Source: Chloroflexota bacterium
GTDB taxonomy: Bacteria > Chloroflexota > Dehalococcoidia > UBA2247 > RBG-13-53-26
DNA length: 62,933 nucleotides
NCBI GenBank assembly: GCA_016876035.1
Contig: VGOE01000003.1
Location: 1 to 62,933 of the forward strand
Direction of reading: 5' to 3'
The notes beneath the pieces were generated by a model. It had not been told where the DNA came from and did not search any database. It saw nothing but the letters and a program-made list of their open reading frames with translations. Made by a program: the position numbers and the translations under genes. Of the stretch, positions 1-62,933 are shown piece after piece; within the stretch, counting starts at the first letter, position 1, and the number at the start of each line of letters is the position of its first letter.

Positions 1-124
1 ACTGGGTGTAGGCAATCTGATGGCGTCGGCATACCTCGCTTATCGTGGCCCCCGACCCCCTCCCCTCCTCCACTACCCTCAGCTTCTCTTCAGCACTCAT
101 GTGCCTACCTTGACTTCTCTCCAC
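1..124 (-). mobile_element. IS3-family-like transposase OrfA, 5' part (runs off left edge)
   Basis: Manual translation from GTG at 124: MERSQGRHMSAEEKLRVVEEGRGSGATISEVCRRHQIAYTQ, an HTH_Tnp_1-type pattern. SD GGAGGGAG and TATAAT (148-153) lie upstream; a possible TG- IS end is near 174. Not in the ORF track. Confidence 0.75.
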
Positions 125-926
125 AGTATTACTCCCTCCTATCGATCATTATACTTCCCCAGGAGGGCCTAACATTTTTCCTCAAAGCTGATTGTCCGAC
201 TTCCATTGAAGCACAACAAGATGTTCCCCATCATGCTTCTTAGCGCGACGGCTCCCGCTTTTGTTTCGTGCAGAGGGCAAGGTGATAACAGTGTTAGTCT
301 GGAACCACCAGCCACGAAGTTAGACCAAAGTCCAGGATGCCCAGGGCAGTAGGGACGTCCGCCTCAAGATTCCGGGGAGTGAAGTCCCTGTATCAACCCC
401 AATCGAGCATAGCGACGGTTCACTCGAATTAGCTGCTAACCTTGAGTGCGGCTAAAGGTGACGCGGCAGCGAGATGGTGTTTCTCTTTGCCTAGCGCCTT
501 TGGGAGAACACCAACTTCGTCCAGACACGATTCCAGCAGAGTGTTGCCCCATGTGGCGTACCAACCACAACAGATCACCTATCCCCTTGACGGCCAGGGG
601 AATATCGTATATCATGGGCGCAAACAAGAAAGGGGCAATATAATAAGTTCAGCCAGCGACCGGGCAGAGCATTCCTTCATCAGTAACATCTGAAGTGGAG
701 ATTCTGGTTCAGGAGCCTGTTTCAGTAGTGCCGGTGTCGTGCCCGAGTCAGACTGTTCTCCAGCCTCCGGTAGCTTCGGGCGAACGTTAGACGCACACTC
801 TTTGAGTCTTTGTTCGTGTTGCACCAGGTGCATAGGTATCGTTAGTGGAACCAGAAATGTGATAGTTACTATAGTCATAGTGGTGAACAGGGATAAGTAT
901 AGGTTATTCTTGAAAGGAGACGTGAC

Positions 927-3077
927 ATGAATTCTGAGAAGCGGGTGCAAATAATCGCCAGTGATTCTGGTGGCACCATGACCGACATGATGGTAGTGGA
1001 CACAGAGGGAAATTTCGCTATTGGCAAGGCGGCGACCACACCTCAAGATCAATCCCTGGGTTTCTGGGAATCTGTAGCCGATGCGCTGGAACACTGGGAA
1101 ATAGATTTCAACAAAGAGGCTAAGAATATCCTGCCGGGCGTGGAGGCCGCCGTCTACAGTGGCACTACTATGATGAATGCCGTTCTCACCGCGACAGGCC
1201 GGAAGGTTGGAGTGATCTACCAGCGTGGTGATGAAGATGTCTTCCTTCATGAGCGCAGCGCCGGTAAGTGGAAGGGGTACTCATACCAGGACACTCTCCA
1301 CCACGTTACTCATCATGGTAATAGTCCCCTGGTTCCGCGTCGCTTGGTGAAGGGGGTCGAAGGCCGCATAGACATGTTCGGGGCCGAGGCCATTCCTTTG
1401 TATGCAGATATGGCCCGAAAAGCTGTGGAAGAGTTGCTGGGCGAGAACGTAGACGCTATCGTTGTCTGCCTCTTGCAGTCTTTCATCAACCCGGCACACG
1501 AGCTAAGAGTCGCTGAAATAGCCGAGGAGGTGATGACCAAACGTGGCCAGAAGGTGCCGCTATATTTGTCTCATCGATTGTGCCCGATCATGAGAGAAGT
1601 GGGCCGCCTGAATACAGTGGTGCTTCATGCCTATGTGGCCGAGCCTGGACGCGAACAGCTTTTCAAAATAGAGAAAAGGCTACAGGGTGCTGGCTACAAG
1701 CACCCCCTGCAGATAGTGCTGGCGCATGGCGGTCTGAGTAACATTCGTTACCCACGCCTGTATGAAGGGGTCTTCTCTGGGCCTATTGGCGGCCTGATGG
1801 GTGCCCGTTATCTGTCCAAGGCCATAGGTATTGACAACTGGGTCTGCTCCGACATGGGGGGGACCAGCTTTGATGTGGGCCTTATCAGGGGAGGGCAGCC
1901 GCTCATCGATCGCGAGGTGGTCGTCAACCGCAGGATCTATAACATTCCGACTTTGCAGATGGATAGCATAGGGGCGGGGACCGGCATGTACGTTACCATA
2001 GACCCGATTACGAAAAGGATAAATATTGGTCCGGAAAGTGCTGGGGCCGACCCTGGTCCTGTCTGCTATGAGATGGGCAACGAAATCCCCACGGTCATGG
2101 ATTGTGTGCTGATAATGGGAATTCTCAACCCTGATTACTATCTGGGAGGCAAGAAGAAGCTTAACAAACAGAAGGCTCTCAAAGCGGTTAAGGAGAAATG
2201 CGCCGATCCACTGGGTGTTGATGTCTATTATCTTGCTGATGGGGTGTGCAAGCTGATTAACAGCAGAATGAAGGAGCATATCAGATCCGTGCTCTACGCT
2301 CGAGGTTTCTCGCCGGCGGGCTTCAATCTATTGTGCTATGGTGGGGCGGGCCCCATGCACCTAGCTGGATACACTGAGGACCTGCCGTTCCACGGGGTGG
2401 CCACTATGCCCTGGGCTGCGGGATTCTCTTCCTTTGGCTGTGCCGTCGAGGACATCAGCCACCGTTATCAGAAGTCAACCCACGTCCTCATCCCGTATGA
2501 AGCTGACGATGCCTACAAGCTAATGATGGGGCAGATGATGCTGAATACTGGCTGGGAAGAACTGGAGAAGCAGGCGGCTGCGGATTTCACAGCCGAGGGT
2601 TTGCCATGGAAGCAAGCAAGCACCCAGCAGATCGCCTACGTGCGCTATGGCGGGCAGTTGGAAGACCTCGAGGTGATCTCGCCTGTGTCGCGTATTAACA
2701 GTTCCGAAGATATGGATAAACTTCTGGCGGCCTTCGAGGCTCTGTATGAGAGGGTATATGCTGGCGTGGCCAAGCATGAGCGGGCGGGTTTTCAAATCCT
2801 GGAGTTGGGACTCACGGCCAGTGTCCCAAAAGTCAAACCCAAGCTGGTGAAGCGACCGCTGGAGGGTAGGAAACCGCCTCGTGAGGCGATAAAGGGAGAG
2901 AGGGAGGTCTACTACAATGGGGTGTGGGAAAGGGCCGCCATATATGAGATGGACAAGCTGAGGCCAGGAAACGAAGTCAGCGGATTGGCTGTGGTCGAGG
3001 CTCCTGCTACCACCCTCTTCCTGCCTCCCGGAAGACGAATTAGGATGGACGAATGGACATTGATGTGGCTTACGTAA
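927..3077 (+). CDS. acxA: Acetone carboxylase beta subunit-like (hydantoinase/oxoprolinase A family)
   Basis: 716 aa; DSGGTMTD..GKAATTP, SGPIGG, DMGGTSFD, SAGADPGPVCY and GGAGPMH motifs; SD AAGGAG. Confidence 0.85.
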   Translation: MNSEKRVQIIASDSGGTMTDMMVVDTEGNFAIGKAATTPQDQSLGFWESVADALEHWEIDFNKEAKNILPGVEAAVYSGTTMMNAVLTATGRKVGVIYQRGDEDVFLHERSAGKWKGYSYQDTLHHVTHHGNSPLVPRRLVKGVEGRIDMFGAEAIPLYADMARKAVEELLGENVDAIVVCLLQSFINPAHELRVAEIAEEVMTKRGQKVPLYLSHRLCPIMREVGRLNTVVLHAYVAEPGREQLFKIEKRLQGAGYKHPLQIVLAHGGLSNIRYPRLYEGVFSGPIGGLMGARYLSKAIGIDNWVCSDMGGTSFDVGLIRGGQPLIDREVVVNRRIYNIPTLQMDSIGAGTGMYVTIDPITKRINIGPESAGADPGPVCYEMGNEIPTVMDCVLIMGILNPDYYLGGKKKLNKQKALKAVKEKCADPLGVDVYYLADGVCKLINSRMKEHIRSVLYARGFSPAGFNLLCYGGAGPMHLAGYTEDLPFHGVATMPWAAGFSSFGCAVEDISHRYQKSTHVLIPYEADDAYKLMMGQMMLNTGWEELEKQAAADFTAEGLPWKQASTQQIAYVRYGGQLEDLEVISPVSRINSSEDMDKLLAAFEALYERVYAGVAKHERAGFQILELGLTASVPKVKPKLVKRPLEGRKPPREAIKGEREVYYNGVWERAAIYEMDKLRPGNEVSGLAVVEAPATTLFLPPGRRIRMDEWTLMWLT

Positions 3078-3117
3078 CGCTTCTCACGACAGAAATGATT
3101 TCTATAAGGAGGTCAAG

Positions 3118-5322
3118 GTGGCTAAACGTACCAAACGTAAGGGAATAGGAGATGGCGGGAGAACCCTTAAGCAGATGCTTGAGGATAACAGAAGGCTTCT
3201 AAGGGAGACAGGCTGTTATGCTGGCATAACTGAGCCTCATGTGTTAAGAGATGACCCGGTCAAGGCTGAGCTTTTTCAGTGGCGCCTGCTATCGTCGCTC
3301 ATATCCGGCCGCCAGACTGCCAGAATGATCTCTGGGTCGCCGTATGTTCGCGAGATGGCCGAGCTCTGCATGGGCCTCTACACGCCGGAAGGCGACAATG
3401 TGCTCCAATCTACCGGAATCCAGGTGCATGTCCGCCTGATGGGGGACAACGTAACCTGGATGATAGGAAACAACTATGAGGAAGATGTAGGGATAAACGA
3501 GGGCGACTTATTTGTGGCCAATGACCCAGTGATAGCTGGTGTACATTCGGTGGACGTCTATGACATTATGCCTATCTTTTGGGAGGATGGGCTTGTTGCC
3601 TGGGTGATTACTGTGATCCACGAAATGGACTGTGGGGGAGTCAGCCCGGGCTGTATGCCTGTCACTGCTGTGGAGCGGGGTGCAGATGGCCTGAAGTTCT
3701 GCTGCGAAAAGATGGGAACCGATGACAAGATCAGGCGTGATTTTGAGATCAAGATAGAGATATCGCTTGACCTTGCTGCTCACTTCCTCTTGGATCGCAA
3801 AAGCGCTGTTGCCTCCAATATCCGTGTCCGGGAAGAAGTTAAGAACATCATACGGGAATATGGCGTGGACTACTTCAAGAAAGCTACAAGGGAGCTTATC
3901 GAGGAAGAGCGGCGTAACCAGATCGCCCGCATAAAGCAGCGCACTGTTCCGGGGCGCTACCGTGATGTGGTGCCATTGGAACTCTACATGGCCCGGGTGC
4001 CAGTATCCTGGCTGCCAGCCAAGAAGGATGTCCTGCGGTTAATCCCTATGCAGATGGATATCCTACCCGAAGGCCGCCTGGTACTTGATTTCGATGGAGC
4101 AGGTGAGTGGGGCTGGCACTCCATGAATGTAACGCCAAAAGGCCTCTGGGGCGGGCTGTCCATATGTATTGTGCAGGCATTGTCTTATGACGGCCGTGGT
4201 AACCTAGGGTCCCTCCTGCCTTGTGAGATAAAGACGCCGACCGTTGACTCCATTCTTAATCCCAGCCAGATTAAGAAGTTGGCTACAAATTATCCGTGGG
4301 CACCGAAGTTAGATATCTTTAGCTTGTGGTGTGGCACGCTGGGTACTGCCTTTTACATGCGCGGCTTCAGAGAAGAAGTGTTCAACTGCGTGTCCAGCTC
4401 CGGGTGGCAACTGGCTGGGTACGACCAGTTTGGAAACAAGCGGCCCATGCAGGCTGGCGGAATTGGCAACTTTGGAGGCGGTGCCACCGGAGTAGGCGAC
4501 GGGGTGGATACTGGGGCTTGGATGGCTACCCCTGAGACGGATTTGGGCAACTGGGAGGTGTGGGAGCTGTTTGTGCCTCAGCTATTCATGTCCAGGATAC
4601 TTGAACCATATTCGGTGGGTTACGGCAGGTACCGCTCTGGCGTAGCTATACCGAGCATGGATATGCTTCACAGGTTTAGCGAGGGGATAGGCAGTGCTGC
4701 TATCGGTTGTGGTCATGATCGTATCCTGCCTAACATCGGCTTGTTCGGTGGATACCCTGGAGGAAAGCGGAACACCTTCCTCGTCCGCTACCACAACTTC
4801 GAGGATATGATTGCCAAGAGGCTGCCATTGATCCACGAGATAGGTAATCCACGGGAGTTCAAGAACCAGAAGTACGCTGACGTGATCTACTTTGACTACA
4901 CGGTAGGCGCAGTCGAGGTTCGTGACAAAGACTTGACTGTCGCGGATAACGGATCGGCAGGTGGTCTTGGCGATCCCATTGAAAGGGATCCGGCACTTCA
5001 GAAGGCAGACCTGGACACTGGTCTCACCAACGCGGAGATCAGCAGGAATGTGTACTGCATTGAGGCTCGCTATGACGAGAAAGCGAAAGAATGGAAAATC
5101 GACGAGGGAGCCACCAAGAAACTGCGTGAAGCGAAGCGCAAGGAACGCTTGTCCAGAGGAGTGCCAGTGGAGGTGTGGTGGCAGACGTCCCGACAACGTG
5201 TGCTAAAGAAGAACATGGACCCGCTTCTTATTGAAATGTACCACAGCAGTATGAAGCTAAGTCAGAAGTTCACACAGGAGTTCAAGGACTTCTGGAGTTT
5301 GCCTGACGATTTCGCTCTATGA
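3118..5322 (+). CDS. acxB: Acetone carboxylase alpha subunit-like (hydantoinase B family), divergent
   Basis: 734 aa; N-terminal GG.TLKQ, SP.V.E..ELC..LY, VHSVD, VIHEMD, GEWGWH, PE.D.G..E.WE and GGLGDPIERDP; C-terminal F..FWSLP; GTG start with SD AAGGAGG. Confidence 0.8.
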   Translation: MAKRTKRKGIGDGGRTLKQMLEDNRRLLRETGCYAGITEPHVLRDDPVKAELFQWRLLSSLISGRQTARMISGSPYVREMAELCMGLYTPEGDNVLQSTGIQVHVRLMGDNVTWMIGNNYEEDVGINEGDLFVANDPVIAGVHSVDVYDIMPIFWEDGLVAWVITVIHEMDCGGVSPGCMPVTAVERGADGLKFCCEKMGTDDKIRRDFEIKIEISLDLAAHFLLDRKSAVASNIRVREEVKNIIREYGVDYFKKATRELIEEERRNQIARIKQRTVPGRYRDVVPLELYMARVPVSWLPAKKDVLRLIPMQMDILPEGRLVLDFDGAGEWGWHSMNVTPKGLWGGLSICIVQALSYDGRGNLGSLLPCEIKTPTVDSILNPSQIKKLATNYPWAPKLDIFSLWCGTLGTAFYMRGFREEVFNCVSSSGWQLAGYDQFGNKRPMQAGGIGNFGGGATGVGDGVDTGAWMATPETDLGNWEVWELFVPQLFMSRILEPYSVGYGRYRSGVAIPSMDMLHRFSEGIGSAAIGCGHDRILPNIGLFGGYPGGKRNTFLVRYHNFEDMIAKRLPLIHEIGNPREFKNQKYADVIYFDYTVGAVEVRDKDLTVADNGSAGGLGDPIERDPALQKADLDTGLTNAEISRNVYCIEARYDEKAKEWKIDEGATKKLREAKRKERLSRGVPVEVWWQTSRQRVLKKNMDPLLIEMYHSSMKLSQKFTQEFKDFWSLPDDFAL

Positions 5323-5331
5323 GGTGAAGAG

Positions 5332-5892
5332 ATGGAATATAGCAAACAGGATTTGAAAGACCTATACGACGGCAAGCTTCCTTGGGAGAAGGTCAAGGAG
5401 ATCATGAGTCGGCCCAAGGACGACGACCGGTTTGACAAGTATGTCGAGATACTCCAAGAGCGCGTGAAATGGCCCGAGAGAATTCTGCTGCCGATCGGAG
5501 AGCACCTCTACATCGTTGAAAAGGGTGGAGAGCGGATTGTGAAATGCGATTGCGGACACGAGTTCGGTGACTACAGACGGAACTGGAAGCTGAGCGCTCT
5601 CATCTTTGCAAGAGACACCCGTGAGAAGCTGGAAGAGATATATCCAGGTGTAAGGTGCCCTGACCCAAACTTTTGTGAAGTACGAGAGTATTGTTGTCCT
5701 GGCTGCGCTAGCCTACTCAAGGTGGAGAGCGTACCGGTGGGCTACCCGATCATTTTTGATTTTCTTCCGGACATAGACGCTTTCTATCGCGACTGGCTTG
5801 GAAGACCTCTTTCGAACGAGAAGGAGTTCAAAGATGTGAGCTACGGGGTCACCAGGGAATGGGGCCGGCAGCATGATCGGACCTGCCGCTGA
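5332..5892 (+). CDS. acxC: Acetone carboxylase gamma subunit-like
   Basis: 186 aa; CDCGHEFG...NWK and REYCCPGC Zn motifs, P.GYP.IFDF.PDID.FY..WLG. Confidence 0.85.
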   Translation: MEYSKQDLKDLYDGKLPWEKVKEIMSRPKDDDRFDKYVEILQERVKWPERILLPIGEHLYIVEKGGERIVKCDCGHEFGDYRRNWKLSALIFARDTREKLEEIYPGVRCPDPNFCEVREYCCPGCASLLKVESVPVGYPIIFDFLPDIDAFYRDWLGRPLSNEKEFKDVSYGVTREWGRQHDRTCR

Positions 5893-6211
5893 GGAATCTC
5901 GACAGAAAAGTGATAGGTCTTAAGCAGGTATAGCCTGCAAACCGATTGTGCGTCAACAGGCGGTTGATTAAGAGGTCGCCAGGGCTTAGCCTCGGATGTG
6001 ATTCGGGTAAGAGAGCAGAAGATGAAACTGCTTCTATGGAGCGGAAGAGGCTGTTTACAAAATGGTCGTTATTTTGAGGACTTTTGGGACCTGCGTGAAG
6101 CTAAGAGACTTCAGAAACCCCGAAGAAGTTGCAGATGAAGAAGCTTAGAGGTGCTCAAAATCAAAGCTAAATTGAGAACTAAACAGCCCATAGAAGGGAG
6201 GGAGGAGAGAC

Positions 6212-7432
6212 GTGAGCCGTATTGCGAAAACCGTAACGGTGTTGCTGCTGGTCCCGGTGCTTCTGGCGGGTCTTTTCGTAGGCTGTGCTAATGGTAAAGA
6301 AGCCGAAGGTGTGACCATCACCATAGGAGAACTGACTGATCTTACAGGGCCAGCCTCGACCGCCTTGAGGCCAATACACTATGTAATTGAGGATGTAATC
6401 AGGCACTACAATGATGAAGCAGTCATCCCTGGGGTGAAAATAAAGCTGGCTACTTATAATACCCATTATGACCCTGCCAGGACACTGCCTGGGTGGGACT
6501 GGCTGAAAGGCAAGGGAGCAAAGTTTGTGATCACAATAATGGCAGCGGATGCTTTGCTGCTGAAGTCTCGTGCTGAAGAAGAGAAGACGCCGATAAGTTG
6601 CATGGGTACAACTATAGAACTGTTGGAGCCTCCTGGATGGGTATTTTCCTTCTCCACTACGCCTGGATGGAATACCAAGACTATCCTGAAATGGATTGCA
6701 GAGCATGAATGGGATGGCCAACAGCCTGCCAAAATTGGCTATTGTGGTTGGGCGCAGCCCCACGACCAAGAAGTAGCGAAAGCGATGAGGGAGTATTGCC
6801 AGGAGTACCAGGGGCAGTTTGAGCTCGTCGGTACCTATCTGCCACCTGTGGGAACAATGTCCTTCGTAAGTGAGGCACAGAAGTTGAAGGGTTGTGATTA
6901 CGTGTTCTCGGTGGCAGGAATGGCCGTTGGAAATGTCATGAGGGACTACTTCGCTGTGGGTGGCAAGGGAAAGCTTGTGGATCCGGTGGGTGTCCTGTCC
7001 GCTGACCAGGGTTATCTCAGTGACCTGCTCGGCTGGAGTGCCATCGACGGATGGCTGACCATTCTTACGGCTCTAACCTTTACGACTCGTACAAGCATAA
7101 CCACCTTCCTGTATGACCTGCTTCGCAGATATCGCTCCCCGGCGCAGGTGGAGAGAATCATGCACGATGGCGGCTACGCTGCGCCGGGTCACCAGGTGAT
7201 TCCGATGCTCGAAGTTCTGAAGAAGGCAGCGCAAGAGGTGGGGATCGAGAACCTTGACGGCCAAGCCTACTACAATGCAGCGCTGACATATAAGACAACG
7301 TGGGAGGACTACCCTGAATGGGGTTTCAGCAACACGAAGCGGTATTTGATGAATCAACTGGCGATACATAAATACAGCGCAGAGAAGAAGGACCTGGTCT
7401 GGGTTAGCGGATGGGAGCCCATTGTAAAATGA
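6212..7432 (+). CDS. Lipoprotein ABC-type solute-binding protein (LivJ/PBP1 fold), orphan
   Basis: Signal peptide with lipobox FVGC; TIGELTDLTGPAS and YNTHYDPAR motifs; paralog of 29352 and 33992. Confidence 0.8.
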   Translation: MSRIAKTVTVLLLVPVLLAGLFVGCANGKEAEGVTITIGELTDLTGPASTALRPIHYVIEDVIRHYNDEAVIPGVKIKLATYNTHYDPARTLPGWDWLKGKGAKFVITIMAADALLLKSRAEEEKTPISCMGTTIELLEPPGWVFSFSTTPGWNTKTILKWIAEHEWDGQQPAKIGYCGWAQPHDQEVAKAMREYCQEYQGQFELVGTYLPPVGTMSFVSEAQKLKGCDYVFSVAGMAVGNVMRDYFAVGGKGKLVDPVGVLSADQGYLSDLLGWSAIDGWLTILTALTFTTRTSITTFLYDLLRRYRSPAQVERIMHDGGYAAPGHQVIPMLEVLKKAAQEVGIENLDGQAYYNAALTYKTTWEDYPEWGFSNTKRYLMNQLAIHKYSAEKKDLVWVSGWEPIVK

Positions 7433-7447
7433 TCTAATGGGATTAGC

Positions 7448-7471
7448 CCTGAAAAAATTCCGTTTTTCAGG
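7448..7471 (+). terminator. Hairpin after SBP
   Basis: CCTGAAAAA-6nt-TTTTTCAGG, a perfect 9-bp inverted repeat 15 nt after the stop. Confidence 0.5.
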
Positions 7472-7479
7472 AGGCGACA

Positions 7480-7760
7480 GATTCGCTGGTGAGGGTCCGG
7501 GCATGTCTTCCACTGAAGATGTGGTTGGACTTCTTCAGGGAGAACCACAGTAGTCTGCGGGATGAAGGTAGTTCAAGGCTAAATGCGGCCGCTCCTCATC
7601 ATAATACCTCCCCACTCTCCCAAGAACTCCCGCCCTTGGTGGAACTTTCCCACCTCGCTATTGCCGAGGGCTTCCTCACCCACACTGCGGTGATAGCACT
7701 CCATCTTGCCATTGGACTCAGGATGCCTCACACAGATAGGCATTCCCCTGAGACCCAGAG
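7480..7760 (-). pseudogene. IS3-family transposase OrfB (integrase core) C-terminal remnant
   Basis: Manual translation: LGLRGMPICVRHPESNGKMECYHRSVGEE...W / RYYDEERPHLALNYLHPADYC / PEEV. This matches HPxSNGxxERxHRT and YNxxRxHxxLxYxxP, with two frameshifts and an upstream stop. Confidence 0.7.
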
Positions 7761-7808
7761 CCTACCTCGAGATGTTATAAATGTTTCTGCGCATTGAGCG
7801 GAATGGGT

Positions 7809-7838
7809 ATTGACATGATCCATATCAAGTGTTATAAT
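7809..7838 (+). promoter_or_regulatory. Sigma70 promoter of hspR-dnaK with overlapping HAIR-like operator
   Basis: TTGACA 7810-7815, 17 bp spacer, TATAAT 7833-7838. ATTGACA-N7-TATCAAG (7809-7829) has HAIR geometry (CTTGAGT-N7-ACTCAAG). Confidence 0.7.
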
Positions 7839-7890
7839 ATGAAAATGATAAGTCGGTGCGGGTAACTGCGCCGAAAGGACTCAAGGAAAG

Positions 7891-8235
7891 ATGAGAGAGG
7901 TTTCTGGCGTTTACGTCATGAGGGTAGCTTCGATGCTGACGGGGATGCACCCGCAGACCTTGCGTAGATATGAGCGAGTGGGGCTGGTGAGACCGTCGCG
8001 CAGTAATATGCTGCGGCTGTACTCGGACGAGGACGTTGCCCGCCTCAAAATGATTAAGCACCTGGTGGATGAGGTGGGGTTGAACCTGGCTGGCGTAGAA
8101 CTGGCGCTCACCATGTATGACAGTATCCTCGATATGAAGAGGGAACTGGCTGCGGCTGAGATTGATGGTGAGTTGGGACAGCGGCTGACGGATCTGCTCG
8201 ATGAGATGCTGGAGACTCTGGGGGTAGAGCAATAA
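7891..8235 (+). CDS. hspR: MerR-family heat-shock repressor HspR-like
   Basis: YVMRVASMLTGMHPQTLRRYERVGLVRPSR..RLYS..D...L..I..L..E.GLNLAGV; lies directly upstream of dnaK. Confidence 0.8.
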   Translation: MREVSGVYVMRVASMLTGMHPQTLRRYERVGLVRPSRSNMLRLYSDEDVARLKMIKHLVDEVGLNLAGVELALTMYDSILDMKRELAAAEIDGELGQRLTDLLDEMLETLGVEQ

Positions 8236-8300
8236 GCGGTACTCAACAAGACCGAGAACGAGTCGTAGCTGAATATACCCGATGACAAGGAGGCAAAGAG

Positions 8301-10208
8301 ATGGGAAAGGCTGTCGGAATTGATCTAGGAACTACTTTCAGTGAAGTGGCAGTGGTGCAGGGTGGGGAACCGGTGGTTATTCCTTCTGCTGAAGGCGGTA
8401 ACACCATTCCTTCGGTAGTGGCCATAAGCAAGACTGGGGAACGACTGGTAGGGCAAGTAGCCAGGCGTCAGGCGATCGTGAATCCAGAGAATACTGTTTA
8501 CAGCATCAAGAGATTCATGGGTCGTAGGTGGGGAGAGCCAGCGGGGCGAGAGTTGCCGGTGGAGGAAGATGCCCGCCGTAAGACCTACAAGGTGACGAAG
8601 GCACCTAACAACGATGTGCGGGTGTTGATGGGAGGCAAAGAGTACAGTCCGCCGGAAATATCGGCCATGATTCTGCAGAAGTTGAAGACAGATGCGGAGG
8701 CTTACCTGGGTGAGCCGGTCACGGACGCAGTGATCACGGTGCCGGCTTACTTCAATGACTCCCAACGGCAGGCAACCAAAGACGCTGGCAAAATCGCTGG
8801 TCTCAACGTGCTGAGAATAATCAATGAGCCAACGGCGGCCGCTCTGGCCTACGGATTGGATAAGAAGGGAGAGGAGAGGATCGCTGTCTATGACCTGGGT
8901 GGTGGTACCTTTGATATCTCTATTCTGGAGATTGGCGAGGGCACCTTCCAGGTCAAGTCTACCAGCGGTGATACTCATCTGGGTGGTGATGACTTTGACC
9001 AGAGAGTCATGGACTGGCTATGCGACGAGTACAAGCGAGACCAGGGTGTAGACCTGAGGCAGGATAAGATGGCTCTACAGCGGCTTAAGGAAGCTGCCGA
9101 GAAGGCCAAAATTGAGCTCTCCACCGTCCAGCAGACGGAGATAAACCTTCCCTTTATTACGGCTGATGCCAGCGGCCCGAAGCATCTGAACATTACCCTG
9201 ACTCGGGCGAAGCTGGAGCAGTTGGTAATGGACCTGGTGGATAAGACCCTGGGCCCCTGTCGCCAGGCCCTGACTGATGCTGGGAAGACCTCAGCCCAGA
9301 TTGACGAGGTGATCCTCGTTGGCGGTCAGACGAGAATGCCCCTGGTGCAGAAAAAGGTGAAGGAATTTTTCGGTAAAGAACCGAACAAGGGCGTTAACCC
9401 GGATGAGGTAGTAGCCATCGGGGCTGCTATCCAAGCCGGGGTTCTCAAGGGAGAGGTCAGGGATGTACTGCTTCTGGATGTGACCCCTCTTACCCTGGGT
9501 ATTGAAACCCTGGGTGGGGTGATGACACCGCTTATCACCCGCAATACCACCGTTCCCACCGCCAAGAGTGAGGTATTCACCACGGCAGCAGATAGCCAAC
9601 CCAGCGTGGAGATACATGTACTCCAGGGTGAGCGACCCATGGCGAAGGAGAACAAAACCATCGGACGTTTCATGCTGGATGGCATTCTGCCGGCACCGAG
9701 AGGCATGCCGCAGATCGAGGTCACCTTCGATATAGATGCCAACGGCATTCTGAACGTGTCGGCCAGAGATAAAGGCACCGGACGCGAACAAAAGATCACT
9801 ATCACGGCTTCCTCCGGTCTCTCCAAGGAAGAGGTGGAAAAGATGGTGCGGGAGGCGGAGTTACACGCTGATGAGGACCGCAGGAAGAGGGAAGAGGCGG
9901 AAACCAGGAACATGGCCGATAACATGGCCTACAACGCCGAGAAGACCATGCGGGAACAGGGCGACAAGATACCGGCCGACCTGCGCTCGGAAGTCGAGGG
10001 CAAGATCGCTGGAGTCCGCACGGCACTCCAGGGTACGGATGCCCAGCAGGTACGGCGCGCCGTGGATGAACTGCAAGCGTCGCTTCAGAAAGTGGGCGCC
10101 GCTGTCTACGGCCAGGCCGGTGCGGGTGCAGGCAGACCTCCTGGCGATGCACCTCCGGGGGAACCGCCGCCTGATGGCACGGTGGAAGGGGAGTTCAGAG
10201 AGGTATAA
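8301..10208 (+). CDS. dnaK: Chaperone DnaK (Hsp70)
   Basis: [42 protein letters not shown] and C-terminal EGEFREV. Confidence 0.98.
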
Positions 10209-10351
10209 GGCCGGCTTCCCCGTGTGAAACTTCCATCACAGGCAGGTTTCTAGTTCCTGCGGTATAGTAGCCTCAGAAGTCCCTGTGTGGCGTTGCCAGG
10301 AGGAGGCTAGCTCAAGACTCGTTACTTACGCTGGTGCTGCTGCATCGTCTG

Positions 10352-10394
10352 CGGTGACTCATATGTGAGGATTCCATCTGCATGTGAGTCACCG
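10352..10394. terminator. Strong hairpin between convergent dnaK and KamA-like genes
   Basis: CGGTGACTCATATG-15nt-CATGTGAGTCACCG, 13 of 14 pairs perfect plus one G-U. Confidence 0.5.
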
Positions 10395-10478
10395 TTCTCG
10401 CAACCGCTCCGGAATGGGAAAACCCCGAGTGACTGGTATTAGACTTGAATAGCAACGGCTCCCAGAAAGGCTTCCGTT

Positions 10479-11819
10479 TCACACCACGGCCAGTTCATAA
10501 TCAGCCTCAATTCCCTCAGCCTTAAGTATAGCGTCAAGTTCATCCTGGAAGAAGAACTTCGCTTCTCCAAAGGCCGGCTTCAGATCCGTATACCAGGTAG
10601 CATTCTCATCATACTCGGCAAAGAAAGGACGGGCGACCCAGTCAGGGTTTCTGCCCTGAATCATTCTGAAGGTCAGAGCCTTTCTGCCCTGTATCTCAGC
10701 TACACCTAGAATCTGGACTTTCCCCGGAACGCAAGACATACTCGGTCCACGCACGGTCCTGCATATTCCACTAACTGATTGATAAGCCTGTCTGAAAATT
10801 CGCCAGGCTTCCACCAGCGGAACAGAGAAATAATGCTGTGCTCCAGTGTCTCTGGCGATGAACATATAGTATGGTATGCAATCCAGGGCAACTTGTCTTC
10901 GCAACATGTCCGCCCAGACCTCAGGTGAGTTATTGATATGTCGTAACACAGGAGACTGGGTTCTTATCACAGCACCTGTCTCAAGAATTCTACCAATTGC
11001 ATCTTTGACGGCACTTCCCTCAAGCTCAACGGGATGATTGAAGTGGGCCATAAATGCCAGATGTTTTCCCGCTTGCTTGACTTCCCTAAAAAGGTTTAAC
11101 AACTCCACGGCATCATCGTCTGTCAAGAATCTGTAGGGCCAATAAGCAAGGGCCTTGGTGCCTATCCTTATATTACGAAGATTCGATAGATTTGATTCAA
11201 GCAAGGGTCTAATGTAAGTAGAGAGTATCCTCGCTTTCATCACCAGCGGGTCTCCGCCTGTGAATAACACATCAGTAACCTCAGGATGCTCTGATATGTA
11301 TTGCACGAGTGACTGCGACTCTCTAGATGCGAACTTCAATTCATCCATCCCTACAAATTGTGGCCAGCGAAAACAAAATGTGCAGTACGCGTGACAGGTT
11401 TGTCCCTGACTCGGAAAGAACAAAACGGTCTCCCGATATTTATGCTGGAGGCCACGCAGCTTTTCCCCGCCTAACACGGGTATGTTGTGCTCCCTTTGTC
11501 CGGCAGGATGCGGATTCAATTGATGTCTTATTTCGTTCGCCAATGTATTTATCTCTGATTTGTCCGCGCCTGATTCAAATAAAGACTCCATTCTTCTGTA
11601 ATGATGGGGTAAGAGCATATCCTTTTGTGGAAATGTCATAATGAATATCGGGTCATCCGGTACCTTCGACCAATCAATTAGATGGTCGGTCACATAGTTG
11701 TTTGTTTTGAAAGGCAATACCGAGCCGACTATTTCAATGGCACGGATTTGTTCATCCGAAAGGTGCTTGATCTGAGGCATCGATCTCAAATTGCTCATCG
11801 TGTAGGATTTGTACTTCAT
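10479..11819 (-). CDS. KamA-family radical SAM protein (lysine 2,3-aminomutase-like)
   Basis: HKYRETVLFFP, CHAYCTFCFR (CX3CX2C), VLFTGGDP, IRIGTK, IPYYMF, GPSMS..PGK; visibly more AT-rich than neighbours. Confidence 0.85.
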   Translation of the reverse strand: MKYKSYTMSNLRSMPQIKHLSDEQIRAIEIVGSVLPFKTNNYVTDHLIDWSKVPDDPIFIMTFPQKDMLLPHHYRRMESLFESGADKSEINTLANEIRHQLNPHPAGQREHNIPVLGGEKLRGLQHKYRETVLFFPSQGQTCHAYCTFCFRWPQFVGMDELKFASRESQSLVQYISEHPEVTDVLFTGGDPLVMKARILSTYIRPLLESNLSNLRNIRIGTKALAYWPYRFLTDDDAVELLNLFREVKQAGKHLAFMAHFNHPVELEGSAVKDAIGRILETGAVIRTQSPVLRHINNSPEVWADMLRRQVALDCIPYYMFIARDTGAQHYFSVPLVEAWRIFRQAYQSVSGICRTVRGPSMSCVPGKVQILGVAEIQGRKALTFRMIQGRNPDWVARPFFAEYDENATWYTDLKPAFGEAKFFFQDELDAILKAEGIEADYELAVV

Positions 11820-12079
11820 TTAAGCCTCCTACTCATAGATTTTCTTTTGGGCAGCACACCATCAGTTGAAGGCGACGAGCTATCAACCGGTGATGTTATT
11901 GAACTGCAACTGGCAGCTGAGCCAATCACCAGTAATTGTGTTTGCCACGCTATCGTAAATGACCCCAGACGAGGAAACCCTGGCAAAGCCTTTGTCCGTG
12001 GCAAGCTTCAGGAAAGCTCAGCCGGAGCCGACAGATACCATCAATATCAACAAGGTACGGGACCCAGGGAGTTGAGGGG

Positions 12080-13426
12080 CTAGCCGGGCATCATCTCGGG
12101 TAACTCTTCCAGGGCGGACTCCACTTGCTCCTCCAGAAAAGGCTGGTCTGCCACTGCGCCAGCAAGGAAGTCCCTGAAGGTAACAAGATCAAGATTACTG
12201 TTGGTGCTTAAGACAAACAGGATGTTCTTGCGTTCGCCTTTTTCTCTGCAAGCTATGGCTTCATCCATAACCGCCTTGACTGTGTACGAGGACTCAGGAG
12301 AGCATACAAACCCCTCGGCCTGAGCAAAGGCCACCGCAGCCTCAAGAGCCTGACCTTGCGTGTAGGCTTTGGCTTCGATCTGTTTTTCTCTGTACAAGGC
12401 GCTGATCAGCGGCGATATGCCGTGGTAACGCATGCCGCCAGCGCGGATGCCCGGGGGCATGAAGCTGTGGCCGAGGGTGTACATCTTTAGCAAGACGGAT
12501 AGACCCTCGGCGTCTGCGTAGTCATAGGCGTAACGCCCTTTGGAAAGGCTTGGAGCGGCCGATGCTTCCACTGCGATCATCCGTCTCCCCTCCCTCCGCT
12601 CGCGGTAGAAAGGCAAAATAAGACCTCCGAAAGCGCTACCCCCACCCACAGCGCCGCAAATAATGTCAGCATCAGCACCTGCCCGGCGTAGCTGGAGTCG
12701 GGCTTCAAGTCCGATAACAGTTTGATGCAGCAAAACATGATTCATTACTGTGCCCCAGGCAAATTTCACATCATCGCGGACGCTAGCCTCTTCAAAGGCC
12801 TCGCTCAAAGCAATACCCAAGCTGCCAGGGCTTTGGGGGTATTGCGAGCGTATTTTCTTTCCTGTGCGCGTGTCCTCGCTGGGGCTCGGAATCACCTCGG
12901 CTCCCAGTATCTCCATGATGGCTCGCCCGTAGAGCTTCTCCTCAAAGCTGGCCCTAACCATGTACACTTTGCAGCGGATGTTGAAGTAATTGCAGGCGAT
13001 GGCCAGCGAGGCACCCCATTCTCCATTCGCCGTGGCTGTAACAATGCCTTTTGCACCCTCGCGGCTCGCGTAGTATGCTTGGGCCACGGCAGTATTGAAC
13101 TCGTAGCTGCCTGACGGACTACCACCCTCGTACTTGTAGAAGATTCGAGCAGGCGTTCCCAGTCTCTTTTCGAACCTCTCAGCTCGGAAGAGAGGCGTCG
13201 GCCTCCATTCGGAATACACTTGGCGAACCTCATGGGGGATAAGCATGAATCGTTCCCCCGTGTCCAATTCCTGCTGAATGATGGCCAATGGGGCTAGTGA
13301 TCTAAGGTCATGCGGGCTCAGGGGGTAGCCGCTGGGACTCATTGGTGGGGGCAGCTTGAACCCCAAGTCGGGGATGACGTTATACCACTTATCTGATAGC
13401 TCCTTGGCGTCGAGCGAGATTCTCAT
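12080..13426 (-). CDS. TrpB2-like (tryptophan synthase beta-like) protein lacking the Schiff-base lysine
   Basis: Full TrpB2 scaffold (WYN, WRPTPL.RA, YKYEG, HVLLHQTVIG, GGGS, KMYTLGH, RYHG), but GSYEFNTA instead of GSHKPNTA. Confidence 0.85.
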   Translation of the reverse strand: MRISLDAKELSDKWYNVIPDLGFKLPPPMSPSGYPLSPHDLRSLAPLAIIQQELDTGERFMLIPHEVRQVYSEWRPTPLFRAERFEKRLGTPARIFYKYEGGSPSGSYEFNTAVAQAYYASREGAKGIVTATANGEWGASLAIACNYFNIRCKVYMVRASFEEKLYGRAIMEILGAEVIPSPSEDTRTGKKIRSQYPQSPGSLGIALSEAFEEASVRDDVKFAWGTVMNHVLLHQTVIGLEARLQLRRAGADADIICGAVGGGSAFGGLILPFYRERREGRRMIAVEASAAPSLSKGRYAYDYADAEGLSVLLKMYTLGHSFMPPGIRAGGMRYHGISPLISALYREKQIEAKAYTQGQALEAAVAFAQAEGFVCSPESSYTVKAVMDEAIACREKGERKNILFVLSTNSNLDLVTFRDFLAGAVADQPFLEEQVESALEELPEMMPG

Positions 13427-13453
13427 GCCAATGCCTCCTCTTCAAAGGGATGC

Positions 13454-13518
13454 TTGACAAATCGTGTATGTAAGTGTATGATCACTTACATGCTAGCACC
13501 TAATTGTTTGCCTGTCAA
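13454..13518. promoter_or_regulatory. Overlapping divergent sigma70 promoters with a 24-bp palindromic operator
   Basis: Plus strand: TTGACA 13454-59, N17, TATGAT 13477-82. Minus strand: TTGACA 13518-13, N17, TAGCAT 13495-90. Palindrome ATGTAAGTG-TATGAT-CACTTACAT at 13468-13491. Confidence 0.7.
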
Positions 13519-13579
13519 TATCCAGTTCAAGGGGACGCAAAGATCTGGGCCGCTTGAGACTCAGACATTCGTCGGAGGT

Positions 13580-13694
13580 GCTAGTTCCGCGTAACAACCG
13601 AGATTCTTCTCCCGCCTCAGGCGGGCGGATCAGAATGACACCTGCGGACCTGTCACCCTGAACGTAGCGAAGGGTCTCATGTTACGAAGCACTA
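13580..13694 (+). repeat. REP/BIME-like palindromic dispersed repeat, copy 1
   Basis: GAGATTCTTCTCCCGCCTCAGGCGGGCGGATCAGAATGACA...TGTCACCCTGAACGTAGCGAAGGGTCTC; inverted near-identical copy at 30578-30704. Confidence 0.8.
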
Positions 13695-13727
13695 GTAGGG
13701 GATAAGCAGAATTGGTCAGGGGCCTGT

Positions 13728-14345
13728 ATGAGTCAGATTAGAGAGACCAGCGAAATCCGGCAGCAGCAAATTGTGGAGGCTGCACGCAGCATTGTTACTG
13801 CTCGGGGTATAGAGGCCCTGACCATTCGCGAGATAGCCAAGGAAGTAGGCATTTCAGAGGCCGATATCTACCGGCACTTTGCCAGCAAGAAGGTAATCCT
13901 CCTATTTCTCATTGAGGATGTTGAGAAAACGCTGATGGAGATGGTGGAGCGAGCTGCTTCTGAGGAGCGAGAGCCGGTACAGAGCTTGGAAAATGTGCTC
14001 AAGGCTCACCTGTCCTACGTGGAGCAGCGGCGCGGTGTCTCCTTGTTAGTGGTTGCTGAGACCCTTCGTCTGGCCGACAAAGACCTGCGAAAGAGGATGT
14101 TTGAAGTTGTGAACCGCTACATAGGGCGCATCGCGGAGATCCTGGCCCAGGGCGTGAGATCGGGACACGTCAGAAAGGATATAGACCTGGATACTGCCGC
14201 CCTGACTTTTTTCGCCCTGGTTCACGCTACGGTTACTCTATGGGCCCTCAGCGACGCTAGTTTTTCGCTTACAGAGAGGCATGAGTCTCTATGGGAGTCG
14301 TATCTTGCAGGCATTGCCGAAAAGGCTTTTGAATCAGGGCCATAA
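13728..14345 (+). CDS. TetR/AcrR-family transcriptional regulator
   Basis: RQQQIVEAA...GIEALTIREIAKEVGISEADIYRHFASK HTH. Confidence 0.92.
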   Translation: MSQIRETSEIRQQQIVEAARSIVTARGIEALTIREIAKEVGISEADIYRHFASKKVILLFLIEDVEKTLMEMVERAASEEREPVQSLENVLKAHLSYVEQRRGVSLLVVAETLRLADKDLRKRMFEVVNRYIGRIAEILAQGVRSGHVRKDIDLDTAALTFFALVHATVTLWALSDASFSLTERHESLWESYLAGIAEKAFESGP

Positions 14346-14523
14346 GGGTGGTAGAATGCACCTATGGCAAAGCCCTGGTATTAGCGAAGCCTCCGGGTAA
14401 ATCACAGGTATTGTCCAGTCATAACGCAAGACATCGATTTTTTGCGGATAACAACATTATGCTACTCTGGGAATTTGTGTGTTTGGTGACGAAGCCTAAC
14501 TGTCGGCGACAAAGAGGTGCCTG

Positions 14524-15858
14524 ATGCTAACACAAGATGTTGAAATGCGAGACGTACTTATTGCACTAGCTATTGCTCTGCCCACTTTCCTTGCTGCCGG
14601 ACTCTTTTATTACAGCCTGCGGCATTTAGCGCGCCGGCTGGCAGCCAAGACGACGACAGTCCTGGACAACATGCTGGTAGAGGCTCTGCAATGGCCTGTT
14701 CTCGTAGGCATAGTCTTGGCGGGGATCTATTTTTCTGTCCTTTCCCTCCCCTGGAAGGAATCTGCAGACTTCGAAATCAGGAGAGGTTTCTATGTAGCAT
14801 TCTATGTCCTGGCAGCTTACGGAGGCGCAACGCTGTTAGACGCCCTGTTTCGGTGGTTCAAGCTGGAGGTGGCCCCTAAAACCGCCACCGCCCTGGATGA
14901 CTGGATTATTGGTTTCCTCAGATTACTTACGCCAGTCATCGCTGCCTTCTTAGCGCTGCTGGGCTGCTTGGGACTATTTGACATTGAAACAGAGGGGATT
15001 AAGGACTGGCTGGTGAAACATGGAACACGTATTGGCCTTGTCATCTTCATTTCAGTGGCTGTGCTTTTCTTCCTCGGCATCGCTCTGCCTCGTGGCATAA
15101 AAGCCTTTGTGCTCAGGGAGGCTACGGGACAACCTGAAGAGGAGATACAAAAGAGGACGCAGACTCTGACCCGTGTATTGGTAGCTACAGGGCAGGTCTT
15201 CATCATCCTGATAGCCATCTTCATCATCTTGTCTGAGGTGGGCATAAACATCGCTCCTGCCCTGGCGGGGGTTGGGGTAATCGGTATCGCCGTCGGCTTT
15301 GGTGCTCAGAGCCTGATCAAGGATATCATTGCTGGCCTTTTCATAGTACTGGAGAACCAATATCGCGTGGGCGATGTGGTCGGTATAGCTGACAAGCGAG
15401 GCCTGGTAGAGCAGATCAACCTGCGACGCACGGTACTCAGGGACATGGATGGCATCGTTCATTCGGTGCCCAATGGAGAGATAAGGGTAGCCAGCAATTT
15501 CACCAAGGAGTGGTCTCGGGTCAACCTGAACATCAGTGTTGCCTACGGAACAGACCTGGACCGCGCCATTGCGGTCATTAACCGGGTCTGCGGGGAGATG
15601 GCGGCAGACCCGCAGTGGGCGCCTCTGATTCTCAAGACCCCGGAGGTACTGCGAGTTGACAACCTTGGAGCCTCAGGCATTGAGCTCAAGGTCGTGGGTG
15701 ACACCAAGCCGATCCAGCAGTGGGCGGTGATGGGGGAAATCCGCAAAAGGGTGAAGAAAGCCTTCGATGAGGAAGGCATCGAGATACCGTGGCCTCATAC
15801 CAAGGTCTACTTCGGCAATACCCCTCTCCCCCCTACATGGCCGGAGGGAGAAGGATAG
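14524..15858 (+). CDS. Mechanosensitive channel MscS family with extended N-terminal TM region
   Basis: GVIGIAVGFGAQSLIKDIIAGLFI, YRVGDVV, VPNGEI..ASNFT, GIEIPWPH. Confidence 0.92.
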   Translation: MLTQDVEMRDVLIALAIALPTFLAAGLFYYSLRHLARRLAAKTTTVLDNMLVEALQWPVLVGIVLAGIYFSVLSLPWKESADFEIRRGFYVAFYVLAAYGGATLLDALFRWFKLEVAPKTATALDDWIIGFLRLLTPVIAAFLALLGCLGLFDIETEGIKDWLVKHGTRIGLVIFISVAVLFFLGIALPRGIKAFVLREATGQPEEEIQKRTQTLTRVLVATGQVFIILIAIFIILSEVGINIAPALAGVGVIGIAVGFGAQSLIKDIIAGLFIVLENQYRVGDVVGIADKRGLVEQINLRRTVLRDMDGIVHSVPNGEIRVASNFTKEWSRVNLNISVAYGTDLDRAIAVINRVCGEMAADPQWAPLILKTPEVLRVDNLGASGIELKVVGDTKPIQQWAVMGEIRKRVKKAFDEEGIEIPWPHTKVYFGNTPLPPTWPEGEG

Positions 15859-15868
15859 GGGGTGGGCA

Positions 15869-17344
15869 ATGTGGACGAAGGAAAGTCTGCGAGAGTTGGT
15901 AAGGACTAAGCTCGGCGATTACCTTTTCATCGTCGTATCCAACAGGGAGCCCTATATCCATGTTTACGCCGGCTCTGAGATCAAGTGCGAGGTGCCGGCC
16001 AGTGGGCTCACGGTAGCCCTCGATCCGGTGATGCAGGCTTGCGGAGGAACCTGGATAGCTCATGGTAGCGGCGATGCTGACCGCGAGGTGGTTGACGAGC
16101 AAAATAAGGTCGCTGTCCCTCCGGAGGAGCCCCGATATTCCTTAAGGCGGGTGTGGCTCTCCAAGGAGCAAGAGGACGGCTACTACTTTGGCTTCTCCAA
16201 TGAAGCTCTCTGGCCGCTGTGCCACATATCCTATACTCGCCCAATGTTCAACGAATCTGACTGGGAGACTTATAAAGAGGTGAACCAGCTTTTCGCCGAT
16301 AACATCCTTGATGAAGTAGCGGACAGGAGAGCCTTTGTCTTTGTGCAGGACTATCATTTAACACTCTTACCTAGATTCATCAAGGAGAAGAACCCCAACG
16401 TCATAATTGCCCAGTTCTGGCATATTCCCTGGCCTAACCCGGAAGCCTTCCGCATCTGCCCCTGGCAAAAGGAAATCCTCGAGGGGCTGCTGGGAAATGA
16501 CCTGCTGGGGTTCCACATCCGCTACCACTGCAACAATTTCTTGGATACTGTAGATCGGGCGCTGGAAACGCGGGTAGACCGGGAAAGGTACGAGGTCAAT
16601 AGAGGCGGCAAGAAGACTACAGTTTGTCCTTTCCCTATTAGCGTTGACTTTGAGGACATCTCGAGGGAGGCCCAAGGAGAAGACATAACAACAGAGATTA
16701 GAAGGTTAAAGAGCAGGCTGGGTCTGCGAGATGAACTGGTGGGCCTTGGCCTGGATCGCATCGACTACACCAAAGGCATCCCGGACAGGCTGCGGGCCTT
16801 TGATCGTTTCTTGGAGAAGTATCCTGGTTACAAAGAACGAGTGGTCTTCATTCAGGCGGGCGTCCCTAGCCGCAGTCACATAGGCGCTTATAAGAGGCTG
16901 AACGAAGAGATAGATAACCTAATAGAGGAAGTGAACTGGAAGCATGCCTTCGGGCACTGGAGGCCGGTGATCTACCTTCGTGAGCACCTGTCGCCCACCA
17001 CGCTGATGGCACTACGCCGCATTGCCAGTTTCTGCGTCGTCAGTTCGCTGCACGACGGGATGAATCTGGTAGCCAAAGAGTTTGCGGCCAGCCGCTTCGA
17101 TGAGGACGGTGTGCTCATCCTCAGCCCCTTCACGGGGGCTGCCAGGGAACTGACCGATGCCCTGCTGGTGAATCCCTATGCCACTGACCATTTCGCTGAA
17201 GCTATCAATAAGGCACTGGAGATGCCCCAGTCAGAGAGACAGAGACGGATGCGGAAAATGCGGCAGGTGGTGCAAGAGAACAATATCTACAAATGGGCCG
17301 CGGCCATAATATCGGAGCTGGTGAAATTTGAATTTGGAGAATGA
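15869..17344 (+). CDS. otsA: Trehalose-6-phosphate synthase
   Basis: VSNREP, GL..AL, GFSNE.LWPLCH, QDYHL, FWHIPWP, DRIDYTKGI, DGMNLVAKE; ATG 15869 chosen over the track start 15767. Confidence 0.93.
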   Translation: MWTKESLRELVRTKLGDYLFIVVSNREPYIHVYAGSEIKCEVPASGLTVALDPVMQACGGTWIAHGSGDADREVVDEQNKVAVPPEEPRYSLRRVWLSKEQEDGYYFGFSNEALWPLCHISYTRPMFNESDWETYKEVNQLFADNILDEVADRRAFVFVQDYHLTLLPRFIKEKNPNVIIAQFWHIPWPNPEAFRICPWQKEILEGLLGNDLLGFHIRYHCNNFLDTVDRALETRVDRERYEVNRGGKKTTVCPFPISVDFEDISREAQGEDITTEIRRLKSRLGLRDELVGLGLDRIDYTKGIPDRLRAFDRFLEKYPGYKERVVFIQAGVPSRSHIGAYKRLNEEIDNLIEEVNWKHAFGHWRPVIYLREHLSPTTLMALRRIASFCVVSSLHDGMNLVAKEFAASRFDEDGVLILSPFTGAARELTDALLVNPYATDHFAEAINKALEMPQSERQRRMRKMRQVVQENNIYKWAAAIISELVKFEFGE

Positions 17345-17347
17345 CCA

Positions 17348-18148
17348 TTGCAGCATCTCTTCTCTGTTTGGCCTGAGGTTGCCCAGCGCCTCAAAGCCGC
17401 ACGGGGTGTGCTACTTTTCTCTGACTACGATGGCACCCTTACGCCTATCGTGGATAGGCCGGAGCTGGCAGACTTGCCAGCAGAAACGAGGCGACTTCTG
17501 CGAGCTTTGGCTCACCGGCACCGCTTCACAGTTGGCATCATCAGCGGTCGGGCGCTATCGGATCTCAAGCACAGGGTCGGCATCGAGAGCATTGTCTATG
17601 CTGGCAACCACGGGCTGGAAATCGAGGGGCCGGGCATTAGCTTTATCAACCCGCTGGCGGAGGAGATGAAGCCTGTGTTGCGCCTGATACACCAGGCATT
17701 GAGCAAGGCGCTGGCTACGGTGAGAGGTTCTCTAGTTGAGGACAAGGGTCTTAGCTTGAGCGTGCACTACCGCCGGGTGGAGGAAAAGGAAGTGGAGAAA
17801 GCCAAAACCATCTTCGAACGCATCCTGCACGTACCTCGCCTATCGGGGATGATCAAGGTTACTTCGGGGAAAAAGGTTCACGAGGTAAGGCCAGCGGTAG
17901 ACTGGGATAAGGGCAAAGCCATAAAATTGCTTATGAGGAGATATGGCAAAGGGGGGAGGAGAAGCGGGCTGTTGCCTATCTATCTGGGTGATGACTTAAC
18001 CGACGAGGATGGCTTTAGAGCTATTGAACGCTACGGAGATGGCCTCACCGTATTCGTGGGTGGAGAGAATGACAGCACCGTGGCGCGCTATTTCTTAAGG
18101 TCACCACATGACGTGGAGAGATTCTTGAGCATGCTGCTTGATCTGTAA
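17348..18148 (+). CDS. otsB: Trehalose-6-phosphate phosphatase (HAD)
   Basis: FSDYDGTLTPI, IISGR, YAGNHG, GKKVHEVRP, WDKG.A, YLGDDLTDEDGF; TTG start. Confidence 0.92.
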   Translation: MQHLFSVWPEVAQRLKAARGVLLFSDYDGTLTPIVDRPELADLPAETRRLLRALAHRHRFTVGIISGRALSDLKHRVGIESIVYAGNHGLEIEGPGISFINPLAEEMKPVLRLIHQALSKALATVRGSLVEDKGLSLSVHYRRVEEKEVEKAKTIFERILHVPRLSGMIKVTSGKKVHEVRPAVDWDKGKAIKLLMRRYGKGGRRSGLLPIYLGDDLTDEDGFRAIERYGDGLTVFVGGENDSTVARYFLRSPHDVERFLSMLLDL

Positions 18149-18159
18149 AAAGGCAGAAA

Positions 18160-19536
18160 ATGACGGAATTTACCTGGCACGATGCAGTTATCCCTGTGGC
18201 TGTCTTCCTGGCCACCCTTATTGCCACAGTCTGGTTGAGACAGGTTGGCTACAGCGCTCTCAAGCGGTGGATGGAGAAAATCCAGTGGCAGGGCGACGAG
18301 CTCCTGCTCCAGGCCCTCAGAGGGCCTTCGATTCTTTGGTGTCTGCTGATAAGCGCTGGGTTGGCAGTGGCAGTATCGGATTTATCCACGAGGTGGAAGG
18401 ATGACGCAGCAGATGGCTTGTGGACCCTTTTGATCCTCTCCCTTGGCCTCACTGCTCTCAATCTGGCTGGCAAGTTCATCCCGTTTTACGGAGAGAGGTG
18501 GAAGCTTCCCCGGAACGTTATCTCTCTCAGCAACAACGTGGCCCGCGTTGTTATTCTAATTGTGGCAGGATTGATGCTGCTGGATGTCTGGGGAGCACCC
18601 ACAAGCCCTGTGTTGCTGGTCATAGCCATAGCAGCCATAGCCGCGTTGCTAGCCTCCAGGGGAGCACTCCCTAACCTTTTCGCCTGGTTTCAGCTCAGCG
18701 CCACCGGACATATTAAGGTCGGCGACTACATTAAGCTGGAGACCGGTGAGGAAGGCTACGTTATGGAAATGGACTGGAGAAACACCAAAATCAAAGCCCT
18801 GGATGAAAGCACCGTTCTTATCCCAAACAGCAAACTGATGCATTCTACCGTAATAAACTATGGGCGGCCGCTGAAAAAGGCGAAGGAGCCGTTCCGTTTC
18901 TACTCCAGGGTTCACCTCAAGGAGCTGACCGGGCTAACGGCGAAAAACCTCCAGGAGCTAGCAACCATTCTGAAAACGGTACCTGACCCGATCATCTACT
19001 ATCATACCCATCAGTTTCTGGAGGAGCATCACTACCTCACCCCTGAGCCTGCTAACGACTTTGCCCTCTGGGTAAGGGACGCCCTCGGCAATGAGGTTTT
19101 GGGAGAGAGACTCGCGGCTATTGATACCTTTGAATTCGCCGCCCTGGGAGCTCTGCGAGAGAGACTGGTCGCCATCATTGAGGAACACCTGACCCTGGAA
19201 GCCCAGTATGGCGATGGCCACCGAAACGCTCCGGAGGGGAGAGAGTTTCACTTCATTAAGTCAGTGAGCGCAATTCTGTCCACCCCTTATGTTGTCCGCG
19301 ACCTGAGGGAGTTTGTGGAAGCGTTGCGAAAAATCAGCCTTGGCGCTCTTTACTTCCATGTTTTTGAGTCCAGACTGCGGTTAAGCAGAGGCTCAAACGA
19401 TTTCTCCATCTGGATAGAAGAGAGCCTGGGTGACAAGGAGCTTGCGGGGGAGATCGCCCGGCTCGACCCCTATAACTATACGCTGGAGGGACTGAGATCG
19501 TCACTGATACGGATTATCGAAAAACGCATCAAGTAA
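18160..19536 (+). CDS. MscS TM/beta domain fused to DUF5752 tandem-repeat domain
   Basis: N-terminal TM helices plus IKVGDYIKL..G.V....WR.T.I....STVLIPNS, then two repeats of F.F...L.EL...L..V....(I/L)Y(Y/F)H....NDF..W....LG...L. Confidence 0.8.
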   Translation: MTEFTWHDAVIPVAVFLATLIATVWLRQVGYSALKRWMEKIQWQGDELLLQALRGPSILWCLLISAGLAVAVSDLSTRWKDDAADGLWTLLILSLGLTALNLAGKFIPFYGERWKLPRNVISLSNNVARVVILIVAGLMLLDVWGAPTSPVLLVIAIAAIAALLASRGALPNLFAWFQLSATGHIKVGDYIKLETGEEGYVMEMDWRNTKIKALDESTVLIPNSKLMHSTVINYGRPLKKAKEPFRFYSRVHLKELTGLTAKNLQELATILKTVPDPIIYYHTHQFLEEHHYLTPEPANDFALWVRDALGNEVLGERLAAIDTFEFAALGALRERLVAIIEEHLTLEAQYGDGHRNAPEGREFHFIKSVSAILSTPYVVRDLREFVEALRKISLGALYFHVFESRLRLSRGSNDFSIWIEESLGDKELAGEIARLDPYNYTLEGLRSSLIRIIEKRIK

Positions 19537-20750
19537 GGATTTCCGACTACGAGGCCATTGTTGGCCGCAGCACTATTGAGGAGTTACGGCTGCTGGCCAG
19601 CAAGCTCTCAGGAAAGGTAATCCAGAACATAAACTCCACCTTCAGTGGTGGTGGCGTGGCTGAGATTTTGAGCCGTATGGTGCCCCTTCTGGGGCAATTA
19701 GGAGTGAATGCTCACTGGAATGTTATTAAGGGCAGCGAGGAGTTCTTCCAGGTAACCAAGAAATTTCACAATGCCCTCCATGGCAGGGCAGAACAGATTT
19801 CCCCCCAGGACTTCTCTGTCTTTCTGGAAATAAGCGAGAAGAACATTCAGGAGTTGAGCCTGCAAGGAGACGTCATCTTCGTCCATGATCCCCAGCCGGC
19901 GGCACTCGTCAAAAGGAAGAAGGAGATAGGGAAGCAATGGATATGGAGATGTCATATCGACGTTTCCAGGCCTAACGAGGAAGTGTGGAACTTCCTCCTT
20001 CCCTTTGTAGTCCAGTATGATGCGGCAGTCTTCTCCTCTCCATCCTTCTCCCGTGAGCTTCCCATACGTCAGTTTCTCGTCTCACCGTCCATAGACCCCT
20101 TGAGCGACAAGAACAAGGAACTTCCCCAGGACGCCATTGATGCTGTCCTGTCCAAGTATGGCATCCCAAAGGATAAGCCAATAGTCACCCAGGTCTCCCG
20201 CTTCGACTATCTCAAGGATCCCGTGGGCGTCATTCAGGCTTTTAAGATGGTTAAGAAAAGCGTAGGCTCAACACTCGTGTTGGCTGGTGGCACTGCCACC
20301 GATGATCCTGGGTCAGACAAGGTGCTGGCTGAGGTAAAGGACAGAGCGGAGGGTGATCCCGATATCCATGTGCTGTTAATTCCGCCTGGTAGTGACATAG
20401 AGATCAACGCACTGCAAAGGGGTAGCACTGTGGTGGTGCAAAAATCATTGAAAGAAGGCTTCGGCCTCACTGTGAGCGAAGCCCTGTGGAAATCAAAGCC
20501 TGTGGTGGCCTCTGCCGTAGGGGGGATACCGCTTCAGGTGAAGAATAGATTCACCGGTCTCCTTTCCCACGGCATTGAAGGGACAGCCTATGCCATCAGG
20601 CAACTTCTTACCAATCAGGAGTATGCCAGGTGGCTAGGGCAGAACGGCAGGGAACATGTCAGGCAGAATTTTCTTATCACCCGTCACTTGAGGGACTACC
20701 TGCTCCTGTTCCACTCCCTCGGCCATCCTGAGGACGTTATCTATCTCTGA
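19533..20750 (+). CDS. treT: Trehalose glycosyltransferring synthase TreT (GT4); conserved N-terminus lacks a canonical start
   Basis: NINSTFSGGGVAEIL, FVHDPQP, WRCHID, QVSRFDYLKDP, EGFGLTVSEA. The homologous frame extends about 40 codons upstream of the track start 19656, to GTA at 19533. Confidence 0.85.
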   Translation, partial: VRISDYEAIVGRSTIEELRLLASKLSGKVIQNINSTFSGGGVAEILSRMVPLLGQLGVNAHWNVIKGSEEFFQVTKKFHNALHGRAEQISPQDFSVFLEISEKNIQELSLQGDVIFVHDPQPAALVKRKKEIGKQWIWRCHIDVSRPNEEVWNFLLPFVVQYDAAVFSSPSFSRELPIRQFLVSPSIDPLSDKNKELPQDAIDAVLSKYGIPKDKPIVTQVSRFDYLKDPVGVIQAFKMVKKSVGSTLVLAGGTATDDPGSDKVLAEVKDRAEGDPDIHVLLIPPGSDIEINALQRGSTVVVQKSLKEGFGLTVSEALWKSKPVVASAVGGIPLQVKNRFTGLLSHGIEGTAYAIRQLLTNQEYARWLGQNGREHVRQNFLITRHLRDYLLLFHSLGHPEDVIYL

Positions 20751-20871
20751 GGAACCTGTAGGTTGAGCACCTCGCTTCTGGAGAGATTTGACTTCGTGGG
20801 CGGCTGTGCTGGCTCCGGAGCGGTAAGGTCAGTTTTCAGACGTTAGAGGTCCGCCTAGCGAGTGATGAAGT

Positions 20872-23574
20872 ATGGAAAGTAACAATAAGCCGGCAAGATG
20901 GCATAACCTTGGTATCGAGGAGACCTTAAGAACCCTCGATTCGGATCCATCTGGTCTTTCGGAGACCGAAGCCCAGAAGCGACTGCATCAGTATGGGCCA
21001 AATGAGCTTACGGAAAAGGGCAAGACCTCGCCCTTCCTTGTTTTCTTGCGTCAATTCGCCAGCCCTCTCATCTATATCCTGCTTGTTGCCGCCGTAGTTG
21101 AACTGGCCGCCATGCACAAGCCTACCGACGCCGCCGTGATACTGGCTGTGGTCACCATCAATTCTATCATCGGTTTCGTGCAGGAGAGCCGCGCCGAACG
21201 GGCTATGGAAGCTCTCAAACGGCTGGCTGTGCCCCATGCCAAGGTGCTAAGGCAGGGTACCGTTACCAGGATTTCTGCCAGCCAGTTGGTCCCCGGTGAC
21301 GTCATTCTACTTGAAGCCGGAGACAAGGTTCCCGTGGACGCCAGGCTTATTGAGGCGGCCAATTTATCAGTGGACGAGTCCATCCTTACCGGCGAATCCG
21401 TTCCGGTGGAGAAATTCATCGGCGCTATTGATGGTGAGGCAACGGTAGCTGACATGGGCAATATGGCACACATGGGCTGTGCCGTGGTCAATGGCCGTGG
21501 AGTGGCCGTGGTCACTGCTACCGGCATGAATACCGAAATTGGGAAGATTACCGCCCGGGTGCAGGAGACCAAGCCCCCACCCACTCCCCTCCAGCGAAAT
21601 GTGGCGAGGCTGGGGCGCTATATCGGGATTCTGGTGCTCAGCATTATTGCAGTGCTTATCCTCATCGGGGTGGCTGAGGGGTATAGCCTTGAAGAGATGT
21701 TCACCCTGGCCGTAGCCGCCGCCGTTTCCGCCATTCCGGAAGGTCTCCCGGTCATGGTGACTGTAGTCCTGGCTTTGGGGATGAGACGAATGGCAAAAAG
21801 GCACGCCCTTATCCGGAAATTGACGGCGGTGGAGACAATGGGTGCCGTTACCGCCATATGCTCAGACAAGACGGGCACGCTAACCGAAAGCGAGATGACG
21901 CTTCGCCAGGTATACCTTTGTGGCAGGACGATAGAAATCACTGGGGCTGGATACCGCCCAGAGGGGGAGTTTCTGGAAAACGGTCAGAAAATTGACCCTC
22001 AAAAGGATGAAAGCCTTTCCCTGGCTCTTAGAATCAGCGCCTTGTGTAATGACTCGACGCTGAAATCAGATGGTGATAAGCACCAACTTCTTGGTGATCC
22101 CACCGAGGGAGCCTTACTGGTGGCTGCCCTTAAGGCGGGGTTGAGTCAGAAGGCATTGCAGGAGGAGCAGCCGCGACTGGCCGAACTGCCCTTCTCGAGC
22201 GAGAAGCGCTACATGGCAACTCTCCATCCCTGTCAGGATGGCCTGGCAGTGGTTTATGTGAAGGGGTCGGTAGACAAGGTGCTGGCGATGAGCCGGCGGA
22301 TACTCGAAAACGGGGTTCCACATGAACTATCCGCCGAGAAGAAGGATGATATTGAGCAGAAAAACCTGCAGATGGCATCGAAAGCGCTGCGAGTGATGGC
22401 GCTGGCTTATGCCGACTGTTCTCCTGCCCCGGAGCAGCTCTCTCATGAACATCTTGATGGCTCTCTGACCCTGGTTGCCCTGGTGGGAATGATTGATCCT
22501 CCCCGACAGGAGGCTAAGAAGGCGGTTGCCGACTGTAAACGCGCTGGTATTAAGGTAATGATGATAACCGGTGACCAGAAGGCGACGGCGGTAGCCATTG
22601 CCGAAGAACTTAGCCTTCCTCCTGGCGAAGCGGTGACCGGCCTGGAACTGGGCCAGATGAGTGATGAAGAACTCAACAACAGGGTAGAGCGCATCTCCGT
22701 CTTCGCCCGCGTTGAGCCTATACACAAACTGAGAATAGTCAATGCCATGAAGTCGAGGGGATATACTGTGGCTGTGACCGGAGATGGAGTGAATGATGGC
22801 CCTGCACTGAGAGCAGCCGATATCGGGATAGCCATGGGCATTAAAGGCACCGATGTGGCGCGTGAAGCTTCGGATATGGTGCTCACCGACGATAACTTTG
22901 CCTCCATCGTTGCTGCGGTGGAGGAGGGAAGGGTTATTTTCGGCAATATCCGTCGTTCTGTTTTCTATCTTCTGAGCACGAGTGCGGGTGAGATATTTAC
23001 CTGGCTCATCGCTATCTTGGCTGGTTTTCCCTTGCCCGTGGTCGCTGTCCAGATTCTGTGGATCAACCTGGTTACTGATGGTGTGTGCACCATACCGCTG
23101 GGTCTGGAACCCAAGCACAGTAACGTGCTGGAAGAACCGCCGCGGCGGCACAAGGCAGGAATCGTCTATAAGGGGATGCTGTGGAGAATCGCCTTTATTG
23201 CCCTGTTCATGTCCTTGGGGACCTTCCTCATCTTCCGGTGGGAGTTACCACGGGTGGGGCTGGAAGAAGCCCGGACAATTGCTTTCTGTATGCTGGTAGC
23301 TTTCCAGTGGTTCAACGCCCTCAACGCCCGTTCTGATCAGCAGTCTCTTTTCAAGCTGGGTCTATTCAGCAATCGCTTGCTTCTTGGTGGAATAGGGCTG
23401 GCTATCATACTGCAGGCAATGGTCATCTATGCCCCACCGTTCCAGAGGCTATTCCATACCGTGCCTTTAGGCTTCGGGGACTGGGGAGTCGTTGTTTTGA
23501 TGGCGGGTGGCATCTTGGTCATTGAAGAGCTACGCAAGTTAGTAGCTCCTCGGCTTTTCGTCCGTGGGAAATAG
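20872..23574 (+). CDS. Cation-transporting P-type ATPase (type IIA, Ca2+-like)
   Basis: LTGES, IPEGLP, CSDKTGTLT, KGS, MITGD, TGDGVND, QILWINLVTDG. Confidence 0.93.
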   Translation: MESNNKPARWHNLGIEETLRTLDSDPSGLSETEAQKRLHQYGPNELTEKGKTSPFLVFLRQFASPLIYILLVAAVVELAAMHKPTDAAVILAVVTINSIIGFVQESRAERAMEALKRLAVPHAKVLRQGTVTRISASQLVPGDVILLEAGDKVPVDARLIEAANLSVDESILTGESVPVEKFIGAIDGEATVADMGNMAHMGCAVVNGRGVAVVTATGMNTEIGKITARVQETKPPPTPLQRNVARLGRYIGILVLSIIAVLILIGVAEGYSLEEMFTLAVAAAVSAIPEGLPVMVTVVLALGMRRMAKRHALIRKLTAVETMGAVTAICSDKTGTLTESEMTLRQVYLCGRTIEITGAGYRPEGEFLENGQKIDPQKDESLSLALRISALCNDSTLKSDGDKHQLLGDPTEGALLVAALKAGLSQKALQEEQPRLAELPFSSEKRYMATLHPCQDGLAVVYVKGSVDKVLAMSRRILENGVPHELSAEKKDDIEQKNLQMASKALRVMALAYADCSPAPEQLSHEHLDGSLTLVALVGMIDPPRQEAKKAVADCKRAGIKVMMITGDQKATAVAIAEELSLPPGEAVTGLELGQMSDEELNNRVERISVFARVEPIHKLRIVNAMKSRGYTVAVTGDGVNDGPALRAADIGIAMGIKGTDVAREASDMVLTDDNFASIVAAVEEGRVIFGNIRRSVFYLLSTSAGEIFTWLIAILAGFPLPVVAVQILWINLVTDGVCTIPLGLEPKHSNVLEEPPRRHKAGIVYKGMLWRIAFIALFMSLGTFLIFRWELPRVGLEEARTIAFCMLVAFQWFNALNARSDQQSLFKLGLFSNRLLLGGIGLAIILQAMVIYAPPFQRLFHTVPLGFGDWGVVVLMAGGILVIEELRKLVAPRLFVRGK

Positions 23575-23840
23575 AGAGGAGAAGAGGGAGTGGTGATTCA
23601 CCGAGGGGCAATCCGTCAAGGATTGGCGGACTTCACCAAGAGAGAGCTTATGGTTCTGCTTCCCGTGGTATACGGAAGGCACAATCTGCCTGTATTGGCT
23701 GGCTTTCCTTTGGGGTTATCAAGCAACAGAATGGTAAAAATGTAGTAAGGAGGTCTTGTCTAGATTATAGAAGGTGGTAGAAATCTAACCGCTGGGTTGA
23801 CCAGACAAAGCCTGACCAACCCGGCCCCAGGAGTAAGGTT

Positions 23841-26441
23841 ATGGATATAAACAGATTTACGGAGAAGGCCCAGGAAGCTATTGCGGTTGCCCAGAAACTG
23901 GCAGCAGAAAGAAATCACACCCAGATTGAGGTGGTGCATTTGCTCTATGCTCTGGTTGACCAGGAGGGCGGTGTTGTTCCTCAAATCCTGGGCAAGCTGG
24001 GAGTGGATGCTGCTCAGGTTAAGCAACAGCTATCGGGCGAGCTACAGCGCTTACCGCGGGCCCATGAGCCAGCACGAGCCTTTCCGTCCCAAAATTTGGG
24101 CCAGGTCCTGGAAGGTGCTGAGAAAGAGGCGGCCACCTTCAAGGACGAGTACATCAGCACGGAACACTTGCTTCTGGCCATTGTGGAACTGGATGCTGGT
24201 GCTGCTGGCCGTCTGCTAAAGGGCTACGGGATAACCAGGGATCGCATTTACCAGGTGCTGGCCTCAATACGCGGCGGGCAGCGGGTGACAGATGCCAGCC
24301 CCGAAGGCAAATACCAGGCCCTGGAGAAATATGGCCGTGACCTGACCGAGATGGCCCGACGGGGCAAACTCGATCCGGTTATTGGACGGGATGATGAGAT
24401 CAGGCGGGTGATCCAGGTGCTGTCCCGACGTACCAAGAATAACCCTGTGCTCATTGGCGAGCCAGGGGTGGGTAAGACGGCGATTGCTGAGGGCCTGGCC
24501 CAGCGGATTGTGCGAGGTGATGTTCCCGAAGGTTTGAAGAACAAGCGGATTGTGGCTCTGGACCTGGGGGCACTGGTCGCAGGCTCCAAGTACCGTGGCG
24601 AGTTCGAGGAGAGGCTCAAAGCGGTGCTGAAGGAGATCCAGCAATCCGAAGGTCAGGTGGTAATGTTCATTGACGAACTGCATACGGTAGTGGGCGCTGG
24701 AGCGGCCGAAGGCGCTATCGATGCCTCCAACATGCTCAAGCCCATGCTGGCCCGCGGTGAGCTGCACTGCATTGGCGCTACCACCCTGGATGAGTACCGC
24801 AAGCACATAGAAAAGGATGCCGCTCTGGAGAGGCGCTTCCAGCCGGTGCTGATTGGCGAGCCTTCTGTAGAGGGCACCATCTCCATACTGCGTGGCCTGA
24901 AGGAGCGCTACGAAGTCCACCACGGCGTGCGCATCAAGGACTCTGCTCTGGTGGCCGCCGCGGTGCTGTCTCACCGCTACATCAGTGATCGCTTTCTGCC
25001 CGACAAGGCCATAGACCTGGTAGACGAAGCCGCTTCCAAGCTGCGCATCGAGATAGACAGCCTGCCAGCGGAACTGGACGAGGTGAACCGCCGCGTGATG
25101 CAGTTAGAAATTGAGAGAGAGGCCCTCAAGAAAGAGAAGGACGATGCCTCCCGAGATAGGCTGGCCGAGCTAGAGAAAGAGCTGGCCAATCTGAAGGAGG
25201 AGAGCACCCGTCTCAACGCTCAGTGGCAGGCGGAGAAAGAGGATATCCAGGCGTTGCAACAGCTTAAAGAGAGGATAGAGCAGGTTCGCCATCAGATAGA
25301 GCTTGCGGAGCGATCCGCCAACTATGAGCAGGCAGCCCAGTTGAAATACGGTGCGCTGGCGGAGATGGAAAGACAGTTAAAAGAGAAAGACGAGCAATTT
25401 TCGGCCAAGAAAGGGCAGCGTTTGCTGAAAGAGGAGGTGGATGAGGAGGATGTGGCTGAGGTAGTGTCCCGCTGGACGGGTATACCGGTGAGCCGTCTGA
25501 TGGAGGGTGAAATCCAGAAGCTGCTCCAGATGGAAGATCGGCTGCACCTCCGGGTAGTGGGCCAGGACGAAGCCCTGACGGCCGTGGCCAACGCCATCCG
25601 CCGCGCCCGGGCTGGCCTTCAGGACCCGAACCGGCCCCTGGGCAGCTTCATTTTCCTGGGGCCGACCGGCGTCGGCAAGACGGAGCTGGGGCGGGCGCTG
25701 GCGGAGTTCCTCTTTGATGACGAGCGGGCCATGGTGCGGCTGGATATGTCGGAGTACATGGAGAAACATACCGTCTCCCGCCTCATCGGTGCTCCTCCTG
25801 GATATGTGGGGTATGAGGAGGGGGGGCAACTGACCGAGGCGGTACGGCGCAAGCCTTACAGCGTCATACTGCTGGACGAGATAGAGAAAGCTCACCCAGA
25901 TGTCTTCAATGTGCTGCTTCAGATACTGGATGACGGTCGGCTGACTGACGGGCATGGCCGCACGGTGGACTTTCACAATACGGTGCTTATCATGACCAGT
26001 AACCTGGGCAGCCAGTGGATTGTAGACCTTGGCCCCGGTCAGGATGCGGAGATAAAGCGGCGGGTGATGGAGGCCCTGAAAGCCCAGTTCCGCCCCGAGT
26101 TTCTCAACCGGGTGGACGAGGTGATAATCTTCCATCAGCTCACGCGGGAACACCTGATGAAGATTGTGGATATCCAGCTTGCCAGCCTGAAGAAACGGCT
26201 GGCCGACCGGCACATTGACATCGAGCTTACGCCGGCAGCCAAAGAATTCCTGGTGAAAGAGGGCTATGATCCAGTCTACGGGGCGCGGCCCCTGAAGCGC
26301 ACTATCCAGCGTCTCGTTCTGGACCCTCTAGCGGTGGAAGTGCTGAGGGGCGGGTTCAAGGATGGTGACACGGTCGTCGTTGATGCCAAGCGGGGCAACG
26401 TTTCGTTTTCCAGAAAAAAGGAGGCGTCCGTCTCCGTGTGA
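23841..26441 (+). CDS. clpB: Disaggregase ClpB
   Basis: Clp-N repeats, GEPGVGKT, coiled-coil M domain, [19 protein letters not shown]. Confidence 0.97.
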
Positions 26442-26484
26442 GGCGTCCTGAGCAGATTGGACTGTCTGTATTAGACGACAGTAG

Positions 26485-26507
26485 GGGAGGGGCTTGCCCC
26501 TCCCTTT
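26485..26507 (+). terminator. Probable intrinsic terminator after clpB
   Basis: GGGAGGGG-CTTG-CCCCTCCC followed by TTT. Confidence 0.6.
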
Positions 26508-26619
26508 CGTTATCTTGGTCTTGGTCGGAATACTCTATCGACACCGGATTCTTCAGCGCTCAGCTTACGCCTTTGCGTGGCAAGAATCCCACGCCCATTT
26601 TCTGGAAAACGCGGTTATC

Positions 26620-26628
26620 TGCTATAGT
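26620..26628 (+). promoter_or_regulatory. Extended -10 promoter for recD2
   Basis: TGcTATAGT, 23 nt upstream of GTG 26652. Confidence 0.45.
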
Positions 26629-26651
26629 AGTTGCTGCGGGGGATAAAACGT

Positions 26652-28862
26652 GTGGCCAAGAGCGTCAAGACGAGAGGCAGCGACGGCTCCAGCCTGGAAG
26701 GCGTCCTCGATCGGATAGTGTATTTCAATGAGGACAATAACTTCACTGTGGCCAAACTCCGCGTGGGCGACGGCCCGCAACTGGCCACCATAGTAGGAAA
26801 TATTCTGTCTCCCACCCCTGGCGAGACGCTGCGGGTGAAGGGGGAGTGGACCGTCGATCCCAAGTTCGGGAGGCAGTTCCGGGTGGAAAGCTGCCTTACG
26901 GTGCTGCCGTCAACCATCACCGGCATTGAGAAATACCTTAGCTCAGGGCTGGTGCCGGGTATTGGCCCGGAACTGGCCAGAAGGCTGGTAGCCACCTTTG
27001 GAATAGAGACCCTGGAGGCTATCGAGGAAGGCGTGCAGAGGATTCAGGAGGTGGATGGCATCGGGCCGGTGAGGGCACAGCGGATCGTCAAGGCCTGGCA
27101 GGGCCAGAAGCAGGTCAGGGACATCATGGTATTTCTTCAGGGGCATGGAGTAGGGCCTGCCTACAGCGCCAAGATATACAGAGCCTACGGCGATAAGGCT
27201 ATAGCGATAGTCAAGGAGAACCCCTACCGGCTGGCGCTGGACATCAGCGGTATCGGCTTCAAGACGGCGGACAGAATTGCCCGCGCTATGGGCATTGACC
27301 CTGCCTCCCAGACGAGGGCTGAGGCTGGCATCATCCACCTGCTCAATGAACTGGTCAGCGACGGGCACACCTATTGCCCTTACGAAGAGCTGATAGACCA
27401 GGCGGCTTCGATGCTGGAAGTGGAGAGAGAGGTTCTGGATAGGGCGCTGACATCGCTCTCCGTGCAGGGGCGGGTAGTAATTGAGGAGGGACAGGGGGAC
27501 AGGGCTGTGTACCTGACGCCGCTTCATGTGGCTGAAATGAACGTGGCCAGGAGGCTGACGGCCTTACTGAAGTGGCCCAAACAGCTTCCGCATCTTGATC
27601 TGGAAAGGGCTATTGAATCTGCGCAGCGGACTAGCGGCATAAAGCTGGCTGACATGCAAAGAGAGGCCTTGAGAAAAGCCATCCAGAAAAAGGCACTGGT
27701 GCTCACTGGGGGGCCGGGGACGGGGAAGACAACGCTGGTGAAAAGCCTTATTCAGATACTGGGGATTGGCGGGCAGCGCGTTGTGCTGGCCTCGCCTACG
27801 GGAAGGGCGGCTAAGAGGCTGTCAGAGGTCACCTGCATGGAGGCGAAGACCATCCATCGCCTGCTGGAGTACAGCCGCTCCGAGGGCGGTTTCAGGCGGA
27901 ACGAAGATAATCCTTTGAACGCTGACCTGGTTATAATCGATGAGGCGTCAATGCTGGACATCCTGCTCATGAATCACCTCTTGAAGGCCATACCGCCAGC
28001 AGCCAGCCTGCTACTGGTCGGGGACATTGACCAGCTTCCGTCGGTGGGGCCAGGCAACATATTGAAGGACATCATTGCTTCAGGATGCGTGGAGACGACC
28101 AGGCTCAATCACATTTTTCGACAGGCGCAGGAGAGTCTAATCGTGGTCAATGCACACCGGGTCAACAGCGGGAAGTTTCCTGAGATCAAGTCGGGCAAAG
28201 AGGAGGCCACCGATTTCTATTTCATTGAGAGGGAGGAGCCGGAAAAGGTGCTGGAGCTGGTGAAGGAACTTTGCGCTACCAGGCTGCCACGGGCTTTCAA
28301 CCTGAACCCCGTGGACGATATCCAGGTGATGACGCCGATGCACAAAGGCGTGGTGGGTGTTGCCAATCTGAACGCCGAACTTCAGAACCTCCTCAACCCC
28401 TCCGGGCGGGAAGTTGCCCGTGGGGGGAGGGTCTTCCGGATTGGCGACAAAGTGATGCAGATCAGGAACAACTACGATAAAGACGTCTACAATGGGGATA
28501 TTGGCCGCATAGAGACGATGAATTTGGAGGATCAAAGCCTCCAGGTCAGGTTTGAGGATAGGTCGGTGAGCTACGACTGGAACGAGCTGGATGAGCTGGT
28601 GCTGGCCTATGCCATCTCCATTCACAAGTCCCAGGGCAGTGAATATCCGGCGGTAATAGTGCCTATTCTGACCCAGCATTATGTTATGCTGCAGCGCAAT
28701 CTGCTGTATACAGCTATAACCAGAGGTAAGAAACTGGTGGTGCTGGTGGGCAACAAGCGCGCCATCTATATGGCTATTAAGAACAGCAAGGTACAGCACC
28801 GATATACCAACCTGGCGGCCCGACTGGGGGCCTGCGTGGGAGAGAGTGGCTTCAAGGGTTGA
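26652..28862 (+). CDS. recD2: ATP-dependent RecD-like DNA helicase RecD2
   Basis: N-terminal OB/HhH region, GGPGTGKTT, IIDEASM, VGDIDQLPSVG, AYAISIHKSQGSE, LYTAITR. Confidence 0.93.
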   Translation: MAKSVKTRGSDGSSLEGVLDRIVYFNEDNNFTVAKLRVGDGPQLATIVGNILSPTPGETLRVKGEWTVDPKFGRQFRVESCLTVLPSTITGIEKYLSSGLVPGIGPELARRLVATFGIETLEAIEEGVQRIQEVDGIGPVRAQRIVKAWQGQKQVRDIMVFLQGHGVGPAYSAKIYRAYGDKAIAIVKENPYRLALDISGIGFKTADRIARAMGIDPASQTRAEAGIIHLLNELVSDGHTYCPYEELIDQAASMLEVEREVLDRALTSLSVQGRVVIEEGQGDRAVYLTPLHVAEMNVARRLTALLKWPKQLPHLDLERAIESAQRTSGIKLADMQREALRKAIQKKALVLTGGPGTGKTTLVKSLIQILGIGGQRVVLASPTGRAAKRLSEVTCMEAKTIHRLLEYSRSEGGFRRNEDNPLNADLVIIDEASMLDILLMNHLLKAIPPAASLLLVGDIDQLPSVGPGNILKDIIASGCVETTRLNHIFRQAQESLIVVNAHRVNSGKFPEIKSGKEEATDFYFIEREEPEKVLELVKELCATRLPRAFNLNPVDDIQVMTPMHKGVVGVANLNAELQNLLNPSGREVARGGRVFRIGDKVMQIRNNYDKDVYNGDIGRIETMNLEDQSLQVRFEDRSVSYDWNELDELVLAYAISIHKSQGSEYPAVIVPILTQHYVMLQRNLLYTAITRGKKLVVLVGNKRAIYMAIKNSKVQHRYTNLAARLGACVGESGFKG

Positions 28863-29230
28863 CGGTTCAGTGTAGCGAGAACACAGCTCGGCGACATTGA
28901 ATGCCTTGCCTTATTTGTCCTGCGACACGTTAACTGCCTCTTGCGTCAGTCCTCCTTAAGCCCTATCTTACTTGCGCAGACGCATAGTAGAATCGCCTGC
29001 GATTGCGCCACGGGGTGAGAGACCAAAGGGGTGGCTGAGGTGAATCTGATCCAGCCACCCCATACCGCCGCCCATCATTCAGAAGTGCCAGGAGCGGCAA
29101 GAGCGTGATTTCAGCCAAAATCCCTTTCCCGCTGCTGGTCATTGACACTGTTTCTGTTGAGGCGCAACCACCAAGCCCAGCCCGTGTAACTGAGATTCAT
29201 GGAGATGGCAAGAGGTAAGGCAGACGGGGT

Positions 29231-29259
29231 TTGACATACCTCGTATGACGATGTATAGT
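29231..29259 (+). promoter_or_regulatory. Sigma70 promoter for SBP
   Basis: TTGACA 29231-36, N17, TATAGT 29254-59; contains CATAC-N3-GTATG and a repeated CGTATGA. Confidence 0.6.
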
Positions 29260-29351
29260 ACGTATGAATAGGAGCAAGGAAACAAAGTTGCACAGAGTAA
29301 TGATAGCGTGAACCACGTCAAGAAACAGCCTCATTGGCTAAAGAAGAAGAT

Positions 29352-30590
29352 ATGGCTGGCATAAGGGATAGGGCTGTAGCTTGCTTTCTGGTCTTAGTCC
29401 TACTGGTCACCTTTAGTTCTGGCTGCATCGGCAAAACTGAGGCAGGGCCGACTATCCGGATCGGGTACATTACGGATGTTACGGGACCAGGGGCACCGGT
29501 CCTCGTCCATTTCACCTTGTTGCTCGAAGATCTTGTCAGATATTACAATGATGAACACCTCATACCGGGGGCAAAGATAAAGGTCATCACCTGTGATACC
29601 AAGGCGGACGCCTCCAGGTATATACCTGCCTATGACCTGGTCAGGAAGCGAGGAGCACAAGTCATCGTCGTTTGTTTGCCGGACGCAGCGGAAATACTGG
29701 AACCCTTTGCCAAAAGAGACGGTGTACCATTAGCTGTCATGCCGAGCACTCAAACCTTGGTAGACCCACCGGGATGGGCCTTTTGCTTCTCATACCCTCC
29801 TGCCTATGCCATGAAGTCCCTACTGAAATGGATCAGTGAACAGCCTTGGGATTACTCGAAGGGGCCTCGCAAGATCGGCCTTGTAAGCTGGAATGAGCCT
29901 TACGCCGTAGATGGGGAGAAAGGAGTAAAAGACTATTGCCAGGCTCACACGGATCAGTTTCAGTACGTTGCTGGCTTGTTGTCTCCCATGGGAGCGATTA
30001 CGTGGTCTGGCGAGGTTAGAAAGGTAGAAAGCTGCGATTATGTGGTTATTCCCAACGTCCCTATGGCAATGGGCACTTTCGTGATAGAGTTTCGAGCTAA
30101 GAACACAAAGGCAGTCCTCATTGGCACAGATGCAGTAGCTGCCGCCCAAGACTACCTGGTTAAGATGTGCGGCTGGAAAGCCGTTGACGGATCCTTGGTT
30201 ATTAGTTTCACGCCGTTGTGGGGAGAGCGGTATTCGCTGGTCACAAAAGCCACGGAGATCCTGTACAGGTACCGCGCCGAAGCAGCCGATAAGATCATTA
30301 GTTCCGGCTTGGGGTACCTTGGCGGGTTCCACAGCATGTACACTTTCTTCGAGCTTTTGCGGGAGGCAGTTCGACGGGTGGGAATCCAGGACTTTGATGG
30401 TCAGGCTTTCTACAACAAAGCCGTAGACTTTGCCATAACCTGGGAGGGTTACCCGGAATGGGGCTTCACGCCGACAACGCGGTACGCGGTCAAACACACA
30501 GCGATATACAGATTCATGGCTATCCTGCAAAGTCCGGTAAGAGTTAGCGACTGGCTGCCAGTGATAGATGAGAGGGGTAGTGCTTCGTAA
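29352..30590 (+). CDS. Lipoprotein ABC-type solute-binding protein (LivJ/PBP1 fold), orphan
   Basis: Lipobox SSGC; IGYITDVTGPGA; W.GYPEWGF; paralog of 6212 and 33992. Confidence 0.8.
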   Translation: MAGIRDRAVACFLVLVLLVTFSSGCIGKTEAGPTIRIGYITDVTGPGAPVLVHFTLLLEDLVRYYNDEHLIPGAKIKVITCDTKADASRYIPAYDLVRKRGAQVIVVCLPDAAEILEPFAKRDGVPLAVMPSTQTLVDPPGWAFCFSYPPAYAMKSLLKWISEQPWDYSKGPRKIGLVSWNEPYAVDGEKGVKDYCQAHTDQFQYVAGLLSPMGAITWSGEVRKVESCDYVVIPNVPMAMGTFVIEFRAKNTKAVLIGTDAVAAAQDYLVKMCGWKAVDGSLVISFTPLWGERYSLVTKATEILYRYRAEAADKIISSGLGYLGGFHSMYTFFELLREAVRRVGIQDFDGQAFYNKAVDFAITWEGYPEWGFTPTTRYAVKHTAIYRFMAILQSPVRVSDWLPVIDERGSAS

Positions 30591-30704
30591 CATGAGACCC
30601 TTCTCCTTCCCTTCAGGAAAGATCATGGTGACAGTGCCATAAGTGTCATTCTGATCCGCCCGCCTGAGGCGGGAGAAGAATCTCGGTTGTTACGTGGAAG
30701 TAGC
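30578..30704 (-). repeat. REP/BIME-like palindromic dispersed repeat, copy 2 (inverted)
   Basis: 30644-30704 is the reverse complement of about 13580-13640 (2 mismatches). 30578-30602 is the exact reverse complement of 13670-13694. The repeat overlaps the SBP stop codon. Confidence 0.8.
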
Positions 30705-30868
30705 TAACCAACTGAGGGAAGGCGACTGAACATCATCAGAGGGCGCAAAGTGCGTCACCACCCCCCTGAGTCCTCCAGACCCCGACATAGTGTCGTCGCA
30801 GCAGCCGCACAGTGTGTCATTCCTGCGTGCCTGGGTAGCTCTATTGCTAAGTCTCTCACTGCACTGGC

Positions 30869-31270
30869 TCACCCGATTCTCCAGTCCTTGTAGCCCTGAC
30901 GGATGATAGCCAGGTACTCCTGGGAAGGCGCCGCTTCTTCTGACTGTTGAGGCTTAATATAGGTTACTGCCTCGATAAATTCATCGTCGGCAGTTATCAC
31001 CTTCACATTCATTCGGTTATGTGTGCGGGGATAATCCTCATGTTTGTCCAGAAGTTCCAGGTCTTTGGCTGAGATTTCGTAGACTGCCCCTTTGACCTTG
31101 GCCCCCTGGGATATTCGCAAGGTGGCCACTGCACCGCGCCACTTCCTTGACCAGCCTGTGAATATTATCTTGTAGTTTGGCAGTATAGCCGTGAATTTTG
31201 GCTTGGCGGTAGGACAGCGCTCTGCCATGTACTTCAGACTGAGATATGGACCATAGGCAAAATAATACAT
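30869..31270 (-). CDS. Gamma-glutamylcyclotransferase family protein
   Basis: MYYFAYG..L, G.VYEI....L..LD.HE.YP; ATG at 31270. Confidence 0.8.
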   Translation of the reverse strand: MYYFAYGPYLSLKYMAERCPTAKPKFTAILPNYKIIFTGWSRKWRGAVATLRISQGAKVKGAVYEISAKDLELLDKHEDYPRTHNRMNVKVITADDEFIEAVTYIKPQQSEEAAPSQEYLAIIRQGYKDWRIG

Positions 31271-31327
31271 TGCACAACCAGACATCACACTGACATGTTT
31301 GTGAAATCAGACACTGGTAGTGGCTTG

Positions 31328-33283
31328 CTACAGAGCAAGTCCAACGCCAAACCCTTCAGCGACGGCTTCTGCTATCCCCCGGGGCTCGACACAATCCCCG
31401 ATGGGGTAAATAGGTATAGTGCTCTCAAGGTTCTCCAGAAGCGCTCTATTCGGCCTATCACCAGAGGCGAGTACCACATTGTCAGCGGCGATAGTCTTCT
31501 CCTTCTTCTCCTTAGTGATAATGACCAGGCCTCCCCCCGTCACCTCCCGGCATTGTATGCCCGTCAGAACCACTACTCCCTTGTCGGCCAGCCTGGCCAG
31601 CAACAGGTTCCTCAGGGCCAGGGGCATCCGGCCTGCCACCTCGTCCAGCATTTCCACAATCGTTACCTTCTTGCCCTGTTGCGCCAGGTACTCGGCTGTC
31701 TCACACCCCACCAGCCCACCCCCAACAATAGCTACCGTGTCCCCTACTTCAGCGCCGTTCAGCACGTCCTTGGCCGTAACGACGTTGGCGCTATCGATTC
31801 CTGAAATACGAGGCATAGCAGTGGTTACCCCTGTGGCCAAGACCACGGTGTCTGGCCTGGCCTCCGCTATCAGTCCAGCCGTAACTTCAAAGCCCAGCTT
31901 AATATTGACGCCTCTCTTGACCATTTGGGCCCTCATGTAGTCGATGAAACCCACAAGATTGTCTTTGTGCGGCGGGACGATGGCTTGAAGCAATTGTCCG
32001 CCCAGCTTCTCTTGCTTCTCGTAGAGCGTCACGTGATGACCCCTTAGTGCAGCTAGCCTGGCTGCCTCCATGCCGGCCGGGCCACCACCTACCACAAACA
32101 CCCTCTTGCTTCTCTCGGCTGGCTTGATCTCATCAAAATGTCGTTCTTTGCCTGCCGCCGCATTAACGGAACAGATTATGCCCTGTCCTTTGACCGTCTG
32201 ATTATCGATGCACCGTAGGCAGCCTATACACGGTCTGATCTCGTCCACTCGCCCTGATGCTGCTTTGTTGGGGAGATCAGGATCAGCGATCAGGCCCTTG
32301 CCTATAGCAATGAGGTCTGCCTGGCCCTCTTGCAGCACCTTCTCCGCCAACTGTGGAGTCATCCTGCTAGCCACGATGAGTGGGATTTTCACCACTTTCT
32401 TCAACTCCTCCACAATCGGGATGAGAGCCCCGGGCTGTTCGGCAGTCGACGGGGGCAGATGAGGGCTGATACCCCACCCCATACCACCTATCTCCAGAGC
32501 GTCGACCCCTGCTTCCTCGGCCATTTGAGCAAATTGCTGTCCCTCCTCGAAAGTGATCCCCGACCCAGGCCCGAATTCTATGACGCTGATCTTGCATAGC
32601 AGGGGATAGTCCCCTCCGACCACACCTCTGATTGCTCCGATGATTTCTAACAGAAACCTGGCTCGATTTCTCAAACTGCCTCCGTACTCATCCTGGCGGA
32701 TATTAGCTGTGGAAGACAGGAACTGAGCTATCAGGTAGTAGCCTGTGCTGTGGATCTCTATGCCATCGAAGCCTGCCCTCTTGGCCCGCTGTGCTCCCTG
32801 GGCGAACTTGCGAACCAATTGTTTGATCTCCCCCGCCGTGAGTTCCCTGGGCATCTCGCCTTCATAAGCCACATAAGTTCCGTAGGGCATAGGAACCGGC
32901 GAAGGGGCGACTGGTTGAATGCCAGTAATCGATGACTTGGCCCCTCTCCCTGCATGCTGTAGCTGCAACACTGCTTTGGCCCCGTGCTGGTGGATAGTCT
33001 CTGCCAGCCGGCTCAAACCAGGGATGAACCTATCGTCATCTATGGCTAACTGGTAGGCGGTAGTCTTACCTACAGGCGAATCGACACAGGTTGTCTCTAC
33101 AATCACCAGGCCGACACCACCTTTCGCTCGTTCCCTGTAGTGACACCTGACTTCCTCTGTAACGTGACCGTCAGAAGTGCCCATGTTCGTACCCATTGGC
33201 GGCATCACAATACGGTTCTTGAGTTCCATTCGCCTGATGTGTGTTGGCTCAAACAGCTTCTGGAAACGTGCCGCGCTGCTCAA
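31328..33283 (-). CDS. NADH:flavin oxidoreductase (OYE TIM barrel + Fe-S + FAD/NAD domain; FadH/BaiCD-like)
   Basis: LKNRIVMPPM, QLQHAGR, AGFDGIEIH, DEYGGSL.NRARF, CIGCLRC..C, VGGGPAG, VGGG.VG.E; TTG start at 33283 with SD AGGAGGAGG. Confidence 0.9.
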   Translation of the reverse strand: MSSAARFQKLFEPTHIRRMELKNRIVMPPMGTNMGTSDGHVTEEVRCHYRERAKGGVGLVIVETTCVDSPVGKTTAYQLAIDDDRFIPGLSRLAETIHQHGAKAVLQLQHAGRGAKSSITGIQPVAPSPVPMPYGTYVAYEGEMPRELTAGEIKQLVRKFAQGAQRAKRAGFDGIEIHSTGYYLIAQFLSSTANIRQDEYGGSLRNRARFLLEIIGAIRGVVGGDYPLLCKISVIEFGPGSGITFEEGQQFAQMAEEAGVDALEIGGMGWGISPHLPPSTAEQPGALIPIVEELKKVVKIPLIVASRMTPQLAEKVLQEGQADLIAIGKGLIADPDLPNKAASGRVDEIRPCIGCLRCIDNQTVKGQGIICSVNAAAGKERHFDEIKPAERSKRVFVVGGGPAGMEAARLAALRGHHVTLYEKQEKLGGQLLQAIVPPHKDNLVGFIDYMRAQMVKRGVNIKLGFEVTAGLIAEARPDTVVLATGVTTAMPRISGIDSANVVTAKDVLNGAEVGDTVAIVGGGLVGCETAEYLAQQGKKVTIVEMLDEVAGRMPLALRNLLLARLADKGVVVLTGIQCREVTGGGLVIITKEKKEKTIAADNVVLASGDRPNRALLENLESTIPIYPIGDCVEPRGIAEAVAEGFGVGLAL

Positions 33284-33436
33284 ATATGCACCTCCTCCTG
33301 TGATGATGACCACCCAGTGCTTCCGGCACCGGCAAGTCGATCAGTATCTTTTGGAACGCCTGAATAGCCAGCACTGTTGCCCGCGGATAGTGCTGTCTTA
33401 GCTATCCGCCGCCCATGTTACTGGTATCGGCCCCTA

Positions 33437-33721
33437 CTATTCGGCTGTCTTTGACTCGTCCGATCCGATCTTGCTTTGCCTAATTCCCTGAATCAGGGAA
33501 ACGATCCACGACAGTCCGTACAGCACCCCTCCCGCCACAATCGTCATCATCAAGCCAAAGAAGATGATTGATACTGTCTCTTTTGTAGTAGCAAAGGTAC
33601 GATCGGCATAGTTGCTGGCTGCGAAGCTCGTGTATATCAACCCGCAGGCCCATGCCAGGACTGCCAGAATTCGAAGCAAAGACACGATTGTCAGGCCAAT
33701 CTCTGGTTTTCGACTACCCAT
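33437..33721 (-). CDS. Small hypothetical membrane protein (2 TM)
   Basis: Two hydrophobic segments; SD GGGGTG and extended -10 TGcTATAAT (33773-33765). Confidence 0.6.
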   Translation of the reverse strand: MGSRKPEIGLTIVSLLRILAVLAWACGLIYTSFAASNYADRTFATTKETVSIIFFGLMMTIVAGGVLYGLSWIVSLIQGIRQSKIGSDESKTAE

Positions 33722-33900
33722 TTTCACCCCCTTCGTGGGTTTATGGTGGCAAAACTTCTGCGAGATTATAGCATACGCAGGCCGCCTTGGATAGGAATGA
33801 AAGTGAGGTTGCTACCACCCGGTGATAAACAGTTTGGGTGGGCCTCCGGTTTCGGAAAATGCCAAGCGAGCCAATGTGGGCGTCTTTTTGCATAAGACAA

Positions 33901-33930
33901 GGCCGTCTGAAGTATGCTCCTCAGACAGCC
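33901..33930 (-). terminator. Hairpin downstream of minus-strand SBP
   Basis: GGCCGTCTGA-10nt-TCAGACAGCC, 9 of 10 pairs. Confidence 0.4.
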
Positions 33931-33991
33931 TCGAGCAGCTACCAGGGTAGTTGGCTACATAAGCCTTGATGGTCGGCTGCTGAATTCCCTC

Positions 33992-35239
33992 TTAATCTAC
34001 GCCCGGCAGCCAGTCGCTGATCGTGACGTAATCCTTCACATCGCCGCCCACAAATTTGGTTATCAGAGAGCGATCCATTAGCTTGCGTCTGGTCTCGCTA
34101 AAGCGGAATTCGGGACATCCTGCCCAGATGGGGCTCGTAGTCTTGTAGTTTAGGGCGGCATCATAGTAGGCCTTTCCATTGAAATTCTCCGCTCCTACAT
34201 TCTTCACTGCCTGCGCCAAAACCTCCAGTATGCCCGTCATCATGAAAGCCGGACCCACGTAACTGTTACCTGAAGCAAGGATGTCCTGAGCTTCCCCCGC
34301 TGAGTGGTATCTGTGAACCAGTGTTGTAGCCAGTTGCACAATAGGGTTCTCCGTGTCAGTCCAGTAGTAAGAGTTGGCAGTGGAATAGCATCCGTCAAGC
34401 AGGTCCCAGCCAACCATTTGCACGTACATCCTTTGGAAAGAACCCATGCTCCCACAGCAGTCCAGAATCGTGGCCTGGGAGCCAGTGGGTCGAAGGTCCC
34501 TCAAGAAAGGAGCCATGATATTGCCGGAGGGGATCGCTATGTAATCGCACTTCTTGTCTTTCAGTTTCTTCGCTTCACTTGTGAAGTTCAACGTGCCCAC
34601 GGGGCTAACAACGCGGCCGACGTAGTCATACTCATTCGGATGGGCATCGAGGTATGCCTCTATCGCCTTGGTCACGTTTATGGATTGCGTGTCATCCCAG
34701 GCGAATATGCCAATCTTAGGAGTCCCCTGTCCTTTTTGGGGCCAGTCATTTTCAACAATCCAACGCAAGAGGATCTTCGCAGAATCTTCGTTAGTATTCG
34801 AAAAGCCGAATACCCATCCCGGGGGGGTAAACATCTCCGGGCTACCAGCCATGGCAGCCAGGACGATCTTGTCTCGCGCGGCAAAAGGTTTCAACATCAA
34901 CGGTGTGTCCGCGATAATACCGATAATTATTTTATCCCCCTTCTCCTTGCACCAGTCATAGCCCAACGAGTACCTGGATGGATCGAACTTGGTATCGTAG
35001 GGATCGAGCTTTAGCTTCACTCCGGGGATAATTTTTTCATCATTATAGTACCTGATCATGTCCTCGGTTATGAAAGTAATCTGTCTCAGCGCTGGTGAGG
35101 CTGCCCCCGTAAAGTCCGTCAGTTGTCCTATGCGGATAGTCACCACGCCTTTCTCGCCATTACCACAGCTTAAGGAAAGCGGCACCAGCATAACCAGTAC
35201 CAAAAGAAAAGCCACAACCATTCTGAACTTGCACTTCAC
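33992..35239 (-). CDS. Lipoprotein ABC-type solute-binding protein (LivJ/PBP1 fold), orphan
   Basis: Lipobox LSLSC; IGQLTDFTGAAS, YDTKFDPSR; paralog of 6212 and 29352. Confidence 0.8.
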   Translation of the reverse strand: MKCKFRMVVAFLLVLVMLVPLSLSCGNGEKGVVTIRIGQLTDFTGAASPALRQITFITEDMIRYYNDEKIIPGVKLKLDPYDTKFDPSRYSLGYDWCKEKGDKIIIGIIADTPLMLKPFAARDKIVLAAMAGSPEMFTPPGWVFGFSNTNEDSAKILLRWIVENDWPQKGQGTPKIGIFAWDDTQSINVTKAIEAYLDAHPNEYDYVGRVVSPVGTLNFTSEAKKLKDKKCDYIAIPSGNIMAPFLRDLRPTGSQATILDCCGSMGSFQRMYVQMVGWDLLDGCYSTANSYYWTDTENPIVQLATTLVHRYHSAGEAQDILASGNSYVGPAFMMTGILEVLAQAVKNVGAENFNGKAYYDAALNYKTTSPIWAGCPEFRFSETRRKLMDRSLITKFVGGDVKDYVTISDWLPGVD

Positions 35240-35635
35240 TTGCGCCTCCTTTTCGTCATGCCTTCCTTGGGAGATTTCCTAATTCCCAATAAATAGTCCA
35301 GGAGGTATTGCAGATGCCAAACACCTTTCTGCGGGCTGAGCATAACATGCCCGTCCGCTGGGTGTCAACTAGTTTTTTCAACCCTCAAATCGGTGATGGA
35401 GACCAATACTGCCTTGGTTGCCTCCCTACTGGATTGCCTATCCTTCATCTTTACGAAGGATCGCCACAATAGAACAAAGATGCACTCATTCCCAGTAATG
35501 CTGTGTTCACGCAGTCCTTTTTGGTGTTCAGCCGAACAGGTCTGTGCCTTGGTAACCAAGTCGCCCCATTGCCCGCCATGGCCCAGACAGATTATGTGGG
35601 AGATAGAGGCACAACCCCGAGAATGGCCCCCAAAA

Positions 35636-35664
35636 TTGACGGGCAGTTAGGGTCAGTCTATAAT
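35636..35664 (+). promoter_or_regulatory. Sigma70 promoter for NMO-like gene
   Basis: TTGACG 35636-41, N17, TATAAT 35659-64. Confidence 0.65.
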
Positions 35665-35738
35665 GGCCTGCCAGCGGGACTCTTGCAAACGACATACCAG
35701 ATGCGAGACAAAATCGGAAATATCACGGAGGCAAGATA

Positions 35739-36920
35739 ATGAAAGACGCCGCAATTTCAAGTAAGGCACGAAAGAAAGCCAAGCAAAGGATTCTCCGCAC
35801 GAAACTGTGTGACATGCTGGAGATCGAGTACCCCATTATCCTTGCGGGCATGGGTGGCTATGCTGGGCCTACCCTCGCGGCCGCAGTATCCAACGCCGGC
35901 GGACTGGGTGTCCTCGGCTGCGGAGGGATGCCGATTGATATATTGGTGGGCATGATTAAGAAGACCAAAAGCCTGACCAATAAGCCTTTTGGTGTGGATG
36001 TGCTGATGCCCTTCGGAGCGCCCGCGCCCGGCACTGAGATCCCCACCATTGAATTACCTGAGAGGCAGGTTGCCTTCACAGAGCAGTTGAGGAAAGAATT
36101 CGGAATCCCCAAGCCAAAGCATTCCAGGCCAGCAGACTTCTTCGATGTGGACCTGATGCAAAAGACGGTCGAAGTATGCTTCGAGGAGCGTGTCCCCGTT
36201 TTTGTCGCCGGGCTTGGCAATCCAGGCTGGATGATACCGCGGGCTCATGCTCAAGGGATGAAGGTCCTCGCCTGTGTTGGCAACGTGAGAAGCGCTCGCC
36301 GCGTAGCGGAGGGCGGTGTGGATATCGTTGTCGCTGCGGGATACGAAGGCGGAGGACACACCGGCCGGATCGGCACTATGGCGCTCATCCCCCAGGTCAT
36401 AGATGCTGTCTACCCTACGCCCGTGGTGGCTGCCGGGGGCATAGCCGACGGTAGAGGGGTGGCTGCCGCTTTAGCGCTGGGAGCCTGTGGGGTATGGGTG
36501 GGCACTGCCTTCATAACCTCGCATGAAGCCCATGTCGACGCTATTGAGTTGGGCCTTATGGCTCAGTGGGAGGTTGATTACTGGAAGCAGAGAATCCTCG
36601 AATGTACTGAAGAGGATACGGTGGTGACCCGATCCTATTCTGGCAAAACGATGCGCAACCTGAAGAACAAGTGGATCCAGGCGTGGGAAAGGCCAGATGC
36701 ACCCCCCACGCTCCCTATGCCGCTACAGTTCATGCTCTGCTGGGATCTGATGGAAGGCGCCAGGGAAGCCAAAATCAAGGACATTCTGCTTTGGCCCACC
36801 GGGCAGATCGGAGGAATGATCAAGGAACTGAAGAGCGCCAAGCAGATCGTCGATGAGATGGTGGACGGGGCCACCAAGATTTTGCAGGAGACGCTTCCCG
36901 CTGAGGTGACCACAAAATAA
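35739..36920 (+). CDS. Nitronate monooxygenase / FabK-like FMN enzyme
   Basis: EYPIILAGMG, AAAVSNAGGLG, PFGVD, GYEGGGHTG, AAGGIADGRG..AALALGA.GVW.GT.F. Confidence 0.88.
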   Translation: MKDAAISSKARKKAKQRILRTKLCDMLEIEYPIILAGMGGYAGPTLAAAVSNAGGLGVLGCGGMPIDILVGMIKKTKSLTNKPFGVDVLMPFGAPAPGTEIPTIELPERQVAFTEQLRKEFGIPKPKHSRPADFFDVDLMQKTVEVCFEERVPVFVAGLGNPGWMIPRAHAQGMKVLACVGNVRSARRVAEGGVDIVVAAGYEGGGHTGRIGTMALIPQVIDAVYPTPVVAAGGIADGRGVAAALALGACGVWVGTAFITSHEAHVDAIELGLMAQWEVDYWKQRILECTEEDTVVTRSYSGKTMRNLKNKWIQAWERPDAPPTLPMPLQFMLCWDLMEGAREAKIKDILLWPTGQIGGMIKELKSAKQIVDEMVDGATKILQETLPAEVTTK

Positions 36921-37511
36921 CAGTACGCGCCTAAGGCTCAACTCAAGGGGAACCGGCAGTTTCCGGATGGGGAGGACCCTGAGAAATACATGTAAGACAA
37001 TTTGTGTTCAGCAAGCCATCTGCCTAACTCCTGTTCCTGGCTGTGCCTTGAAGATTTGCTGCGTTTCGCGGGAAGCCCGGATGGGATGTTTACTTGTCAT
37101 TGCGAGGCACAAAGTGATATTGTTATGACAGTGGACTTGGTCAGTTTCATTACAAAAAGCTACGCGCCAGATAGGCTAGATTGGTGATTGAGATAAAAGT
37201 GTTCTTTGTTGCATCTCTATTATTACTGATTATTATCAAGGTCGTCTCAGGCCACTGGGGGCGATCACTGTACTTGAAGAACCTATGGTGGCACGCTGTA
37301 TCGCCTTGCTATCGACCAGAAAATCCTTATAAAAACCTTATAATTGCCCCTTGCATTTTTACGCCACCTTTATGATTTTGGGGTTACAATAGGAGCGTTT
37401 GACCAGGTCGGGAGGCAGTGTGTTTCCTTGGCCAGGAGCCGAAAGCATGCCATTACACGTTAGGTACTACTCAAGCTGGCGCAAATAGTTATCACATGAG
37501 GAGAGGGTAAA

Positions 37512-39500
37512 GTGGATACAAGCCAATATGATGAGCCTAAGATCGGGGTTTACGTTTGTCATTGCGGCACCAATATCGCCGGCAGTGTTGATGTAGGACA
37601 GGTAACTGAATTTGCCCGAGGGCTGGAAGGGGTAGTAGTATCCCGAGATTATAGTTTTGTGTGCTCTGATCCAGGGCAGAAGCTGATCCGGGAGGACATC
37701 CTTCAGCTAGGAATCAATCGGGTTGTGGTGGTAGCCTGTTCCCCTCGTCTACACGAGCAGACATTCCGCGGTGTATTGAAGGAGAGCGGGCTTAACCCCT
37801 ATATGCTGCAGCAAGCTAATATCAGAGAGCAGTGTTCTTGGCTTCATGAGCCAGGGGAGTCGGCCACTGAGAAGGCGAAGAGGTTGGTTAGAGCAGCAGT
37901 GAAGCGAGTTGCGCTGCATCACCCTTTGGAGCAGAGAGCAGTGCCAATTTTCCCCGCTACTCTGGTGGTCGGAGGCGGTATTGCTGGTATTCAGGCTGCT
38001 CTAGAGATCGCCAATTCCAACCACCTGGTGTATCTAGTGGAAAGGGAGTCCAGCATTGGAGGGCATATGGCGCAGTTCGACAAGACCTTCCCCACTCTGG
38101 ACTGCGCCGCGTGTATCCTCACCCCTAAAATGACTGACGTTGCCCGTCATCCTTACATCAGGCTGTTAACCTACAGCGAGGTGGTTGACATCTCAGGGTA
38201 TATAGGCAACTTCACCGTCAAGATCAAGCGTAAGGCGCGCTACGTGAATGAGGAAAAATGCACCGGCTGTGGTATTTGCCAGGAGAAGTGTCCGTGGACG
38301 ACATTAAGTGAGTTCGAGGTCGGCTTGAGTTTGAGGAAGGTCATTTATACCACTTCACCTCAAGCAGTGCCCAACATACCTGTTATTGATCGTGAGCGTT
38401 GTGTTTACTTCTCCAAGGGAACCTGCCGCGCCTGTGAACGCTTCTGTGAACCAAAAGCTATCAATTTCAAGCAGGAAGATATGTTGATAGAGCTGCAAGT
38501 TGGCTCTGTTATAGTGGCTACCGGATACGATACCTTTGAGCCTACCCGCGTCACGCAGTACGGCTATGGTAACTACCCCAACCTTTTCACCAGCTTGGAG
38601 TTCGAGCGGATGTGCAGCCCGTCCGGGCCAACCGGCGGTAAATTGAAACTAGCAGACGGTCGGGAACCACAGAGCATGGCCATTATCCATTGTGTAGGCA
38701 GCCGAGATAAGAATTTCAATGCCTACTGTTCTCAGATATGCTGTATGCATGCCCTGAAGTATTCCCACCTGTTCAAGGAGAAGACCGGTGGCGATGTCTA
38801 TCAAATGTATATTGATATGCGTTGCACGGGGAAAGGGTATGAAGAATTCTATGATCGGGTTCAGAAAGAGGGAGTCAACTTCGTCAGGGGCAAGGTAGCC
38901 AATGTCACTGACCGTGCCCTTGCACCTGAGGAGGAAGGAAAACTGATTGTTACCTGTGAGGATACCCTGTTGGGCAACATCGTCCGTGTCCCGGTAGATA
39001 TGGTGGTATTGTGCATAGCTGTGGAGCCGCGCAGGAATGCTGAGCAGCTAGCCCAAATATTTCGTTTGGGACGGGGCCAGGACGGGTTCTTCCTAGAGCG
39101 ACACCCGAAATTGGATCCGGTGGCTACCATGTTCGAGGGTGTATTTGTAGCGGGGTGTTGCCAGGGTCCTAAAGATATACCTCATACAGTGGCTCAAGCC
39201 TCAGCGGCCGCTGCTCGGGCTCTGGCTATGATTGCCCGAGGCAAAGTGGAAATTGAAGCAGTGACTGCTTCTGTTGATGAAAAGCGGTGCTCAGGATGCC
39301 GGTTGTGCAACGCACTCTGCCCATATGAAGCTGTCTCCTTTGATGAAGATGCCAAAGTGTCGCGGGTGTCTCAGGTTCTTTGTAAGGGGTGTGGTACATG
39401 TGCTGCGGCTTGCCCGAGCAACGCTATCTCCGTCCAGAACTTCACTCCAGCCCAGATCACAGCAGAAATTGAGGGACTGCTAGCCACGGTGAACGTCTAG
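37512..39500 (+). CDS. hdrA: Heterodisulfide reductase subunit A
   Basis: CHCGTNIAG, ACSPRLHE, NIREQCSW, GGGIAG, DKTFPTLDCAACIL, inserted 2x[4Fe-4S], SLEFER, HCVGSR...CS..CC, C-terminal 2x[4Fe-4S]. Confidence 0.95.
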   Translation: MDTSQYDEPKIGVYVCHCGTNIAGSVDVGQVTEFARGLEGVVVSRDYSFVCSDPGQKLIREDILQLGINRVVVVACSPRLHEQTFRGVLKESGLNPYMLQQANIREQCSWLHEPGESATEKAKRLVRAAVKRVALHHPLEQRAVPIFPATLVVGGGIAGIQAALEIANSNHLVYLVERESSIGGHMAQFDKTFPTLDCAACILTPKMTDVARHPYIRLLTYSEVVDISGYIGNFTVKIKRKARYVNEEKCTGCGICQEKCPWTTLSEFEVGLSLRKVIYTTSPQAVPNIPVIDRERCVYFSKGTCRACERFCEPKAINFKQEDMLIELQVGSVIVATGYDTFEPTRVTQYGYGNYPNLFTSLEFERMCSPSGPTGGKLKLADGREPQSMAIIHCVGSRDKNFNAYCSQICCMHALKYSHLFKEKTGGDVYQMYIDMRCTGKGYEEFYDRVQKEGVNFVRGKVANVTDRALAPEEEGKLIVTCEDTLLGNIVRVPVDMVVLCIAVEPRRNAEQLAQIFRLGRGQDGFFLERHPKLDPVATMFEGVFVAGCCQGPKDIPHTVAQASAAAARALAMIARGKVEIEAVTASVDEKRCSGCRLCNALCPYEAVSFDEDAKVSRVSQVLCKGCGTCAAACPSNAISVQNFTPAQITAEIEGLLATVNV

Positions 39501-39527
39501 CTGTGTCAGGAAGAAGGAGGAGGAAAA

Positions 39528-39980
39528 GTGGCTGAGTTTGAACCCAAGATAGTTGCCTTTTTATGCAACTGGTGCTCCTATGCCGGAGCAGATTTGGCAG
39601 GGACTTCGCGCATGAAGTGCCTGCCTAATGTGATTTCTATTCGACTTATGTGCAGCGGAGGACTGGACCCTACTTACGTTTTGAAGGCATTCAAGGAAGG
39701 GGCTGACGGGGTCCTGGTTTGCGGTTGCAACCCTGGTGATTGCCACTACCTTGAAGGGAACTACAAAGCATTGCGGCGTGTCTCCTTGCTGCAGAGAATG
39801 CTGCCACACTTCGGCGTCGAGCCGCGGCGTCTCCAATTGCACTGGGTGTGCGCTTCCTGTGGCGATGAATTTGTTACTGTCGTTAACGAAATGACTAATG
39901 AATTGAAGAGGTTGGGACCAATCAAGCGCGAGAGTTGGATGCCAGCAGCAGAGGAACATCATGCAATGGCACCGGGCTAA
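39528..39980 (+). CDS. mvhD: MvhD-type [2Fe-2S] subunit (copy 1, extra cysteines)
   Basis: FEPKIVAFLCNWCSYAGAD, MCSG, GADGVLV.GC.PGDCHY..GN. Confidence 0.92.
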   Translation: MAEFEPKIVAFLCNWCSYAGADLAGTSRMKCLPNVISIRLMCSGGLDPTYVLKAFKEGADGVLVCGCNPGDCHYLEGNYKALRRVSLLQRMLPHFGVEPRRLQLHWVCASCGDEFVTVVNEMTNELKRLGPIKRESWMPAAEEHHAMAPG

Positions 39981-40155
39981 GGCATAGTTTTGGGACCTGA
40001 TTGGCTGCTTCATGGATCGTTTCTCTAAGCTGGCTAAATTGTGATCGGCAGGTTATGGTAGAATTAATACAGAGGGAGTTGGGAAGCTCAGATTCGAAGC
40101 TCGAATCAAGCCCTTGAAAATGAGTAGTCTCAGTTGACCGAGGAGGTGAAGGAAA

Positions 40156-40821
40156 ATGACAAAGTGGCAGTGTGTGCAATGTGGTTACTTCTTCGACGGA
40201 ACGAGACCGCCGGAACCATGCCCTGGCTGTAAGTCAGCTTGCAGCTACACCGATGTCACCTGCTATCGCCCTGAATGTGGTGGCCCCGTGAATGCCGACC
40301 CTATGCTTCTGGGCATGATTACCAAGCGTACTGGATTAGCCGCCCCTCTACGTCCCTCACAGACGGCTGCCCCGCAGGAGGTAGTCTATGCAGAGAAAGT
40401 GAGCAAGGAAATCCTATTTCAGGGGCTGAGCGAAAAGGAGATACAGCAGGTATTGGCCACTGGTGAAATTAAGACCTATGAACCTGGCGATGTCGTGTTT
40501 AAGGAAGGCGCTGAGTCAGTGCATATCTACATTGTCGAGCAAGGGAAACTGGCCGTGCTGGCTCCAGAAGGGAAAACCGCCTATCTAGCTTCAGACGGAG
40601 ATGTTCTTGGTTGGTCGAGTTTGATGCTGCCCTACAAGCGGACTGCTTCAGCCAACGCCCTGGAAAAAAGCCGTGTTGTTGTCATCGACCACACCAAACT
40701 GCAAGACTTTTGCGCCCAGAACCCATCTATAGGCTACAAGATCACGCAAAACGTCGGGCGGATTATGGCTGCCAGGATGAGGACTGCCAAAGCGATGTCA
40801 GTGGATTTGGTCTACGGCTAA
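40156..40821 (+). CDS. Rubredoxin-like Cys domain fused to cyclic-nucleotide-binding domain
   Basis: WQCVQCGY...PPEPCPGC...DVTCYRPECG, then LFQGLSE.E, Y..G.VVF.EG, G.VLGWSSL...RTASA; no HTH. Confidence 0.75.
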   Translation: MTKWQCVQCGYFFDGTRPPEPCPGCKSACSYTDVTCYRPECGGPVNADPMLLGMITKRTGLAAPLRPSQTAAPQEVVYAEKVSKEILFQGLSEKEIQQVLATGEIKTYEPGDVVFKEGAESVHIYIVEQGKLAVLAPEGKTAYLASDGDVLGWSSLMLPYKRTASANALEKSRVVVIDHTKLQDFCAQNPSIGYKITQNVGRIMAARMRTAKAMSVDLVYG

Positions 40822-41004
40822 GGCAGCAATGAGAATTCAGTTGTCGGCTTTTGGAAGAGGTGGAAAATTTTTAGCCTCTTTTCGAGTTGGCGCATCTCCA
40901 GTCGGCGCATTCAATGAATGACTTCATGACATGCTATGGCACTCCGGTGGGGTTTACAACTGCCCACGTTTTGTGGGTACTTTCTTTGAAGGGAGCGTAG
41001 GAGT

Positions 41005-42153
41005 ATGAATGCAGTCGTGCCCTATAAGGAAGCGGTGGACGCTGTAACAGAGGCAGGCGGTGAAGCGCTGAAGCAATGCTATCAGTGCGGTCTGTGTACT
41101 GGCATCTGCCCCTGGAATCTGGTTAGAAGCTTCCCCACCCGCAAGCTAATCCATCAGGCACAGCTCGGCGTAGTCGACTTCGAAGGTGAGGACACCTGGA
41201 TATGTGCCACCTGCCGGGCCTGCGTGGTCCGCTGCCCACGCGAGGTAGCCATCATCGATATTATGAAAGCCCTGCGTGGAGTGATAGTGGAGATGGGAGC
41301 TGGCTACTGTCCCGAGTCACTCCGGGTCACATTGAAAAACATCGCCGGTGCCGGTAACCCGCTGGGAGAAGCTCCCGAAGATAGAACGGCTTGGACAAGG
41401 GACCTGAAGGTGAAGACCTTTGCCAAGGGCACCAATGTACTGTATTTTTCCTGCTGTATCCCGGCCTATGATCCTAACATCAGAAGGGTAGCTCGTGCCA
41501 CAGCCAACATCCTTAACAAAGCAGGTGTTGACTTCGGCATCCTGGGTTCCAAGGAAAGCTGCTGTGGCGAAAGCGTGCGCAAGGCGGGAAACGAAAGCCT
41601 TTTCCAGAAGCTGGCGCAGAGCAATATCAGTGCTTTTGTCGATAACGATGTCAATAGAATCGTGGTGAGCTCGCCTCACTGCTATCATTCTTTCAAAAAC
41701 GAATATCCTGCGCTGGGGGGCAAGTTTGAAGTAATGCACTTCACTCAATATCTGGCACAGCTTATCCGTGATGGTAGACTCAAGCTAACCAAAGAAGTCA
41801 AAGCAAAGGTCACCTATCATGATCCATGTTATCTTGGGCGTCACAACGATGTGTACGACGAGCCGAGAGAGGTCTTAAGAAGCATCCCCGGACTGGAGCT
41901 GGTAGAGATGGCCGACCATCGTGAAAATAGCTTTTGTTGTGGTGGTGGTGGCGGAAGGATTTGGATGGAGACCAAGAAGGGAGAGAGGCTTTCCGACCTC
42001 AGGTTGGAGCAGGCTGAAGCGACGGGGGCGAGTATATTGGTGGCTGCCTGTCCCTACTGCATAGCTAATTTTGAGGATAGCGTATTAACAATGGACAAGG
42101 GCGCTGCTATTCAGGTTAAGGACATCTCGGAATTGGTTCAAGAGGCAGTGTAA
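41005..42153 (+). CDS. HdrD/GlpC-like Fe-S protein (2x[4Fe-4S] + two CCG domains)
   Basis: CYQCGLCTGICP, CATCRACVVRCP, ESCCGE, SPHC, YHDPCYLGR, CCGGGGG, ACPYC. Confidence 0.9.
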   Translation: MNAVVPYKEAVDAVTEAGGEALKQCYQCGLCTGICPWNLVRSFPTRKLIHQAQLGVVDFEGEDTWICATCRACVVRCPREVAIIDIMKALRGVIVEMGAGYCPESLRVTLKNIAGAGNPLGEAPEDRTAWTRDLKVKTFAKGTNVLYFSCCIPAYDPNIRRVARATANILNKAGVDFGILGSKESCCGESVRKAGNESLFQKLAQSNISAFVDNDVNRIVVSSPHCYHSFKNEYPALGGKFEVMHFTQYLAQLIRDGRLKLTKEVKAKVTYHDPCYLGRHNDVYDEPREVLRSIPGLELVEMADHRENSFCCGGGGGRIWMETKKGERLSDLRLEQAEATGASILVAACPYCIANFEDSVLTMDKGAAIQVKDISELVQEAV

Positions 42154-42268
42154 GCTGTCTCTTGGGTCAGATCGATATTACCAGTTGCAGCTACCACGGG
42201 GAATGCGAGACAAACCTTAGCAAAGACCGCAAAACGGTTTAGCCTATTTGGCGGAATGCGTATTATGC

Positions 42269-42676
42269 ATGTCTAAGAGAAAGATCGCTCTGATGGACTT
42301 CGACCAACTGATTGGAAGGTTGAGGTTCAACCTGGAGAGTGCCAGGAGCGCGATAGAACATGGGGACAGCCGAGAACCCGAGGATCGGGAAGGTCTCCGA
42401 GACTATGTTAACAAGATCGAAGAGAGTATCCAAAAGCTCGAGCTGGCAAAGCAGCTATCACAAAAAGGCAGGCTGAATGGAGAAGATGTAGGAAGGGCGA
42501 TGAGTATTACCTGCTTCGGAAACATCGGCTACTGCTGCGGGCTGAAGAAAGCATGTGTTTGGAGAGATGCTTGCCGCCAAGCCTTGGGGATAGATGATGA
42601 TACTTACACTGAAGTCAAAGAGGCAGTAATTCAGGACATTCTCGAGCGTGCTAATCGGATGGACAGCGGAACTTAG
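42269..42676 (+). CDS. Hypothetical protein with Cys-rich motif resembling one repeat of methanogenesis marker domain 9
   Basis: TCFGNIGYCCGLKKACVWRDACRQALGIDDDTYTEVK; N-terminal coiled-coil-like region. Confidence 0.6.
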   Translation: MSKRKIALMDFDQLIGRLRFNLESARSAIEHGDSREPEDREGLRDYVNKIEESIQKLELAKQLSQKGRLNGEDVGRAMSITCFGNIGYCCGLKKACVWRDACRQALGIDDDTYTEVKEAVIQDILERANRMDSGT

Positions 42677-42850
42677 CACTTAGTCTGTTCAAGCCTTCGG
42701 ATACGGCCGTAGTCATAGTTAGTCAATGGCTAAAGGGAGCCCGGGCCGTAAGCGTTTATGGATCATTTGCTAGACTATCTGATTGTGAGGCAAGAGATCA
42801 ACAAACTCGACGTTGACACTCATGTTGAAGAGTGACTGGAGGTTAGAGAA

Positions 42851-44641
42851 GTGTGGATAACTGAAGATAAAGGGGTTGCCCGTGTTGAAGAGGCAGTAAA
42901 GCAATTTCTGCCACCTTGCCAGATCAAGTGTCCTATCAATGAAGATATCCAGCGCACAAATGTGCTCATCTCACTCCTTCCGGAGGATCTGGACTCGGCA
43001 AGGGAGGGGATTATCCAGATAAGCGATCACCTCTATGACAAGAACCCTTTCTTCAACATCTGCGGTTACATTTGCGGATTGTGTGAACTTGAGTGCAATT
43101 ACAAGATCAAGGGAGGTGCAGTCAGAAGAAGACTCCTCAAGAGATTTTTGTCTGATGTCTACACCTATCATCTCCCTGAGAAAAATGAACTGAATATCGT
43201 TAAGGACAAGGAGAATGTGGCTGTCATAGGCGGTGGGCCGGGTGGCTTGATGTGCGCCTATATCTTGAGCAAGAAGGGGTATAGGGTAACCATCTTCGAG
43301 GCGTCCAACCGCCTGGGTGGAGCGCTGTGGCTGATACCGAGCTATCGTTTACCCGAAGCTGTTTTGCAGACAACGCTGAACAATCTGATCAGGATTGCCG
43401 CTCTGGATGTTAGGTTTGGTGCAAAGCTGGGTGAGGGCAGGCTGACGATAGATAGGCTTAGAAACGAAGGTTACAGGGCAATTTTTCTGGCAAAAGGGAC
43501 ACCTTACCCCAGAGTGCTGACGTTCGATGGAGAGACAGTACCAGGGCAGGATCTTTCTGGGGTAATGTATGGGCATACTCTTCTTTACGAGGTTAGCCAC
43601 GGCAACATCGGGAGGGACTATTTTGAGGGGAAAAAACTGATAGTCATTGGCGGTGGGAACGTAGCCTTTGACGTTGCCAGAACGGCAAAGCGATTGGGAG
43701 GCGATGTGACTATCGTCTGTCTGGAATCTGAGGACAAGACCTCCAAGGACGGTATTCCTGCTGACGATGAAGAAATTACCGCGGCGTGGGAAGAGGGGTT
43801 AAGGATCGTTTATTCCCGTGGTGTACAGAAGATTATCGGGCAACATGGGAGATTCAAGGGCCTTGTCTGTCCGAGGTGTGTCGGTGTGTTTGATGAGACC
43901 GGATTCAACCCCAAGTTTGATTGCAGCGACTGCATTGATCTTGAAGGGGACACGCTCGTAATCACGGTAGGACAGATACCCGATAGGGCCTTTCTAAATA
44001 GAGAAGGCCTTCTGGATGAGAAAGGCCGACTTGTGGTAGACCCCATCACACTGCAGAGCTTGAGGAGAGGCTTCGTGTTCATAGGCGGGGATGTGAGGAG
44101 GATCGGCTTTATGGTCGAAGCCATGAAGGAAGGCATGGTGGCTGCCGACTCCATAGAGAGGTATTTGAGAGGCCTGGATATGAGGGAAGGCAGGAAGAGG
44201 GAATATGAAGGCTATGGGATTCCTTTGAGGAAATCGTACAAGCCTGAGGTGGAAGTGGCCTGGATACCACCAGAAAAGAGGATGCACTTCCAACTGTTTG
44301 AGAAGGGCCTTACGTTGAAAGAGGCGATTGAAGAGGCCAAGAGGTGCCTCACTTGCGGCCCCTGTGTCTCGTGTAAGGCCTGTATATCGATTGGTTTCGA
44401 GAAGTCACTGTATGCTGTTGAAGTAGACGAGCAAAGATGTAGTGGTTGCGGCATATGCGTATATGCATGCAATTATGATTCAGCCAGGCTAAGAATGGTT
44501 GAAGGGAAGACCCTCTCTACCACCGATATGTTCAGATGCAAGTCGTGTGGTATGTGTGTCGTGGCCTGCCCTTCACATGCCAGGAAGCTGGTTGACGACG
44601 ATACTGAGCGAAGGATCGAAAGTGCGTTGGCAATTCTATGA
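42851..44641 (+). CDS. GltD/NfnB/SudA-like FAD oxidoreductase with C-terminal 2x[4Fe-4S] ferredoxin
   Basis: PPCQIKCP, ICGYICGLCELEC, IGGGPGG, IPSYRLP, IGGGNVAFD, EAKRCLTC, CSGCGICVYAC, CKSCGMCVVACP. Confidence 0.85.
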   Translation: MWITEDKGVARVEEAVKQFLPPCQIKCPINEDIQRTNVLISLLPEDLDSAREGIIQISDHLYDKNPFFNICGYICGLCELECNYKIKGGAVRRRLLKRFLSDVYTYHLPEKNELNIVKDKENVAVIGGGPGGLMCAYILSKKGYRVTIFEASNRLGGALWLIPSYRLPEAVLQTTLNNLIRIAALDVRFGAKLGEGRLTIDRLRNEGYRAIFLAKGTPYPRVLTFDGETVPGQDLSGVMYGHTLLYEVSHGNIGRDYFEGKKLIVIGGGNVAFDVARTAKRLGGDVTIVCLESEDKTSKDGIPADDEEITAAWEEGLRIVYSRGVQKIIGQHGRFKGLVCPRCVGVFDETGFNPKFDCSDCIDLEGDTLVITVGQIPDRAFLNREGLLDEKGRLVVDPITLQSLRRGFVFIGGDVRRIGFMVEAMKEGMVAADSIERYLRGLDMREGRKREYEGYGIPLRKSYKPEVEVAWIPPEKRMHFQLFEKGLTLKEAIEEAKRCLTCGPCVSCKACISIGFEKSLYAVEVDEQRCSGCGICVYACNYDSARLRMVEGKTLSTTDMFRCKSCGMCVVACPSHARKLVDDDTERRIESALAIL

Positions 44642-44656
44642 ATCAAGAGGGGGCAA

Positions 44657-45076
44657 ATGGGGCATTATGAACCTAAGATAGTCTGTTTCTCGTGCAAGTT
44701 CGGCTGGGGATACCTGGGCGATGATGCTGCGCTCTCCCGCCAGATAAAGAACTGGATTCCTATAATTTGCTCCGGGAAGATTGATAGTACTCACATTCTG
44801 GACGCTTTCAAGCGGGGGGCTGACGGTGTTCTTGTACTCGGTTGTCCCGAAGGCAATTGCCATTACCAGGACGGCAATTTCGAGGCCAGGAAGAGGGTCT
44901 ATCTTCTCCAAAAGATGCTTGAGCCCTATGGAATAGAAAAGGAGAGGCTCCGCATAGTACTGTCAACGGATCCTGGTGGTACGCAGATACCGCAGCTTAT
45001 TAAGGAGATGAGTGACAGAATTGAAAAGCTTGGCCCACTGAAGAAGATAAAGGGCAAAGCTGCTCTAGTGGTCTAA
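44657..45076 (+). CDS. mvhD: MvhD-type [2Fe-2S] subunit (copy 2, divergent)
   Basis: YEPKIVCFSC, ICSGKID, GADGVLVLGCPEGNCHY.DGN, GIEKERL. Confidence 0.85.
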   Translation: MGHYEPKIVCFSCKFGWGYLGDDAALSRQIKNWIPIICSGKIDSTHILDAFKRGADGVLVLGCPEGNCHYQDGNFEARKRVYLLQKMLEPYGIEKERLRIVLSTDPGGTQIPQLIKEMSDRIEKLGPLKKIKGKAALVV

Positions 45077-45094
45077 GGGGGAAAGGAAACGAAG

Positions 45095-46072
45095 ATGGCA
45101 GAGAAACCGAAGGTTGCTATTTGCTGGCTTGGGGGCTGTGGCGGCTGCGATGAAGCGGTGGTCGATATCAATGAGGTAATCCTGCGTGTTGTAGACGCCG
45201 TTGACCTGATACTCTGGCCAGTGGCGCTGGATTTCAAGTACCATCACATTGAGGCCATGAAAGATGGTGAGATCGCCTTGAGTGTGATCAATGGACATGT
45301 CAGGAATTCAGATCACAAAGAGATAGCGGAATTACTTCGCAGAAAGTCCCAGTTGGTACTCGCTTTTGGGGCTTGTGCCTGTTTTGGAGGAACACCTGGG
45401 CTAGCAAACTTGACCACCAAAGAGGACATCTTTAACTGGGTGTATCGTGATGCTCCAACCGTGGTTAACCCAAAAGGAAACCACCCTCAACCCAAAGTCA
45501 GTGTTGACGGGAAAGAATTAACGTTACCAGAATTCTACGAACACGTCTATGCTCTGAATCAGGTGATTGATGTCGACTACTACCTCCCGGGCTGCCCACC
45601 GCCTCCTGATCTAGTAGTCAATGCTATAACTGCTGTCCTGGAAGCCAAGCTGCCCCCCAAGGGTTCGACTTTGGCACCGCATAAGGCTTTGTGTGATACC
45701 TGCCCGCGAAACAAGACAAAACCGGCTAAGATTGCTATAAGTGACATCAAGAGGATTCATGAGGTTGAGGCTGACCCTAATTCCTGCTTTTTGGTGCAGG
45801 GGATACTCTGCCTGGGGCCCGCAACGCGCGCAGGCTGTGGGGAGGCTTGCATAGACATAAACATCCCCTGTCGTGGGTGTTTTGGCCCCGTGGAGGGAGT
45901 GGCTGATGCTGGGGCAAAGTTTGCTTCTGCCTTGGCGTCGATCATCGACGTAGAGGATGAAGAAGAGGTAAAGAAGAGTATCGACACGATTGACGATGTT
46001 ATCGGCTACTTCTATCGTTTTTCCTTACCCTCTTCCATTTTGGGCAAGAAAGATCTCAAGAAGACTATTTGA
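45095..46072 (+). CDS. mvhG: Group 3c [NiFe]-hydrogenase small subunit
   Basis: WLGGCGGC, GACA.FGG, YLPGCPP, CDTC, CF...G.LCLGPATR.GC...C.....PCRGCFGP. Confidence 0.92.
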   Translation: MAEKPKVAICWLGGCGGCDEAVVDINEVILRVVDAVDLILWPVALDFKYHHIEAMKDGEIALSVINGHVRNSDHKEIAELLRRKSQLVLAFGACACFGGTPGLANLTTKEDIFNWVYRDAPTVVNPKGNHPQPKVSVDGKELTLPEFYEHVYALNQVIDVDYYLPGCPPPPDLVVNAITAVLEAKLPPKGSTLAPHKALCDTCPRNKTKPAKIAISDIKRIHEVEADPNSCFLVQGILCLGPATRAGCGEACIDINIPCRGCFGPVEGVADAGAKFASALASIIDVEDEEEVKKSIDTIDDVIGYFYRFSLPSSILGKKDLKKTI

Positions 46073-46084
46073 GGAGCGCTGAAA

Positions 46085-47548
46085 ATGACCAGAAAAGTGA
46101 CCATAAACCCGATTACCAGGCTTGAGGGTCATGGTAAGATCGAAGTCTTCCTCGATGACAAGGGTGGGGTGAGAGATGCCTACTTTCAGGTGGTAGAGTT
46201 GAGGGGCTTTGAAAGGTTCTGCCTGGGAAGGCCAGCGGAGGAGATGCCGAGGATTGTTCCGAATATATGTGGCGTTTGCCCTACGCCGCATAACATGGCA
46301 TCCACAAAGGCACTGGATGACCTGTACGGCGTTGAGCCCACGCCGACTGCCAAGCTAATCAGGCAACTCCATTACAATGCCTTCTACGTGGAAGACCATT
46401 ACATCCACTTCTTCTTCCTGGCTGCACCCGATTTCGTGGTTGGACCGGACGCTGACCCTGCTGAGAGGAACATCGTCGGCGTAATCCAAAAGGTCGGGTT
46501 GGAGATCGGCGGCAAGGTGATCGATATCCGAAAAAGGTGCCGAGATATAATCAGGCTCATTGCCAGTAAGCCATGCCATCCCGAAGGTGGATTGCCCGGC
46601 GGAGTTTCGAGGGGAATCACTGCCGAGGAACGGGAATGGATACGCAAGACTGCTGACGATTCTGTGGAATTTGCCCAGTTTGCCCTGAAGCTGTTCAAGA
46701 ATGTTGTCCTTGATAACAAGCACTACCTCGATCTGGTACTTAGTGATGCCTACAAGCTACAGACCTACTACATGAGTCTTGTCGATGAGAATAAGAAGGT
46801 GAATCTCTATGAGGGTAAGTTAAGAGTCGTGGATCCTCGCGGAAAGGAACACGCCCTTTTTGATCCGCATGACTACATTGATTACATAGGTGAATGGGTA
46901 GAGCCCTGGACGTATATAAGGTTGACTCATCTGAGAAAGGTAGGCTGGAGCGGTTTGATTGAGGGTGATAAGACATCGCTGTACCGTGTTGGCCCTCTTG
47001 CCCGACTCAATGTAGCTGAAGGTATGGCCACGCCCCTAGCCCAGAAGGAGTATGAGCAGATGCATAAGACGCTGGGAGGCAGACCGAGTCACCATACCTT
47101 GGCTTTCCACTGGGCCAGACTGATCGAGGCACTTCAGGCTGCTGAAGATATGCAGAAAATTGCTAATGACCCCATGCTGACTGGCAAGGACCTGCGTAAT
47201 TTGAATTACAGGTTGAAGAAAGTTGGCGTCGGTTGCGTTGAGGCGGCTCGGGGAACATTGATCCATCATTATGAGACGGATGACAATGGAATAATAACCA
47301 GGGTGAACCTCATAGTGGCCACCCAGCACAATGCAGCCCCTATGTGTCTATCGGTGAAAAAGGCGGCTATGGAGTTCGTCAAGGACCACAAGGTGAAAGA
47401 GGGTATGCTGAACATGGTGGAAATGGCCTTCAGGCCTTACGACCCGTGTCTTGCCTGTGCGACGCATGCGCTTCCGGGTGAAATGCCCCTGAACATCAAT
47501 ATAAGGGACAAAGACGGCAGCATAGTCCAAACACTCAAGAGGCCGTAG
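46085..47548 (+). CDS. mvhA: Group 3c [NiFe]-hydrogenase large subunit
   Basis: PITRLEGH, ICGVCP..H, EA.RG.L.HHY, YDPCLACATH plus a cleavable C-terminal tail. Confidence 0.92.
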   Translation: MTRKVTINPITRLEGHGKIEVFLDDKGGVRDAYFQVVELRGFERFCLGRPAEEMPRIVPNICGVCPTPHNMASTKALDDLYGVEPTPTAKLIRQLHYNAFYVEDHYIHFFFLAAPDFVVGPDADPAERNIVGVIQKVGLEIGGKVIDIRKRCRDIIRLIASKPCHPEGGLPGGVSRGITAEEREWIRKTADDSVEFAQFALKLFKNVVLDNKHYLDLVLSDAYKLQTYYMSLVDENKKVNLYEGKLRVVDPRGKEHALFDPHDYIDYIGEWVEPWTYIRLTHLRKVGWSGLIEGDKTSLYRVGPLARLNVAEGMATPLAQKEYEQMHKTLGGRPSHHTLAFHWARLIEALQAAEDMQKIANDPMLTGKDLRNLNYRLKKVGVGCVEAARGTLIHHYETDDNGIITRVNLIVATQHNAAPMCLSVKKAAMEFVKDHKVKEGMLNMVEMAFRPYDPCLACATHALPGEMPLNINIRDKDGSIVQTLKRP

Positions 47549-47891
47549 CTCAGAGTATCTTCTGCCCTGACACCACATTCTAGCCCATCTTGGGTGGGAT
47601 AGTAGGGAGCGCCCCATCCACCTGGGATAACGCTAGGCAGTTGGACGTTTTGCCTCACATTCCTCCATGGTAATTCTATTACCTTCAGGAAGTTTCTTAT
47701 GAATCGTCTGAGTGCACAGCCTTGAACTGTTGTGCAATGCGTTATAATATTAGATTGTGGTAGGTGGGGGGTTGCATAGTATGGCTAAGAGAGGACGCCG
47801 ATTAGACGAGAACAGAAATCAAGGAAGTTGGAGGGAGCTGTTTACAAGATATTTGGAACCCCCCCTTTGGCTATCGATGTTTTAGGCACAA

Positions 47892-48113
47892 ATGAAATAC
47901 ACTGTCATAATCGAGAAAGGTAGTGAATCGGGCTACGTGGCTTATGCTCCTGCCCTGAAGGGCTGCATCTCCCAGGGTGCAACTAGGGAAGAAACCCTGA
48001 GGAACATAAAGGAAGCCATTGAAGCCTATGTCGAAGCTCTGCTTGAGGATGGGCTGCCTGTCCCTACAGAGGTAGGCAAACATACTGTGGAGCTTGAGGT
48101 TCCCACTAGGTGA
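47892..48113 (+). CDS. hicB: HicB-family antitoxin (short, no DNA-binding domain)
   Basis: YVAYAPALKGCISQG.TREE.L.NIKEAI..Y.E.L; 73 aa. Confidence 0.9.
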   Translation: MKYTVIIEKGSESGYVAYAPALKGCISQGATREETLRNIKEAIEAYVEALLEDGLPVPTEVGKHTVELEVPTR

Positions 48114-48343
48114 CCAAGCTACCTCGGGGATTGTCTGGCAAAGAAGTGATCAAGGTGCTAGAGAGGGCGGGGTTCTATATCAAAAGGCGCAAGGGAAGCC
48201 ATGTTGTAATGCGCAGAGACAATCCTTTTACTCAGGTCGTAGTGCCAGACCATAATAATAAGAGCCTTGATACCGGAACGCTAGCGTGGATACTCGATGG
48301 GGCTAACCTATCAGTCCAAGAGTTTACAAAACTTATTAACTAG
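48110..48343 (+). CDS. hicA: HicA-family toxin (mRNA interferase)
   Basis: LSGKEVIK.L...GF...RRKGSH, VVVPDH, GTL..IL; GTGA overlap with hicB. Confidence 0.9.
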   Translation: MTKLPRGLSGKEVIKVLERAGFYIKRRKGSHVVMRRDNPFTQVVVPDHNNKSLDTGTLAWILDGANLSVQEFTKLIN

Positions 48344-48366
48344 TCCTTGCAGTTGCGCAAGGTAGC

Positions 48367-49734
48367 ATGGTTGGGGCCACTTCTTGCTTTGAGTGCTGTC
48401 CGGACGCCACAAAGGTCAGTCGTTTCCGTTTCTCGCTGCCACCATCTGTGATGCGCTCTTTGTTCATCAACCCAGTCGTCCATGTAAGACAAGCCCACAG
48501 GACTAGACGGGCGGCAATCGCCGCCATAGCTGCCTTCGGGGCTATTCTGGCTGGTGTGTTCCTGATGTCGGCTGTCCATGATGCGGCACTTAGTGCGGTA
48601 CTTGGCACGGTGGCACTAGCTTGTCTTGGAGCTGTCATTGGCCCTTTTACGGGAGGCAATGAAGCAGAATGGATTAGGTATCTAGAGACGTTAGTGAGGA
48701 CTGAGAGAGACAGGCTACTGGCAATACTGAACACTATGGGAGAGGGAGTGGCTATCATTGGGCCAGACTACAAGATACGCTTTATGAATCCAAGCATGTT
48801 AAGAGAATTCGGCGACGGTGTCGGTAGCTATTGTTATAAGCATCTCCATGGCTTCGATGAGCCATGCGATGAGATGTGCAGGTTACGGGAGGTCATAATT
48901 GGTTCAACTGAGAGGTCGGAATATCACTTTCCAGACGGGAGAATATATGAAGTAGTATCGTCGCCCTTTGCTGATTCCGACCAGGTGTCTTGTATGCTGG
49001 CCACTTTCAGAAACATCACCCATCAGAAGCTGGTCGAGCTTGAGCTTGTCAAACTTAACCAGCTTAAATCAGAACTTCTATCCAATGTCTCTCACGAACT
49101 CCGATCACCATTGACCTCGATAAAGGGGATCATCAGCAGCCTGTTGCAAGAAGACATAGGGTGGGATAACGAGTCACGGAAGATGCTTTTGATTGGAATG
49201 AGCGAGGAGACGGATAGGTTGGCGAGCCTGGTTACCAATTTGCTCAACATGAGCAAATTGGATGCCGGTGTTTGGGGGCCAGAGAGGGATCGCTGTAGTG
49301 TCCCGGAGATTGTCACTGAGACGCTGGAACGCCAGAAGTGGGTTAGCAAGGATCATATATTTGAAACCGAGTTCGCCCCGGACTTACCAGAAGTCTTCGC
49401 CGACTCTAACCAGATAAAGCAAGTTTTGATCAACTTGCTGGAGAACGCGGTGGCTTACTCCGAGGAAGGAACTAAGATAGTGGTCGAGGCAAAGAGGATC
49501 AATAACGAAGTGGAGGTGACCGTATCTGACCAGGGTGTTGGAATCCCGCCGGGGGAGCTGGAGAAGATATTTGACAAGTTCTATCGGGGTACACAGAAGC
49601 GTCGGCGTCCTGGGGGTACCGGGCTGGGCCTGGCTATTGGCAGAGCCATTGTTCTGACCCATGGCGGGCGCATATGGGCCGAAAGTGAAATCGGCCGCGG
49701 CTCCACCTTCCATTTCACTTTGCCGGCTATCTAG
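48367..49734 (+). CDS. Membrane PAS-domain sensor histidine kinase (orphan); start uncertain
   Basis: Two TM segments, PAS-like region, SHELRSPL, QVL.NLLENA, DQG.GI, GTGLGL. Confidence 0.88.
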   Translation: MVGATSCFECCPDATKVSRFRFSLPPSVMRSLFINPVVHVRQAHRTRRAAIAAIAAFGAILAGVFLMSAVHDAALSAVLGTVALACLGAVIGPFTGGNEAEWIRYLETLVRTERDRLLAILNTMGEGVAIIGPDYKIRFMNPSMLREFGDGVGSYCYKHLHGFDEPCDEMCRLREVIIGSTERSEYHFPDGRIYEVVSSPFADSDQVSCMLATFRNITHQKLVELELVKLNQLKSELLSNVSHELRSPLTSIKGIISSLLQEDIGWDNESRKMLLIGMSEETDRLASLVTNLLNMSKLDAGVWGPERDRCSVPEIVTETLERQKWVSKDHIFETEFAPDLPEVFADSNQIKQVLINLLENAVAYSEEGTKIVVEAKRINNEVEVTVSDQGVGIPPGELEKIFDKFYRGTQKRRRPGGTGLGLAIGRAIVLTHGGRIWAESEIGRGSTFHFTLPAI

Positions 49735-49762
49735 CAAAGTACGCTGGACAAGGGGGTTATCT

Positions 49763-49945
49763 GTGGCGGATGCGGCCATACTGGCAGCCGCAGCGGCAGC
49801 TCAGCCCGATTACTTCGTCACTGGTGACGCCGACTTCCTTGAAAACTCAGGCATTAGAAGAGAGACGGGCCTGCGAATCGTATGGCCAGCGCAGTTCCTG
49901 AACCTGTTGGAAGATGAGGTGAACCATGAGAGAAGGAGAGCTTGA
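49763..49945 (+). pseudogene. PIN-domain (VapC-like) toxin C-terminal fragment
   Basis: DAAILAAA.AAQPDYFVTGD.DFL...RIVWP.QFL; N-terminal acidic residues are absent and the upstream frame overlaps the kinase. Confidence 0.65.
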
Positions 49946-50018
49946 GCTATTTCCCAAAAGGGGGCGTGTCAAATCGGGGGTTTCGGTTTTGGCTGTGGCA
50001 AGGTATAATAGTGTCATC

Positions 50019-50468
50019 ATGAAGGTAATCTTTCTCAAAGATGTGGGTAGAGTAGCCAGGGCAGGTGACATAAAGGAAGTGGCCGATGGTTACGGCAGGA
50101 ACTTCCTGCTCCCTAAGAAGCTGGCTATGCTGGCGACGCCTTCAGCCATCAAGGCAGCGGAGGTGCACATTCAGAAGGAGCGGGAGCAGGAACAGCACTT
50201 TGCCACTGAGGCGGAGAAACTGGCCCAGCAACTGGAGGGGGTTGCTGTCACTTTCAAGGCAAAAGTGGCGGAACAGGACCATCTTTACGGCTCTATCAGG
50301 GACAGCGATATCGCTGATGAGCTGAGCAAACTGACTGGCCTCGATATCGACAAGAAGAAGATACAGTTGGAAGAGCCTATCCGTCTTCTGGGAGAGCATG
50401 CGGTAGTAGTCAGGTTGAGCAAAGACCTGACCGCCACGATAAAAGTTATTATTGCCCCGGAGGAGTAG
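50019..50468 (+). CDS. rplI: 50S ribosomal protein L9
   Basis: MKVIFLKDV...[20 protein letters not shown]; 149 aa from ATG 50019. Confidence 0.97.
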
Positions 50469-50469
50469 T

Positions 50470-51873
50470 GTGGCGGATAACGGAAGGTTGCCTCCGCACA
50501 ATGTTGAGGCGGAAGAGGCGGTAATCGGCTCCCTTCTTGTTGACCCCGAGGCCATTGTTAAGGTAAGTGACTTCCTCAAGCCCGAGGCCTTCTACCGAGA
50601 GAAGAACCAGTGGCTGTACAGCGCTTGCCTGTCTCTCTATGACCGAAGTGAGGCCATAGACCAGATCAGTGTGGCCCAAGAGTTGGCCAGAAAAGGCAGG
50701 CTGGAGCAGGTTGGCGGCCCGGGTTATCTCAGCCACCTGGTCTCGGTGTTGCCTACCTCCGTTCACGTTGAACATTATGCGCAGATTGTGCACCGCCTGG
50801 CGCTAATGCGCCGGCTTATTGCTGCTGGCGGGCAAATTGCTGCCATAGGCTATGAAGCAGATCCCGATGTGGATGCAGCCCTGAGCAAGGCAGAGGACGT
50901 CCTGTACCGGCTGCGCCAAGGTGAAATCCACCGCGACTTTGTCCACATACGTCCCATTCTCGATCAGTACTTTGAGCAGACCGGTGTGTCTCCTCCACTG
51001 ACCGCGGTCTCCGGACGTCCCTCACCGGTGCTTACCGGCTTCGGTGGCCTGGACGAGCTTCTGGGTGGCCTACAGCGCTCCGACATGATCGTGCTGGCAG
51101 CAAGGACAAGCCTGGGCAAGTCTAGCCTGGCCCTGAACATTGCCAGGAATGCCGCTGTGAATCAGGGGGCCCATGTGGCCATCTTCAGCTTGGAGATGTC
51201 CAAGGAGCAGATAGTGCAGCGTCTTCTGGCCAGTGAGGCAGAGGTGGACTTGCAGCGCATCAAGAGGGGATATTATAGCATTCCAGAAGAGAAAAGGGTG
51301 ATGCAGGCTGCGGGTGTCCTTTCGCAAGCGCCAATCTATGTGGACGACTCGCCAATCCTGAGGGTAACAGCGATGCGCGGTAAGGCACGTCGCTTGGATC
51401 ATCAGGAAGGTATTGACCTTATCGTTGTGGACTACTTGCAGTTGATCCGGGGGGATAGCAGAACTGAAAACAAGGTTCAGGAGATCAGCGAAATCTCCCG
51501 CTCCCTCAAGGCGCTGGCGCGGGAGCTAGACGCTCCTGTCATGGCACTATCCCAGCTAAGCAGAGCGGTGGAAACGCGCACGCCCCATATCCCACAGCTC
51601 TCCGATCTGAGAGAGAGTGGTAGCATTGAGCAGGACGCTGACATTGTCATGTTTATCTACAGGGAAGATGTCTATTACAAGAAGGAGGAGTGGGATAGGC
51701 AGTTCCCTGATAAGCAATATCCCGAGGGTCTGGCTACCATAAAGATAGCGAAGCATCGCCACGGGCCAACAGAGGATCGAGCATTGAGGTTTCGCCAGAA
51801 TATCGTCAAGTTTGAGAGCTACCTGGAGGCAGCGGAGATTGAACAACCAACCCTTCCGCGGTTTTCCACCTAG
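50470..51873 (+). CDS. dnaB: Replicative DNA helicase
   Basis: PPHNVEAE, LAARTSLGKS, FSLEMS, VDYLQL, LSQLSR, DLRESGSIEQDAD, IAKHRHGP. Confidence 0.97.
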   Translation: MADNGRLPPHNVEAEEAVIGSLLVDPEAIVKVSDFLKPEAFYREKNQWLYSACLSLYDRSEAIDQISVAQELARKGRLEQVGGPGYLSHLVSVLPTSVHVEHYAQIVHRLALMRRLIAAGGQIAAIGYEADPDVDAALSKAEDVLYRLRQGEIHRDFVHIRPILDQYFEQTGVSPPLTAVSGRPSPVLTGFGGLDELLGGLQRSDMIVLAARTSLGKSSLALNIARNAAVNQGAHVAIFSLEMSKEQIVQRLLASEAEVDLQRIKRGYYSIPEEKRVMQAAGVLSQAPIYVDDSPILRVTAMRGKARRLDHQEGIDLIVVDYLQLIRGDSRTENKVQEISEISRSLKALARELDAPVMALSQLSRAVETRTPHIPQLSDLRESGSIEQDADIVMFIYREDVYYKKEEWDRQFPDKQYPEGLATIKIAKHRHGPTEDRALRFRQNIVKFESYLEAAEIEQPTLPRFST

Positions 51874-52552
51874 GCTGAGTTTCACTCCAATCCCTAACCT
51901 TTTCTTTGCCAGGTTGCTTCCTGAGATGGACAGCCTGGCTGAGGTGAAGCTGGTCCTCCACATTTTCTGGCGGCTGTACCAGAAGCGGGGTGCCCTGAAG
52001 TTTGTCACCTACAAAGAGCTTGTGGCTGACAAGACCCTGAGGGTCGGCCGGGATGAGGCGGGCGATCTTGATGGGGCACTGCGCAGTGCCCTGGAGTCGG
52101 CGGTAGAGCGTGGTGTCCTCCTGCACCTGGTGCTGGAAAGAGACGGGGGGTGGGAAGAAGTCTACTTTGTTAATACCGAAGCCAACAGGCAGGCCGTTGC
52201 TAAGATACAAAACGGTGAGCTATCTCTGGGGGCGCTGCCTCAGCCCCAGCCCCACATAGAAGAAGAGAAACCCAACATCTTTGCTCTGTACGAGCAGAAC
52301 ATCGGCCTGCTTACCCCGATGATTGCCGAGGAGCTAAAAGAAGCGGAGAGGCTTTATCCTGCCTCCTGGATTGAGGAGGCCTTCAAGGAGGCCGTCAGTC
52401 TAAACAAACGCAGTTGGCGTTACATCGCTCGCATACTAGAACGCTGGGCCACGGAAGGCAAAGGTAGTGGAGAGTCTGGGAGAGATCCTAAAAAGAAGAG
52501 GGATCCCAGCCGGTACTTCCAGGGAAAGTACGGGCACCTGGTCAAACGCTGA
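51839..52552 (+). CDS. dnaD: DnaD-domain protein
   Basis: GFP...FTPIPNLFF N-terminus; IF.LYEQNIG.LTP, WIEEA..EA...N.RSW.YI..ILERW. Confidence 0.85.
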   Translation: MNNQPFRGFPPRLSFTPIPNLFFARLLPEMDSLAEVKLVLHIFWRLYQKRGALKFVTYKELVADKTLRVGRDEAGDLDGALRSALESAVERGVLLHLVLERDGGWEEVYFVNTEANRQAVAKIQNGELSLGALPQPQPHIEEEKPNIFALYEQNIGLLTPMIAEELKEAERLYPASWIEEAFKEAVSLNKRSWRYIARILERWATEGKGSGESGRDPKKKRDPSRYFQGKYGHLVKR

Positions 52553-53876
52553 ATCGCCGGAGGAACCGCCGCCCTGCCCTCGCTGCAAGGGGGCTGGATT
52601 TGTTCATCCTAGGCTGGATTCCGGTGGCACTGACTACACCCGGGTGGTACCCTGCCAGTGCACCCAGGGGGGGCTGGAGAAAAACCGCCTGGCGCGCCTT
52701 CAGCGGTACAGCAACCTGGGCGCGCTGACCCGTCTTACCTTCGAAAGCCTGACGCTCCCGGGCAGAAGCGGTGATCCCACCAACCAGGAAAGGTTTCTTC
52801 ATGCCTACCGGGCAGCCGTCGCCTTTGCCCAGAAGCCTAAAGGCTGGCTGGTGTTCATGGGGCCCAGTGGCTGTGGCAAGACCCATCTGGCGGCTGCCAT
52901 TGCTAACCACCTGCTTTCTCAGGGCGAGCCGGCTTTCTTCATCGGTGTGTCCGATCTGCTCGATCACTTGCGATCGACCTTCAACCCAGGAAGCGATATC
53001 TCCTACGATGTCCTTTTTGAGCAGGTGCAGAATGCCCCCGTGCTGATCCTGGATGATCTGGGCACCCAGACCAGCACCCCTTGGGCGCAGGAGAAGCTGT
53101 TCCAGATTATTAACCACCGCTTTAGTGCCCAGTTGCCCACAGTGATAAACATAGCTGCTGGGACATCTCTGGAGGGACTGGAGGAGCGCTGGTACACCCG
53201 CCTGACTGACCCCACTCTTTCCCAGGTATACCTTGTGGAGGAAAAGGGATCCCCTCTGCTGGATTATTCAGGCATTCTGGCACTGGAGTTACTCAGCAGC
53301 ATGACTTTTGAGAATTTCGATCCGAAGAGGATCAATCTTCCTTTGGAGCATCGGCAGAACCTGGAGCAAGCCTTTCGGCTGGCTCGGGGCTTTGCTGCAT
53401 CTCCGGATGGATGGTTGATATTTGAGGGAGAGAACGGCTGTGGTAAGACTCATCTGGCTGCCGCTATCGCCAACTACCGGCTCAGGCAGGGCAACCCGAT
53501 CTTTTTTGTCGTTGTCCCTGACTTTCTAGACCATCTCAGGTCTACCTTCAGCCCGGAAAGCAAGGTCACTTATGATGAAGTCTTTGAAAGGGTGAAGACG
53601 GCCCCTCTTCTCATTTTGGATGACTTTGGGGAGCACACCAGCACCCCGTGGGCTCAGGAGAAGCTTTACCAATTGATCAACTATCGGTATAACTCCCGCC
53701 TTCCGATGGTGGTCACCACATGCTGCACTCTGGAGGAAATTGAACCTCGCATTAGCTCACGTCTGGCAGACCCCCGCCTCAGCACGGTATTCACTATCAT
53801 GGCCCCTGACTATAGAGCCGATCGATCTAGCACAAGGAAGGCTAAGGGCGAGCAGCGACACGGTCGAAAAGCGTAG
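52467..53876 (+). CDS. dnaC: DnaC/IstB-like helicase loader with two tandem AAA+ domains
   Basis: CPRCKG..VVPCQC Zn site; GPSGCGKTHLA/LILDDLG and GENGCGKTHLA/LILDDFG. Confidence 0.85.
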   Translation: MESLGEILKRRGIPAGTSRESTGTWSNAESPEEPPPCPRCKGAGFVHPRLDSGGTDYTRVVPCQCTQGGLEKNRLARLQRYSNLGALTRLTFESLTLPGRSGDPTNQERFLHAYRAAVAFAQKPKGWLVFMGPSGCGKTHLAAAIANHLLSQGEPAFFIGVSDLLDHLRSTFNPGSDISYDVLFEQVQNAPVLILDDLGTQTSTPWAQEKLFQIINHRFSAQLPTVINIAAGTSLEGLEERWYTRLTDPTLSQVYLVEEKGSPLLDYSGILALELLSSMTFENFDPKRINLPLEHRQNLEQAFRLARGFAASPDGWLIFEGENGCGKTHLAAAIANYRLRQGNPIFFVVVPDFLDHLRSTFSPESKVTYDEVFERVKTAPLLILDDFGEHTSTPWAQEKLYQLINYRYNSRLPMVVTTCCTLEEIEPRISSRLADPRLSTVFTIMAPDYRADRSSTRKAKGEQRHGRKA

Positions 53877-53923
53877 CTCCCTGTGCGGGCAGCGCGCCAG
53901 GGAAACCGCGCCCAGGTTTCCGT

Positions 53924-54901
53924 CTAATAACCGGGCGTCAGCGACGACAGATGCTTGATCCTCTTCAGCATGTTGGGGTGGGTGCTCAGCATCTCCAGCA
54001 TCTTGTCCCCGGTACTCAGACGGACGGTTTTAGATCGCAGCGCCGCCAGTTCGTTGGCGTCTATGGTGCCGCTCATGTTGGTGTCAACTTGAGAGAGTTC
54101 CCTGACCTCATTCCAGGCGCGGGAAGGGTCATTGATGAAGAAAGCCTTAACCCCCTCTATCTCCTTCATCTCCGCGCTGCCCTTCTGGCGGGCATTACTG
54201 TAGACCAGCTTGTAAAGAGCGGTAGCGAGGTGGTGAGGGCCATTCCCCAGTTTGACACTTCCTCTATCGGCGTAGTACTCGCGGATGCGAGAGCCATAGA
54301 GCACCAGCAGGTTGGTGATGAAGTAGACTACAAACGCGCCCAGGCCAATGAGCACGGCGTAGCCGGCACCGTTCCTTCTGCCGCCAAACATGCCGCGAAA
54401 CATAAAGGTCAGGGCGATCCAATACATGATGAGCGGGATGACGGACAGCAGGGTGATGACTAACATATCCCGGTGTTTGATGTGGCAAATTTCATGCCCC
54501 ATGACAGCCTTGAGTTCATCCTTGCTCAGCAGCCTCATGATTGCTGGGGTAACGCAGACGCGCCCGTCTGCATGTGTCCGCCCGAAAGCAAAGGCGTTGG
54601 GTGGTGCTTTTGAGAGCTGGGAGATGCCCACTTTGGGTTTGGGAATTCCAGCCCTCTCCGCCTCCTCGGCTACCATCCTATGTAGCTCCGGCTCTTCCTT
54701 TTCAGACACCCACTTCACCCTCATGGTCCAGCCTACTATGGACGGGCCGATCAAGTACTGTATGAAAAGAAGGATAAATCCTATAACGAGAAAGGCTATG
54801 GGGTTGAAGCCGCTAACAGCCACCCCGATACCGGTGATCACCCCGTAGAGAATGGCGAAAAGCAGCGCCACTAATAGATACATCCTCGTTCTCAGCCACA
54901 T
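53924..54901 (-). CDS. htpX: HtpX (M48) membrane zinc metalloprotease with EF-hand-like insert
   Basis: PNAFAFG, HEICH, REYYAD, STHP...RI; DTNMSGTIDANEL loop. Confidence 0.92.
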   Translation of the reverse strand: MWLRTRMYLLVALLFAILYGVITGIGVAVSGFNPIAFLVIGFILLFIQYLIGPSIVGWTMRVKWVSEKEEPELHRMVAEEAERAGIPKPKVGISQLSKAPPNAFAFGRTHADGRVCVTPAIMRLLSKDELKAVMGHEICHIKHRDMLVITLLSVIPLIMYWIALTFMFRGMFGGRRNGAGYAVLIGLGAFVVYFITNLLVLYGSRIREYYADRGSVKLGNGPHHLATALYKLVYSNARQKGSAEMKEIEGVKAFFINDPSRAWNEVRELSQVDTNMSGTIDANELAALRSKTVRLSTGDKMLEMLSTHPNMLKRIKHLSSLTPGY

Positions 54902-55113
54902 ATTATGTTATCCCTCCCGACGAGTTTGGTCTTGAACTTCAGACCTTACTTACACTTACTATTATAACGTCCCGCCAAAACACTTGACCAGCGGCAATCC
55001 TCCCATTGACTTGGCACTCCCGGCCATCGGCATAATCAATTTTACCACATCTTGTAGAGCTGTGCTTTCAAAATTGAAGTCCGATAGCATCCGCTATAGA
55101 ATAAGGAACCAGA

Positions 55114-56391
55114 ATGAGCAAAATCTCCATAGAATCCCTGGGTTGCAAGCTGAACCAGGCGGAGACCGAGTCTTTTGCCTGGCGCCTTCTCGGCAAGGGG
55201 TACCAACTAGCTGAATCGGCCGAAGAGGCCGATATCTATGTGCTCAATACTTGCACTGTCACCCACGTTGCCGATCGTAAGGCGCGCCACTTGCTGAGGT
55301 CAGCGCAACGCGCTAACCCGCAAGCGTTGATCGTGGCCGTAGGCTGCTATGCTCAGCGAGCACCGGAGGAGTTGCGTCAACTGGGTGTAGTTGACCTCAT
55401 TCTGGATAATCAAGAAAAGGAGCGCCTGGCAGAAGTTCTAACTGACAGGAGCGCCCCGATCGGCAAAGGACGACAAGGGCCAGTCATGGGCCATCAGGGC
55501 CGCAGCCGTTCGCTGATCAAGATTCAGGAGGGCTGCAACAGCTTTTGCTCTTTTTGTGTAGTGCCCTACACGCGGGGTAGGGAGCGCAGCCGGCCATGGC
55601 CGGAAGTGCTTCATGAGGTCAGGGAAAGAGAGGACGCAGGCTACAAGGAAGTGATCCTCACTGGGACCAAGATAGGAACCTACCGATGGAATGGGGAGAG
55701 CCACGGTGGGCTGGTGCGGTTGATCGGAAGCATTTTGGAGGAAACGAATGTAGAGCGGCTGCGTCTTTCCTCTCTTCAGCCTCAGGACTTGACCCCTGAG
55801 CTGATAGATTTGTGGGCTGATGATCGCCTTTGTCCGCATTTACACCTTCCCCTGCAAAGTGGCAGCCAGGCAATGCTAGAGCGTATGGGCCGGGGATATT
55901 CTCTTATTGAGTATGAGAGGGCAGTATGCCGCGCTTGTCAGGCGATCCCCAACTTGGCCATCACTACCGATGTCATGGTTGGCTTCCCTGGTGAAGGGGA
56001 GAAGGAATTCGAGGAGAGCTATCGTTTCTGTGAGAGGATGGGCTTTGCCAAGATTCACGTTTTCCCCTATTCGGCACGCTGCGGAACGGCGGCAGCCACA
56101 CTCCCTGGTCAGGTCAACGGAAGGGTGAAGAGAGACCGCTCCCAACAGATGCTGGCCCTGGCTGAGCAAAGCGCGCGATGCTTCAGGGAAGGGTTCCTGG
56201 GCCAGACTATGACGGTCTTGTGGGAAAGCCAACTGGATGAGGGAATTTGGGGTGGGCTTACTGCCAATTACCTGCGGGTGTTTGCCCGAAGCGAGGAAGA
56301 CCTGACTAATCGCCTTCTGAAAGCGAAGCTGGTGGCGGAGCAGGCTCAGGGGCTGATGGGAGAGCTTGCCCAGGAGGATAGAGATGGGTGA
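55114..56391 (+). CDS. mtaB: tRNA t6A37 methylthiotransferase
   Basis: LGCKLNQAET, NTCTVT, GCYAQ, KIQEGCNSFCSFC, HVFPYS.R.GT.A, TRAM-like C-terminus. Confidence 0.9.
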   Translation: MSKISIESLGCKLNQAETESFAWRLLGKGYQLAESAEEADIYVLNTCTVTHVADRKARHLLRSAQRANPQALIVAVGCYAQRAPEELRQLGVVDLILDNQEKERLAEVLTDRSAPIGKGRQGPVMGHQGRSRSLIKIQEGCNSFCSFCVVPYTRGRERSRPWPEVLHEVREREDAGYKEVILTGTKIGTYRWNGESHGGLVRLIGSILEETNVERLRLSSLQPQDLTPELIDLWADDRLCPHLHLPLQSGSQAMLERMGRGYSLIEYERAVCRACQAIPNLAITTDVMVGFPGEGEKEFEESYRFCERMGFAKIHVFPYSARCGTAAATLPGQVNGRVKRDRSQQMLALAEQSARCFREGFLGQTMTVLWESQLDEGIWGGLTANYLRVFARSEEDLTNRLLKAKLVAEQAQGLMGELAQEDRDG

Positions 56392-56692
56392 CATATTGGA
56401 TGAAGTCTCTTCAGTGATAGAGTGCAAAGAATGCCCGTGGTATAAAGCTTGTGTCATGCCCATGAGATTTGCGACTGAGGACCTGGTGCGCGAGATGCGG
56501 CTAATGGCCCCGGGGTCAGGCTTTGACCAGATGAGAGAACAGGAATTCCGCAATCTGATAATGAACATGGCCGCCGTAGCACAGAATGTGCTCCTGGAGG
56601 GCTGTCCCGTTTTTGTCAGAAGGCTGAAATCGAGTCCCCGGCTGGCGGAGCAGATGAAGAAGCTGATGCAGAGTTGGGGTAGTGAGGGGTAA
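56384..56692 (+). CDS. Cys-containing hypothetical protein
   Basis: CKECPWYKAC...GCP; overlaps the mtaB stop, SD AGGAGG. Confidence 0.7.
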   Translation: MGDILDEVSSVIECKECPWYKACVMPMRFATEDLVREMRLMAPGSGFDQMREQEFRNLIMNMAAVAQNVLLEGCPVFVRRLKSSPRLAEQMKKLMQSWGSEG

Positions 56693-56908
56693 AGAAGCTA
56701 TTTCGATGTAGTGACCACCATGGATCCCTGTTCGGGCGGCCCGTGGATGGGTACGGTACTTTCTGGAGAGACACTTCACGCGAGGAAGGATCACAATGAT
56801 GTTTGTAATCAATCTCGTGCACAACTGCGGGTCAAATCGCACGCTTGACGCCACCCTTTGAGATGATGATAGTATAATCAATAATCAAACCTAGTTAGGA
56901 GGGATGAA

Positions 56909-57250
56909 ATGGAGAAATGGATTCTGAATGTGGAGACCAATTGTGCCGACTCCGCAAGAGAGAAGGAGTTCAACGAATGGTACGACAAAGTTCATCTGCC
57001 TGATATCTTGCACATACCGGAGGTGGTGCGAGCTTCCAGATATGAATGCGCCGATCCTTCCGAAGGGCAGGCGAAGTTTCTGGCCATATACGAAATAGAA
57101 ACCAAAGACCTCGGTGAGACGATGGCAGCGTTGGGAGAGCGATTGGAGGCGATAACGAGAGAGGGTCGGATGTCTGATCTATGTATACTTGTCGGCACAC
57201 GCATGTACAAGCAGATAACGGCTCCAGTTCAGAAAAGAAAGGCCAAGTAG
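56909..57250 (+). CDS. EthD/DUF4286-like dimeric alpha-beta barrel protein
   Basis: EFNEWYDKVHLPD.L..P.V..A.RY, FLAIYEIE; SD AGGAGG. Confidence 0.75.
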   Translation: MEKWILNVETNCADSAREKEFNEWYDKVHLPDILHIPEVVRASRYECADPSEGQAKFLAIYEIETKDLGETMAALGERLEAITREGRMSDLCILVGTRMYKQITAPVQKRKAK

Positions 57251-57308
57251 GAAGAAGGCAATATCTCTGAGAGTAGTCCGAAGTTCTACGAGGCACCGGT
57301 GGGGTGGG

Positions 57309-57365
57309 GCGCTCGAGTCTGCTCATAATTGAGCGTCTTAAGGTCAGGGTTCAAGTCCTGCGTGT
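57309..57365 (+). other. Degenerate tRNA-like remnant (CAT loop and T-arm-like)
   Basis: CTCATAA loop and GGTTCAAGTCC T-arm, but no D-arm or acceptor stem and broken stems. Confidence 0.25.
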
Positions 57366-57627
57366 TTGAGCTTTTTCAAGAGAGCTGGCATAGGGATGAC
57401 ATCCCTATCCTGAAGCTTACACCCGGAGGTGCACCACAGTATACTATCACCCCTGCTTGAAAAGCCAAGAAGCCATAGCCGGGAATGCGGGGCCGTGGAC
57501 GGCAGTAGCAAGCCTTGGTAATATCGATCTCGTGTTGCTATTGCCGTATCGCTGATGTTCTTTGGCGGATCACATGCGCGCATGGACAACAAGCGATGAC
57601 CCGTGATATTGTCGGAGTTGATAAGCT

Positions 57628-57819
57628 ATGCTTCTCCTGATGGAAGTGCTAACACCAGAGGTGGGCCGGAATCCTGACGAGCTGATCCGGCAGGTCAAGG
57701 CTTTCCAGCACGTGCGGGCCACGGGCGAAGTGACTCCTTCGGGTTGGCAACCGGGACAGATCACGCTCAAGCCAGGGCCAGCCCTTGTGGGCAGGGTCTG
57801 GGAGGTGTGGAAGCCATAG
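57628..57819 (+). pseudogene. Peroxiredoxin (AhpC/PrxU-like) C-terminal fragment
   Basis: MEVLTP.VGRN..E.IRQ..AFQHVR.TGE.TPSGW.PG..TLKPGP.LVG.VW..WK; in-frame TAA at 57622 and no N-terminal peroxidatic domain. Confidence 0.7.
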
Positions 57820-58036
57820 CCAACTTAATGCCTGTCTGATAACAGTTTCGTCCGGCATAGTAATTGGTACCGGGGTGAGAATCAGGACGGACCACGCGGA
57901 GTGGCGAACCTGGTCTTTACAGCCGTACTGGTGTCTCCTTGGGTTGTCCGATCTGTGGCCGTGGTCTACGTTTTTCTAATCTATGGGTTTTACTGGCTGG
58001 TAGGTCCAAGATTGGCTGATTCTTTCCGATTGGTGT

Positions 58037-58855
58037 CTAGGCAAGGAAGTTTAACAACTGTGATCCAACCCATAGTGATGGCACCAATATCAATGCAAGT
58101 TTGTGCACCCGGTCAGCATCAGATGTCTGCTTCCTGTCCACATAGTAGAGAGCAACCAGCGTGCTCACAAGCGATGCTGTTAGGGCAAAGTAATTCAGCA
58201 GCATGAAGCGGTCACCCAAGGTGAGGTAACCCAGTGGGGGCAGCGATGAAGTCATATTCAAATGGAAGAGGACAGCACCGGTGAATGCCCCCGTATTCAA
58301 AGTCAATCGTGGAATAATCTTGTCCGGCGACAAGACTAGAGACAGCAGGCCAACTATGGCAATAACCAGCGCCGGAAGAATGGTTTTCAAGATAGCAGCT
58401 AATGGCGAGCGGTGGATTTGAATGCTGAAGACATAGCGCGAAAAAGTGGTACCATAGGGTTCATAGTAGTGCTCGTCAAGGTCAGCTTTCCACCCGTCAA
58501 TCGCCCATCCGGCAATCTTCACTGACGGGTCTAAGCCACTATCCTCGAGGCTTACCTGATATACTTGAGTGCGGGCCGTTTGCTCTTTATCCTCCAGTTC
58601 GATAATCAGGTTGTGGTGGTCAAAGGGGTAACGGCTGAGATTCAAATTGCTGGCAAGAGAAGCCTGAATCCGGTAGAATTTCTCTGTCGGCTCATCAACC
58701 GACTTGTCTATCGATGTGGCGCGACCATTGGAGAACTCGAAGTTCCCGGGGCTAGAGGGCTCATCAGAAGAAAAGGAGAGGTAGAAGTCAATGGTAAAAG
58801 CTCCTGTGGATGTATCCAGCTTGCCAACATTGAGAACATAAACCCCCACTTTCAC
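58037..58855 (-). CDS. Pentameric ligand-gated ion channel (GLIC/ELIC-like); signal peptide separated by in-frame TAG
   Basis: V.VGVY, F..DFYL, YPFD, GW, M1 Pro (ILPAL), M2-M3 LPPLGYLT..D, four TM helices; upstream in-frame signal to about 59029. Confidence 0.85.
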   Translation of the reverse strand: MKVGVYVLNVGKLDTSTGAFTIDFYLSFSSDEPSSPGNFEFSNGRATSIDKSVDEPTEKFYRIQASLASNLNLSRYPFDHHNLIIELEDKEQTARTQVYQVSLEDSGLDPSVKIAGWAIDGWKADLDEHYYEPYGTTFSRYVFSIQIHRSPLAAILKTILPALVIAIVGLLSLVLSPDKIIPRLTLNTGAFTGAVLFHLNMTSSLPPLGYLTLGDRFMLLNYFALTASLVSTLVALYYVDRKQTSDADRVHKLALILVPSLWVGSQLLNFLA

Positions 58856-59240
58856 AACCTTCGGTCCCTGTTCGGGCTGGTTGAGAGAGAGCTGTGTTCC
58901 ATTGTCGGACGGAACCTACGCTTCCGTAGGCTCGAGACAACCTGCGAGACATATGAGGGAACTGAATATGCTAAAGAGAAACAGGAGCGCTAAGACCTGT
59001 GGGAGTCGTTTCGTTCTAATATTTGCTACCGAAGATGAAATATATACTGCTGGATGGGTGAGTGTCAAAATACAAATCGCCGGCTAGCTACACCAGCGGC
59101 TATCACTAATATATAATTGTGCTGTTGGTACAGTAGATTATTGCCTTGAAAACTGCTGAGGGAAGACCCTTTCAATGCTTGACCGGTAGTCCTGCGCACC
59201 AGATAGGATGAAAGGGACGACATAGATAAGGAGGTAGAAG

Positions 59241-60458
59241 ATGGCCATGGCACTCGAAGGTATAAGAGTTCTGGACTGGACACAGTTCCAGCAGGGCCCG
59301 GTGTCAACCATGCTTCTGGGCGATTTGGGTGCTGATGTGATCAAGATAGAGGATCGCGTTACCGGCGACCGAGGGAGGGGTGTGATGAGGGTGGGTGGGA
59401 GCAGTGTAGCCGAAAGCTTGACGCAACGGGACCCTTATTTTGAGATCGGGAACCGGAACAAGAGAAGCATCACCCTCGACCTGAAGAAGGACAGAGGCAA
59501 GGAAATCGTCTACAAGCTCGTGGAGAAGTCGGACGTTTTCGTTCACAACTTTCGTTCTGATACGGTGGAAAGACTGGGGCTGGACTACAAGACTCTCTCT
59601 AAGCACAGCAGGCGGCTGATATATGCCCAGGCCTCGGGATGGGGATCGAAAGGCCCAGACAAGGACGCCCCAGGCTTCGACTCCGCTGGACTGGCCAGAT
59701 CCGGCTTCTGGACGCTCCTCACTGAGCCGGGCCGTGATCCGCAGTATCCCCAGGGAGGGATAGCCGACCAAATGGGAGCCATGACGATGGCCTTCGGCGT
59801 ACTGGCTGCACTGGTACACAGAGAGAGAACGGGAATGGGACAGAAGGTAGATGCCTCAATACTAGGAGGAATAAGTTTTCTGGTGGCCTATCCCTTGACT
59901 TTCTACACCATGTGTGGCATTCCTCCGCTGTTTGTTAACAGAGATACCCCCTGGAACCCGCTTTATAACCAATACAAGTGCAGTGACGGCAGATGGATTG
60001 CAGTGATTCTTGTGCCACCAGACCAGTATTGGCCTGCTTTCTGTAAGGCGATGGGGCTTCAGGAACTGGAGACAGACCCTCGCTTCGACAGCATAGATAC
60101 CAGGCAGAATAATTCACAAGAGTTGATCAGAATTCTGGATGAAAGATTCGCCACCAGGCCAAGTCAGGAATGGGCAAAGATGCTGCGTCAGCACGACCTT
60201 GTGTTCTCAATCATCAACACCGTTGAGGAATTCGCTAATGACCCTCAGTCCCTGGCGAATGAATACGTCACTGAGTTCGATCATCCCGTTTGGGGTAGGA
60301 TCAAGGTGGCAGGTTTTCCCGTCGATTACAGCAAGACCCCTTGCTCCATAAGGAGGGAGGCCCCCGAGTTTGGCCAGCATACCGAGGAAGTACTTAGGGA
60401 TGTATTGGGCTATACTTGGGAGGGAATCAGCCAGTTGAAAGATGAGGAGGTCATTTAG
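59241..60458 (+). CDS. Family III CoA-transferase (CaiB/BaiF)
   Basis: LEGIRVLD....GP....LGDLGADVIKIE, NRNKRSITLDLK, conserved Asp (GIADQMG), APEFGQHT. Confidence 0.93.
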   Translation: MAMALEGIRVLDWTQFQQGPVSTMLLGDLGADVIKIEDRVTGDRGRGVMRVGGSSVAESLTQRDPYFEIGNRNKRSITLDLKKDRGKEIVYKLVEKSDVFVHNFRSDTVERLGLDYKTLSKHSRRLIYAQASGWGSKGPDKDAPGFDSAGLARSGFWTLLTEPGRDPQYPQGGIADQMGAMTMAFGVLAALVHRERTGMGQKVDASILGGISFLVAYPLTFYTMCGIPPLFVNRDTPWNPLYNQYKCSDGRWIAVILVPPDQYWPAFCKAMGLQELETDPRFDSIDTRQNNSQELIRILDERFATRPSQEWAKMLRQHDLVFSIINTVEEFANDPQSLANEYVTEFDHPVWGRIKVAGFPVDYSKTPCSIRREAPEFGQHTEEVLRDVLGYTWEGISQLKDEEVI

Positions 60459-60476
60459 GTCTGAAGGAGGTAACAG

Positions 60477-62684
60477 GTGGCTAAGATGAGTACGGGCAAG
60501 ACGGACAAGGGGACGAGGATAGTCCCGACTGCGGCCTGTTATGACTGCGGCGGGCGATGTGTTATCAAGGTGCATGTTAAGGAGGGCGTTGCTTTAAGGG
60601 TAGAGACGGATGACGGTGAGGAGCCGCAGTTAAGGGCCTGTGCCCGTGGGCATGCCTTGCGCTGGCAAGAATATTCCCCTGAGCGCCTTCGCTTCCCTCA
60701 GAAGAGGGTGGGCCAGAGGGGCGAAGGCAAATTTGAGCGCATATCGTGGGATGAGGCGCTGGATAAAGTAGCCAGCGAGCTCGTACGTATCAAGCAGACC
60801 TACGGTCCCAAGGCTATCCTGGCCTTGACCCTTTCCGGTGGTGTGGGCACGCTCCACACCGGCAACATGACCCTGCGCCAGCTTCTCAGTAGCTTTGGCG
60901 GTTACACCTCTGCCTGGGGTGACGCTTCGGCAGAGGGTGCTGTCTTCGCTGCTAGAGCCACTTATGGCACGCTAACAAATGGCAATACCAGGGATGATCT
61001 GGTCAACTCACGGCTCATCATCCTCTGGGGGCTGAACCCGGCTACCTCTATCTACAGTACCAATACCAGCCTGTATCTGGTGCAAGCCAAAGAGGCTGGT
61101 GCCAGGATCGTCGTTGTTGACCCCAGATACAGCAATACGGCTGCACTCCTGGCCGACCAGTGGATCCCCATTAGGCCAGGAACAGACACTGCTGTGATGG
61201 CTGCCATGGCTTATGTTATGATCAACGAAAATCTCCACGACCAGCCCTTCCTCGATAAATACACCCTCGGCTTTGATAGGTTCAGAGACTATGTGATGGG
61301 GTTGGAGGATAGCGTTCCCAAGACGCCAGCATGGGCTGAAGCCAAAAGCGGTGTTCCCGCCAACACCATAGTAGCGCTGGCGCGTGAGTACGCCACCACC
61401 AAGCCATCGGCACTTATTCCTGGATTTGCTCCGGGCCGGAGTGCCTTTGGTGAGCAGTTTCATCGCATGTCTTCTACCCTGGCTGCCATGACTGGCAACG
61501 TTGGCATCCATGGTGGCTGTGCCGCCGGTTTCGAACGGCCCCTCATTGGGCCCATGGTCCCGCCTGGCTTCGCTAAGCATTTTGAGGGTGGCCCGTACGA
61601 GGAGCGCTTAAGACAACTGGATGTCTCCCGCCGTCTCCGCAGGCAACCCCATGCTTGCCACCTGTGGGATTTTGTACTTAAGGGAACGGCAGGGGGCTAC
61701 GCCACAGACCTGACAATGGCTTACATTGCCTTCGCCAACCCTCTGAACCAGTTCCCAAATATCAACAAAGGGGTTGAGGCGCTGAAGAAACTGGAGTTTG
61801 TCGTCGTCCACGAGCAATTCATGACGCCTACGGCCAGGTTCGCCGATATCCTGCTGCCCGTGACTACGGTTTGGGAGAGAAACGATTTCGCCCGCCCCTG
61901 GCTTGGGGGATCCTATTTCCTCTATATGAACAAGGCGGTCGAGCCGCCGGAGGATGTCAAGTCCGATTTTGAAATATGCCGCGAGTTGGCAATAAGGCTG
62001 GGCGTCCAGAATACTTATTTTGAGATGTCGGAAGAGGAAGCCATAGGCCGACTAGTGGAAGCCATGGAAGATGTGATGCCGGAGATTGGCGACTACCAGA
62101 AATTCAAAGGGAGGGGAGTGCATAAGATGAAGCCGCCTGGTCCGGTGATCAGCTTCAAAAAGCAAATCGAGGACCCGGACAATAATCCCTTCCCCACGCT
62201 GTCCGGGAGGATAGAAATCTACTCCCAGCTTATTGCTGATCTGAATAATCCCAATACCCCACCCGTTCCCAAGCATATTGACACCTGGGAAGGCCCAGAA
62301 GACCCGCTGGCCAAGAAATACCCCTTGCAACTTATGACCGTCCATCAAAAGAACAGGGCACACTCATGCTTCGACAACAATCCCCTGTTGAGGGAGATAG
62401 AGCCGCAAAGCCTGCTGCTGAGCAGAAAGGATGCTGAATCTCGAGGCATCAAGGACGGAGAAGCCGTCAGGGTTTTCAATGACCGCGGGGAGACTGTCAT
62501 TCGAGCCAGGGTGACTGAGTGCATCATGCCCGGCGTGGTATCCCTGGGCGAAGGTGCCTGGTATAAGCCTGATGGCCAAGGGAGGGATCGGGCGGGCAGC
62601 CCTAACATGCTAACCCGCGACAGCTATGCGCCTGGCGGTGCCTTTCCATTCAACACAGCCTTGGTAGAGGTGGAGAAGGTTTAA
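60477..62684 (+). CDS. Mo/W-bisPGD oxidoreductase catalytic subunit (DmsA-like, no Tat signal)
   Basis: CYDCGGRC...C [4Fe-4S], ERL..P..R.G.RG.GKF.RISWDEA, GDAS (Ser ligand position), IRPGTD.A, ADI.LP, HS. Confidence 0.9.
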   Translation: MAKMSTGKTDKGTRIVPTAACYDCGGRCVIKVHVKEGVALRVETDDGEEPQLRACARGHALRWQEYSPERLRFPQKRVGQRGEGKFERISWDEALDKVASELVRIKQTYGPKAILALTLSGGVGTLHTGNMTLRQLLSSFGGYTSAWGDASAEGAVFAARATYGTLTNGNTRDDLVNSRLIILWGLNPATSIYSTNTSLYLVQAKEAGARIVVVDPRYSNTAALLADQWIPIRPGTDTAVMAAMAYVMINENLHDQPFLDKYTLGFDRFRDYVMGLEDSVPKTPAWAEAKSGVPANTIVALAREYATTKPSALIPGFAPGRSAFGEQFHRMSSTLAAMTGNVGIHGGCAAGFERPLIGPMVPPGFAKHFEGGPYEERLRQLDVSRRLRRQPHACHLWDFVLKGTAGGYATDLTMAYIAFANPLNQFPNINKGVEALKKLEFVVVHEQFMTPTARFADILLPVTTVWERNDFARPWLGGSYFLYMNKAVEPPEDVKSDFEICRELAIRLGVQNTYFEMSEEEAIGRLVEAMEDVMPEIGDYQKFKGRGVHKMKPPGPVISFKKQIEDPDNNPFPTLSGRIEIYSQLIADLNNPNTPPVPKHIDTWEGPEDPLAKKYPLQLMTVHQKNRAHSCFDNNPLLREIEPQSLLLSRKDAESRGIKDGEAVRVFNDRGETVIRARVTECIMPGVVSLGEGAWYKPDGQGRDRAGSPNMLTRDSYAPGGAFPFNTALVEVEKV

Positions 62685-62828
62685 CCCTTTGATTGATCCT
62701 GTGTCGCCTGATAAAGAAACAATCTTTGGCCAATATGGAGATTGCCCTCTATTCAGAGCACTGTCGCAACAACCATAAACCGGGACTACCCTTCAGTTTT
62801 GCAATGAAGTGAAAGATCTGATTCTGTA

Positions 62829-62858
62829 TTGCATTCAAGATGACAGTTAATATATAAT
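62829..62858 (+). promoter_or_regulatory. Sigma70-type promoter
   Basis: TTGCAT 62829-34, N18, TATAAT 62853-58. Confidence 0.5.
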
Positions 62859-62878
62859 ATTGCCATGGAGGTGATTCC

Positions 62879-62933
62879 ATGGCAAGAAGAGCCCGGTTTT
62901 CGGATGAGGAAGTAACAAGAGCATGTGAACTCA
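62879..62933 (+). CDS. 5' end of an unidentified gene (runs off right edge)
   Basis: SD GGAGGTG, then ATG: MARRARFSDEEVTRACEL. Confidence 0.55.
   Translation, partial: MARRARFSDEEVTRACEL

Follow-up and report, generated by a model that had tools for sequence, protein, structure and literature searches.

The TrpB2-like gene and its regulatory region

The stretch of DNA analyzed here (the window; 62,933 nucleotides of a contig from a Chloroflexota bacterium) carries on its minus strand (positions 12080 to 13426) an intact open reading frame for a TrpB2-like protein of 448 aa, which belongs to clade A of the Lys-to-Glu family described below (hence, TrpB2-E). No stop interrupts the frame, in agreement with an earlier reading of the letters (the sequence-only reading), which had considered it undamaged apart from its active-site changes. 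The protein matches the NF009057 profile with 558.6 bits (cut-off, 366), falls slightly under the cut-off of TIGR01415 (503.9 against 518.85), and also matches PF00291; on the former two models, a canonical TrpB2 from a related genome (locus L002) scores 715 and 639, respectively. The AF2 model of the window protein (pLDDT, 90.1; pTM, 0.90) has as its top Foldseek match 6hul_B (E = 2.4e-47; TM, 0.87/0.94; rmsd, 2.1 Å), which places it in the fold-type II TrpB2 fold, with the TrpA-binding TrpB2 of S. solfataricus (6HUL) as the nearest solved structure. It further bears the marks that separate TrpB2 from TrpB1, namely, Arg in place of Asp300/305 and a distinctive Trp. The model and the sequence comparisons below show that the gene encodes a TrpB2-type protein that is folded, looks expressed, and is under purifying selection.

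The signals upstream of the gene largely bear out the sequence-only reading, which had credited it with its own promoter, Shine-Dalgarno sequence, and TetR operator. As read from the sequence, a Shine-Dalgarno motif (GAGGAGG; 13434 to 13440, minus strand) precedes the ATG by 7 nt, and a putative sigma-70-like promoter (13490 to 13518, minus strand), which is a consensus match only, agrees with the consensus in 10 of 12 positions and has an extended -10 element (TTGACA at 13518 to 13513, a 17-nt spacer, and TG-TAGCAT at 13495 to 13490). A perfect 9-6-9 palindrome, ATGTAAGTG-N6-CACTTACAT (13468 to 13491), abuts this -10 element, overlaps both divergent promoter-like sites, and is likely to be a TetR operator; 236 nt away begins a divergent gene for a TetR-family regulator (TetR_N and TetR_C_4 by profile match; 13728 to 14345, plus strand). 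The divergent pairing of this gene with the TrpB2-like gene is kept in relatives at 86 to 100% identity, and the palindrome is conserved with one or two changes in three relatives at 86 to 88% (L052, L053, and L054). In these, however, the palindrome precedes the start of the TrpB2-like gene by about 370 nt, and its distance from tetR is 225 nt in L052 and L053 and 123 nt in L054. Since it keeps within 123 to 236 nt of tetR while standing far from the TrpB2-like start, it would be first of all an operator of the tetR side. The operator claim therefore holds as to the palindrome at the -10 element and the divergent tetR, and is narrowed as to its target, in that predicted control of the TrpB2-like gene by the palindrome is firm only for the arrangement in the window.

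Beyond tetR, the TrpB2-like gene faces a plus-strand osmotic and ion stress cluster (14524 to 23574) that encodes MscS, OtsA (GT20), OtsB, an MscS-DUF5752 protein, TreT, and a P-type cation ATPase, the order of which is the same in L052. Control of the TrpB2-like gene by a riboswitch, such as an M-box for Mg2+, was considered and rejected, as Rfam searches gave only tRNAs in nine clade A loci and no matches in positions 8000 to 24000 of the window; neither a riboswitch nor a shared regulator linking the gene to ion genes was found in these loci and the window.

Substitutions in the active site

HMMER alignment of the window protein to solved TrpB2 structures sets Glu109 (GAG; 13100 to 13102, minus strand) opposite the Lys of the GSHK(I/P)N motif, i.e., at the position of the Lys that forms the Schiff base with PLP, which is K87 in Salmonella TrpB and K82 in that of P. 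furiosus. The codons on the minus strand read TAC (13105 to 13103; Y108), GAG (E109), and TTC (13099 to 13097; F110) and give GSYEFNTA where TrpB2 has GSHKPNTA, just as the sequence-only reading had it; rereading of the codons likewise upheld the two other motif changes it had reported, TETGAGQWG to TATANGEWG (13039 to 13013) and GGGSN to GGGSA (12646 to 12632). In the first of these, the substrate/carboxylate loop (13013 to 13039, minus strand), the catalytic Glu (E109 of Salmonella TrpB) is replaced by Ala131 and the O3'-contacting Gln by Glu136; Ala131 is present in all of the 120 closest homologs and Glu or Asp occupies position 136 in 118 of them, and across the Lys-to-Glu family as a whole, Ala or Gly stands for the Glu that activates indole. 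The second, the phosphate-binding glycine loop (12632 to 12646, minus strand), is kept, with G262 and G263 present in 120/120 and S264 in 112/120 homologs, while its final Asn has given way to Gly, Ala (A265 in the window protein), or Ser.

Two further substitutions, which had escaped the sequence-only reading, follow the same pattern. Gly167 (12926 to 12928, minus strand) stands for an Arg found in 73/73 canonical sequences and is shared by 117/119 members of clade A and 54/54 of clade B, and Tyr381 (12284 to 12286, minus strand) stands for a His found in 71/73 canonical sequences, with Tyr in 119/119 and 54/54 members of the two clades, respectively. Together with A376S, R167G and H381Y are derived states common to both Glu clades. 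Other features are retained, including the loop for the amino-acid carboxylate, the MRYHG motif (12419 to 12433, minus strand) with the TrpB2-specific Arg333 (Asp in TrpB1; Arg in 115/120 clade A proteins, and MR(Y/F)HG in 55/55 clade B proteins) and W137, the TrpB2-specific Trp after the substrate loop (115/120). More variable is the segment FVLSTNSNLD (12188 to 12217, minus strand; canonical FNLSGHGxxD), in which Ser407 of the window protein occupies the pyridine-N1 contact position; about half of the 120 closest homologs have Asp here (D, 58; S, 32; N, 22), and this residue covaries with residue 108 (Tyr in the window protein; H, 90 and Y, 30 among the same homologs).

In an earlier published survey, the Schiff-base Lys was reported to be strictly conserved throughout TrpB1 and TrpB2, as was the N1-contacting Ser (S371 in P. 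furiosus, where the His adjacent to the Lys is H81), and the TrpB2 marks were given as Arg for D300 of TrpB1 and W110 (PMC1854888). The residue at Asp300/305 is linked to a preference for O-phosphoserine. With its Schiff-base Lys consistently given over to Glu, the family described here would be unable to work like its TrpB2 relatives. The column counts show a pocket that is remodeled without being degraded, most other TrpB2-invariant positions being kept. We also looked for a Lys that might have migrated elsewhere in the pocket. The only Lys conserved in both Glu clades is K98, which canonical TrpB2 has too, and as no Lys is specific to the two clades, this proposal was rejected.

Phyletic spread and conservation of the Glu-bearing family

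Among the 120 closest homologs (60 to 88% identity; clade A), 112 have Glu in the Schiff-base column, and so do 55/55 proteins of a second clade with approximately 46% identity (clade B). The residue is retained in >165 homologs down to 45% identity, and both GAA and GAG are used for it. The substitutions noted in the sequence-only reading extend to >170 homologs of the two clades and are thus not peculiar to one genome. The wider family is different in this respect: among the 150 best matches (50%-identity representatives), only two bear Glu, and Lys is kept in 109 of the 119 representatives aligned across the motif. The Glu clades group together in a neighbor-joining tree with 78% bootstrap support. 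We conclude that the sequences show an evidently old family specific to Dehalococcoidia/Chloroflexota and that, being fixed in two large clades, the substitution is by all sequence comparisons far beyond chance.

That the Glu codon could instead be a sequencing or assembly error, with AAG misread, or the mark of a recently inactivated trpB2, is a concern raised by the bare loss of catalytic residues and by nothing more, and the chance of it is negligible. At least 10 contigs from several independent samples encode the identical protein, and seven further contigs with that protein, likewise from independent samples, all have GAG; the dN/dS ratio is about 0.1 (0.077 to 0.145 in unsaturated pairs), the frame is intact, and the structural model is confident. 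This recurrence, together with the fixed Glu, the use of both codons, and the low dN/dS, argues against both assembly error and decay, the latter of which the sequence-only reading had already doubted. The same reading had offered as alternatives a pseudoenzyme or a new lysine-independent chemistry, and this pair is strengthened by the recurrence, the shared substitutions, the purifying selection, and a canonical trpB2 that coexists with TrpB2-E in a related genome.

Gene neighborhoods

This canonical, Lys-containing trpB2 lies about 3 kb from TrpB2-E in L002/L003, from which it follows that Trp synthesis is independent of the latter. The suggestion that a normal trpB2 be sought elsewhere in the genome was thus answered in a relative, and within the window itself none is present. 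Neither the window nor the 27 clade A flanks contain trpA or, the canonical trpB2 apart, any other trp gene. These observations bear on the idea that TrpB2-E is a noncatalytic allosteric partner of tryptophan pathway proteins, either as a TrpA activator or as a heterodimer partner that modulates canonical TrpB2. The nearness of trpB2 in L002/L003 and the TrpA-binding nearest structure (6HUL) are in its favor, as is the plant TSB-like protein, a proven pseudoenzyme with the same change of the catalytic Glu to Ala (PMC12727527). We regard it as very unlikely, given the missing trp genes, the confinement of the trpB2 proximity to one lineage, and the apparent retention of Lys in the plant protein.

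The plant case is nonetheless instructive. Like TrpB2-E, TSB-like is a TrpB paralog that has lost Trp synthesis, bears the Glu-to-Ala change, and has been selected for a noncatalytic role; it is of TrpB1-type origin, activates TrpA and thereby causes indole release, and has two key changes relative to TSB, Glu to Ala and Asp to Glu (PMC12727527). As it differs from TSB in these two key residues, its Lys is apparently kept. It acts by binding TrpA, whereas TrpB2-E has lost the Lys and has no trpA nearby, so that the plant-type combination (Ala for Glu with Lys kept and TrpA pairing) is found here only in respect of the Ala. TrpB2-E resembles canonical TrpB2 in fold, length, 36 to 47% identity, W137, the GGGS loop, and the Arg of (L/M)RYHG and differs from it in the replacement of Lys by Glu, of the catalytic Glu by Ala, of Arg167 by Gly, of His381 by Tyr, of Gln136 by Glu, and of Asn265 by Gly/Ala, as well as in its setting among ion channel and stress genes rather than trp genes.

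A gene for CorA, CNNM, MscS, or TrkA_C lies within 5 kb in 17/27 nonredundant clade A loci, compared with 0/19 controls (Fisher P = 5.6e-6). Of these genes, corA is nearby in 12/27 loci (P = 5e-4) and directly adjoins TrpB2-E in 9, where the pair can be same-strand, convergent, or divergent; the neighboring corA is a true TIGR00383 member, and corA or CNNM forms same-strand pairs with TrpB2-E at 50 to 80 nt in L006 and L007. The linkage of clade A to corA, CNNM, MscS, and TrkA_C loci is a new finding, although part of the adjacency could be synteny inherited within one bacterial order, and no ion gene is nearby in 10/27 loci. Metabolic contexts also occur. In two clade A lineages (81% identical), genes for a class V aminotransferase and PGDH/SerA (TIGR01327, 644 bits) precede TrpB2-E on the same strand, and the clade B gene is always followed by those for the E1 alpha and beta subunits of a 2-oxoacid dehydrogenase. 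A KamA-like radical SAM gene (10479 to 11819) next to the TrpB2-like gene of the window might have hinted at a PLP-related partnership. It accompanies only contigs with the identical protein, is lacking beside L054 (a relative at 86%) and at every other locus, and was discarded as a partner.

One reading of the ion gene linkage is that TrpB2-E binds Mg2+, Co2+, Ni2+, or K+ without any cofactor, through the acidified PLP pocket (the residues considered being E109, N/D134, E/D136, and D407) or through the monovalent-cation site of TrpB, and buffers, delivers, or senses the ion of CorA/CNNM. The corA and CNNM adjacency with its closely spaced same-strand pairs fits this, as does a shift of the pocket charge by about three units to the negative (K109E and R167G). 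The TrpB monovalent-cation site consists of carbonyls of the GG(L/M)RYHG and GGGS loops, both of which are kept, and serine racemase, a fold-type II protein, binds Mg2+. We nevertheless hold a cation binder to be quite improbable. An invariant glycine-rich phosphate loop speaks for a ligand with a phosphate, clade B does not share E136 and D407, and, judging from TrpB structures, residues 407 and 109 are presumably at opposite ends of the cofactor ring, which makes a single metal site geometrically doubtful.

Possible functions of a tryptophan synthase homolog without its lysine

Our literature searches gave no described Lys-less TrpB or TrpB2 and no TrpB-like protein of Dehalococcoidia, the plant TSB-like paper and the 2007 survey of TrpB2 being the only relevant reports among their results. 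Two kinds of precedent can be drawn on from farther afield. ColD and E1, PMP-dependent dehydratases of fold type I, have His for the Schiff-base Lys and hold PMP noncovalently. They indicate that the loss of Lys need not end catalysis, yet they differ from TrpB2-E in fold type, in having His and not Glu, in their sugar-nucleotide substrates, and in having no sequence relationship to it. The K87T mutants of Salmonella TrpB, for their part, bind external aldimines of PLP and amino acids tightly. These and other engineered mutants (Salmonella beta-K87T, PDB codes 2TRS, 2TSY, and 1UBS; ancestral TrpB K90A, 9VGK) remain folded without the Lys and provide a model for ligand holding by a natural Lys-less TrpB; their sites are otherwise wild type, in contrast to the natural family with its fixed Glu and several coordinated substitutions.

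A genuine enzyme with lysine-independent B6 chemistry is a serious rival to the regulatory reading presented below, even though we consider it somewhat unlikely. It would hold PLP or PMP noncovalently, as do ColD and E1, and use Glu109 as the acid/base; possible substrates are O-phosphoserine (converted to serine and phosphate or undergoing beta-elimination) and a 2-oxo acid such as 3-phosphohydroxypyruvate. Such an enzyme would account for active-site loops that are extremely conserved, with an acidic residue fixed and not drifting, for the retained phosphate loop and Arg333, and for the Asp that about half of clade A has at the pyridine-N1 position, a feature of aminotransferases as well. 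The aminotransferase-PGDH-TrpB2-E gene order in two lineages and the constant E1 genes after clade B point in the same direction, and phosphoserine phosphatase is often an unexplained gap in prokaryotic genomes (10.1101/2024.10.14.618325). On the other hand, the literature search gave no Lys-independent fold-type II enzyme, clade A has channels as its commonest neighbors and shows no metabolic partner conserved throughout, and the serA link is confined to 2 to 3 of 27 lineages. Moreover, clades A and B are not alike at E136 and residue 407, so that no single chemistry is obviously common to them.

The reading to which we incline, tentatively and at rather less than even chances, is that TrpB2-E is a ligand-binding, regulatory, or sensing pseudoenzyme tied to Mg2+, K+, or osmotic homeostasis and not to the trp pathway, the sensor role being suggested by the neighboring genes only. 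Such a protein would no longer make tryptophan, an internal aldimine being impossible, and would hold a phosphorylated ligand noncovalently in the former cofactor/substrate pocket. The ligand would most likely be a B6 vitamer, as the amine or the external aldimine, or else O-phosphoserine, with the invariant Glu109 pairing with its ammonium group. In the window, a divergent promoter under TetR control, common to the gene and the MscS-trehalose-ATPase stress cluster, would drive its expression, and the output of the protein may feed into Mg2+, K+, or osmotic homeostasis. The fixed Glu, the remodeled but kept pocket, the ion channel neighbors, and the lack of trp genes nearby speak for the pseudoenzyme. 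Conversely, a fixed carboxylate at the Lys site within a wholly conserved pocket is also to be expected of a real enzyme, the aminotransferase/serA and E1 contexts are metabolic rather than regulatory, and the clade A loci with no ion gene make up 10 of the 27.

The Schiff-base Lys is regarded as the residue that defines a PLP enzyme. Its replacement by Glu in two large, old clades under strong purifying selection implies that the fold can carry out chemistry or bind ligands in its absence, or else that a tryptophan synthase has turned regulator. Perhaps, though we would not put it as high as an even chance, the family has exchanged the universal Schiff-base Lys for a Glu on which its catalysis or function depends. 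It would then be either the first fold-type II enzyme in nature to dispense with the Lys (e.g., a PMP-type or an O-phosphoserine-converting one that could fill the missing phosphoserine phosphatase step) or a metabolite-gated sensor that arose from a dead tryptophan synthase and is linked in Dehalococcoidia to magnesium transport by CorA/CNNM. The repeated corA, CNNM, and MscS pairing suggests that cation or osmotic homeostasis in an abundant and mostly uncultured group has an unrecognized component, for which one soluble 448-aa protein offers a testable handle. Members of the family are publicly annotated as "tryptophan synthase beta chain" or "TrpB-like PLP-dependent enzyme," by which the predicted capacity for tryptophan synthesis would be inflated in Dehalococcoidia and related marine Chloroflexota.

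A TrpB2-family protein with glutamate in place of the Schiff-base lysine

The TrpB2-like gene is an uninterrupted ORF of 448 aa (12080 to 13426, minus strand), whose product matches PF00291 (132.9 bits) and the NCBIfam equivalog NF009057 ("TrpB-like pyridoxal phosphate-dependent enzyme"; 558.6 bits versus a cut-off of 366) and falls slightly below the cut-off of TIGR01415. Its top matches among solved structures are three Sulfolobus TrpB2 entries, 6HUL_B (1.7e-119) followed by 4QYS and 6HTE. An AlphaFold2 model computed from an input of 97 homologs is confident (pLDDT, 90.1; pTM, 0.90) and superposes on 6HUL_B with TM scores of 0.87/0.94 and an rmsd of 2.1 Å. By sequence and by fold, the protein belongs to the TrpB2 family. 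Direct reading of the DNA gives TAC GAG TTC for Y108, E109, and F110 (13105 to 13097, minus strand), and in the structure-sequence alignment E109 lies opposite the Lys of GSHK in Sulfolobus TrpB2. TETGAGQWG has become TATANGEWG (13039 to 13013, minus strand), with A131 opposite its Glu and E136 opposite its Gln, and GGGSN has become GGGSA (12646 to 12632, minus strand), with A265 opposite the Asn. Since codons, alignments, profile matches, and model superposition agree, what the sequence-only reading had described, an intact frame with GSYEFNTA bearing Glu for Lys and these two altered loops, was correct in every detail.

The protein thus lacks two features that define the catalytic site, the Schiff-base Lys and the catalytic Glu. 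The canonical mechanism via an internal aldimine is closed to it, and it is without the indole-activating residue. Because both features are missing, the label tryptophan synthase beta chain, under which public annotations nonetheless place such proteins, should not be applied to it. Laboratory TrpB mutants (K87T and K90A; PDB entries) establish that a Lys-less TrpB still folds. Among known functions, the closest parallel is that of the plant TSB-like pseudoenzyme, which has the Glu-to-Ala change in common with our protein but differs from TSB at only two key residues, apparently keeps the Lys, and acts via TrpA (PMC12727527). A comparable role as a partner of trp enzymes is the least probable of the functional readings that we weighed, and a very improbable one; no trpA or other trp gene was found in any examined flank, the canonical trpB2 of two related loci (L002 and L003; see below) aside.

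Error and decay as explanations of the lost lysine

At least 10 contigs encode the identical protein; they come from several independent samples, among which two JGI metagenomes and five SRA runs are named, and codon 109 is GAG in all seven fetched copies, ruling out a sequencing or assembly error for AAG. The 120 best database homologs are 60 to 88% identical and, where named, are Dehalococcoidia, Dehalococcoidales, or Chloroflexota MAG proteins. Their Lys column holds Glu in 112, Asp in 5, Gln in 2, and Lys in 1; Ala131 is present in 120/120, position 136 is Glu or Asp in 118/120, G262 and G263 are invariant, and S264 is found in 112/120. Across the loci of clade A, the Glu-bearing family that includes our protein, the Glu codon is GAA in 10 and GAG in 26. 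For pairs with unsaturated dS, dN/dS (Nei-Gojobori) is 0.135 and 0.145 between the window gene and two of its 86 to 88% relatives (L052 and L054) and 0.077 to 0.105 inside the L002 group. A decaying trpB2 is ruled out by these values, which are not near 1, and by the conservation of Glu, so that the earlier argument against decay holds and artefact or decay can for practical purposes be excluded. The gene is functional.

Extent and origin of the Glu-bearing family

When 50%-identity representatives were scanned exhaustively with HMMER, the 150 best TrpB2-like matches included only two that bear Glu, P0078 (clade A) and P0121, the representative of a second clade (B); Lys is kept in 109 of the 119 representatives aligned across the motif, with His or Gln in a few sporadic sequences. 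Clade B, which shares about 46% identity with the window protein, has the motifs GSYESNTA, TGGAGG(V/I/L)W(V/I), and G(A/G)G(S/A)H, and its members include marine (Tara) sequences and complete Dehalococcoidia chromosomes of 3.2 to 3.5 Mb; a second search found Glu in 55/55 of its members. In a neighbor-joining tree, each clade has 100% bootstrap support, and 78% of replicates unite both, together with two Glu-bearing intermediates (L026 and L049), in one group that lies within Lys-containing TrpB2. This grouping favors a single, old K-to-E event, which would lie behind both clades. The window protein's family is old, and Glu is fixed in it. In the literature searched, no natural clade of Lys-less TrpB2 is described. 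Within clade A, the cluster P0107 (seven member sequences; 1.7-kb contig) again has Lys at the Schiff-base position (GGYKFNTA) and retains Ala at that of the catalytic Glu (TATGGGEWG); Gln occupies the Schiff-base position in P0092 and P0118, and Asp in the P0058 group.

A remodelled pocket

Clade A retains most of the positions conserved at 85% or more in canonical TrpB2. Changes that the two Glu clades share, and that none of 73 canonical TrpB2 sequences has, are K109E, R167G (Arg in 73/73 canonical; Gly in 117/119 of clade A and 54/54 of clade B), H381Y (His in 71/73 canonical; Tyr in 119/119 and 54/54, respectively), A376S, L332M, S226T, and Y222F, and the catalytic Glu has been replaced by Ala (clade A) or Gly (clade B). 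No alternative conserved Lys was found across the two clades, and the pocket has lost two positive charges and gained one negative charge. The glycine-rich phosphate loop, the length of the carboxylate loop, W137, and the Arg of (L/M)RYHG are kept. A 2007 survey of TrpB variants singled out this Arg as the TrpB2 counterpart of TrpB1 Asp300 and described H81, K82, and S371 (Pyrococcus furiosus numbering) as strictly conserved throughout the TrpB1 and TrpB2 proteins known at the time (PMC1854888). The window protein has Ser at the N1-contact position, where the family as a whole has Asp (58), Ser (32), or Asn (22); this position covaries with residue 108 (His-Asp, 57; Tyr-Ser, 18; Tyr-Asp, 1) in a manner that may be partly phylogenetic. 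Such coordinated remodelling of an otherwise preserved pocket marks a change of function and not relaxed constraint.

The preserved phosphate loop, carboxylate loop, and Arg333 suggest that a phosphorylated small molecule would still fill the pocket, and the carboxylate fixed at position 109, with Arg167 lost, that this ligand would show a positive group to residue 109. This group might be supplied by the 4'-amine of PMP, by an alpha-amine, whether that of an amino acid or that of a PLP-amino-acid aldimine, or by a metal ion. The K87T and K90A mutants reportedly also hold external aldimines. That the protein binds a cation and dispenses with a cofactor altogether strikes us as improbable.

Linkage to ion and osmotic-stress genes

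Dereplication at 90% identity of the 61 fetched loci examined left 27 clade-A loci, which were compared with 19 clade-B or canonical TrpB2 loci within a radius of 5 kb. An ion channel or transporter gene is present in 17/27 clade-A loci: corA in 12 (directly adjacent in 9), MscS in 7, and CNNM/CorC and a TrkA_C protein in 4 each. None of these or other ion genes was found in the 19 control loci (Fisher's exact test, P = 5.6e-6 for any ion gene and 5e-4 for corA). The corA neighbor exceeds the TIGR00383 equivalog cut-off, and the pairing occurs in same-strand (gaps of 50 to 80 nt in L006 and L007), convergent, and divergent arrangements; it has therefore outlived rearrangements. The TrpB2-like gene is coupled genomically to cation and osmotic-stress genes. 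As the commonest neighbors are channels, not enzymes, and both catalytic residues are gone, we tentatively rank first, as a possibility short of even odds, a pseudoenzyme that binds a ligand and serves regulation or sensing in connection with Mg2+/K+/osmotic homeostasis.

In the window, a divergent TetR gene (13728 to 14345, plus strand) opens a stress island (13728 to 23574, plus strand) with the order TetR, MscS, OtsA (GT20), OtsB, MscS-DUF5752, TreT, and P-type cation ATPase, flanked by DnaK (8301 to 10208) and ClpB (23841 to 26441); L052 has the same island order. The ATPase scores best against PMR1/SERCA Ca-type models (781 bits, slightly below the cut-off of 798). The MscS-DUF5752 fusion is unusual. 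The mechanical ORF for OtsA (525 aa) starts at 15767 and shares 92 nt with MscS, up to the MscS stop codon (15858); for the identical locus, gene calls in the database give 491 aa, implying a start near 15869. As that start is only 11 nt past MscS, the two genes are probably co-transcribed.

The promoter proposed earlier for the TrpB2-like gene corresponds to a promoter-like site, TTGACA-17-TGnTAGCAT (13518 to 13490, minus strand), facing an opposing one in the intergenic region (13454 to 13482). A perfect palindrome, ATGTAAGTG-N6-CACTTACAT (13468 to 13491), overlaps both. The proposed TetR operator stands in part: the palindrome and the TetR gene are both conserved in the 86 to 88% relatives, but the putative operator there lies about 370 nt from the TrpB2-like start.

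Metabolic and other neighbors

In two clade-A lineages, genes for a class-V aminotransferase and a 524-aa phosphoglycerate dehydrogenase (serA; TIGR01327, 644 bits) lie directly upstream of the TrpB2-like gene on the same strand with gaps of about 80 to 120 nt (L004/L009, 5250 to 9350; L057, 3476 to 7618), and a convergent corA comes next in both. The shared strand and short gaps make a link to phosphoserine metabolism possible. Busch et al. (2014) reportedly put the O-phosphoserine preference of TrpB2 down to a single residue, which we take to be the (L/M)RYHG Arg. In clade B (L030 to L040 and L068 to L071), E1 alpha and E1 beta 2-oxoacid dehydrogenase genes always come next on the strand of the TrpB2-like gene, an order that holds between marine and terrestrial members about 62% identical. 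The serA-aminotransferase operons, the E1 link of clade B, and the strictness of conservation count toward a lysine-independent enzyme, which we rank second, after the pseudoenzyme and ahead of the cofactor-free cation binder, and regard as rather unlikely.

The wider clade B block (molybdopterin oxidoreductase, multihaem cytochrome, GFO/IDH/MocA oxidoreductase, and the 5-oxoprolinase-like LamB/YcsF, CT_C_D, and CT_A_B genes) is kept from marine Tara MAGs to complete genomes of 3.3 to 3.6 Mb. In several loci, alpha-glucan phosphorylase and glycolytic genes lie near the TrpB2-like gene. A normal trpB2, for which the sequence-only reading had proposed to look elsewhere in the genome, is absent from the window. 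In the related loci L002 (12495 to 13859) and L003 (8686 to 10050), a canonical Lys-containing copy (GSHKPNTA, TETGAGQWG, and GGGSNF; NF009057, 715 bits) follows the Glu paralog of that genome at a distance of about 3 kb; corA, two tRNAs, Smr, MobB, and a small AsnC-type gene lie between.

Downstream of the window gene is a KamA-family radical SAM gene (10479 to 11819, minus strand; 446 aa; CHAYCTFC cluster motif), rejected as a conserved neighbor: it occurs only on contigs with the identical TrpB2-like protein and is absent beside an 86% relative. Its product, which carries about 120 additional N-terminal residues and gives no Pfam match above threshold, is far below the cut-offs of every characterized aminomutase model (88 to 118 bits versus 199 to 650 for lysine, arginine, and glutamate 2,3-aminomutase and EpmB). 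A 133-aa ORF (11682 to 12083, plus strand) spanning the 260-nt gap between the two genes and overlapping both their ends is without relatives among the fetched loci and is probably not a real gene. No riboswitch was found in nine clade-A loci or between 8000 and 24000 of the window. Farther off lies an acetone or acetophenone carboxylase-like operon (927 to 5892, plus strand), comprising a 716-aa ORF, hydantoinase B/oxoprolinase (3118 to 5322), and an acetone carboxylase gamma-subunit homolog (5332 to 5892), which a periplasmic binding protein gene (6212 to 7432) adjoins.

Follow-up and report, generated by a model that had tools for sequence, protein, structure and literature searches.

What does an MscS-type membrane protein do in the middle of a row of trehalose genes, and what has taken the place of its cytoplasmic cage? 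Both questions are raised by one gene in the window studied here, a stretch of 62,933 nucleotides of DNA from a Chloroflexota bacterium of the class Dehalococcoidia. A first-pass annotation, made from the letters alone, had read this gene as an MscS core that runs into DUF5752, and had proposed that it encodes a channel or membrane scaffold coupled to trehalose metabolism. The fusion was followed up by profile searches, AF2 models, structure comparison and a comparison of loci from other genomes. The reading that we favour is a valve of the trehalose operon, and the others are weighed against it where the evidence bears on them.

Architecture of the fusion protein

The protein has five TM helices, including the kinked pore helix, followed by an MscS beta-domain (Table 1). 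The MscS alpha/beta vestibule and the C-terminal barrel are missing, and an OrfY/DUF5752 domain follows instead, without a linker. In Pfam searches, the MS_channel beta-domain profile PF00924 matched aa 171-235 (7e-15, 55.3 bits against a cut-off of 20.2), and PF19027 (DUF5752) matched aa 243-454 over profile positions 2-208 of 208 (1.9e-64, 217.3 bits against a gathering cut-off of 23). PF21082, the MscS C-terminal domain, was absent from the fusion at E <= 0.01 and is present in the neighbouring MscS. Alignments to the solved structures of MscS and YnaI end at residue 238 of the query, which corresponds to about residue 182 of E. coli MscS, the end of the beta-domain; residues 220-235 of the fusion are LIPNSKLMHSTVINYG. 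These results bear out the first-pass annotation where it had the MscS membrane and beta-domain run straight into DUF5752 with the vestibule missing. It had also counted two DUF5752-like repeats; two repeats are indeed present, but they are not two copies of DUF5752. They are the internally duplicated halves of a single domain (26% identity, E 9e-12).

Table 1. Features of the trehalose gene row and of the fusion gene, in nucleotide positions of the window
Feature	Position	Strand	Basis
TetR-family regulator upstream of the row	13728..14345	+	TetR_N + TetR_C_4
Canonical three-domain MscS, first gene of the row	14524..15858	+	PF21088 + PF00924 + PF21082
otsA, trehalose-6-phosphate synthase, GT20, likely start ATG at 15869	15869..17344	+	PF00982 5.5e-129
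otsB, trehalose-6-phosphate phosphatase, ends 11 nt before the fusion	17348..18148	+	TIGR00685 8.6e-56, above cut-off
MscS(TM+beta)-OrfY/DUF5752 fusion gene, 458 aa	18160..19536	+	ORF, Pfam, AF2
Four N-terminal TM helices, YnaI-like outer paddle, aa 1-145	18160..18594	+	Hydrophobicity, AF2, Foldseek
Pore helix TM3a, kink, TM3b, aa 146-182	18595..18705	+	Alignment to E. coli MscS 91-127
MscS beta-domain, aa 186-235	18715..18864	+	PF00924, AF2 strands, TcMscS superposition
OrfY/DUF5752 repeat 1, aa 239-348	18874..19203	+	PF19027, 4CSO match, internal repeat
OrfY/DUF5752 repeat 2, aa 362-458	19243..19533	+	PF19027, 4CSO match, internal repeat
TreT-like GT4, predicted trehalose synthase	19533..20750	+	PF21269 TreT_GT1 6.6e-49, NF041139

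The AF2 models had a mean pLDDT of 85.4 for the whole fusion and 89.0 for the OrfY domain. Their N-terminal helices (6-41, 46-72, 77-113 and 118-143) accompany hydrophobic segments near aa 8-27, 52-77, 86-105 and 120-143, and the strands of the beta-domain span residues 190-235. The best MscS-family matches of the model in Foldseek were to the five-TM channel YnaI, and the OrfY domain model resembled no MscS cytoplasmic domain. With E. coli MscS and YnaI (2OAU, 6RLD, 6URT) the fusion has in common the pore helix, the hydrophobic gate, the kink and the beta-domain, in a YnaI-like five-TM layout, whereas it lacks what PF21082 describes, namely the alpha/beta domain with its side portals, as well as the barrel.

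Since the window comes from a draft genome of 159 contigs, it had to be considered that an error of assembly or gene calling had merged two separate stretches, part of an MscS gene and orfY, into one ORF. However, the fusion is a full-length, uninterrupted ORF in 76 of 80 loci from genomes of different species and projects, and it recurs in at least 120 protein clusters. A search by domain architecture, as the first-pass annotation had suggested, found PF00924 together with PF19027 in all of the top 120 of at least 982 homologues. The junction between the beta-domain and OrfY is among the most conserved stretches of the protein. The sole candidate for a true split form, with separate genes for the MscS core and orfY, was locus L005, and it was rejected as an artefact because otsA and otsB on the same contig are also frameshifted. 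The fusion is a real, conserved membrane protein and no misjoin, and the probability of an artefact is negligible. Several other joins were also set aside as garbled or of low complexity and probably frameshift or read-through calls: OtsB-DUF5752 (P0206), the DUF5752-TreT fragments P0241 and P0265, P0233, and Mem_trans-DUF5752 (P0260).

The OrfY domain

DUF5752 is the OrfY family, named here after OrfY of Thermoproteus tenax (PDB 4CSO), and it has an orphan fold. The 4CSO sequence matched the C-terminal 220 aa of the fusion over its full length (phmmer 1.5e-22), and its structure matched the OrfY domain model over 217 columns with a TM of 0.72-0.74 and 29-30% identity (Foldseek, E 1.2e-15). 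No other fold, DNA-binding folds included, matched this model in Foldseek at E < 2. The domain is a pseudo-symmetric tandem duplication. Repeat 1 consists of a beta-hairpin and five helices and carries the motif YYHTH...NDFxxW, with H282, F301 and W304 invariant; repeat 2 carries YFHxF...NDFxxW, with H400, R407, N413, D414 and W418 invariant. T. tenax OrfY is likewise built as a tandem repeat with an H...NDFxxW motif in either half, and its gene, too, is reportedly paired with treT. It differs in being a free cytosolic protein of about 216 aa, whereas the domain of the fusion is joined to an MscS membrane core. A literature search returned no mention of DUF5752, of OrfY in connection with T. 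tenax or trehalose, or of 4CSO as this protein, and the CASP11 paper does not mention OrfY.

Most of the 843 DUF5752 clusters are 210-230 aa long, the size of the domain by itself. Sulfolobus acidocaldarius is among the organisms with a member of the family. Stand-alone orfY outside the fused clade was sampled at two loci, L088 and L089, and in both it forms a pair with treT, which it overlaps, with no MscS part. The statement in the first-pass annotation that DUF5752 usually stands alone beside treT agrees with both observations. OrfY also occurs fused C-terminally to maltokinase, which supports its being a module of the trehalose pathway.

The depositors of 4CSO named it a 'transcription factor', a label that is their wording only and that counts against the valve. 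It suggests another reading, in which OrfY would bind DNA and the MscS module would control its access to DNA; OrfY is encoded within an operon that it could regulate, and a derived sister clade, described below, bears a genuine LuxR/GerE HTH where OrfY would stand. However, the only fold that resembles the domain is 4CSO itself, Pfam found no HTH within it, and it is acidic to neutral (pI 6.2; family median 5.8-6.1). The partner in the C-terminal fusion just mentioned is an enzyme, and the translational coupling to TreT would better suit a stoichiometric partner than a regulator. We consider a membrane-tethered transcription regulator very improbable.

MscS-type relatives without the cage

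In Trypanosoma cruzi, the miniature channel TcMscS is mechanosensitive and heptameric and lacks the alpha/beta domain; a structural paper of 2025 terms it the only MscS-like channel of this kind (PMC12334622). Superposed on the fusion model, it (9bgq) gave a TMt of 0.84 and an rmsd of 2.5 A over 135 columns in Foldseek. The two proteins share the pore helix and beta-domain core in the absence of an alpha/beta domain; TcMscS differs in its membrane part, which has just two short helices, and in its short tail, which is disordered, whereas the fusion has five TM helices and a folded domain of 220 aa. TcMscS thus shows that conduction is possible for an MscS core that lacks the alpha/beta domain.

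A second precedent is MSC of T. tenax (TTX_1304a), a protein of 197 aa that is similar to the transmembrane region of MscS only and is encoded in an msc-gt-tpsp operon (Zaparty et al. 2013, PMC3634074). It was toxic in E. coli, where growth was partly rescued by high osmolarity, and its authors proposed it as a release valve for trehalose and considered the operon unique to Thermoproteus and Pyrobaculum (PMC3634074). In both systems a cage-less MscS-like gene is tightly packed and co-oriented with GT4 and TPS/TPP genes. T. tenax has a PimA-like GT, by which a fused TPSP is activated, whereas here otsA and otsB are separate and the GT4 is TreT-like (PF21269); moreover, the T. tenax protein has no OrfY domain, and here OrfY is fused to the channel.

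An MscS core combined with a ligand-sensing cytoplasmic domain is also found in the bCNG channels, which have a cyclic-nucleotide-binding domain, and in the EF-hand proteins Msy1/2. Their extra domains are added to an intact MscS cage, whereas the cage of the fusion is replaced.

Gene row and coupling to TreT

The genes mscS, otsA, otsB, the fusion and treT are co-oriented and separated by gaps of 3-11 nt, and the placement of the fusion between otsB and treT given at first pass was confirmed. In addition to PF21269, the downstream GT4 matched PF00534 (2.9e-23) in Pfam and the TreT model NF041139 at 3.6e-92, with 309 bits against an equivalog cut-off of 775 bits, and it is thus described as TreT-like and predicted to be a trehalose synthase. 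No Rfam match to a riboswitch or other RNA was obtained at E <= 1 in the region 13000-24000.

The conserved N-terminus of TreT begins at the stop codon of the fusion gene (GTAA), and there is no ATG, GTG or TTG before 19656. A -1 frameshift that would fuse OrfY to TreT was considered, as the reading frame of TreT is open upstream as far as 19476, and was set aside because the zero frame has no canonical slippery heptamer. Among loci collected with the fusion-protein alignment, TreT lies directly downstream of the fusion in 72 of 72, commonly with a stop-start overlap or else with a near-cognate codon at the overlap. Translation of TreT appears to depend on that of the fusion gene, as judged from these junctions. 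OtsA is upstream in 48 of 60 loci and OtsB in 42, and one or the other is nearby in 53. These comparative data strongly support the proposed coupling to trehalose metabolism. In the loci compared OrfY accompanies TreT without exception, and its place on an MscS membrane core suggests a physical link between trehalose synthesis and a device that responds to membrane tension.

Carriers of the fusion, at least 80 independent genomes, belong to Dehalococcoidia, Nitrospirota and Thermodesulfobacteriota. Within the fused clade are nested both stand-alone OrfY-TreT pairs and a clade in which a LuxR-type HTH replaces OrfY. A TetR gene is nearby in 12 of 80 loci, and a similar one precedes the GerE variant in L006. 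This distribution points to OrfY-TreT as the invariant core; the MscS part was added to it once and has been lost again at least once, in nested stand-alone pairs. These pairs show that OrfY works without a membrane part, which counts against a valve, and the LuxR-HTH clade suggests that the membrane module may serve its output domain as a sensor or anchor. A canonical MscS gene is found near the fusion in 12 of 80 loci (also in L001), and stands beside it in the window as well as at four loci from Nitrospirota; in such places a generic valve is already present, a further point against the valve.

The protein might also be no more than a generic osmotic safety valve, with OrfY as a structural substitute for the cage and the operon position reflecting osmotic-stress co-regulation only. 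Osmoadaptation clusters frequently contain MscS genes, there is an osmotic-stress block in the window, and TcMscS shows that the cage is dispensable. This explanation does not account for the link of OrfY to TreT where there is no MscS (L088, L089), nor for its fusion to maltokinase, nor for the stop-start coupling at a TreT gene that is never absent from its place. It also sits poorly with the finding that conservation within the protein is highest in the OrfY domain, and we regard it as improbable. That conservation, together with that of the junction, may reflect tight mechanical coupling between membrane core and OrfY, and we count it in favour of the valve of the trehalose operon.

Pore and gate

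In the alignment, I160 and L164 of the fusion correspond to L105 and L109 of E. coli MscS, G168 to G113 and N172 to N117. Leucine has a frequency of 0.82 at position 160 and 0.74 at position 164 in the family, and these two are the best-conserved positions of TM3a. R167 (0.97), G176, the equivalent of G121 (0.87), and the N117 equivalent (0.79) are also conserved. The pore helix breaks at residues 166-168 of the AF2 model, so that the kink between TM3a and TM3b is kept. The pore of the fusion thus looks maintained, as far as conserved gate residues and the predicted kink can indicate. Two features count against a valve. TM3a has Ala or Leu, bulkier residues, in place of G101, G104 and G108 of E. 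coli MscS, and the kink glycine equivalent to G113 is not conserved across the fusion family. Conservation of TM3 is moreover no proof of conduction, since assembly of a heptamer would by itself require a conserved TM3 face.

The main rival of the valve is a non-conducting tension sensor or membrane anchor, in which OrfY would relay tension or localisation to TreT, and synthesis rather than release would be controlled. An OrfY-TreT core that gained its MscS part once and lost it in a nested clade would fit such a role, as would the LuxR-HTH clade on the same membrane module, which indicates that swapping of output domains is tolerated; the canonical MscS valves encoded beside the fusion and the apparent dependence of TreT translation on the fusion gene point the same way. 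However, the gate-residue equivalents and the hinge residues of TM3b are conserved as for a working pore, and the two MscS-like proteins known to lack the alpha/beta domain, T. tenax MSC and TcMscS, are channels or channel-like. In MscS structures the beta-domain shifts little during gating, which gives a relayed signal no obvious path. On this evidence we judge the sensor or anchor unlikely, though it is the strongest of the alternatives.

Proposed function and significance

The explanation to which we give about an even chance of being right is that the fusion forms a tension-gated heptameric valve belonging to the trehalose operon, in which the ring of OrfY domains serves to dock or regulate TreT, to sense a metabolite of the pathway, or both. 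The protein would assemble as an MscS-type heptamer around a tension-gated pore, with seven OrfY domains below the beta-ring in place of the cage. TreT would be co-translated from the message of the fusion by stop-start coupling, and the OrfY domains would couple the valve to trehalose metabolism by docking or regulating TreT, by sensing a metabolite, for which trehalose itself is the obvious candidate, or by both routes. Synthesis at high osmolarity and release upon downshock would then be coordinated at the membrane. A literature search combining MscS, TreT and trehalose found no paper that describes the fusion; the family is catalogued.

A wider reading, which we put forward as doubtful, is that the MscS core serves as a mechanosensory input module, instead of or besides being a valve, and passes tension to exchangeable cytoplasmic outputs. 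With OrfY, the module would switch the co-translated TreT on and off, or would be gated by the solute that is released; with the LuxR-type HTH of the nested sister clade, it would control transcription. If this were true, these proteins would form a new class of one-component transducers, from tension to metabolism and from tension to transcription, and a function could for the first time be assigned to OrfY/DUF5752, that of a pseudo-two-fold sensor or adaptor for trehalose, itself a sugar of two-fold symmetry.

MscS is the textbook model of bacterial mechanosensation, and its cytoplasmic cage is regarded as integral to the conduction path. Here, in a widespread bacterial lineage, the place of the cage has been taken by a folded orphan domain, known so far only for its fixed partnership with a trehalose synthase. 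The fusion makes testable both the role of OrfY/DUF5752 and a physical coupling between the synthesis of a compatible solute and its emergency release. A hint that other outputs may also be served by MscS cores recruited as tension sensors comes from the sister clade with the LuxR-type HTH.

Architecture of the fusion protein

The gene between otsB and a treT-like gene in the window encodes an MscS membrane core joined to a DUF5752 (OrfY) domain. Pfam searches found all three MscS domains in the canonical MscS encoded upstream, and did not find the MscS C-terminal alpha/beta domain (PF21082) in the fusion. Alignments with solved MscS and YnaI chains covered query residues 110-238 and ended where the beta-domain does, at approximately residue 182 of E. 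coli MscS, bearing out the first-pass annotation that the usual alpha/beta vestibule is missing. Its description of two DUF5752 repeats was accurate as to the repeats, since comparison of the C-terminal halves showed them to be duplicates of each other (26% identity, E 9e-12), but not as to two domains, the repeats jointly making up one DUF5752 domain. In an AlphaFold model (mean pLDDT 85.4, pTM 0.58), the C-terminal part contains a long beta-hairpin and five helices, present twice. Four outer transmembrane (TM) helices precede the pore helix, hydropathy and model agreeing. The junction has no linker: 'VINYGRP' of the beta-domain directly abuts 'LKKAKEPFRF', already the sequence conserved at the N-terminus of free OrfY. 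Variants of approximately 603-612 aa have a duplicated outer TM module, the second copy being N-terminal.

Features of the fusion protein, the window and related loci (L, compared loci; P, representative proteins; G, sampled genomes)
Feature	Position	Strand	Size or basis
Fusion ORF	18160-19536	+	458 aa
MscS beta-domain PF00924	aa 171-235 of fusion		Pfam, 7e-15
DUF5752 domain PF19027, complete	aa 243-454 of fusion		Pfam, 1.9e-64; profile positions 2-208 of 208
Pore helix TM3a	aa 149-165		hydropathy and AlphaFold model
TM3a/TM3b break	aa 166-168		AlphaFold model
TM3b	aa 169-182		AlphaFold model
Beta strands of MscS part	aa 190-235		AlphaFold model
TetR regulator and canonical MscS	13728-15858		
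Canonical MscS of window	14524-15858		Pfam
Ca/Mg-type P-type ATPase	20872-23574		
Duplicated-TM variants	L003:7001-8839; P0010, P0012, P0016, P0023, P0090, P0095		
LuxR-HTH variants	P0282, P0286, P0288-P0292; L006:1535-2629, L007:1800-2891		
Upstream canonical MscS	L038:782-1771, L062:2297-3328, L065:6877-7896, L075:6891-7925		closest full-length kin of fusion membrane half
Weak single-motif DUF5752 matches	G078:C2:206238-206348, G105:C1:733279-733395, G141:C42:56077-56172		E ~1e-4

Distribution of the fusion family

A protein search returned at least 982 homologues, and all 120 homologues among the matches listed carried PF00924 with PF19027 (438-612 aa); they are named 'DUF5752 family protein' at NCBI and 'small-conductance mechanosensitive channel' at JGI. 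At least 571 relatives occur in species-representative genomes. The best 80 loci were all fusions, mainly from Dehalococcoidia and other Chloroflexota MAGs, the remainder belonging to Nitrospirota/Thermodesulfovibrionia and Thermodesulfobacteriota ('Deltaproteobacteria'). Since an intact full-length ORF was present in 76 of the 80, the architecture is genuine, and an origin by misjoin or other artefact is scarcely credible. The distribution is patchy: 5 of 301 evenly sampled genomes of the phylum had a strong DUF5752 match, four of them fused. The source genome (2.53 Mb, 159 contigs, 97.7% complete) has one copy.

An apparent 'split' MscS and OrfY arrangement in one metagenome contig (L005:3648-7375) was rejected, as otsA, otsB and the fusion are each frameshifted in two by an error-rich assembly. 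Three genomes of the window's class gave weak matches in short open frames (109-112 aa), which may be single-repeat OrfY-like paralogues.

The membrane half

Fusion residues correspond to E. coli MscS residues plus 55, placing the gate residues L105 and L109 at I160 and L164. These columns hold Leu in 0.82 and 0.74 of 76 orthologues, the highest values in TM3a; R167 is conserved at 0.97, and the equivalents of G121 and N117 at 0.87 and 0.79. The G113 equivalent is not conserved in the family, but the predicted kink is kept in the AlphaFold model, and G101, G104 and G108 are replaced by Ala, Ala and Leu. These residues give the membrane half the appearance of a functional MscS core.

TcMscS, a heptameric mechanosensitive channel, consists of pore helix and beta-domain only (PMC12334622), and superposed on the fusion model with a TMt of 0.84. 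One product of the T. tenax msc-gt-tpsp trehalose operon is an MscS-like protein of 197 aa whose similarity to MscS is confined to the transmembrane region; it inhibited E. coli growth unless osmolarity was raised, and was proposed to be a trehalose valve (PMC3634074). These two precedents show that an MscS core without the cage can work.

Trehalose gene context

A TreT homologue lies directly 3' of the fusion on the same strand in 72/72 loci with room (of 80 fused loci). OtsA is upstream in 48 and OtsB in 42 of 60 loci, and one or the other is present anywhere in the locus in 53 of 60. The order otsA-(otsB)-fusion-treT recurs in another three metagenome loci, whose flanks are unrelated. Close free OrfY relatives (217 aa, 60-69% identical) are also paired with treT; the two genes overlap by 4 nt, and no MscS gene is close by. 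The OrfY-TreT pairing is fixed. In the window, a TetR regulator and canonical MscS precede the trehalose row and an ATPase follows it; the L001 trehalose cluster is flanked by the same MscS and ATPase, arranged differently. The long OtsA call (15767) overlaps the MscS gene, and the likely start of OtsA is ATG 15869.

In 34 loci with tight junctions, the conserved TreT N-terminus starts at the fusion's stop codon. The junction is ATGA or GTGA in seven, CTAA in one, and ATA or GTA overlapping a TAA/TAG stop in 26, the window included; no canonical start precedes the conserved N-terminus in these 26. In the window (19530-19660), coding for RISDYEAIVG... runs from the stop codon of the fusion (GTAA), and there is no ATG/GTG/TTG before 19656. 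Such junctions hint at termination-reinitiation at a near-cognate codon. Because the TreT N-terminus begins at that stop codon, TreT would be synthesized by ribosomes fresh from finishing the fusion protein, which is compatible with TreT as its stoichiometric partner.

The OrfY domain

The fusion C-terminal domain matched PDB 4CSO ('The structure of OrfY from Thermoproteus tenax') over its whole length (1.5e-22), and a domain-only model (pLDDT 89.0) superposed on it with a TM of 0.72. A structure search with the model gave no other PDB match at E < 2; as modelled, OrfY is an orphan fold unlike known DNA-binding folds. The name given to the 4CSO molecule by its depositors contains 'transcription factor', a label for which a literature search found no accessible paper testing it. 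OrfY has an acidic to neutral pI (6.2 in the fusion; family medians 5.8-6.1). Given the predicted fold, it is very improbable that the fusion is a membrane-tethered transcription factor.

Invariant or near-invariant residues of diverse OrfY members form a matching motif in both repeats: F245/F247, H282, D300-F301 and W304, and F363/F365, H400, D414-F415 and W418. When the domain was used in an exhaustive search without a profile, 843 DUF5752 clusters were obtained, most being free proteins of 210-230 aa. Three proteins (P0182, P0189, P0191) are maltokinases (TIGR02457 TreS_Cterm type, Mak_N_cap) with a full DUF5752 domain fused at the C-terminus; P0191 matched TIGR02457 at 388 bits, above cut-off. 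Maltokinase is a member of the trehalose-to-glucan route, and this is a third architecture tying OrfY to trehalose and alpha-glucan metabolism.

Evolution and function

The nearest canonical kin of the N-terminal half are three-domain MscS proteins of approximately 345 aa (33-41% identical) from Nitrospirota/Thermodesulfovibrionales. As four loci of this group carry such a gene immediately upstream of the fusion (approximately 75-100 nt), a tandem MscS duplicate joined to an adjacent orfY is suggested as its origin. In the OrfY-domain tree, all fused members group in one well-supported clade (SH-aLRT 99) surrounded by free OrfY proteins, and free 217-aa proteins are nested again within it, so a single fusion and, later, at least one fission are likely.

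A clade of approximately 363-aa proteins has the fusion's membrane core and the first ~35 OrfY residues, and after these a LuxR/GerE HTH (PF00196, 7.8e-22). The clade is monophyletic in the membrane-half tree and sister to fusion P0118 (100/97); this position and the retained OrfY residues indicate that it arose by output-domain replacement. The L006 variant lies between TetR and Usp genes, and there are no trehalose genes on the short contigs carrying variants (L006, L007). These proteins may be membrane-tension-linked transcription regulators.

The chances are about even that the fusion is a trehalose-operon valve, a conducting heptamer in which a ring of OrfY domains would take the cage's place and would link the valve to TreT and/or a metabolite of the trehalose pathway. 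The main rival, a non-conducting tension sensor or anchor controlling TreT, is favoured by the exchange of OrfY for a LuxR HTH, the fissions giving free OrfY and the ordinary MscS genes next to the fusion; we regard it as possible, if rather unlikely. A plain generic valve is improbable.

The family is already known from Pfam and NCBI names, and the OrfY domain from its crystal structure; a literature search found no accessible paper naming DUF5752, OrfY or the MscS-OrfY fusion. New here are the gene-context statistics, the gate-residue conservation, the TcMscS comparison, the adjacent canonical MscS paralogue, the LuxR-HTH derived clade, the fusion/fission tree and the predominance of non-canonical TreT starts. 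With its function inferred so far, the MscS-OrfY fusion merits bench work.

Follow-up and report, generated by a model that had tools for sequence, protein, structure and literature searches.

A BamD-like fused HdrC/HdrB protein paired with HdrA and MvhD in a hydrogenase-bearing gene row of an uncultured Dehalococcoidia bacterium

Where do the electrons go when a methanogen-type HdrA-MvhD pair is encoded in a bacterium beside a single soluble protein in which HdrC and HdrB are fused? The question is raised by a locus in the window, by which we mean the whole stretch of 62,933 nucleotides analysed here. The four open reading frames on which an earlier note on this DNA had built its reading were confirmed, with their coordinates, on the + strand: hdrA (37512..39500; 662 aa; NCBIfam HdrA2, 833 bits), a first copy of mvhD encoding the [2Fe-2S] adaptor (39528..39980; Pfam FlpD, E = 7e-51; NCBIfam VhuD, 133 bits), an accessory gene (40156..40821) and the gene for the soluble HdrC+HdrB fusion (41005..42153; 382 aa; Pfam CCG and an HdrC-type Fer4 domain). 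The first mvhD, which starts 27 nt past hdrA, also matches the MvhD part of NCBIfam HdrA2. Together with the accessory gene it lies between hdrA and the fusion gene, which are thus not adjacent in the window, with gaps of 175-183 nt. The accessory protein combines a rubredoxin-like Cys cluster at its N-terminus (RUBY_RBDX, 25.8 bits, just under the Pfam cut-off) with a cNMP-binding-like domain (Pfam cNMP_binding, E = 8e-17) and has no HTH.

The same-strand row extends past 42153, where the earlier note had broken off, and ends at 47548. It continues with a small Cys-rich ORF (42248..42676, +) that has a weak methanogenesis-marker-9-like domain (NCBIfam TIGR03277, 34.8 bits, below cut-off), is syntenic in relatives L012, L016 and L064 and keeps its position in window-type clusters. 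Next come a GltD/NfnB-like NAD(P)-binding Fe-S flavoprotein (42851..44641, +; Pfam Pyr_redox_2, Fer4_20 and Fer4_7; NCBIfam PRK12771, 307 bits), a second mvhD (44657..45076, +; Pfam FlpD, E = 6e-31), and the small and large subunits of a group 3c-type [NiFe] hydrogenase, mvhG (45095..46072, +; NCBIfam VhuG, 213 bits; Pfam Oxidored_q6) and mvhA (46085..47548, +; NCBIfam VhuA, 400 bits; Pfam NiFeSe_Hases). The GltD-like flavoprotein may be a module for NAD(P)H input or output.

The spacing of the row invites the reading that it encodes two enzymes, an NAD(P)-linked hydrogenase made of the GltD-like protein, the second MvhD, MvhG and MvhA, and an HdrA-MvhD-fusion enzyme that has no contact with the hydrogenase and uses another donor (reduced ferredoxin, NAD(P)H via a diffusible carrier, or formate). 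The hydrogenase has its own MvhD, and only 12-18 nt separate its genes and the GltD-like gene from one another, versus 94-183 nt among the genes upstream, and the HdrA-type 2x[4Fe-4S] domain that ends the GltD-like protein (matching HdrA2 positions 569-627) could bind MvhD. However, in the compact hdrD-like, hdrA, mvhD, mvhG, mvhA operons of Dehalococcoidia L128, L132, L138, L141 and L142, a single MvhD joins hdrD-like-hdrA to mvhG-mvhA and there is no GltD-like gene, and the nine-gene row of the window is fully syntenic in relative L012 at 65-86% protein identity. Paralogous modules bear on the matter in both directions: the hdrD-like/hdrA/mvhD modules on contigs C61 and C1 of the genome have no hydrogenase beside them, whereas on contig C46 a GltD domain is inserted within HdrA itself, adjoining hdrCB-mvhDGA, an arrangement suggestive of cooperation among GltD, HdrA and Mvh. 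We regard a division into two enzymes as a real possibility, though a doubtful one.

The earlier note had taken the fused HdrC/CCG protein to be the partner of HdrA-MvhD, and conservation of the cluster bears this out. For 81 homologues of the fusion protein the flanking sequence reaches at least 2.5 kb in either direction; an hdrA-like gene lies no more than 1.2 kb away in 70 of these, and hdrA lies within 6 kb in 5 of the other 11. The best 29 loci of a 201-genome sample of the class share this pattern of hdrA linkage, and the neighbourhood of fusion gene and hdrA is conserved across many phyla. The hdrD-like/hdrA/mvhD module has also been co-duplicated within the genome, the copy on C61 being 65% and 64% identical. 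Because 70 of the 81 homologues adjoin hdrA and the C61 module was duplicated together, the pairing of HdrA and fusion is not due to chance and, as judged from these gene neighbourhoods, HdrA-MvhD has in the fusion protein a genuine and conserved partner. The CCG protein is linked to hdrA in relatives, contrary to the unlinked arrangement that the earlier note had named as counting against its reading.

HdrA itself has a canonical, single-copy architecture with an N-terminal domain, a TrxR/FAD core, and inserted and C-terminal ferredoxin domains. Residues 7-657 align with PDB 5odc_A (E = 8e-224), with every Cys motif aligned. The bifurcation-associated residues of 5ODC HdrA are K409 and E356 (PMC12054007). 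E356 aligns with E365 of the window HdrA and K409 with K416, which lies in the string CCMHALKYSH. The strings FDKTFP and LEFER, to which the earlier note had assigned the bifurcation Lys and Glu, are both present and both residues are retained; the assignment was right for the Glu, since E365 is inside LEFER, but the Lys is K416 rather than the lysine of FDKTFP, which is K191 and aligns with 5ODC K187. With K416 and E365 kept and all Fe-S motifs present, the window HdrA looks bifurcation-competent.

The fusion protein has two CxxCxxCxxxC cubane motifs (C25/28/31/35 and C67/70/73/77) followed by two CCG domains (Pfam, E = 2e-37), and is predicted to be soluble, as it contains no hydrophobic stretch (maximum Kyte-Doolittle-19 = 1.44). 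Its N-terminus matches HdrC chains (E = 1e-19 to 1e-20) and its C-terminus HdrB. The proximal CCG motif is complete (C275, C311, C312, C349, C352), while the distal one is altered (C150, C151, C186, C187, Ser223, C226). Its best PDB match by sequence is 9ojn_A (E = 2.5e-66), and in a Foldseek search with its AF2 model (pLDDT 89.9) the best match was Mycobacterium smegmatis EtfD, with a full-length superposition (TMq 0.83); the two halves of the model also superpose on HdrB and HdrC.

At the pocket positions the fusion protein has His225, Trp320 and Tyr351, for which catalytic HdrB (5odc_B) has Gly80, Ala202 and Phe233, and the equivalent of HdrB Cys78 is a Ser. The same residues characterise BamD, in which His, Trp and Tyr fill the CoM-S-S-CoB site and replacement of a Cys by Ser reshapes the distal cluster, where ETF docks (bioRxiv 10.64898/2026.04.10.717634). 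Residue equivalence to Geobacter metallireducens BamD was set by spacing and by homologues from bam clusters: H225/W320/Y351 is the sole triple in the fusion protein with the 95/31 spacing of BamD His230/Trp325/Tyr356, and the fusion protein shares 55% identity with the BamD encoded in a bamB-bamC-bamD-bamE-bamF-nuoE-nuoF cluster (L044). Among 111 homologues, Ser223 (about 98 cases), His225, Trp320 and Tyr351 dominate, and in a 34-sequence alignment the first three do not vary and Tyr351 hardly does. In EtfD (M. smegmatis, PDB 9OJN) and in SaEMO (10.64898/2026.08.18.745454), the counterpart of His225 is a ligand of the proximal cluster and makes the module non-catalytic. In its residues, then, the fusion protein carries the BamD and EMO/EtfD signature, unlike catalytic HdrB.

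These residues weigh on the reading in which the fusion is a true HdrD-type disulfide reductase and electrons are bifurcated to ferredoxin and a bacterial disulfide, whether a small thiol pair, a protein disulfide or a protein trisulfide. All five Cys of the proximal motif are in place, as are five in the distal motif if Cys150 is counted; among NCBIfam models the C-terminal part of a thiol-using enzyme, thiol:fumarate reductase TfrB, scores best (167 bits, below cut-off), and canonical HdrABC homologues of non-methanogens are commonly presumed to act on unidentified disulfides. Yet His225, Trp320 and Tyr351 match those that reportedly occupy the heterodisulfide site of BamD, the His belongs to a non-catalytic module in EtfD and SaEMO, the HdrB Cys78 equivalent is a Ser, and neither ComA nor DsrC was found in the 97.7%-complete genome. 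Moreover, another HdrA in the genome has a canonical hdrC-hdrB pair of its own, so that neither type is a copy that could stand in for the other. We consider a disulfide reductase quite improbable.

That canonical pair lies on contig C46 with its own HdrA and hydrogenase. Within the window, CCG domains occur only in the fusion gene, as on the whole of its contig, and probes for FlxB/FlxA-type domains (Fer4_22, DHODB_Fe-S_bind) found no Flx-type genes there or elsewhere in the genome; HdrB/HdrC-like tblastn matches fall on other contigs. The earlier note was correct that the window holds no separate hdrB, hdrC or flx, and its view of the fusion as standing in for HdrB/HdrC applies to this locus but not to the genome as a whole, where the search it had suggested recovered hdrC-hdrB and no flx.

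Since the fusion protein has the BamD signature, 55% identity to a BamD and EtfD as its best structural match, it would most likely serve as an electron-transfer output arm and not as a disulfide reductase. The leading candidate for its acceptor is ETF. As the surroundings of the window's fusion gene contain no etf gene out to 10 kb, and neither do those of any member of its Mvh-linked sister clade, this assignment rests on BamD/EMO homology and two loci farther removed: in L150, a relative from the class, a 57%-identical homologue is divergent from etfB-etfA-enoyl-CoA hydratase at a distance of 115 nt, and in L093 etfBA directly follows another homologue. Four EtfA genes (in etfAB sets) are present in the genome. 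In a phylogenetic tree, the fusion protein groups outside the BamB-linked BamD clade (50 rows, support 100), in a clade sister to it (24 rows, support 99), and its function could have diverged from that of BamD. An extra Cys150 beside Cys151 is found in 11/11 Mvh-linked members, whereas 30 of 40 BamB-linked ones have Gly; with it, the distal cluster of the fusion protein's clade might regain five Cys.

The same parts could also deliver electrons to an acceptor other than ETF, such as the rubredoxin-like/cNMP-binding protein (40156-40821), the Cys-rich ORF (42248-42676) or a membrane partner, a reading we think very unlikely. The lack of etf linkage throughout the clade fits it, as do the position of the accessory gene right after mvhD in the window and in relatives L012, L019 and L139, and the 590-aa membrane-type HdrD-like protein encoded on contig C28. 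Only 4 of the 24 clade members, however, have the accessory protein, whose rubredoxin match is under the Pfam cut-off and whose second domain points to a sensor, and both solved relatives of the fusion use ETF as acceptor or donor.

With somewhat more confidence than doubt, we favour the reading that the locus encodes the core of an HdrA-type flavin-based electron-bifurcating (or confurcating) complex, with the fusion as a BamD-like wire to a protein acceptor. By analogy with BamDEF of class II benzoyl-CoA reductase, the fusion protein would sit on the HdrA TrxR domain. The mid-potential donor would most likely be H2, via MvhAG-MvhD, with NAD(P)H via the GltD-like flavoprotein possibly supplementing or replacing it. 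The high-potential electron would pass from the bifurcating FAD through the four clusters of the fusion to a protein docked at the non-cubane clusters, most likely an electron-transferring flavoprotein and not a disulfide, while the low-potential electron would leave via the inserted ferredoxin domain of HdrA to ferredoxin. The bacterial bifurcating HdrA-HdrD-type complex of the earlier note, with a disulfide or other acceptor, thus stands in so far as HdrA looks competent and its partner is conserved; a disulfide is unlikely because the BamD/EMO signature (Ser223/His225/Trp320/Tyr351) blocks the CoM-S-S-CoB pocket in solved enzymes, leaving a wire to ETF.

The direction of electron flow in this complex is one that we infer, and the reaction may reverse at low H2. 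Confurcation as the physiological direction, in which electrons from reduced ETF (from acyl-CoA oxidation) and reduced ferredoxin merge at HdrA to form H2 or NAD(P)H, seems to us unlikely. In Mvh-Hdr systems, the group 3c hydrogenases characterised to date oxidise H2, which counts against it. Acyl-CoA dehydrogenase genes do adjoin etfBA in the genome, HdrA-type modules are reversible in principle (PMC12054007), and the ETF-to-EMO route runs 'uphill' in syntrophs (10.64898/2026.08.18.745454).

Among known systems, BamDEF of the G. metallireducens class II benzoyl-CoA reductase Bam[(BC)2DEFGHI]2, known from cryo-EM (bioRxiv 10.64898/2026.04.10.717634), likewise combines a fused HdrC+HdrB (BamD), an HdrA-type flavoprotein and an adaptor of the MvhD type. 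The fusion protein shares the pocket residues, their identical spacing and the distal Cys-to-Ser change with BamD, and is 55% identical to BamD genes of bamBCDEF(GH) clusters. BamE, however, is a fused double HdrA, whereas the window HdrA is a single canonical protein; BamF has selenocysteine and the window MvhD is short and selenocysteine-free. The BamB/BamC tungsten module is missing from the window system (the genome's closest counterpart of BamB shares about 30% identity), Mvh hydrogenase and the GltD-like protein take the place of BamGHI as input genes, and the fusion belongs to the sister clade with Cys150 rather than to the BamB-linked one. In MvhAGD-HdrABC of hydrogenotrophic methanogens (PDB 5ODC), the HdrA clusters and K409/E356 are those kept in the window, and MvhD, MvhG and MvhA have homologues in the row. 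There HdrB and HdrC are separate, and HdrB Cys78, Gly80, Ala202 and Phe233 are replaced in the fusion by Ser, His, Trp and Tyr; the row adds a second MvhD and the GltD-like flavoprotein, and the genome has no detected ComA for CoM synthesis.

EMO/EtfD, the ETF:(methyl)menaquinone oxidoreductase (M. smegmatis, PDB 9OJN; S. aciditrophicus, preprint 10.64898/2026.08.18.745454), is the top PDB match of the fusion by both sequence and fold. The capping His of its proximal non-cubane cluster is conserved in the fusion, while the distal motif varies: the fusion keeps the CCG pair and loses the first CxxC Cys, MsEMO has C-T-G, and SaEMO has Gly for the last Cys. EMO/EtfD has a membrane/heme b domain that the fusion lacks, and its partner is the quinone pool, that of the fusion HdrA. 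FlxABCD-HdrABC (Hdr/Flox) of Desulfovibrio, also from a bacterium, likewise bifurcates electrons through HdrA and has an MvhD-like adaptor; its HdrB and HdrC are separate proteins, and it includes the Flx-type genes not found in this genome. As a gene pattern, a soluble HdrD beside hdrA/mvhD is not new: soluble HdrC/HdrB-homologous proteins without transmembrane parts were reported at hdrA/mvhD loci of Desulfobacterium autotrophicum HRM2 in 2009 (PMC2702500). That work was descriptive, took the proteins as heterodisulfide reductases and did not describe the hydrogenase link of the window layout. In this uncultured Dehalococcoidia bacterium, a methanogen-type HdrA-MvhD is paired with a BamD-like subunit, with a [NiFe] hydrogenase in the same conserved row, and the electrons probably go to a carrier protein.

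The window, the complete 62.9-kb contig C3 of a draft genome of 2.53 Mb that is 97.7% complete, carries nine co-oriented genes on the plus strand from 37512 to 47548, and its closest protein relatives are labelled Dehalococcoidia or Chloroflexota. In order, these genes encode HdrA (662 aa), MvhD (150 aa), a rubredoxin-like/cNMP-binding protein (221 aa; 40156-40821), a fused HdrC+HdrB protein (382 aa; 41005-42153), to which we refer as the fusion protein herein, a small Cys-rich ORF (142 aa; 42248-42676), a GltD/NfnB-like Fe-S flavoprotein with an HdrA-type ferredoxin tail (596 aa), and finally a second MvhD, MvhG and MvhA. An earlier note had described the first four genes correctly, but its reading ended short of the hydrogenase genes. 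MvhA, MvhG and MvhD of a group 3c (Mvh-type) [NiFe] hydrogenase are thereby encoded together with HdrA in one row, although their NCBIfam scores (VhuA 400 bits, VhuG 213 bits, VhuD 87-133 bits) all lie under equivalog cut-offs that are tuned to methanogens. ORF and domain annotation found no membrane protein gene in the row, where an HdrDE-type reductase would have its HdrE cytochrome b partner, and a promoter and terminator scan of 36800-48500 returned counts equal to those of shuffled controls. That the window lacks separate hdrB, hdrC or flx genes, as previously noted, was borne out by the absence of any other CCG, HdrC-like or Flx-type gene on the contig.

Window HdrA aligned with M. thermolithotrophicus HdrA (5odc_A) over residues 7-657 (E 8e-224) with every Cys motif kept, and it has the FAD, the six [4Fe-4S] motifs and the K409/E356 pair that characterise a methanogen-type HdrA. 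K409 and E356 of 5ODC HdrA are the residues linked to bifurcation (PMC12054007); by the 5odc_A alignment and a script check, their equivalents are K416 and E365. Both bifurcation residues are therefore kept, as the earlier note had proposed, and its choice of the Glu in LEFER was right, but the Lys it had picked in FDKTFP is K191, another residue. The second Cys motif of the inserted ferredoxin domain is spaced CX7CXXCXXXC (window 38400-38470, residues about 297-314) as five residues, YFSKG, are inserted in comparison with 5ODC HdrA. The best NCBIfam model for window HdrA was HdrA2, with a score under the cut-off; as HdrA and MvhD are also separate genes here, we set aside the Methanosarcina HdrA2 type, an HdrA-MvhD fusion that uses F420H2.

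The fusion protein is a single soluble chain with two CxxCxxCxxxC (cubane) motifs and two CCG domains, and it has no hydrophobic segment (maximum hydropathy 1.44). Its proximal CCG motif is complete, but Ser223 in the distal motif takes the place of HdrB Cys78; it thus lacks the full pair of C..CCG..CxxC motifs (10 Cys) of a catalytic HdrB. Its signature is Ser223-Pro-His225-Cys226, Trp320 and Tyr351, and in an alignment with methanogen HdrB (5odc_B) the positions of Ser223, His225, Trp320 and Tyr351 are occupied by Cys78, Gly80, Ala202 and Phe233. H225, W320 and Y351 form the sole His/Trp/Tyr triple in the chain with a spacing of 95 and 31 residues, which equals that of His230, Trp325 and Tyr356 of BamD, a subunit of the class II benzoyl-CoA reductase of G. 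metallireducens; this residue equivalence is based on the spacing and on homologues from bam clusters. Ser, His, Trp and Tyr make up the dominant pattern among 111 homologues of the fusion protein, and an alignment of 34 rows, BamDs of bam clusters among them, shows no variation at Ser223, His225 or Trp320. The solved protein closest in sequence is not HdrB or HdrC but M. smegmatis EtfD, which the fusion protein matches in its soluble region (9ojn_A, E 2.5e-66, from residue 399 of the 9ojn chain onwards). An AF2 model of the fusion protein (pLDDT 89.9) matched EtfD along the entire fusion chain (TMq 0.83), and HdrB and HdrC only by halves; His225 aligns with EtfD His583.

Published work on EtfD, EMO and BamD together distinguishes the catalytic HdrB from electron-transfer versions of the fold. 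EtfD has a proximal non-cubane cluster that is completed, and rendered non-catalytic, by His583, and a linear [3Fe-4S] cluster at its distal site (PMC13083937). In the S. aciditrophicus EMO, the CoM site is blocked by the same His, the distal cluster is [4Fe-5S], and ETF docks at both clusters (preprint 10.64898/2026.08.18.745454). For BamD, the BamDEF structure is now solved: the heterodisulfide site is filled by His230, Trp325 and Tyr356, a Cys-to-Ser change makes the distal cluster a non-cubane [3Fe-4S] cluster, and cryo-tomography places ETF at BamD as the high-potential acceptor of the HdrA-type BamE (bioRxiv 10.64898/2026.04.10.717634). The fusion protein carries this BamD/EMO-type signature. 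An open CoM/CoB pocket between its non-cubane clusters is not predicted from its sequence, in which His225, Trp320 and Tyr351 match the residues that fill the BamD pocket.

We next consider how widely the fusion protein and HdrA are linked, using 80 loci retrieved from species genomes by means of an alignment of the fusion protein, and another 20, larger ones, from 201 sampled genomes of the same class. An hdrA-like gene, mostly with mvhD behind it, lies no more than 1.2 kb away in 70 of the 81 homologues whose flanks extend at least 2.5 kb in both directions; this count comes from loci that were picked by query similarity and are not independent. Five of the remaining eleven, including the window and L012, have hdrA within 6 kb, and the best 29 loci of the class sample repeat the hdrA-adjacent pattern. 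The linkage proposed earlier is therefore kept, across Chloroflexota, Desulfobacterota, Acidobacteriota, Bacillota, Planctomycetota and one Bathyarchaeota MAG. The commonest gene order is hdrD-like, hdrA, mvhD, whereas the window has hdrA, mvhD, an accessory gene and then the hdrD-like gene, an order seen only in a few records (L012/L013, L016 and L064); in L012 the entire nine-gene row is preserved at 65-86% identity. Several class relatives have compact hdrD-like, hdrA, mvhD, mvhG, mvhA operons. In a quick FastTree phylogeny, midpoint-rooted only, BamB-linked proteins form one clade (50 rows, support 100) and the fusion protein falls in its Dehalococcoidia-type sister clade (24 rows, support 99), whose neighbours are single HdrAs and often Mvh hydrogenases. 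At position 150, next to Cys151, sister-clade proteins have Cys and most BamB-linked proteins Gly; the distal cluster of the sister clade may therefore differ again. A Syntrophorhabdaceae locus (L044) carries the whole bam row in the order AOR-type bamB, bamC, bamD, a double-HdrA bamE, bamF and nuoE-like and nuoF-like genes; its BamD is 55% identical to the fusion protein. Complete-looking bamB-bamC-bamD-bamE-bamF rows also occur in two Dehalococcoidia-class genomes (L143, G012:C41; L144, G007:C133), and their BamBs share 68-83% identity with the BamB of a Syntrophorhabdaceae MAG. The window's own genome yielded no BamB orthologue, its best match being about 30% identical. The aldehyde:ferredoxin-oxidoreductase family has 18 genes in this 2.5-Mb genome, about a dozen of them in a lower-scoring subgroup of roughly 650-680 aa, and no member is a close BamB orthologue, with at most about 31% identity to a bam-cluster BamB.

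The same genome holds further modules of this kind. Contig C61 (L001, 395-9929) has hdrD-like, hdrA and mvhD genes at 5-nt spacing, the two large proteins being 65% and 64% identical to those of the window; it also has a second, distant hdrD-like gene (33% identical, with a canonical CxxC and the pocket His replaced by Glu), a GltD-HdrA fusion of the HdrL type and an HdrA whose gene contains an in-frame TGA. On C1 (L002, 7140-14839) lies a more distant third hdrD-like/hdrA/mvhD module, whose HdrA is fused to MvhD and has an in-frame TGA, probably encoding selenocysteine. A search of the genome for hdrBC and flx, as the earlier note had advised, recovered canonical hdrC-hdrB but no Flx-type genes: for flxABC, no Fer4_22 match exceeded the cut-off genome-wide, and DHODB_Fe-S_bind occurred only on C29. 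The canonical pair belongs to a second, classical cluster on the minus strand of C46 (L003, 11123-18804) with separate hdrC (190 aa), hdrB (292 aa), mvhD, mvhG and mvhA and a 1115-aa HdrA into which a GltD/NAD(P)-binding domain is inserted. This cluster parallels the window row, but in it the GltD part is fused into HdrA while HdrC and HdrB are separate. Both types of output arm are thus present in this genome, and each has an HdrA of its own next to it. In two other class genomes (L141, G197:C23; L142, G078:C1), hdrC-hdrB-hdrA-mvhD stands directly beside hdrD-like-hdrA-mvhD-mvhG-mvhA in tandem on one strand, so that some Dehalococcoidia have a canonical arm and a BamD-type arm as immediate neighbours.

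Most Dehalococcoidia genomes of the class sample encode a 650-750-aa protein of the EMO/EtfD type, often beside etfA (G128:C3, G025:C21, G095:C73), and the last 320 residues of this protein share 40-45% identity with the fusion protein. The window's own genome had no such match at E 1e-60 or better. The minus strand of its contig C28 (L005, 6569-8591) encodes a protein of 590 aa in which two [4Fe-4S] motifs and a single CCG domain are joined to an extra ~280 residues at the N-terminus; the gene is preceded by one for a 541-aa MvhD-like polyferredoxin. A second CCG domain just downstream is in another frame, and a frameshift or an error of assembly is therefore possible. The 590-aa protein could be the genome's membrane-type (EMO/HdrF-like) relative.

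ETF is our leading candidate for the acceptor of the fusion protein. Of the two kinds of acceptor that the earlier note had allowed, a disulfide or another acceptor, the second fits the failure to find Pfam ComA, for coenzyme M synthesis, or DsrC in the 97.7%-complete genome; the DsrC result also led us to reject a DsrC-type acceptor. The genome has four etfA genes, some adjoining acyl-CoA dehydrogenases. In a class relative (L150, G173:C67, 2365-5837), a BamD-like gene that stands alone, with no hdrA adjoining it, encodes a protein 57% identical to the fusion protein and is divergent from etfB-etfA-enoyl-CoA hydratase at a distance of 115 nt; its other flank has housekeeping genes (signal peptidase II, GluRS). 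At L093, etfBA directly follows the homologue of the fusion protein. ETF linkage was seen only at these two loci and in three bam clusters, and no member of the window's Mvh-linked clade has etf within 10 kb. Complex prediction with small alignments, pairing the fusion protein with EtfA and EtfB of C4, gave ipSAE values of 0.00 and 0.01 (mark 0.32), to which we attach no weight in either direction. EtfA is present in about 31 of the 33 genomes with a soluble BamD-like protein, the two without it both being 84% complete, a co-occurrence that has little power against a background of 180 of 201 class genomes.

With the parts and their conserved linkage established, a mechanism can be proposed by analogy with BamDEF and Mvh-Hdr. 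The fusion protein would bind the TrxR domain of HdrA; a high-potential electron would pass from the bifurcating FAD through the two cubane and two non-cubane clusters of the fusion protein to a docked protein acceptor, and a low-potential electron would leave through the inserted ferredoxin domain of HdrA to ferredoxin. The donor is most likely H2; hdrD-like, hdrA, mvhD, mvhG and mvhA form compact operons in several class relatives. Since the GltD-like flavoprotein and second MvhD precede the window hydrogenase genes, NAD(P)H may be a second input or output, and the hydrogenase may alternatively serve the GltD-like protein alone. It is possible, though we hold it rather doubtful, that HdrA-MvhD assembles with the Mvh hydrogenase and the BamD-type protein into a single soluble complex coupling H2 with ferredoxin and ETF in either direction. 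In such a complex, H2 would reduce ETF and ferredoxin in the forward direction, and reduced ETF and reduced ferredoxin would make H2 in reverse.

HdrA/Mvh-type genes are common in bacteria that do not synthesise coenzyme M or B, and what their Hdr arm reduces is a long-standing question. For a large subfamily, this locus, its many relatives and the BamD and EMO/EtfD structures point to a testable answer, in which the arm would not reduce a disulfide but conduct electrons to a flavoprotein carrier. If the hydrogenase of the row belongs to the complex, this would define an H2:ETF/ferredoxin bifurcating enzyme in Dehalococcoidia, which are abundant in anoxic sediments. A single complex, if real, would also provide these bacteria with a membrane-free link between acyl-CoA/beta-oxidation electrons and hydrogen, and give many bacterial 'Hdr-Mvh' complexes without heterodisulfide a concrete acceptor. 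For annotation, a soluble 'HdrD' or '(Fe-S)-binding protein' with the Ser-x-His-Cys, Trp, Tyr signature should not imply heterodisulfide metabolism.

The arrangement of HdrA-MvhD with a BamD-type protein is real and conserved, but not rare, and soluble HdrD genes at hdrA/mvhD loci have been known since 2009 from Desulfobacterium autotrophicum (PMC2702500). In the literature searched, we found no characterisation of an Mvh-HdrA complex with a BamD-type arm. The canonical HdrA and the Mvh/GltD input set this locus apart from BamEF/BamGHI, and only a small lineage shares its gene order and its two accessory genes. Methanogen HdrABC shares the features of window HdrA, but the fusion protein differs from it in the distal Cys motif and the pocket residues. 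EMO/EtfD likewise has an HdrD-like soluble region whose proximal non-cubane cluster is capped by a His, whereas its N-terminal membrane domain with heme b is absent from the 382-aa fusion protein. BamD, like the fusion protein, is a single soluble chain with two cubane motifs, two CCG domains, a His/Trp/Tyr pocket and the distal Cys-to-Ser change, but is encoded with BamB/BamC (W-AOR), a double-HdrA BamE and a long BamF, whereas the window has a single HdrA and a short MvhD.

Follow-up and report, generated by a model that had tools for sequence, protein, structure and literature searches.

The window, i.e., the whole 62,933-nucleotide stretch of Chloroflexota DNA analysed here, carries an Hdr/Mvh gene cluster in the order HdrA-MvhD-Rd/cNMP-HdrD-[ORF]-GltD-MvhD-MvhG-MvhA, with all genes on the forward strand. 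Pfam assigns HdrA to positions 37512..39500 and a first MvhD to 39528..39980. They are followed by a protein that combines a rubredoxin-like domain (RUBY_RBDX, 7e-6) with a cNMP-binding domain (cNMP_binding, 8e-17) at 40156..40821, referred to below as Rd/cNMP, in which no DNA-binding domain was detected. An HdrD-like protein with a 2x[4Fe-4S] ferredoxin domain and two CCG domains (CCG, 2e-37) occupies 41005..42153. After a gap of 115 nt comes the ORF of interest, which encodes 135 amino acids and, with its stop codon, spans 42269..42676; we describe it as a single-repeat relative of the Cys-rich domain of methanogenesis marker 9/COG4008. A further gap of 174 nt separates it from a GltD/NfnB-like NAD(P)H-flavin oxidoreductase with a C-terminal ferredoxin domain (42851..44641; Pyr_redox_2 8e-29, Fer4_20, Fer4_7). 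Thus Pfam confirms the location between an HdrD-like and a GltD-like gene that had been proposed in an earlier, sequence-only reading of this DNA. The cluster is completed by a second MvhD (44657..45076; FlpD), an MvhG-like small subunit (45095..46072; Oxidored_q6) and an MvhA-like [NiFe] large subunit (46085..47548; NiFeSe_Hases). Downstream of it, at 48367..49734 on the same strand, lies a histidine kinase gene with a weak homologue at the equivalent position in two related loci (L002 and L038); it is possibly part of the regulatory layer of the cluster. A HicBA pair is located at the end of the cluster.

The ORF at 42269..42676 is a genuine gene. According to the ORF list and the sequence itself, it starts with ATG. 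An alternative TTG at 42248, which is the mechanical start of the reading frame, would add seven residues; the N-termini of the homologues (MS[KR]K..., MAEL...) favour the ATG. The translated ORF contains the exact string ITCFGNIGYCCGLKKACVWRDACRQALGIDDDTYTEVKEAVIQDILER on which the sequence-only reading was based. Forty-four homologues with an identity of 50–78% were collected, and, as judged by dN/dS values of 0.14–0.34 between the ORF and its homologues, it is under purifying selection. The nearest genomes are two Dehalococcoidia MAGs, and the window contains such ordinary bacterial chromosomal genes as DnaK, ClpB, and RecD2. The tRNA and Rfam scans across the window returned nothing. The promoter/terminator scan of the Hdr/Mvh cluster gave counts at the shuffle level and nothing usable near the ORF; the gap upstream of it contains only two short inverted repeats. 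The window DNA recurs in metagenomes exclusively from lake water, none of which are RNA runs.

AlphaFold2 models the 135-aa protein as all-helical with a pLDDT of 91 and a pTM of 0.81. The N-terminal half (residues 1–70, 42269..42478) forms an amphipathic helical hairpin consisting of helices 11–30 and 37–64, which bears out the N-terminal helical region noted earlier. A short helix (71–78) leads to the Cys loop (79–96), and two more helices (97–106 and 110–133) complete the structure. The Cys cluster, C82-x6-C89-C90-x5-C96-x-W98-R99-D100-x-C102 (42512..42574), was delineated from family alignments. The hairpin is the variable part of the protein: its median identity is 53% vs. 73% for the C-terminal domain, and the clade alignment places indels between subclades there. 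Five Cys residues, C82, C89, C90, C96, and C102, are invariant within the clade, together with W98, R99, D100, R103, D109, D110, and Y113. Among 147 divergent representatives of the family, only C82, C89, C90, and C96 are invariant and K117 nearly so, and C102 is therefore specific to the Dehalococcoidia clade. The sequence-only reading had suggested that a homodimer could rebuild the two-repeat domain. The hairpin, amphipathic in the model, could serve for dimerisation; the high pTM of the monomer would be equally compatible with its packing on the Cys domain of the same chain.

The relation to methanogenesis marker 9 proved to be well founded. Positions 61–108 of the 109-position TIGR03277 model (methan_mark_9, NCBIfam) match residues 79–126 (42503..42646), which comprise the Cys loop and the two following helices, with an E-value of 1.4e-8 and 34.9 bits. 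The score falls short of the curated cutoff of 96.2 bits, as the match extends over just the second half of the model. In hhalign comparisons, the C-terminal domain aligns with repeat 2 of the two-repeat archaeal proteins with a probability of 98.8% (E 9e-17) over 44 columns that include the first Cys, and with repeat 1 with a probability of 98.1%; the two archaeal repeats align with each other at 98.9%. The N-terminal half reaches less than 1% against either repeat. The 135-aa protein therefore has one repeat only, being literally half of the domain, as the sequence-only reading had put it. The same figure rules out that the N-terminal half is a decayed first repeat.

The signature of the repeat unit, C-x6-CC-x5-C-x2-R...LG...Y...K, is present in the 135-aa protein. 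It lacks the other attributes of TIGR03277, namely the whole-protein score, two tandem repeats with their eight Cys (five are conserved in the clade of the ORF), and a methanogen host. A control protein, P0174, scored 152.6 bits and was the only one of those tested to exceed the cutoff. On this ground, the P0174 type is regarded as true marker 9. This protein and the 135-aa protein share the Cys unit C-x6-CC-x5-C-x-[WF]-R-D...LG...[DE]-Y...K followed by two helices, and both are without a Pfam or PDB representative. However, P0174 has an MJ0144-family Dus-like barrel ahead of a double Cys repeat, whereas the bacterial protein stands alone with no barrel, carries a helical hairpin where repeat 1 would be, contains the clade-specific C102, and comes from Dehalococcoidia and not from a methanogen. 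The most fitting name for the bacterial protein is that of a single-repeat variant of the uncharacterised marker 9 kind. The description of the domain as 'methanogen-only' has to be qualified: the Dus-like-fused P0174 alone exceeds the cutoff, and sub-threshold relatives occur in Archaeoglobaceae, in Asgard archaea, on mobile-element-like contigs, and in Dehalococcoidia.

An exhaustive search of 1.84 billion cluster representatives with the family profile (E ≤ 1e-3) returned approximately 180 clusters with the C-x6-CC-x5-C module. The majority are proteins of 100–135 residues with a helical N-terminus and a single module. Five architectures were found: (i) two repeats placed behind an MJ0144-family Dus-like TIM barrel, i.e., true marker 9 (P0174); (ii) two repeats with a beta domain and a ribbon-helix-helix domain, which corresponds to COG4008, is also found in Archaeoglobaceae, and includes P0132; (iii) two repeats with the beta domain only; (iv) an Asgard type in which an N-terminal domain precedes one repeat and a long linker leads on to a zinc ribbon; and (v) the hairpin with one repeat, as in the 135-aa protein. 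The eight Cys of the two-repeat proteins are invariant in the alignment, and many members of the family have Cys-Pro after the last ligand Cys. The Cys module of the archaeal two-repeat proteins P0132, P0203, and P0206 is homologous to that of the 135-aa protein, but their second repeat, beta domain, and ribbon-helix-helix are all missing from the latter, which thus departs from the COG4008 architecture of two repeats and a C-terminal ribbon-helix-helix.

COG4008 bears the label 'predicted metal-binding transcription factor'. This label favours the view that the repeat is a nucleic-acid-binding helical module and the 135-aa protein a direct DNA- or RNA-binding transcription factor; in true marker 9 the repeat would then take the place that belongs to a tRNA-binding helical domain in Dus enzymes. 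The location of the module C-terminal to the Dus-like barrel in P0174 is in line with this view, as is the basic character of roughly every second small relative (pI above 8 in 53%). The clade of the window protein is, however, acidic (median pI 5.25). The 135-aa protein has a pI of 5.5 and its C-terminal domain of 4.7, so direct DNA binding is unlikely for this clade, and a regulatory output would therefore have to go via a partner. In addition, no fold similarity to DNA- or RNA-binding domains of the PDB was seen, and the COG4008 proteins already possess the ribbon-helix-helix for binding DNA. All in all, we consider a direct nucleic-acid-binding function very unlikely.

Neither a Pfam family nor a PDB relative, by sequence or by fold, was found for the Cys module. 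A Pfam scan of the 135-aa protein at E ≤ 10 gave nothing. The PDB sequence search with the family profile retrieved only coiled-coil noise (best E 0.095). Foldseek with the model of the 135-aa protein yielded generic helical proteins, with a best E of 0.43 against the PDB and 1.1 against BFVD; for a two-repeat model the best E against the PDB was 0.36. PHROGs and PADLOC produced no meaningful match to family members, tblastn with the 135-aa protein and P0055 found none in 50,697 phage records, and a degenerate DNA pattern scan of IMG/VR picked up 21 loci, but the family HMM recognised no member of the family in any of them. The candidate identity of the Cys module as a CCG Fe-S domain (PF02754) was rejected: Pfam shows no such match and hhalign gives 0.2% against the alignment of the HdrD of the cluster. 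The 135-aa protein has the 'CCG' tripeptide and the operon in common with the HdrB/HdrD CCG domain, but it differs in Cys spacing and fold class; on comparison of the sequences, the tripeptide is a motif coincidence.

The searchable literature treats COG4008/marker 9 as a methanogen signature and nothing more, and gives its Pfam entry as 'not found' (PMC3416665). Our literature search retrieved only table entries for it and no functional study of marker 9. The JGI pipeline automatically labels several bacterial homologues of the ORF as COG4008, so the similarity to marker 9 is within reach of routine annotation; it appears that this bacterial similarity has not been discussed by anyone.

To describe the gene neighbourhoods, the proteins of the window were mapped onto 30-odd related loci. 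Homologues of subclade 1 (66–78% identity) keep the gene order of the window; in L002, L036, and L038, HdrD and the ORF are separated by a GNAT acetyltransferase gene. In subclade 2 (53–58% identity) the order is MvhG-MvhA-HdrD-HdrA-MvhD-Rd/cNMP-[ORF]-GAF. As far as this cluster has been sequenced, it contains no GltD, and its last genes are the ORF and that of a 201-aa stand-alone GAF protein (Pfam GAF_2, 1.5e-16), which overlaps the ORF homologue by 4 nt in all six subclade 2 loci that have downstream sequence. Beyond the GAF gene, an ETF gene and CoA-transferase-like genes were read by eye. The neighbour that varies least is Rd/cNMP, which adjoins the ORF or is one gene away from it; neither HdrD, GltD, nor any other single enzyme subunit keeps such a place beside the ORF. 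This synteny is seen in L003-5, L009, L038, L039, L041, L042, and L044-48; in L009 and L047 the Rd/cNMP gene adjoins the ORF homologue on the opposite strand. In L014 a histidine kinase gene ends over the start of the ORF homologue. In L051 a kinase is located directly upstream of it and a GltD-like gene downstream. The ORF therefore stays in the Hdr/Mvh cluster despite the change of gene order between subclades 1 and 2, and the linkage survives rearrangement.

The position of the ORF in subclade 1 speaks against a sensory function, as it is co-directional with its neighbours and lies mid-operon, like a subunit gene. Its 115- and 174-nt gaps indicate that the region is loosely organised, but this argument is weak because gaps of 175–183 nt occur elsewhere in the first half of the cluster as well. 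A rival reading is that the product is a small subunit of an Hdr-Mvh-GltD complex, forming an Fe-S or zinc structural bridge or carrying electrons between the HdrD-like and the GltD-like proteins. Such a subunit would fit the location between these two genes in all subclade 1 loci, the retention of the ORF in the Hdr/Mvh cluster of the second subclade, and the five clade-invariant Cys residues in an Fe-S-rich context. In subclade 2, however, the ORF adjoins neither HdrD nor GltD. It also diverges much faster than the subunits: in L001 and L037 it is 69–70% identical vs. 90–93% for HdrD, GltD, MvhD, MvhG, and MvhA. The divergence in homologous loci is concentrated in the hairpin. Both this difference in identity and the tolerated insertion of GNAT beside the ORF argue for a sensory or regulatory role over that of a core subunit. 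Furthermore, relatives of 50–55% identity exist outside any Hdr context, and the protein has no homology to CCG or ferredoxin domains. For these reasons the subunit function seems unlikely to us.

Subclade 3 (50–55% identity, 113–115 aa) comprises precisely such relatives, which lie between carA and carB with no Hdr context. They are surrounded by HicB, MNT/HEPN, PIN, Phd/ParE, and restriction-modification genes and are directly followed by variable partner genes encoding 121, 298, or 231 aa. The 121-aa partner has a borderline match to NucS_C and is related to the 298-aa one (E 1e-7), while the 231-aa partner is unrelated to both; in a database protein, P0050, the Cys domain is fused to a partner of the 298-aa type. 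The gene coupled to P0046 (42% identity) belongs to the proteasome family, and the Tiamat defence gene TmtA lies alongside. Around two small single-repeat relatives there are numerous tiny ORFs that lack annotation, together with an integrase, an S24 peptidase, a MoxR-like ATPase/VWA pair, and a TFIIB-like gene. The surroundings of three archaeal two-repeat proteins likewise resemble a virus or mobile element and carry integrase, PIN, Hjc, and S8 peptidase genes. No Hdr/Mvh genes were found near subclade 3, P0046, the small single-repeat relatives, or the three archaeal proteins.

These surroundings could mean that the ORF came to the cluster from a mobile element, as a portable cassette of the antitoxin or small-regulator type, and that it has no functional connection to Hdr/Mvh. 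The location of subclade 3 in a carA-carB hotspot with toxin-antitoxin and restriction genes and nuclease-like partners agrees with this, as do the context of P0046, the integrase-bearing, virus-like stretches that hold the small and two-repeat relatives, and the HicBA pair of the window. On the other hand, the retention of the Hdr/Mvh context in two subclades (53–58% identity) with differing gene order indicates selection on the linkage. There is also no obvious toxin partner in subclades 1 and 2, where the coupled gene is that of a GAF sensor. A cassette of this kind is thus quite improbable as an explanation for the window ORF.

Co-location with hdr/mvh genes is accordingly a property of subclades 1 and 2 and does not extend to subclade 3, P0046, or the archaeal relatives. 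The association of the ORF with Hdr/Mvh is real but lineage-specific, and it looks regulatory. The sequence-only reading had suggested that marker 9 is linked to the Fe-S biology of Hdr/Mvh rather than to methanogenesis per se. The link holds within the two Dehalococcoidia subclades and is not supported as a general rule, given the contexts outside Hdr/Mvh, the lack of homology between the module and the CCG domains of the adjacent HdrD, and steadiest neighbours that are of the sensor type.

In our opinion, the best explanation, to which we give a probability of about 40%, is that the 135-aa protein is a Cys4(+1) metal or Fe-S sensor/adaptor that was recruited to and belongs to the regulatory layer of the Hdr-Mvh cluster and is not one of its catalytic or stoichiometric core subunits. 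Its steadiest neighbours, Rd/cNMP, GAF, and histidine kinase, indicate regulation over catalysis. The many partner combinations of the Cys module correspond to the behaviour of a sensor or adaptor. Two repeats followed by a ribbon-helix-helix represent the layout of a one-component regulator. The fusion to this domain in P0132 and the unrelated partners in toxin-antitoxin and defence islands show that the module is portable and not specific to Hdr.

The proposed sensor/adaptor would be a small, acidic, soluble, all-helical protein with a C-terminal 46-residue metal-binding module. The metal centre would be held by C82, C89, C90, and C96, and C102 might serve as a clade-specific fifth ligand or a redox partner. 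We propose a metal centre because these four Cys are the only residues invariant in the 147 representatives, and all eight Cys are so in the two-repeat proteins, as is to be expected for ligands. At this site an Fe-S cluster seems to us slightly more probable than zinc, by analogy with dihydropyrimidine dehydrogenase, in which a ferredoxin domain is placed after a flavin barrel: the 8-Cys domain of true marker 9 likewise follows a flavin barrel. The Cys-Pro that follows the last ligand in many family members leans in the same direction, again by analogy. A point against the explanation is that adjacent Cys residues are seldom both ligands of a single zinc ion. The N-terminal hairpin would provide for self-association or for the binding of a partner. 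The protein would work together with Rd/cNMP and, in the sister subclade, with the GAF protein. In this way, a redox or metabolite state may be coupled to the expression or activity of the electron-bifurcating hydrogenase/heterodisulfide reductase.

There is a functional analogy to the WhiB-like (Wbl) and the SoxR/Rrf2-type Fe-S sensors, which resemble the 135-aa protein in their small size and in four closely spaced Cys residues including C-x5-C. Like them, it is all-helical, contains no enzymatic domain, and would act via partners. The likeness is not one of homology: there is no similarity in sequence or fold, and the 135-aa protein has an adjacent CC where Wbl has C-x2-C.

A small, Cys-rich, acidic protein inside a cluster of Fe-S/NiFe enzymes may also bring to mind an assembly or maturation factor. 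Such a chaperone could deliver metal or clusters either to the hydrogenase or to the HdrD-like protein with its non-cubane clusters. Maturation factors are frequently encoded inside metalloenzyme operons of this type. Nevertheless, no similarity to known maturation families of Pfam and NCBIfam was seen, relatives of the protein are present where no metalloenzymes are nearby, and signalling is the better match for the ribbon-helix-helix fusions and for coupled GAF or kinase genes. We regard a maturation role as highly improbable.

The sensor/adaptor assignment can be taken further. The approximately 46-residue C-x6-CC-x5-C module may represent an unrecognised metal or Fe-S fold that archaea and archaeal mobile elements use as a portable redox sensor in at least five architectures, methanogenesis marker 9 among them. 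The Dehalococcoidia may have recruited a single-repeat version of it, so that the hairpin-dimerised ORF product, Rd/cNMP, and GAF would make up a new three-part sensor that controls the electron-bifurcating Hdr-Mvh hydrogenase. This extended proposal is tentative and, taken as a whole, rather unlikely. What is new here is the single-repeat family in its size and diversity, the five architectures, the lack of structural relatives, the Rd/cNMP-[ORF]-GAF/kinase association that is conserved in the Dehalococcoidia Hdr-Mvh clusters, and the mobile-element and defence contexts of the Cys module elsewhere. The repeat unit of marker 9 exists as a stand-alone, single-copy protein in bacteria, and many small proteins from archaea or from archaeal mobile elements carry it as well. 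This turns an opaque methanogen 'marker' into a testable 46-residue module. In Dehalococcoidia, a conserved sensory trio (Rd/cNMP, the 135-aa protein, and GAF or a kinase) is attached to a putative electron-bifurcating Hdr-Mvh system, of whose regulation in these bacteria our literature search found no description. The practical value is moderate, the organisms being uncultured. As a minor observation, the text motif 'CX6CC' that is met in the literature is an unrelated disulfide motif of retroviral envelope proteins.

Two kinds of sensor-type protein accompany the single-repeat Cys protein (the ORF) and its homologues in the two Hdr-linked subclades. The first, a 221-aa protein encoded on the plus strand at window 40156..40821, joins an N-terminal rubredoxin-like Cys knuckle to a cNMP-binding domain; no DNA-binding domain was detected in it, and its PADLOC matches come solely from the cNMP domain. 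Its gene adjoins the ORF or stands one gene off, and is kept in both Hdr-linked subclades. The second is a stand-alone GAF-domain protein of 201 aa that belongs to subclade 2 (L041 7402..8007; L042 7417..8022; also L043-L046); neither the window nor subclade 1 has it. It ends in a proline-rich tail, ...WPPPPPP, and in all subclade-2 loci with downstream sequence there is a 4-nt overlap between its gene and the stop of the ORF homologue. In some subclade-1 loci the HdrD-like gene is separated from the ORF homologue by a gene for a 150-aa GNAT-like acetyltransferase, assigned by eye from the sequence (L038 1872..2324; L036 1293..1745; L002 825..1277).

The hdrA 5′ region of about 590 nt (window 36921..37511) holds no ORF longer than 64 aa and is the obvious place for a candidate promoter and operator site of the Hdr/Mvh cluster. 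One promoter-like match lies at 37094..37123, such matches occurring in the region at chance frequency.

The other end of the window cluster carries a toxin-antitoxin-like pair, assigned from translation: a HicB-like antitoxin gene (window 47892..48113, plus strand) and a HicA-like toxin gene (48110..48343, plus strand). The two overlap by 4 nt, with mvhA directly 5′ and a histidine kinase gene 3′. The window HicB shows 46% identity to a Pfam-annotated HicB-like gene that in L006-8 and L052 adjoins the subclade-3 homologue. These loci belong to the group in which the homologue lies between carA and carB, the genes for the small and large subunits of carbamoyl-phosphate synthase (L006-8, L049, L050, L052, and L053). 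The carA-carB gap is a hotspot: besides the short ORF homologue and variable partners of nuclease-like type, it contains restriction-modification genes, HicB, MNT/HEPN, PIN, and Phd/ParE. The copy of the homologue in L053 appears to be frameshifted. In the database protein P0050, the Cys domain is fused to the 298-aa partner type of the carA-carB loci.

Another family member, P0046, has 117 aa and the five-Cys motif. In L012 and L013 (stretches 490..4244 and 1243..4997, respectively) its gene runs into the start of a proteasome-family gene of 264 aa. This gene is followed by one for an 840-aa sacsin-like/NOV_C protein, which matches the Tiamat defence protein TmtA with an E-value of 1e-51.

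The N-terminus of the database protein P0162 includes ...GIRDAQESRGLGDVYKRQ. P0162 probably starts in adapter contamination, because its DVYKRQ stretch is what the Nextera mosaic-end sequence GATGTGTATAAGAGACAG encodes when translated.

Archaeal two-repeat proteins (L056-L060) are encoded within long runs of ORFs, nearly all without Pfam matches, one contig reaching 62.7 kb. Hjc, an S8 peptidase, an integrase, and PIN occur in these stretches, which may represent viruses of archaea or integrated elements. A series of unannotated genes in similar order appears to be common to L056 and L057/58. The Asgard proteins P0143 and P0216-P0254 have a distinct architecture, in which a single Cys repeat follows an N-terminal domain and is joined through a long low-complexity linker to a zinc ribbon at the C-terminus; its carriers are labelled Baldr-, Frey-, Odin-, Njord- and Atabeyarchaeia.
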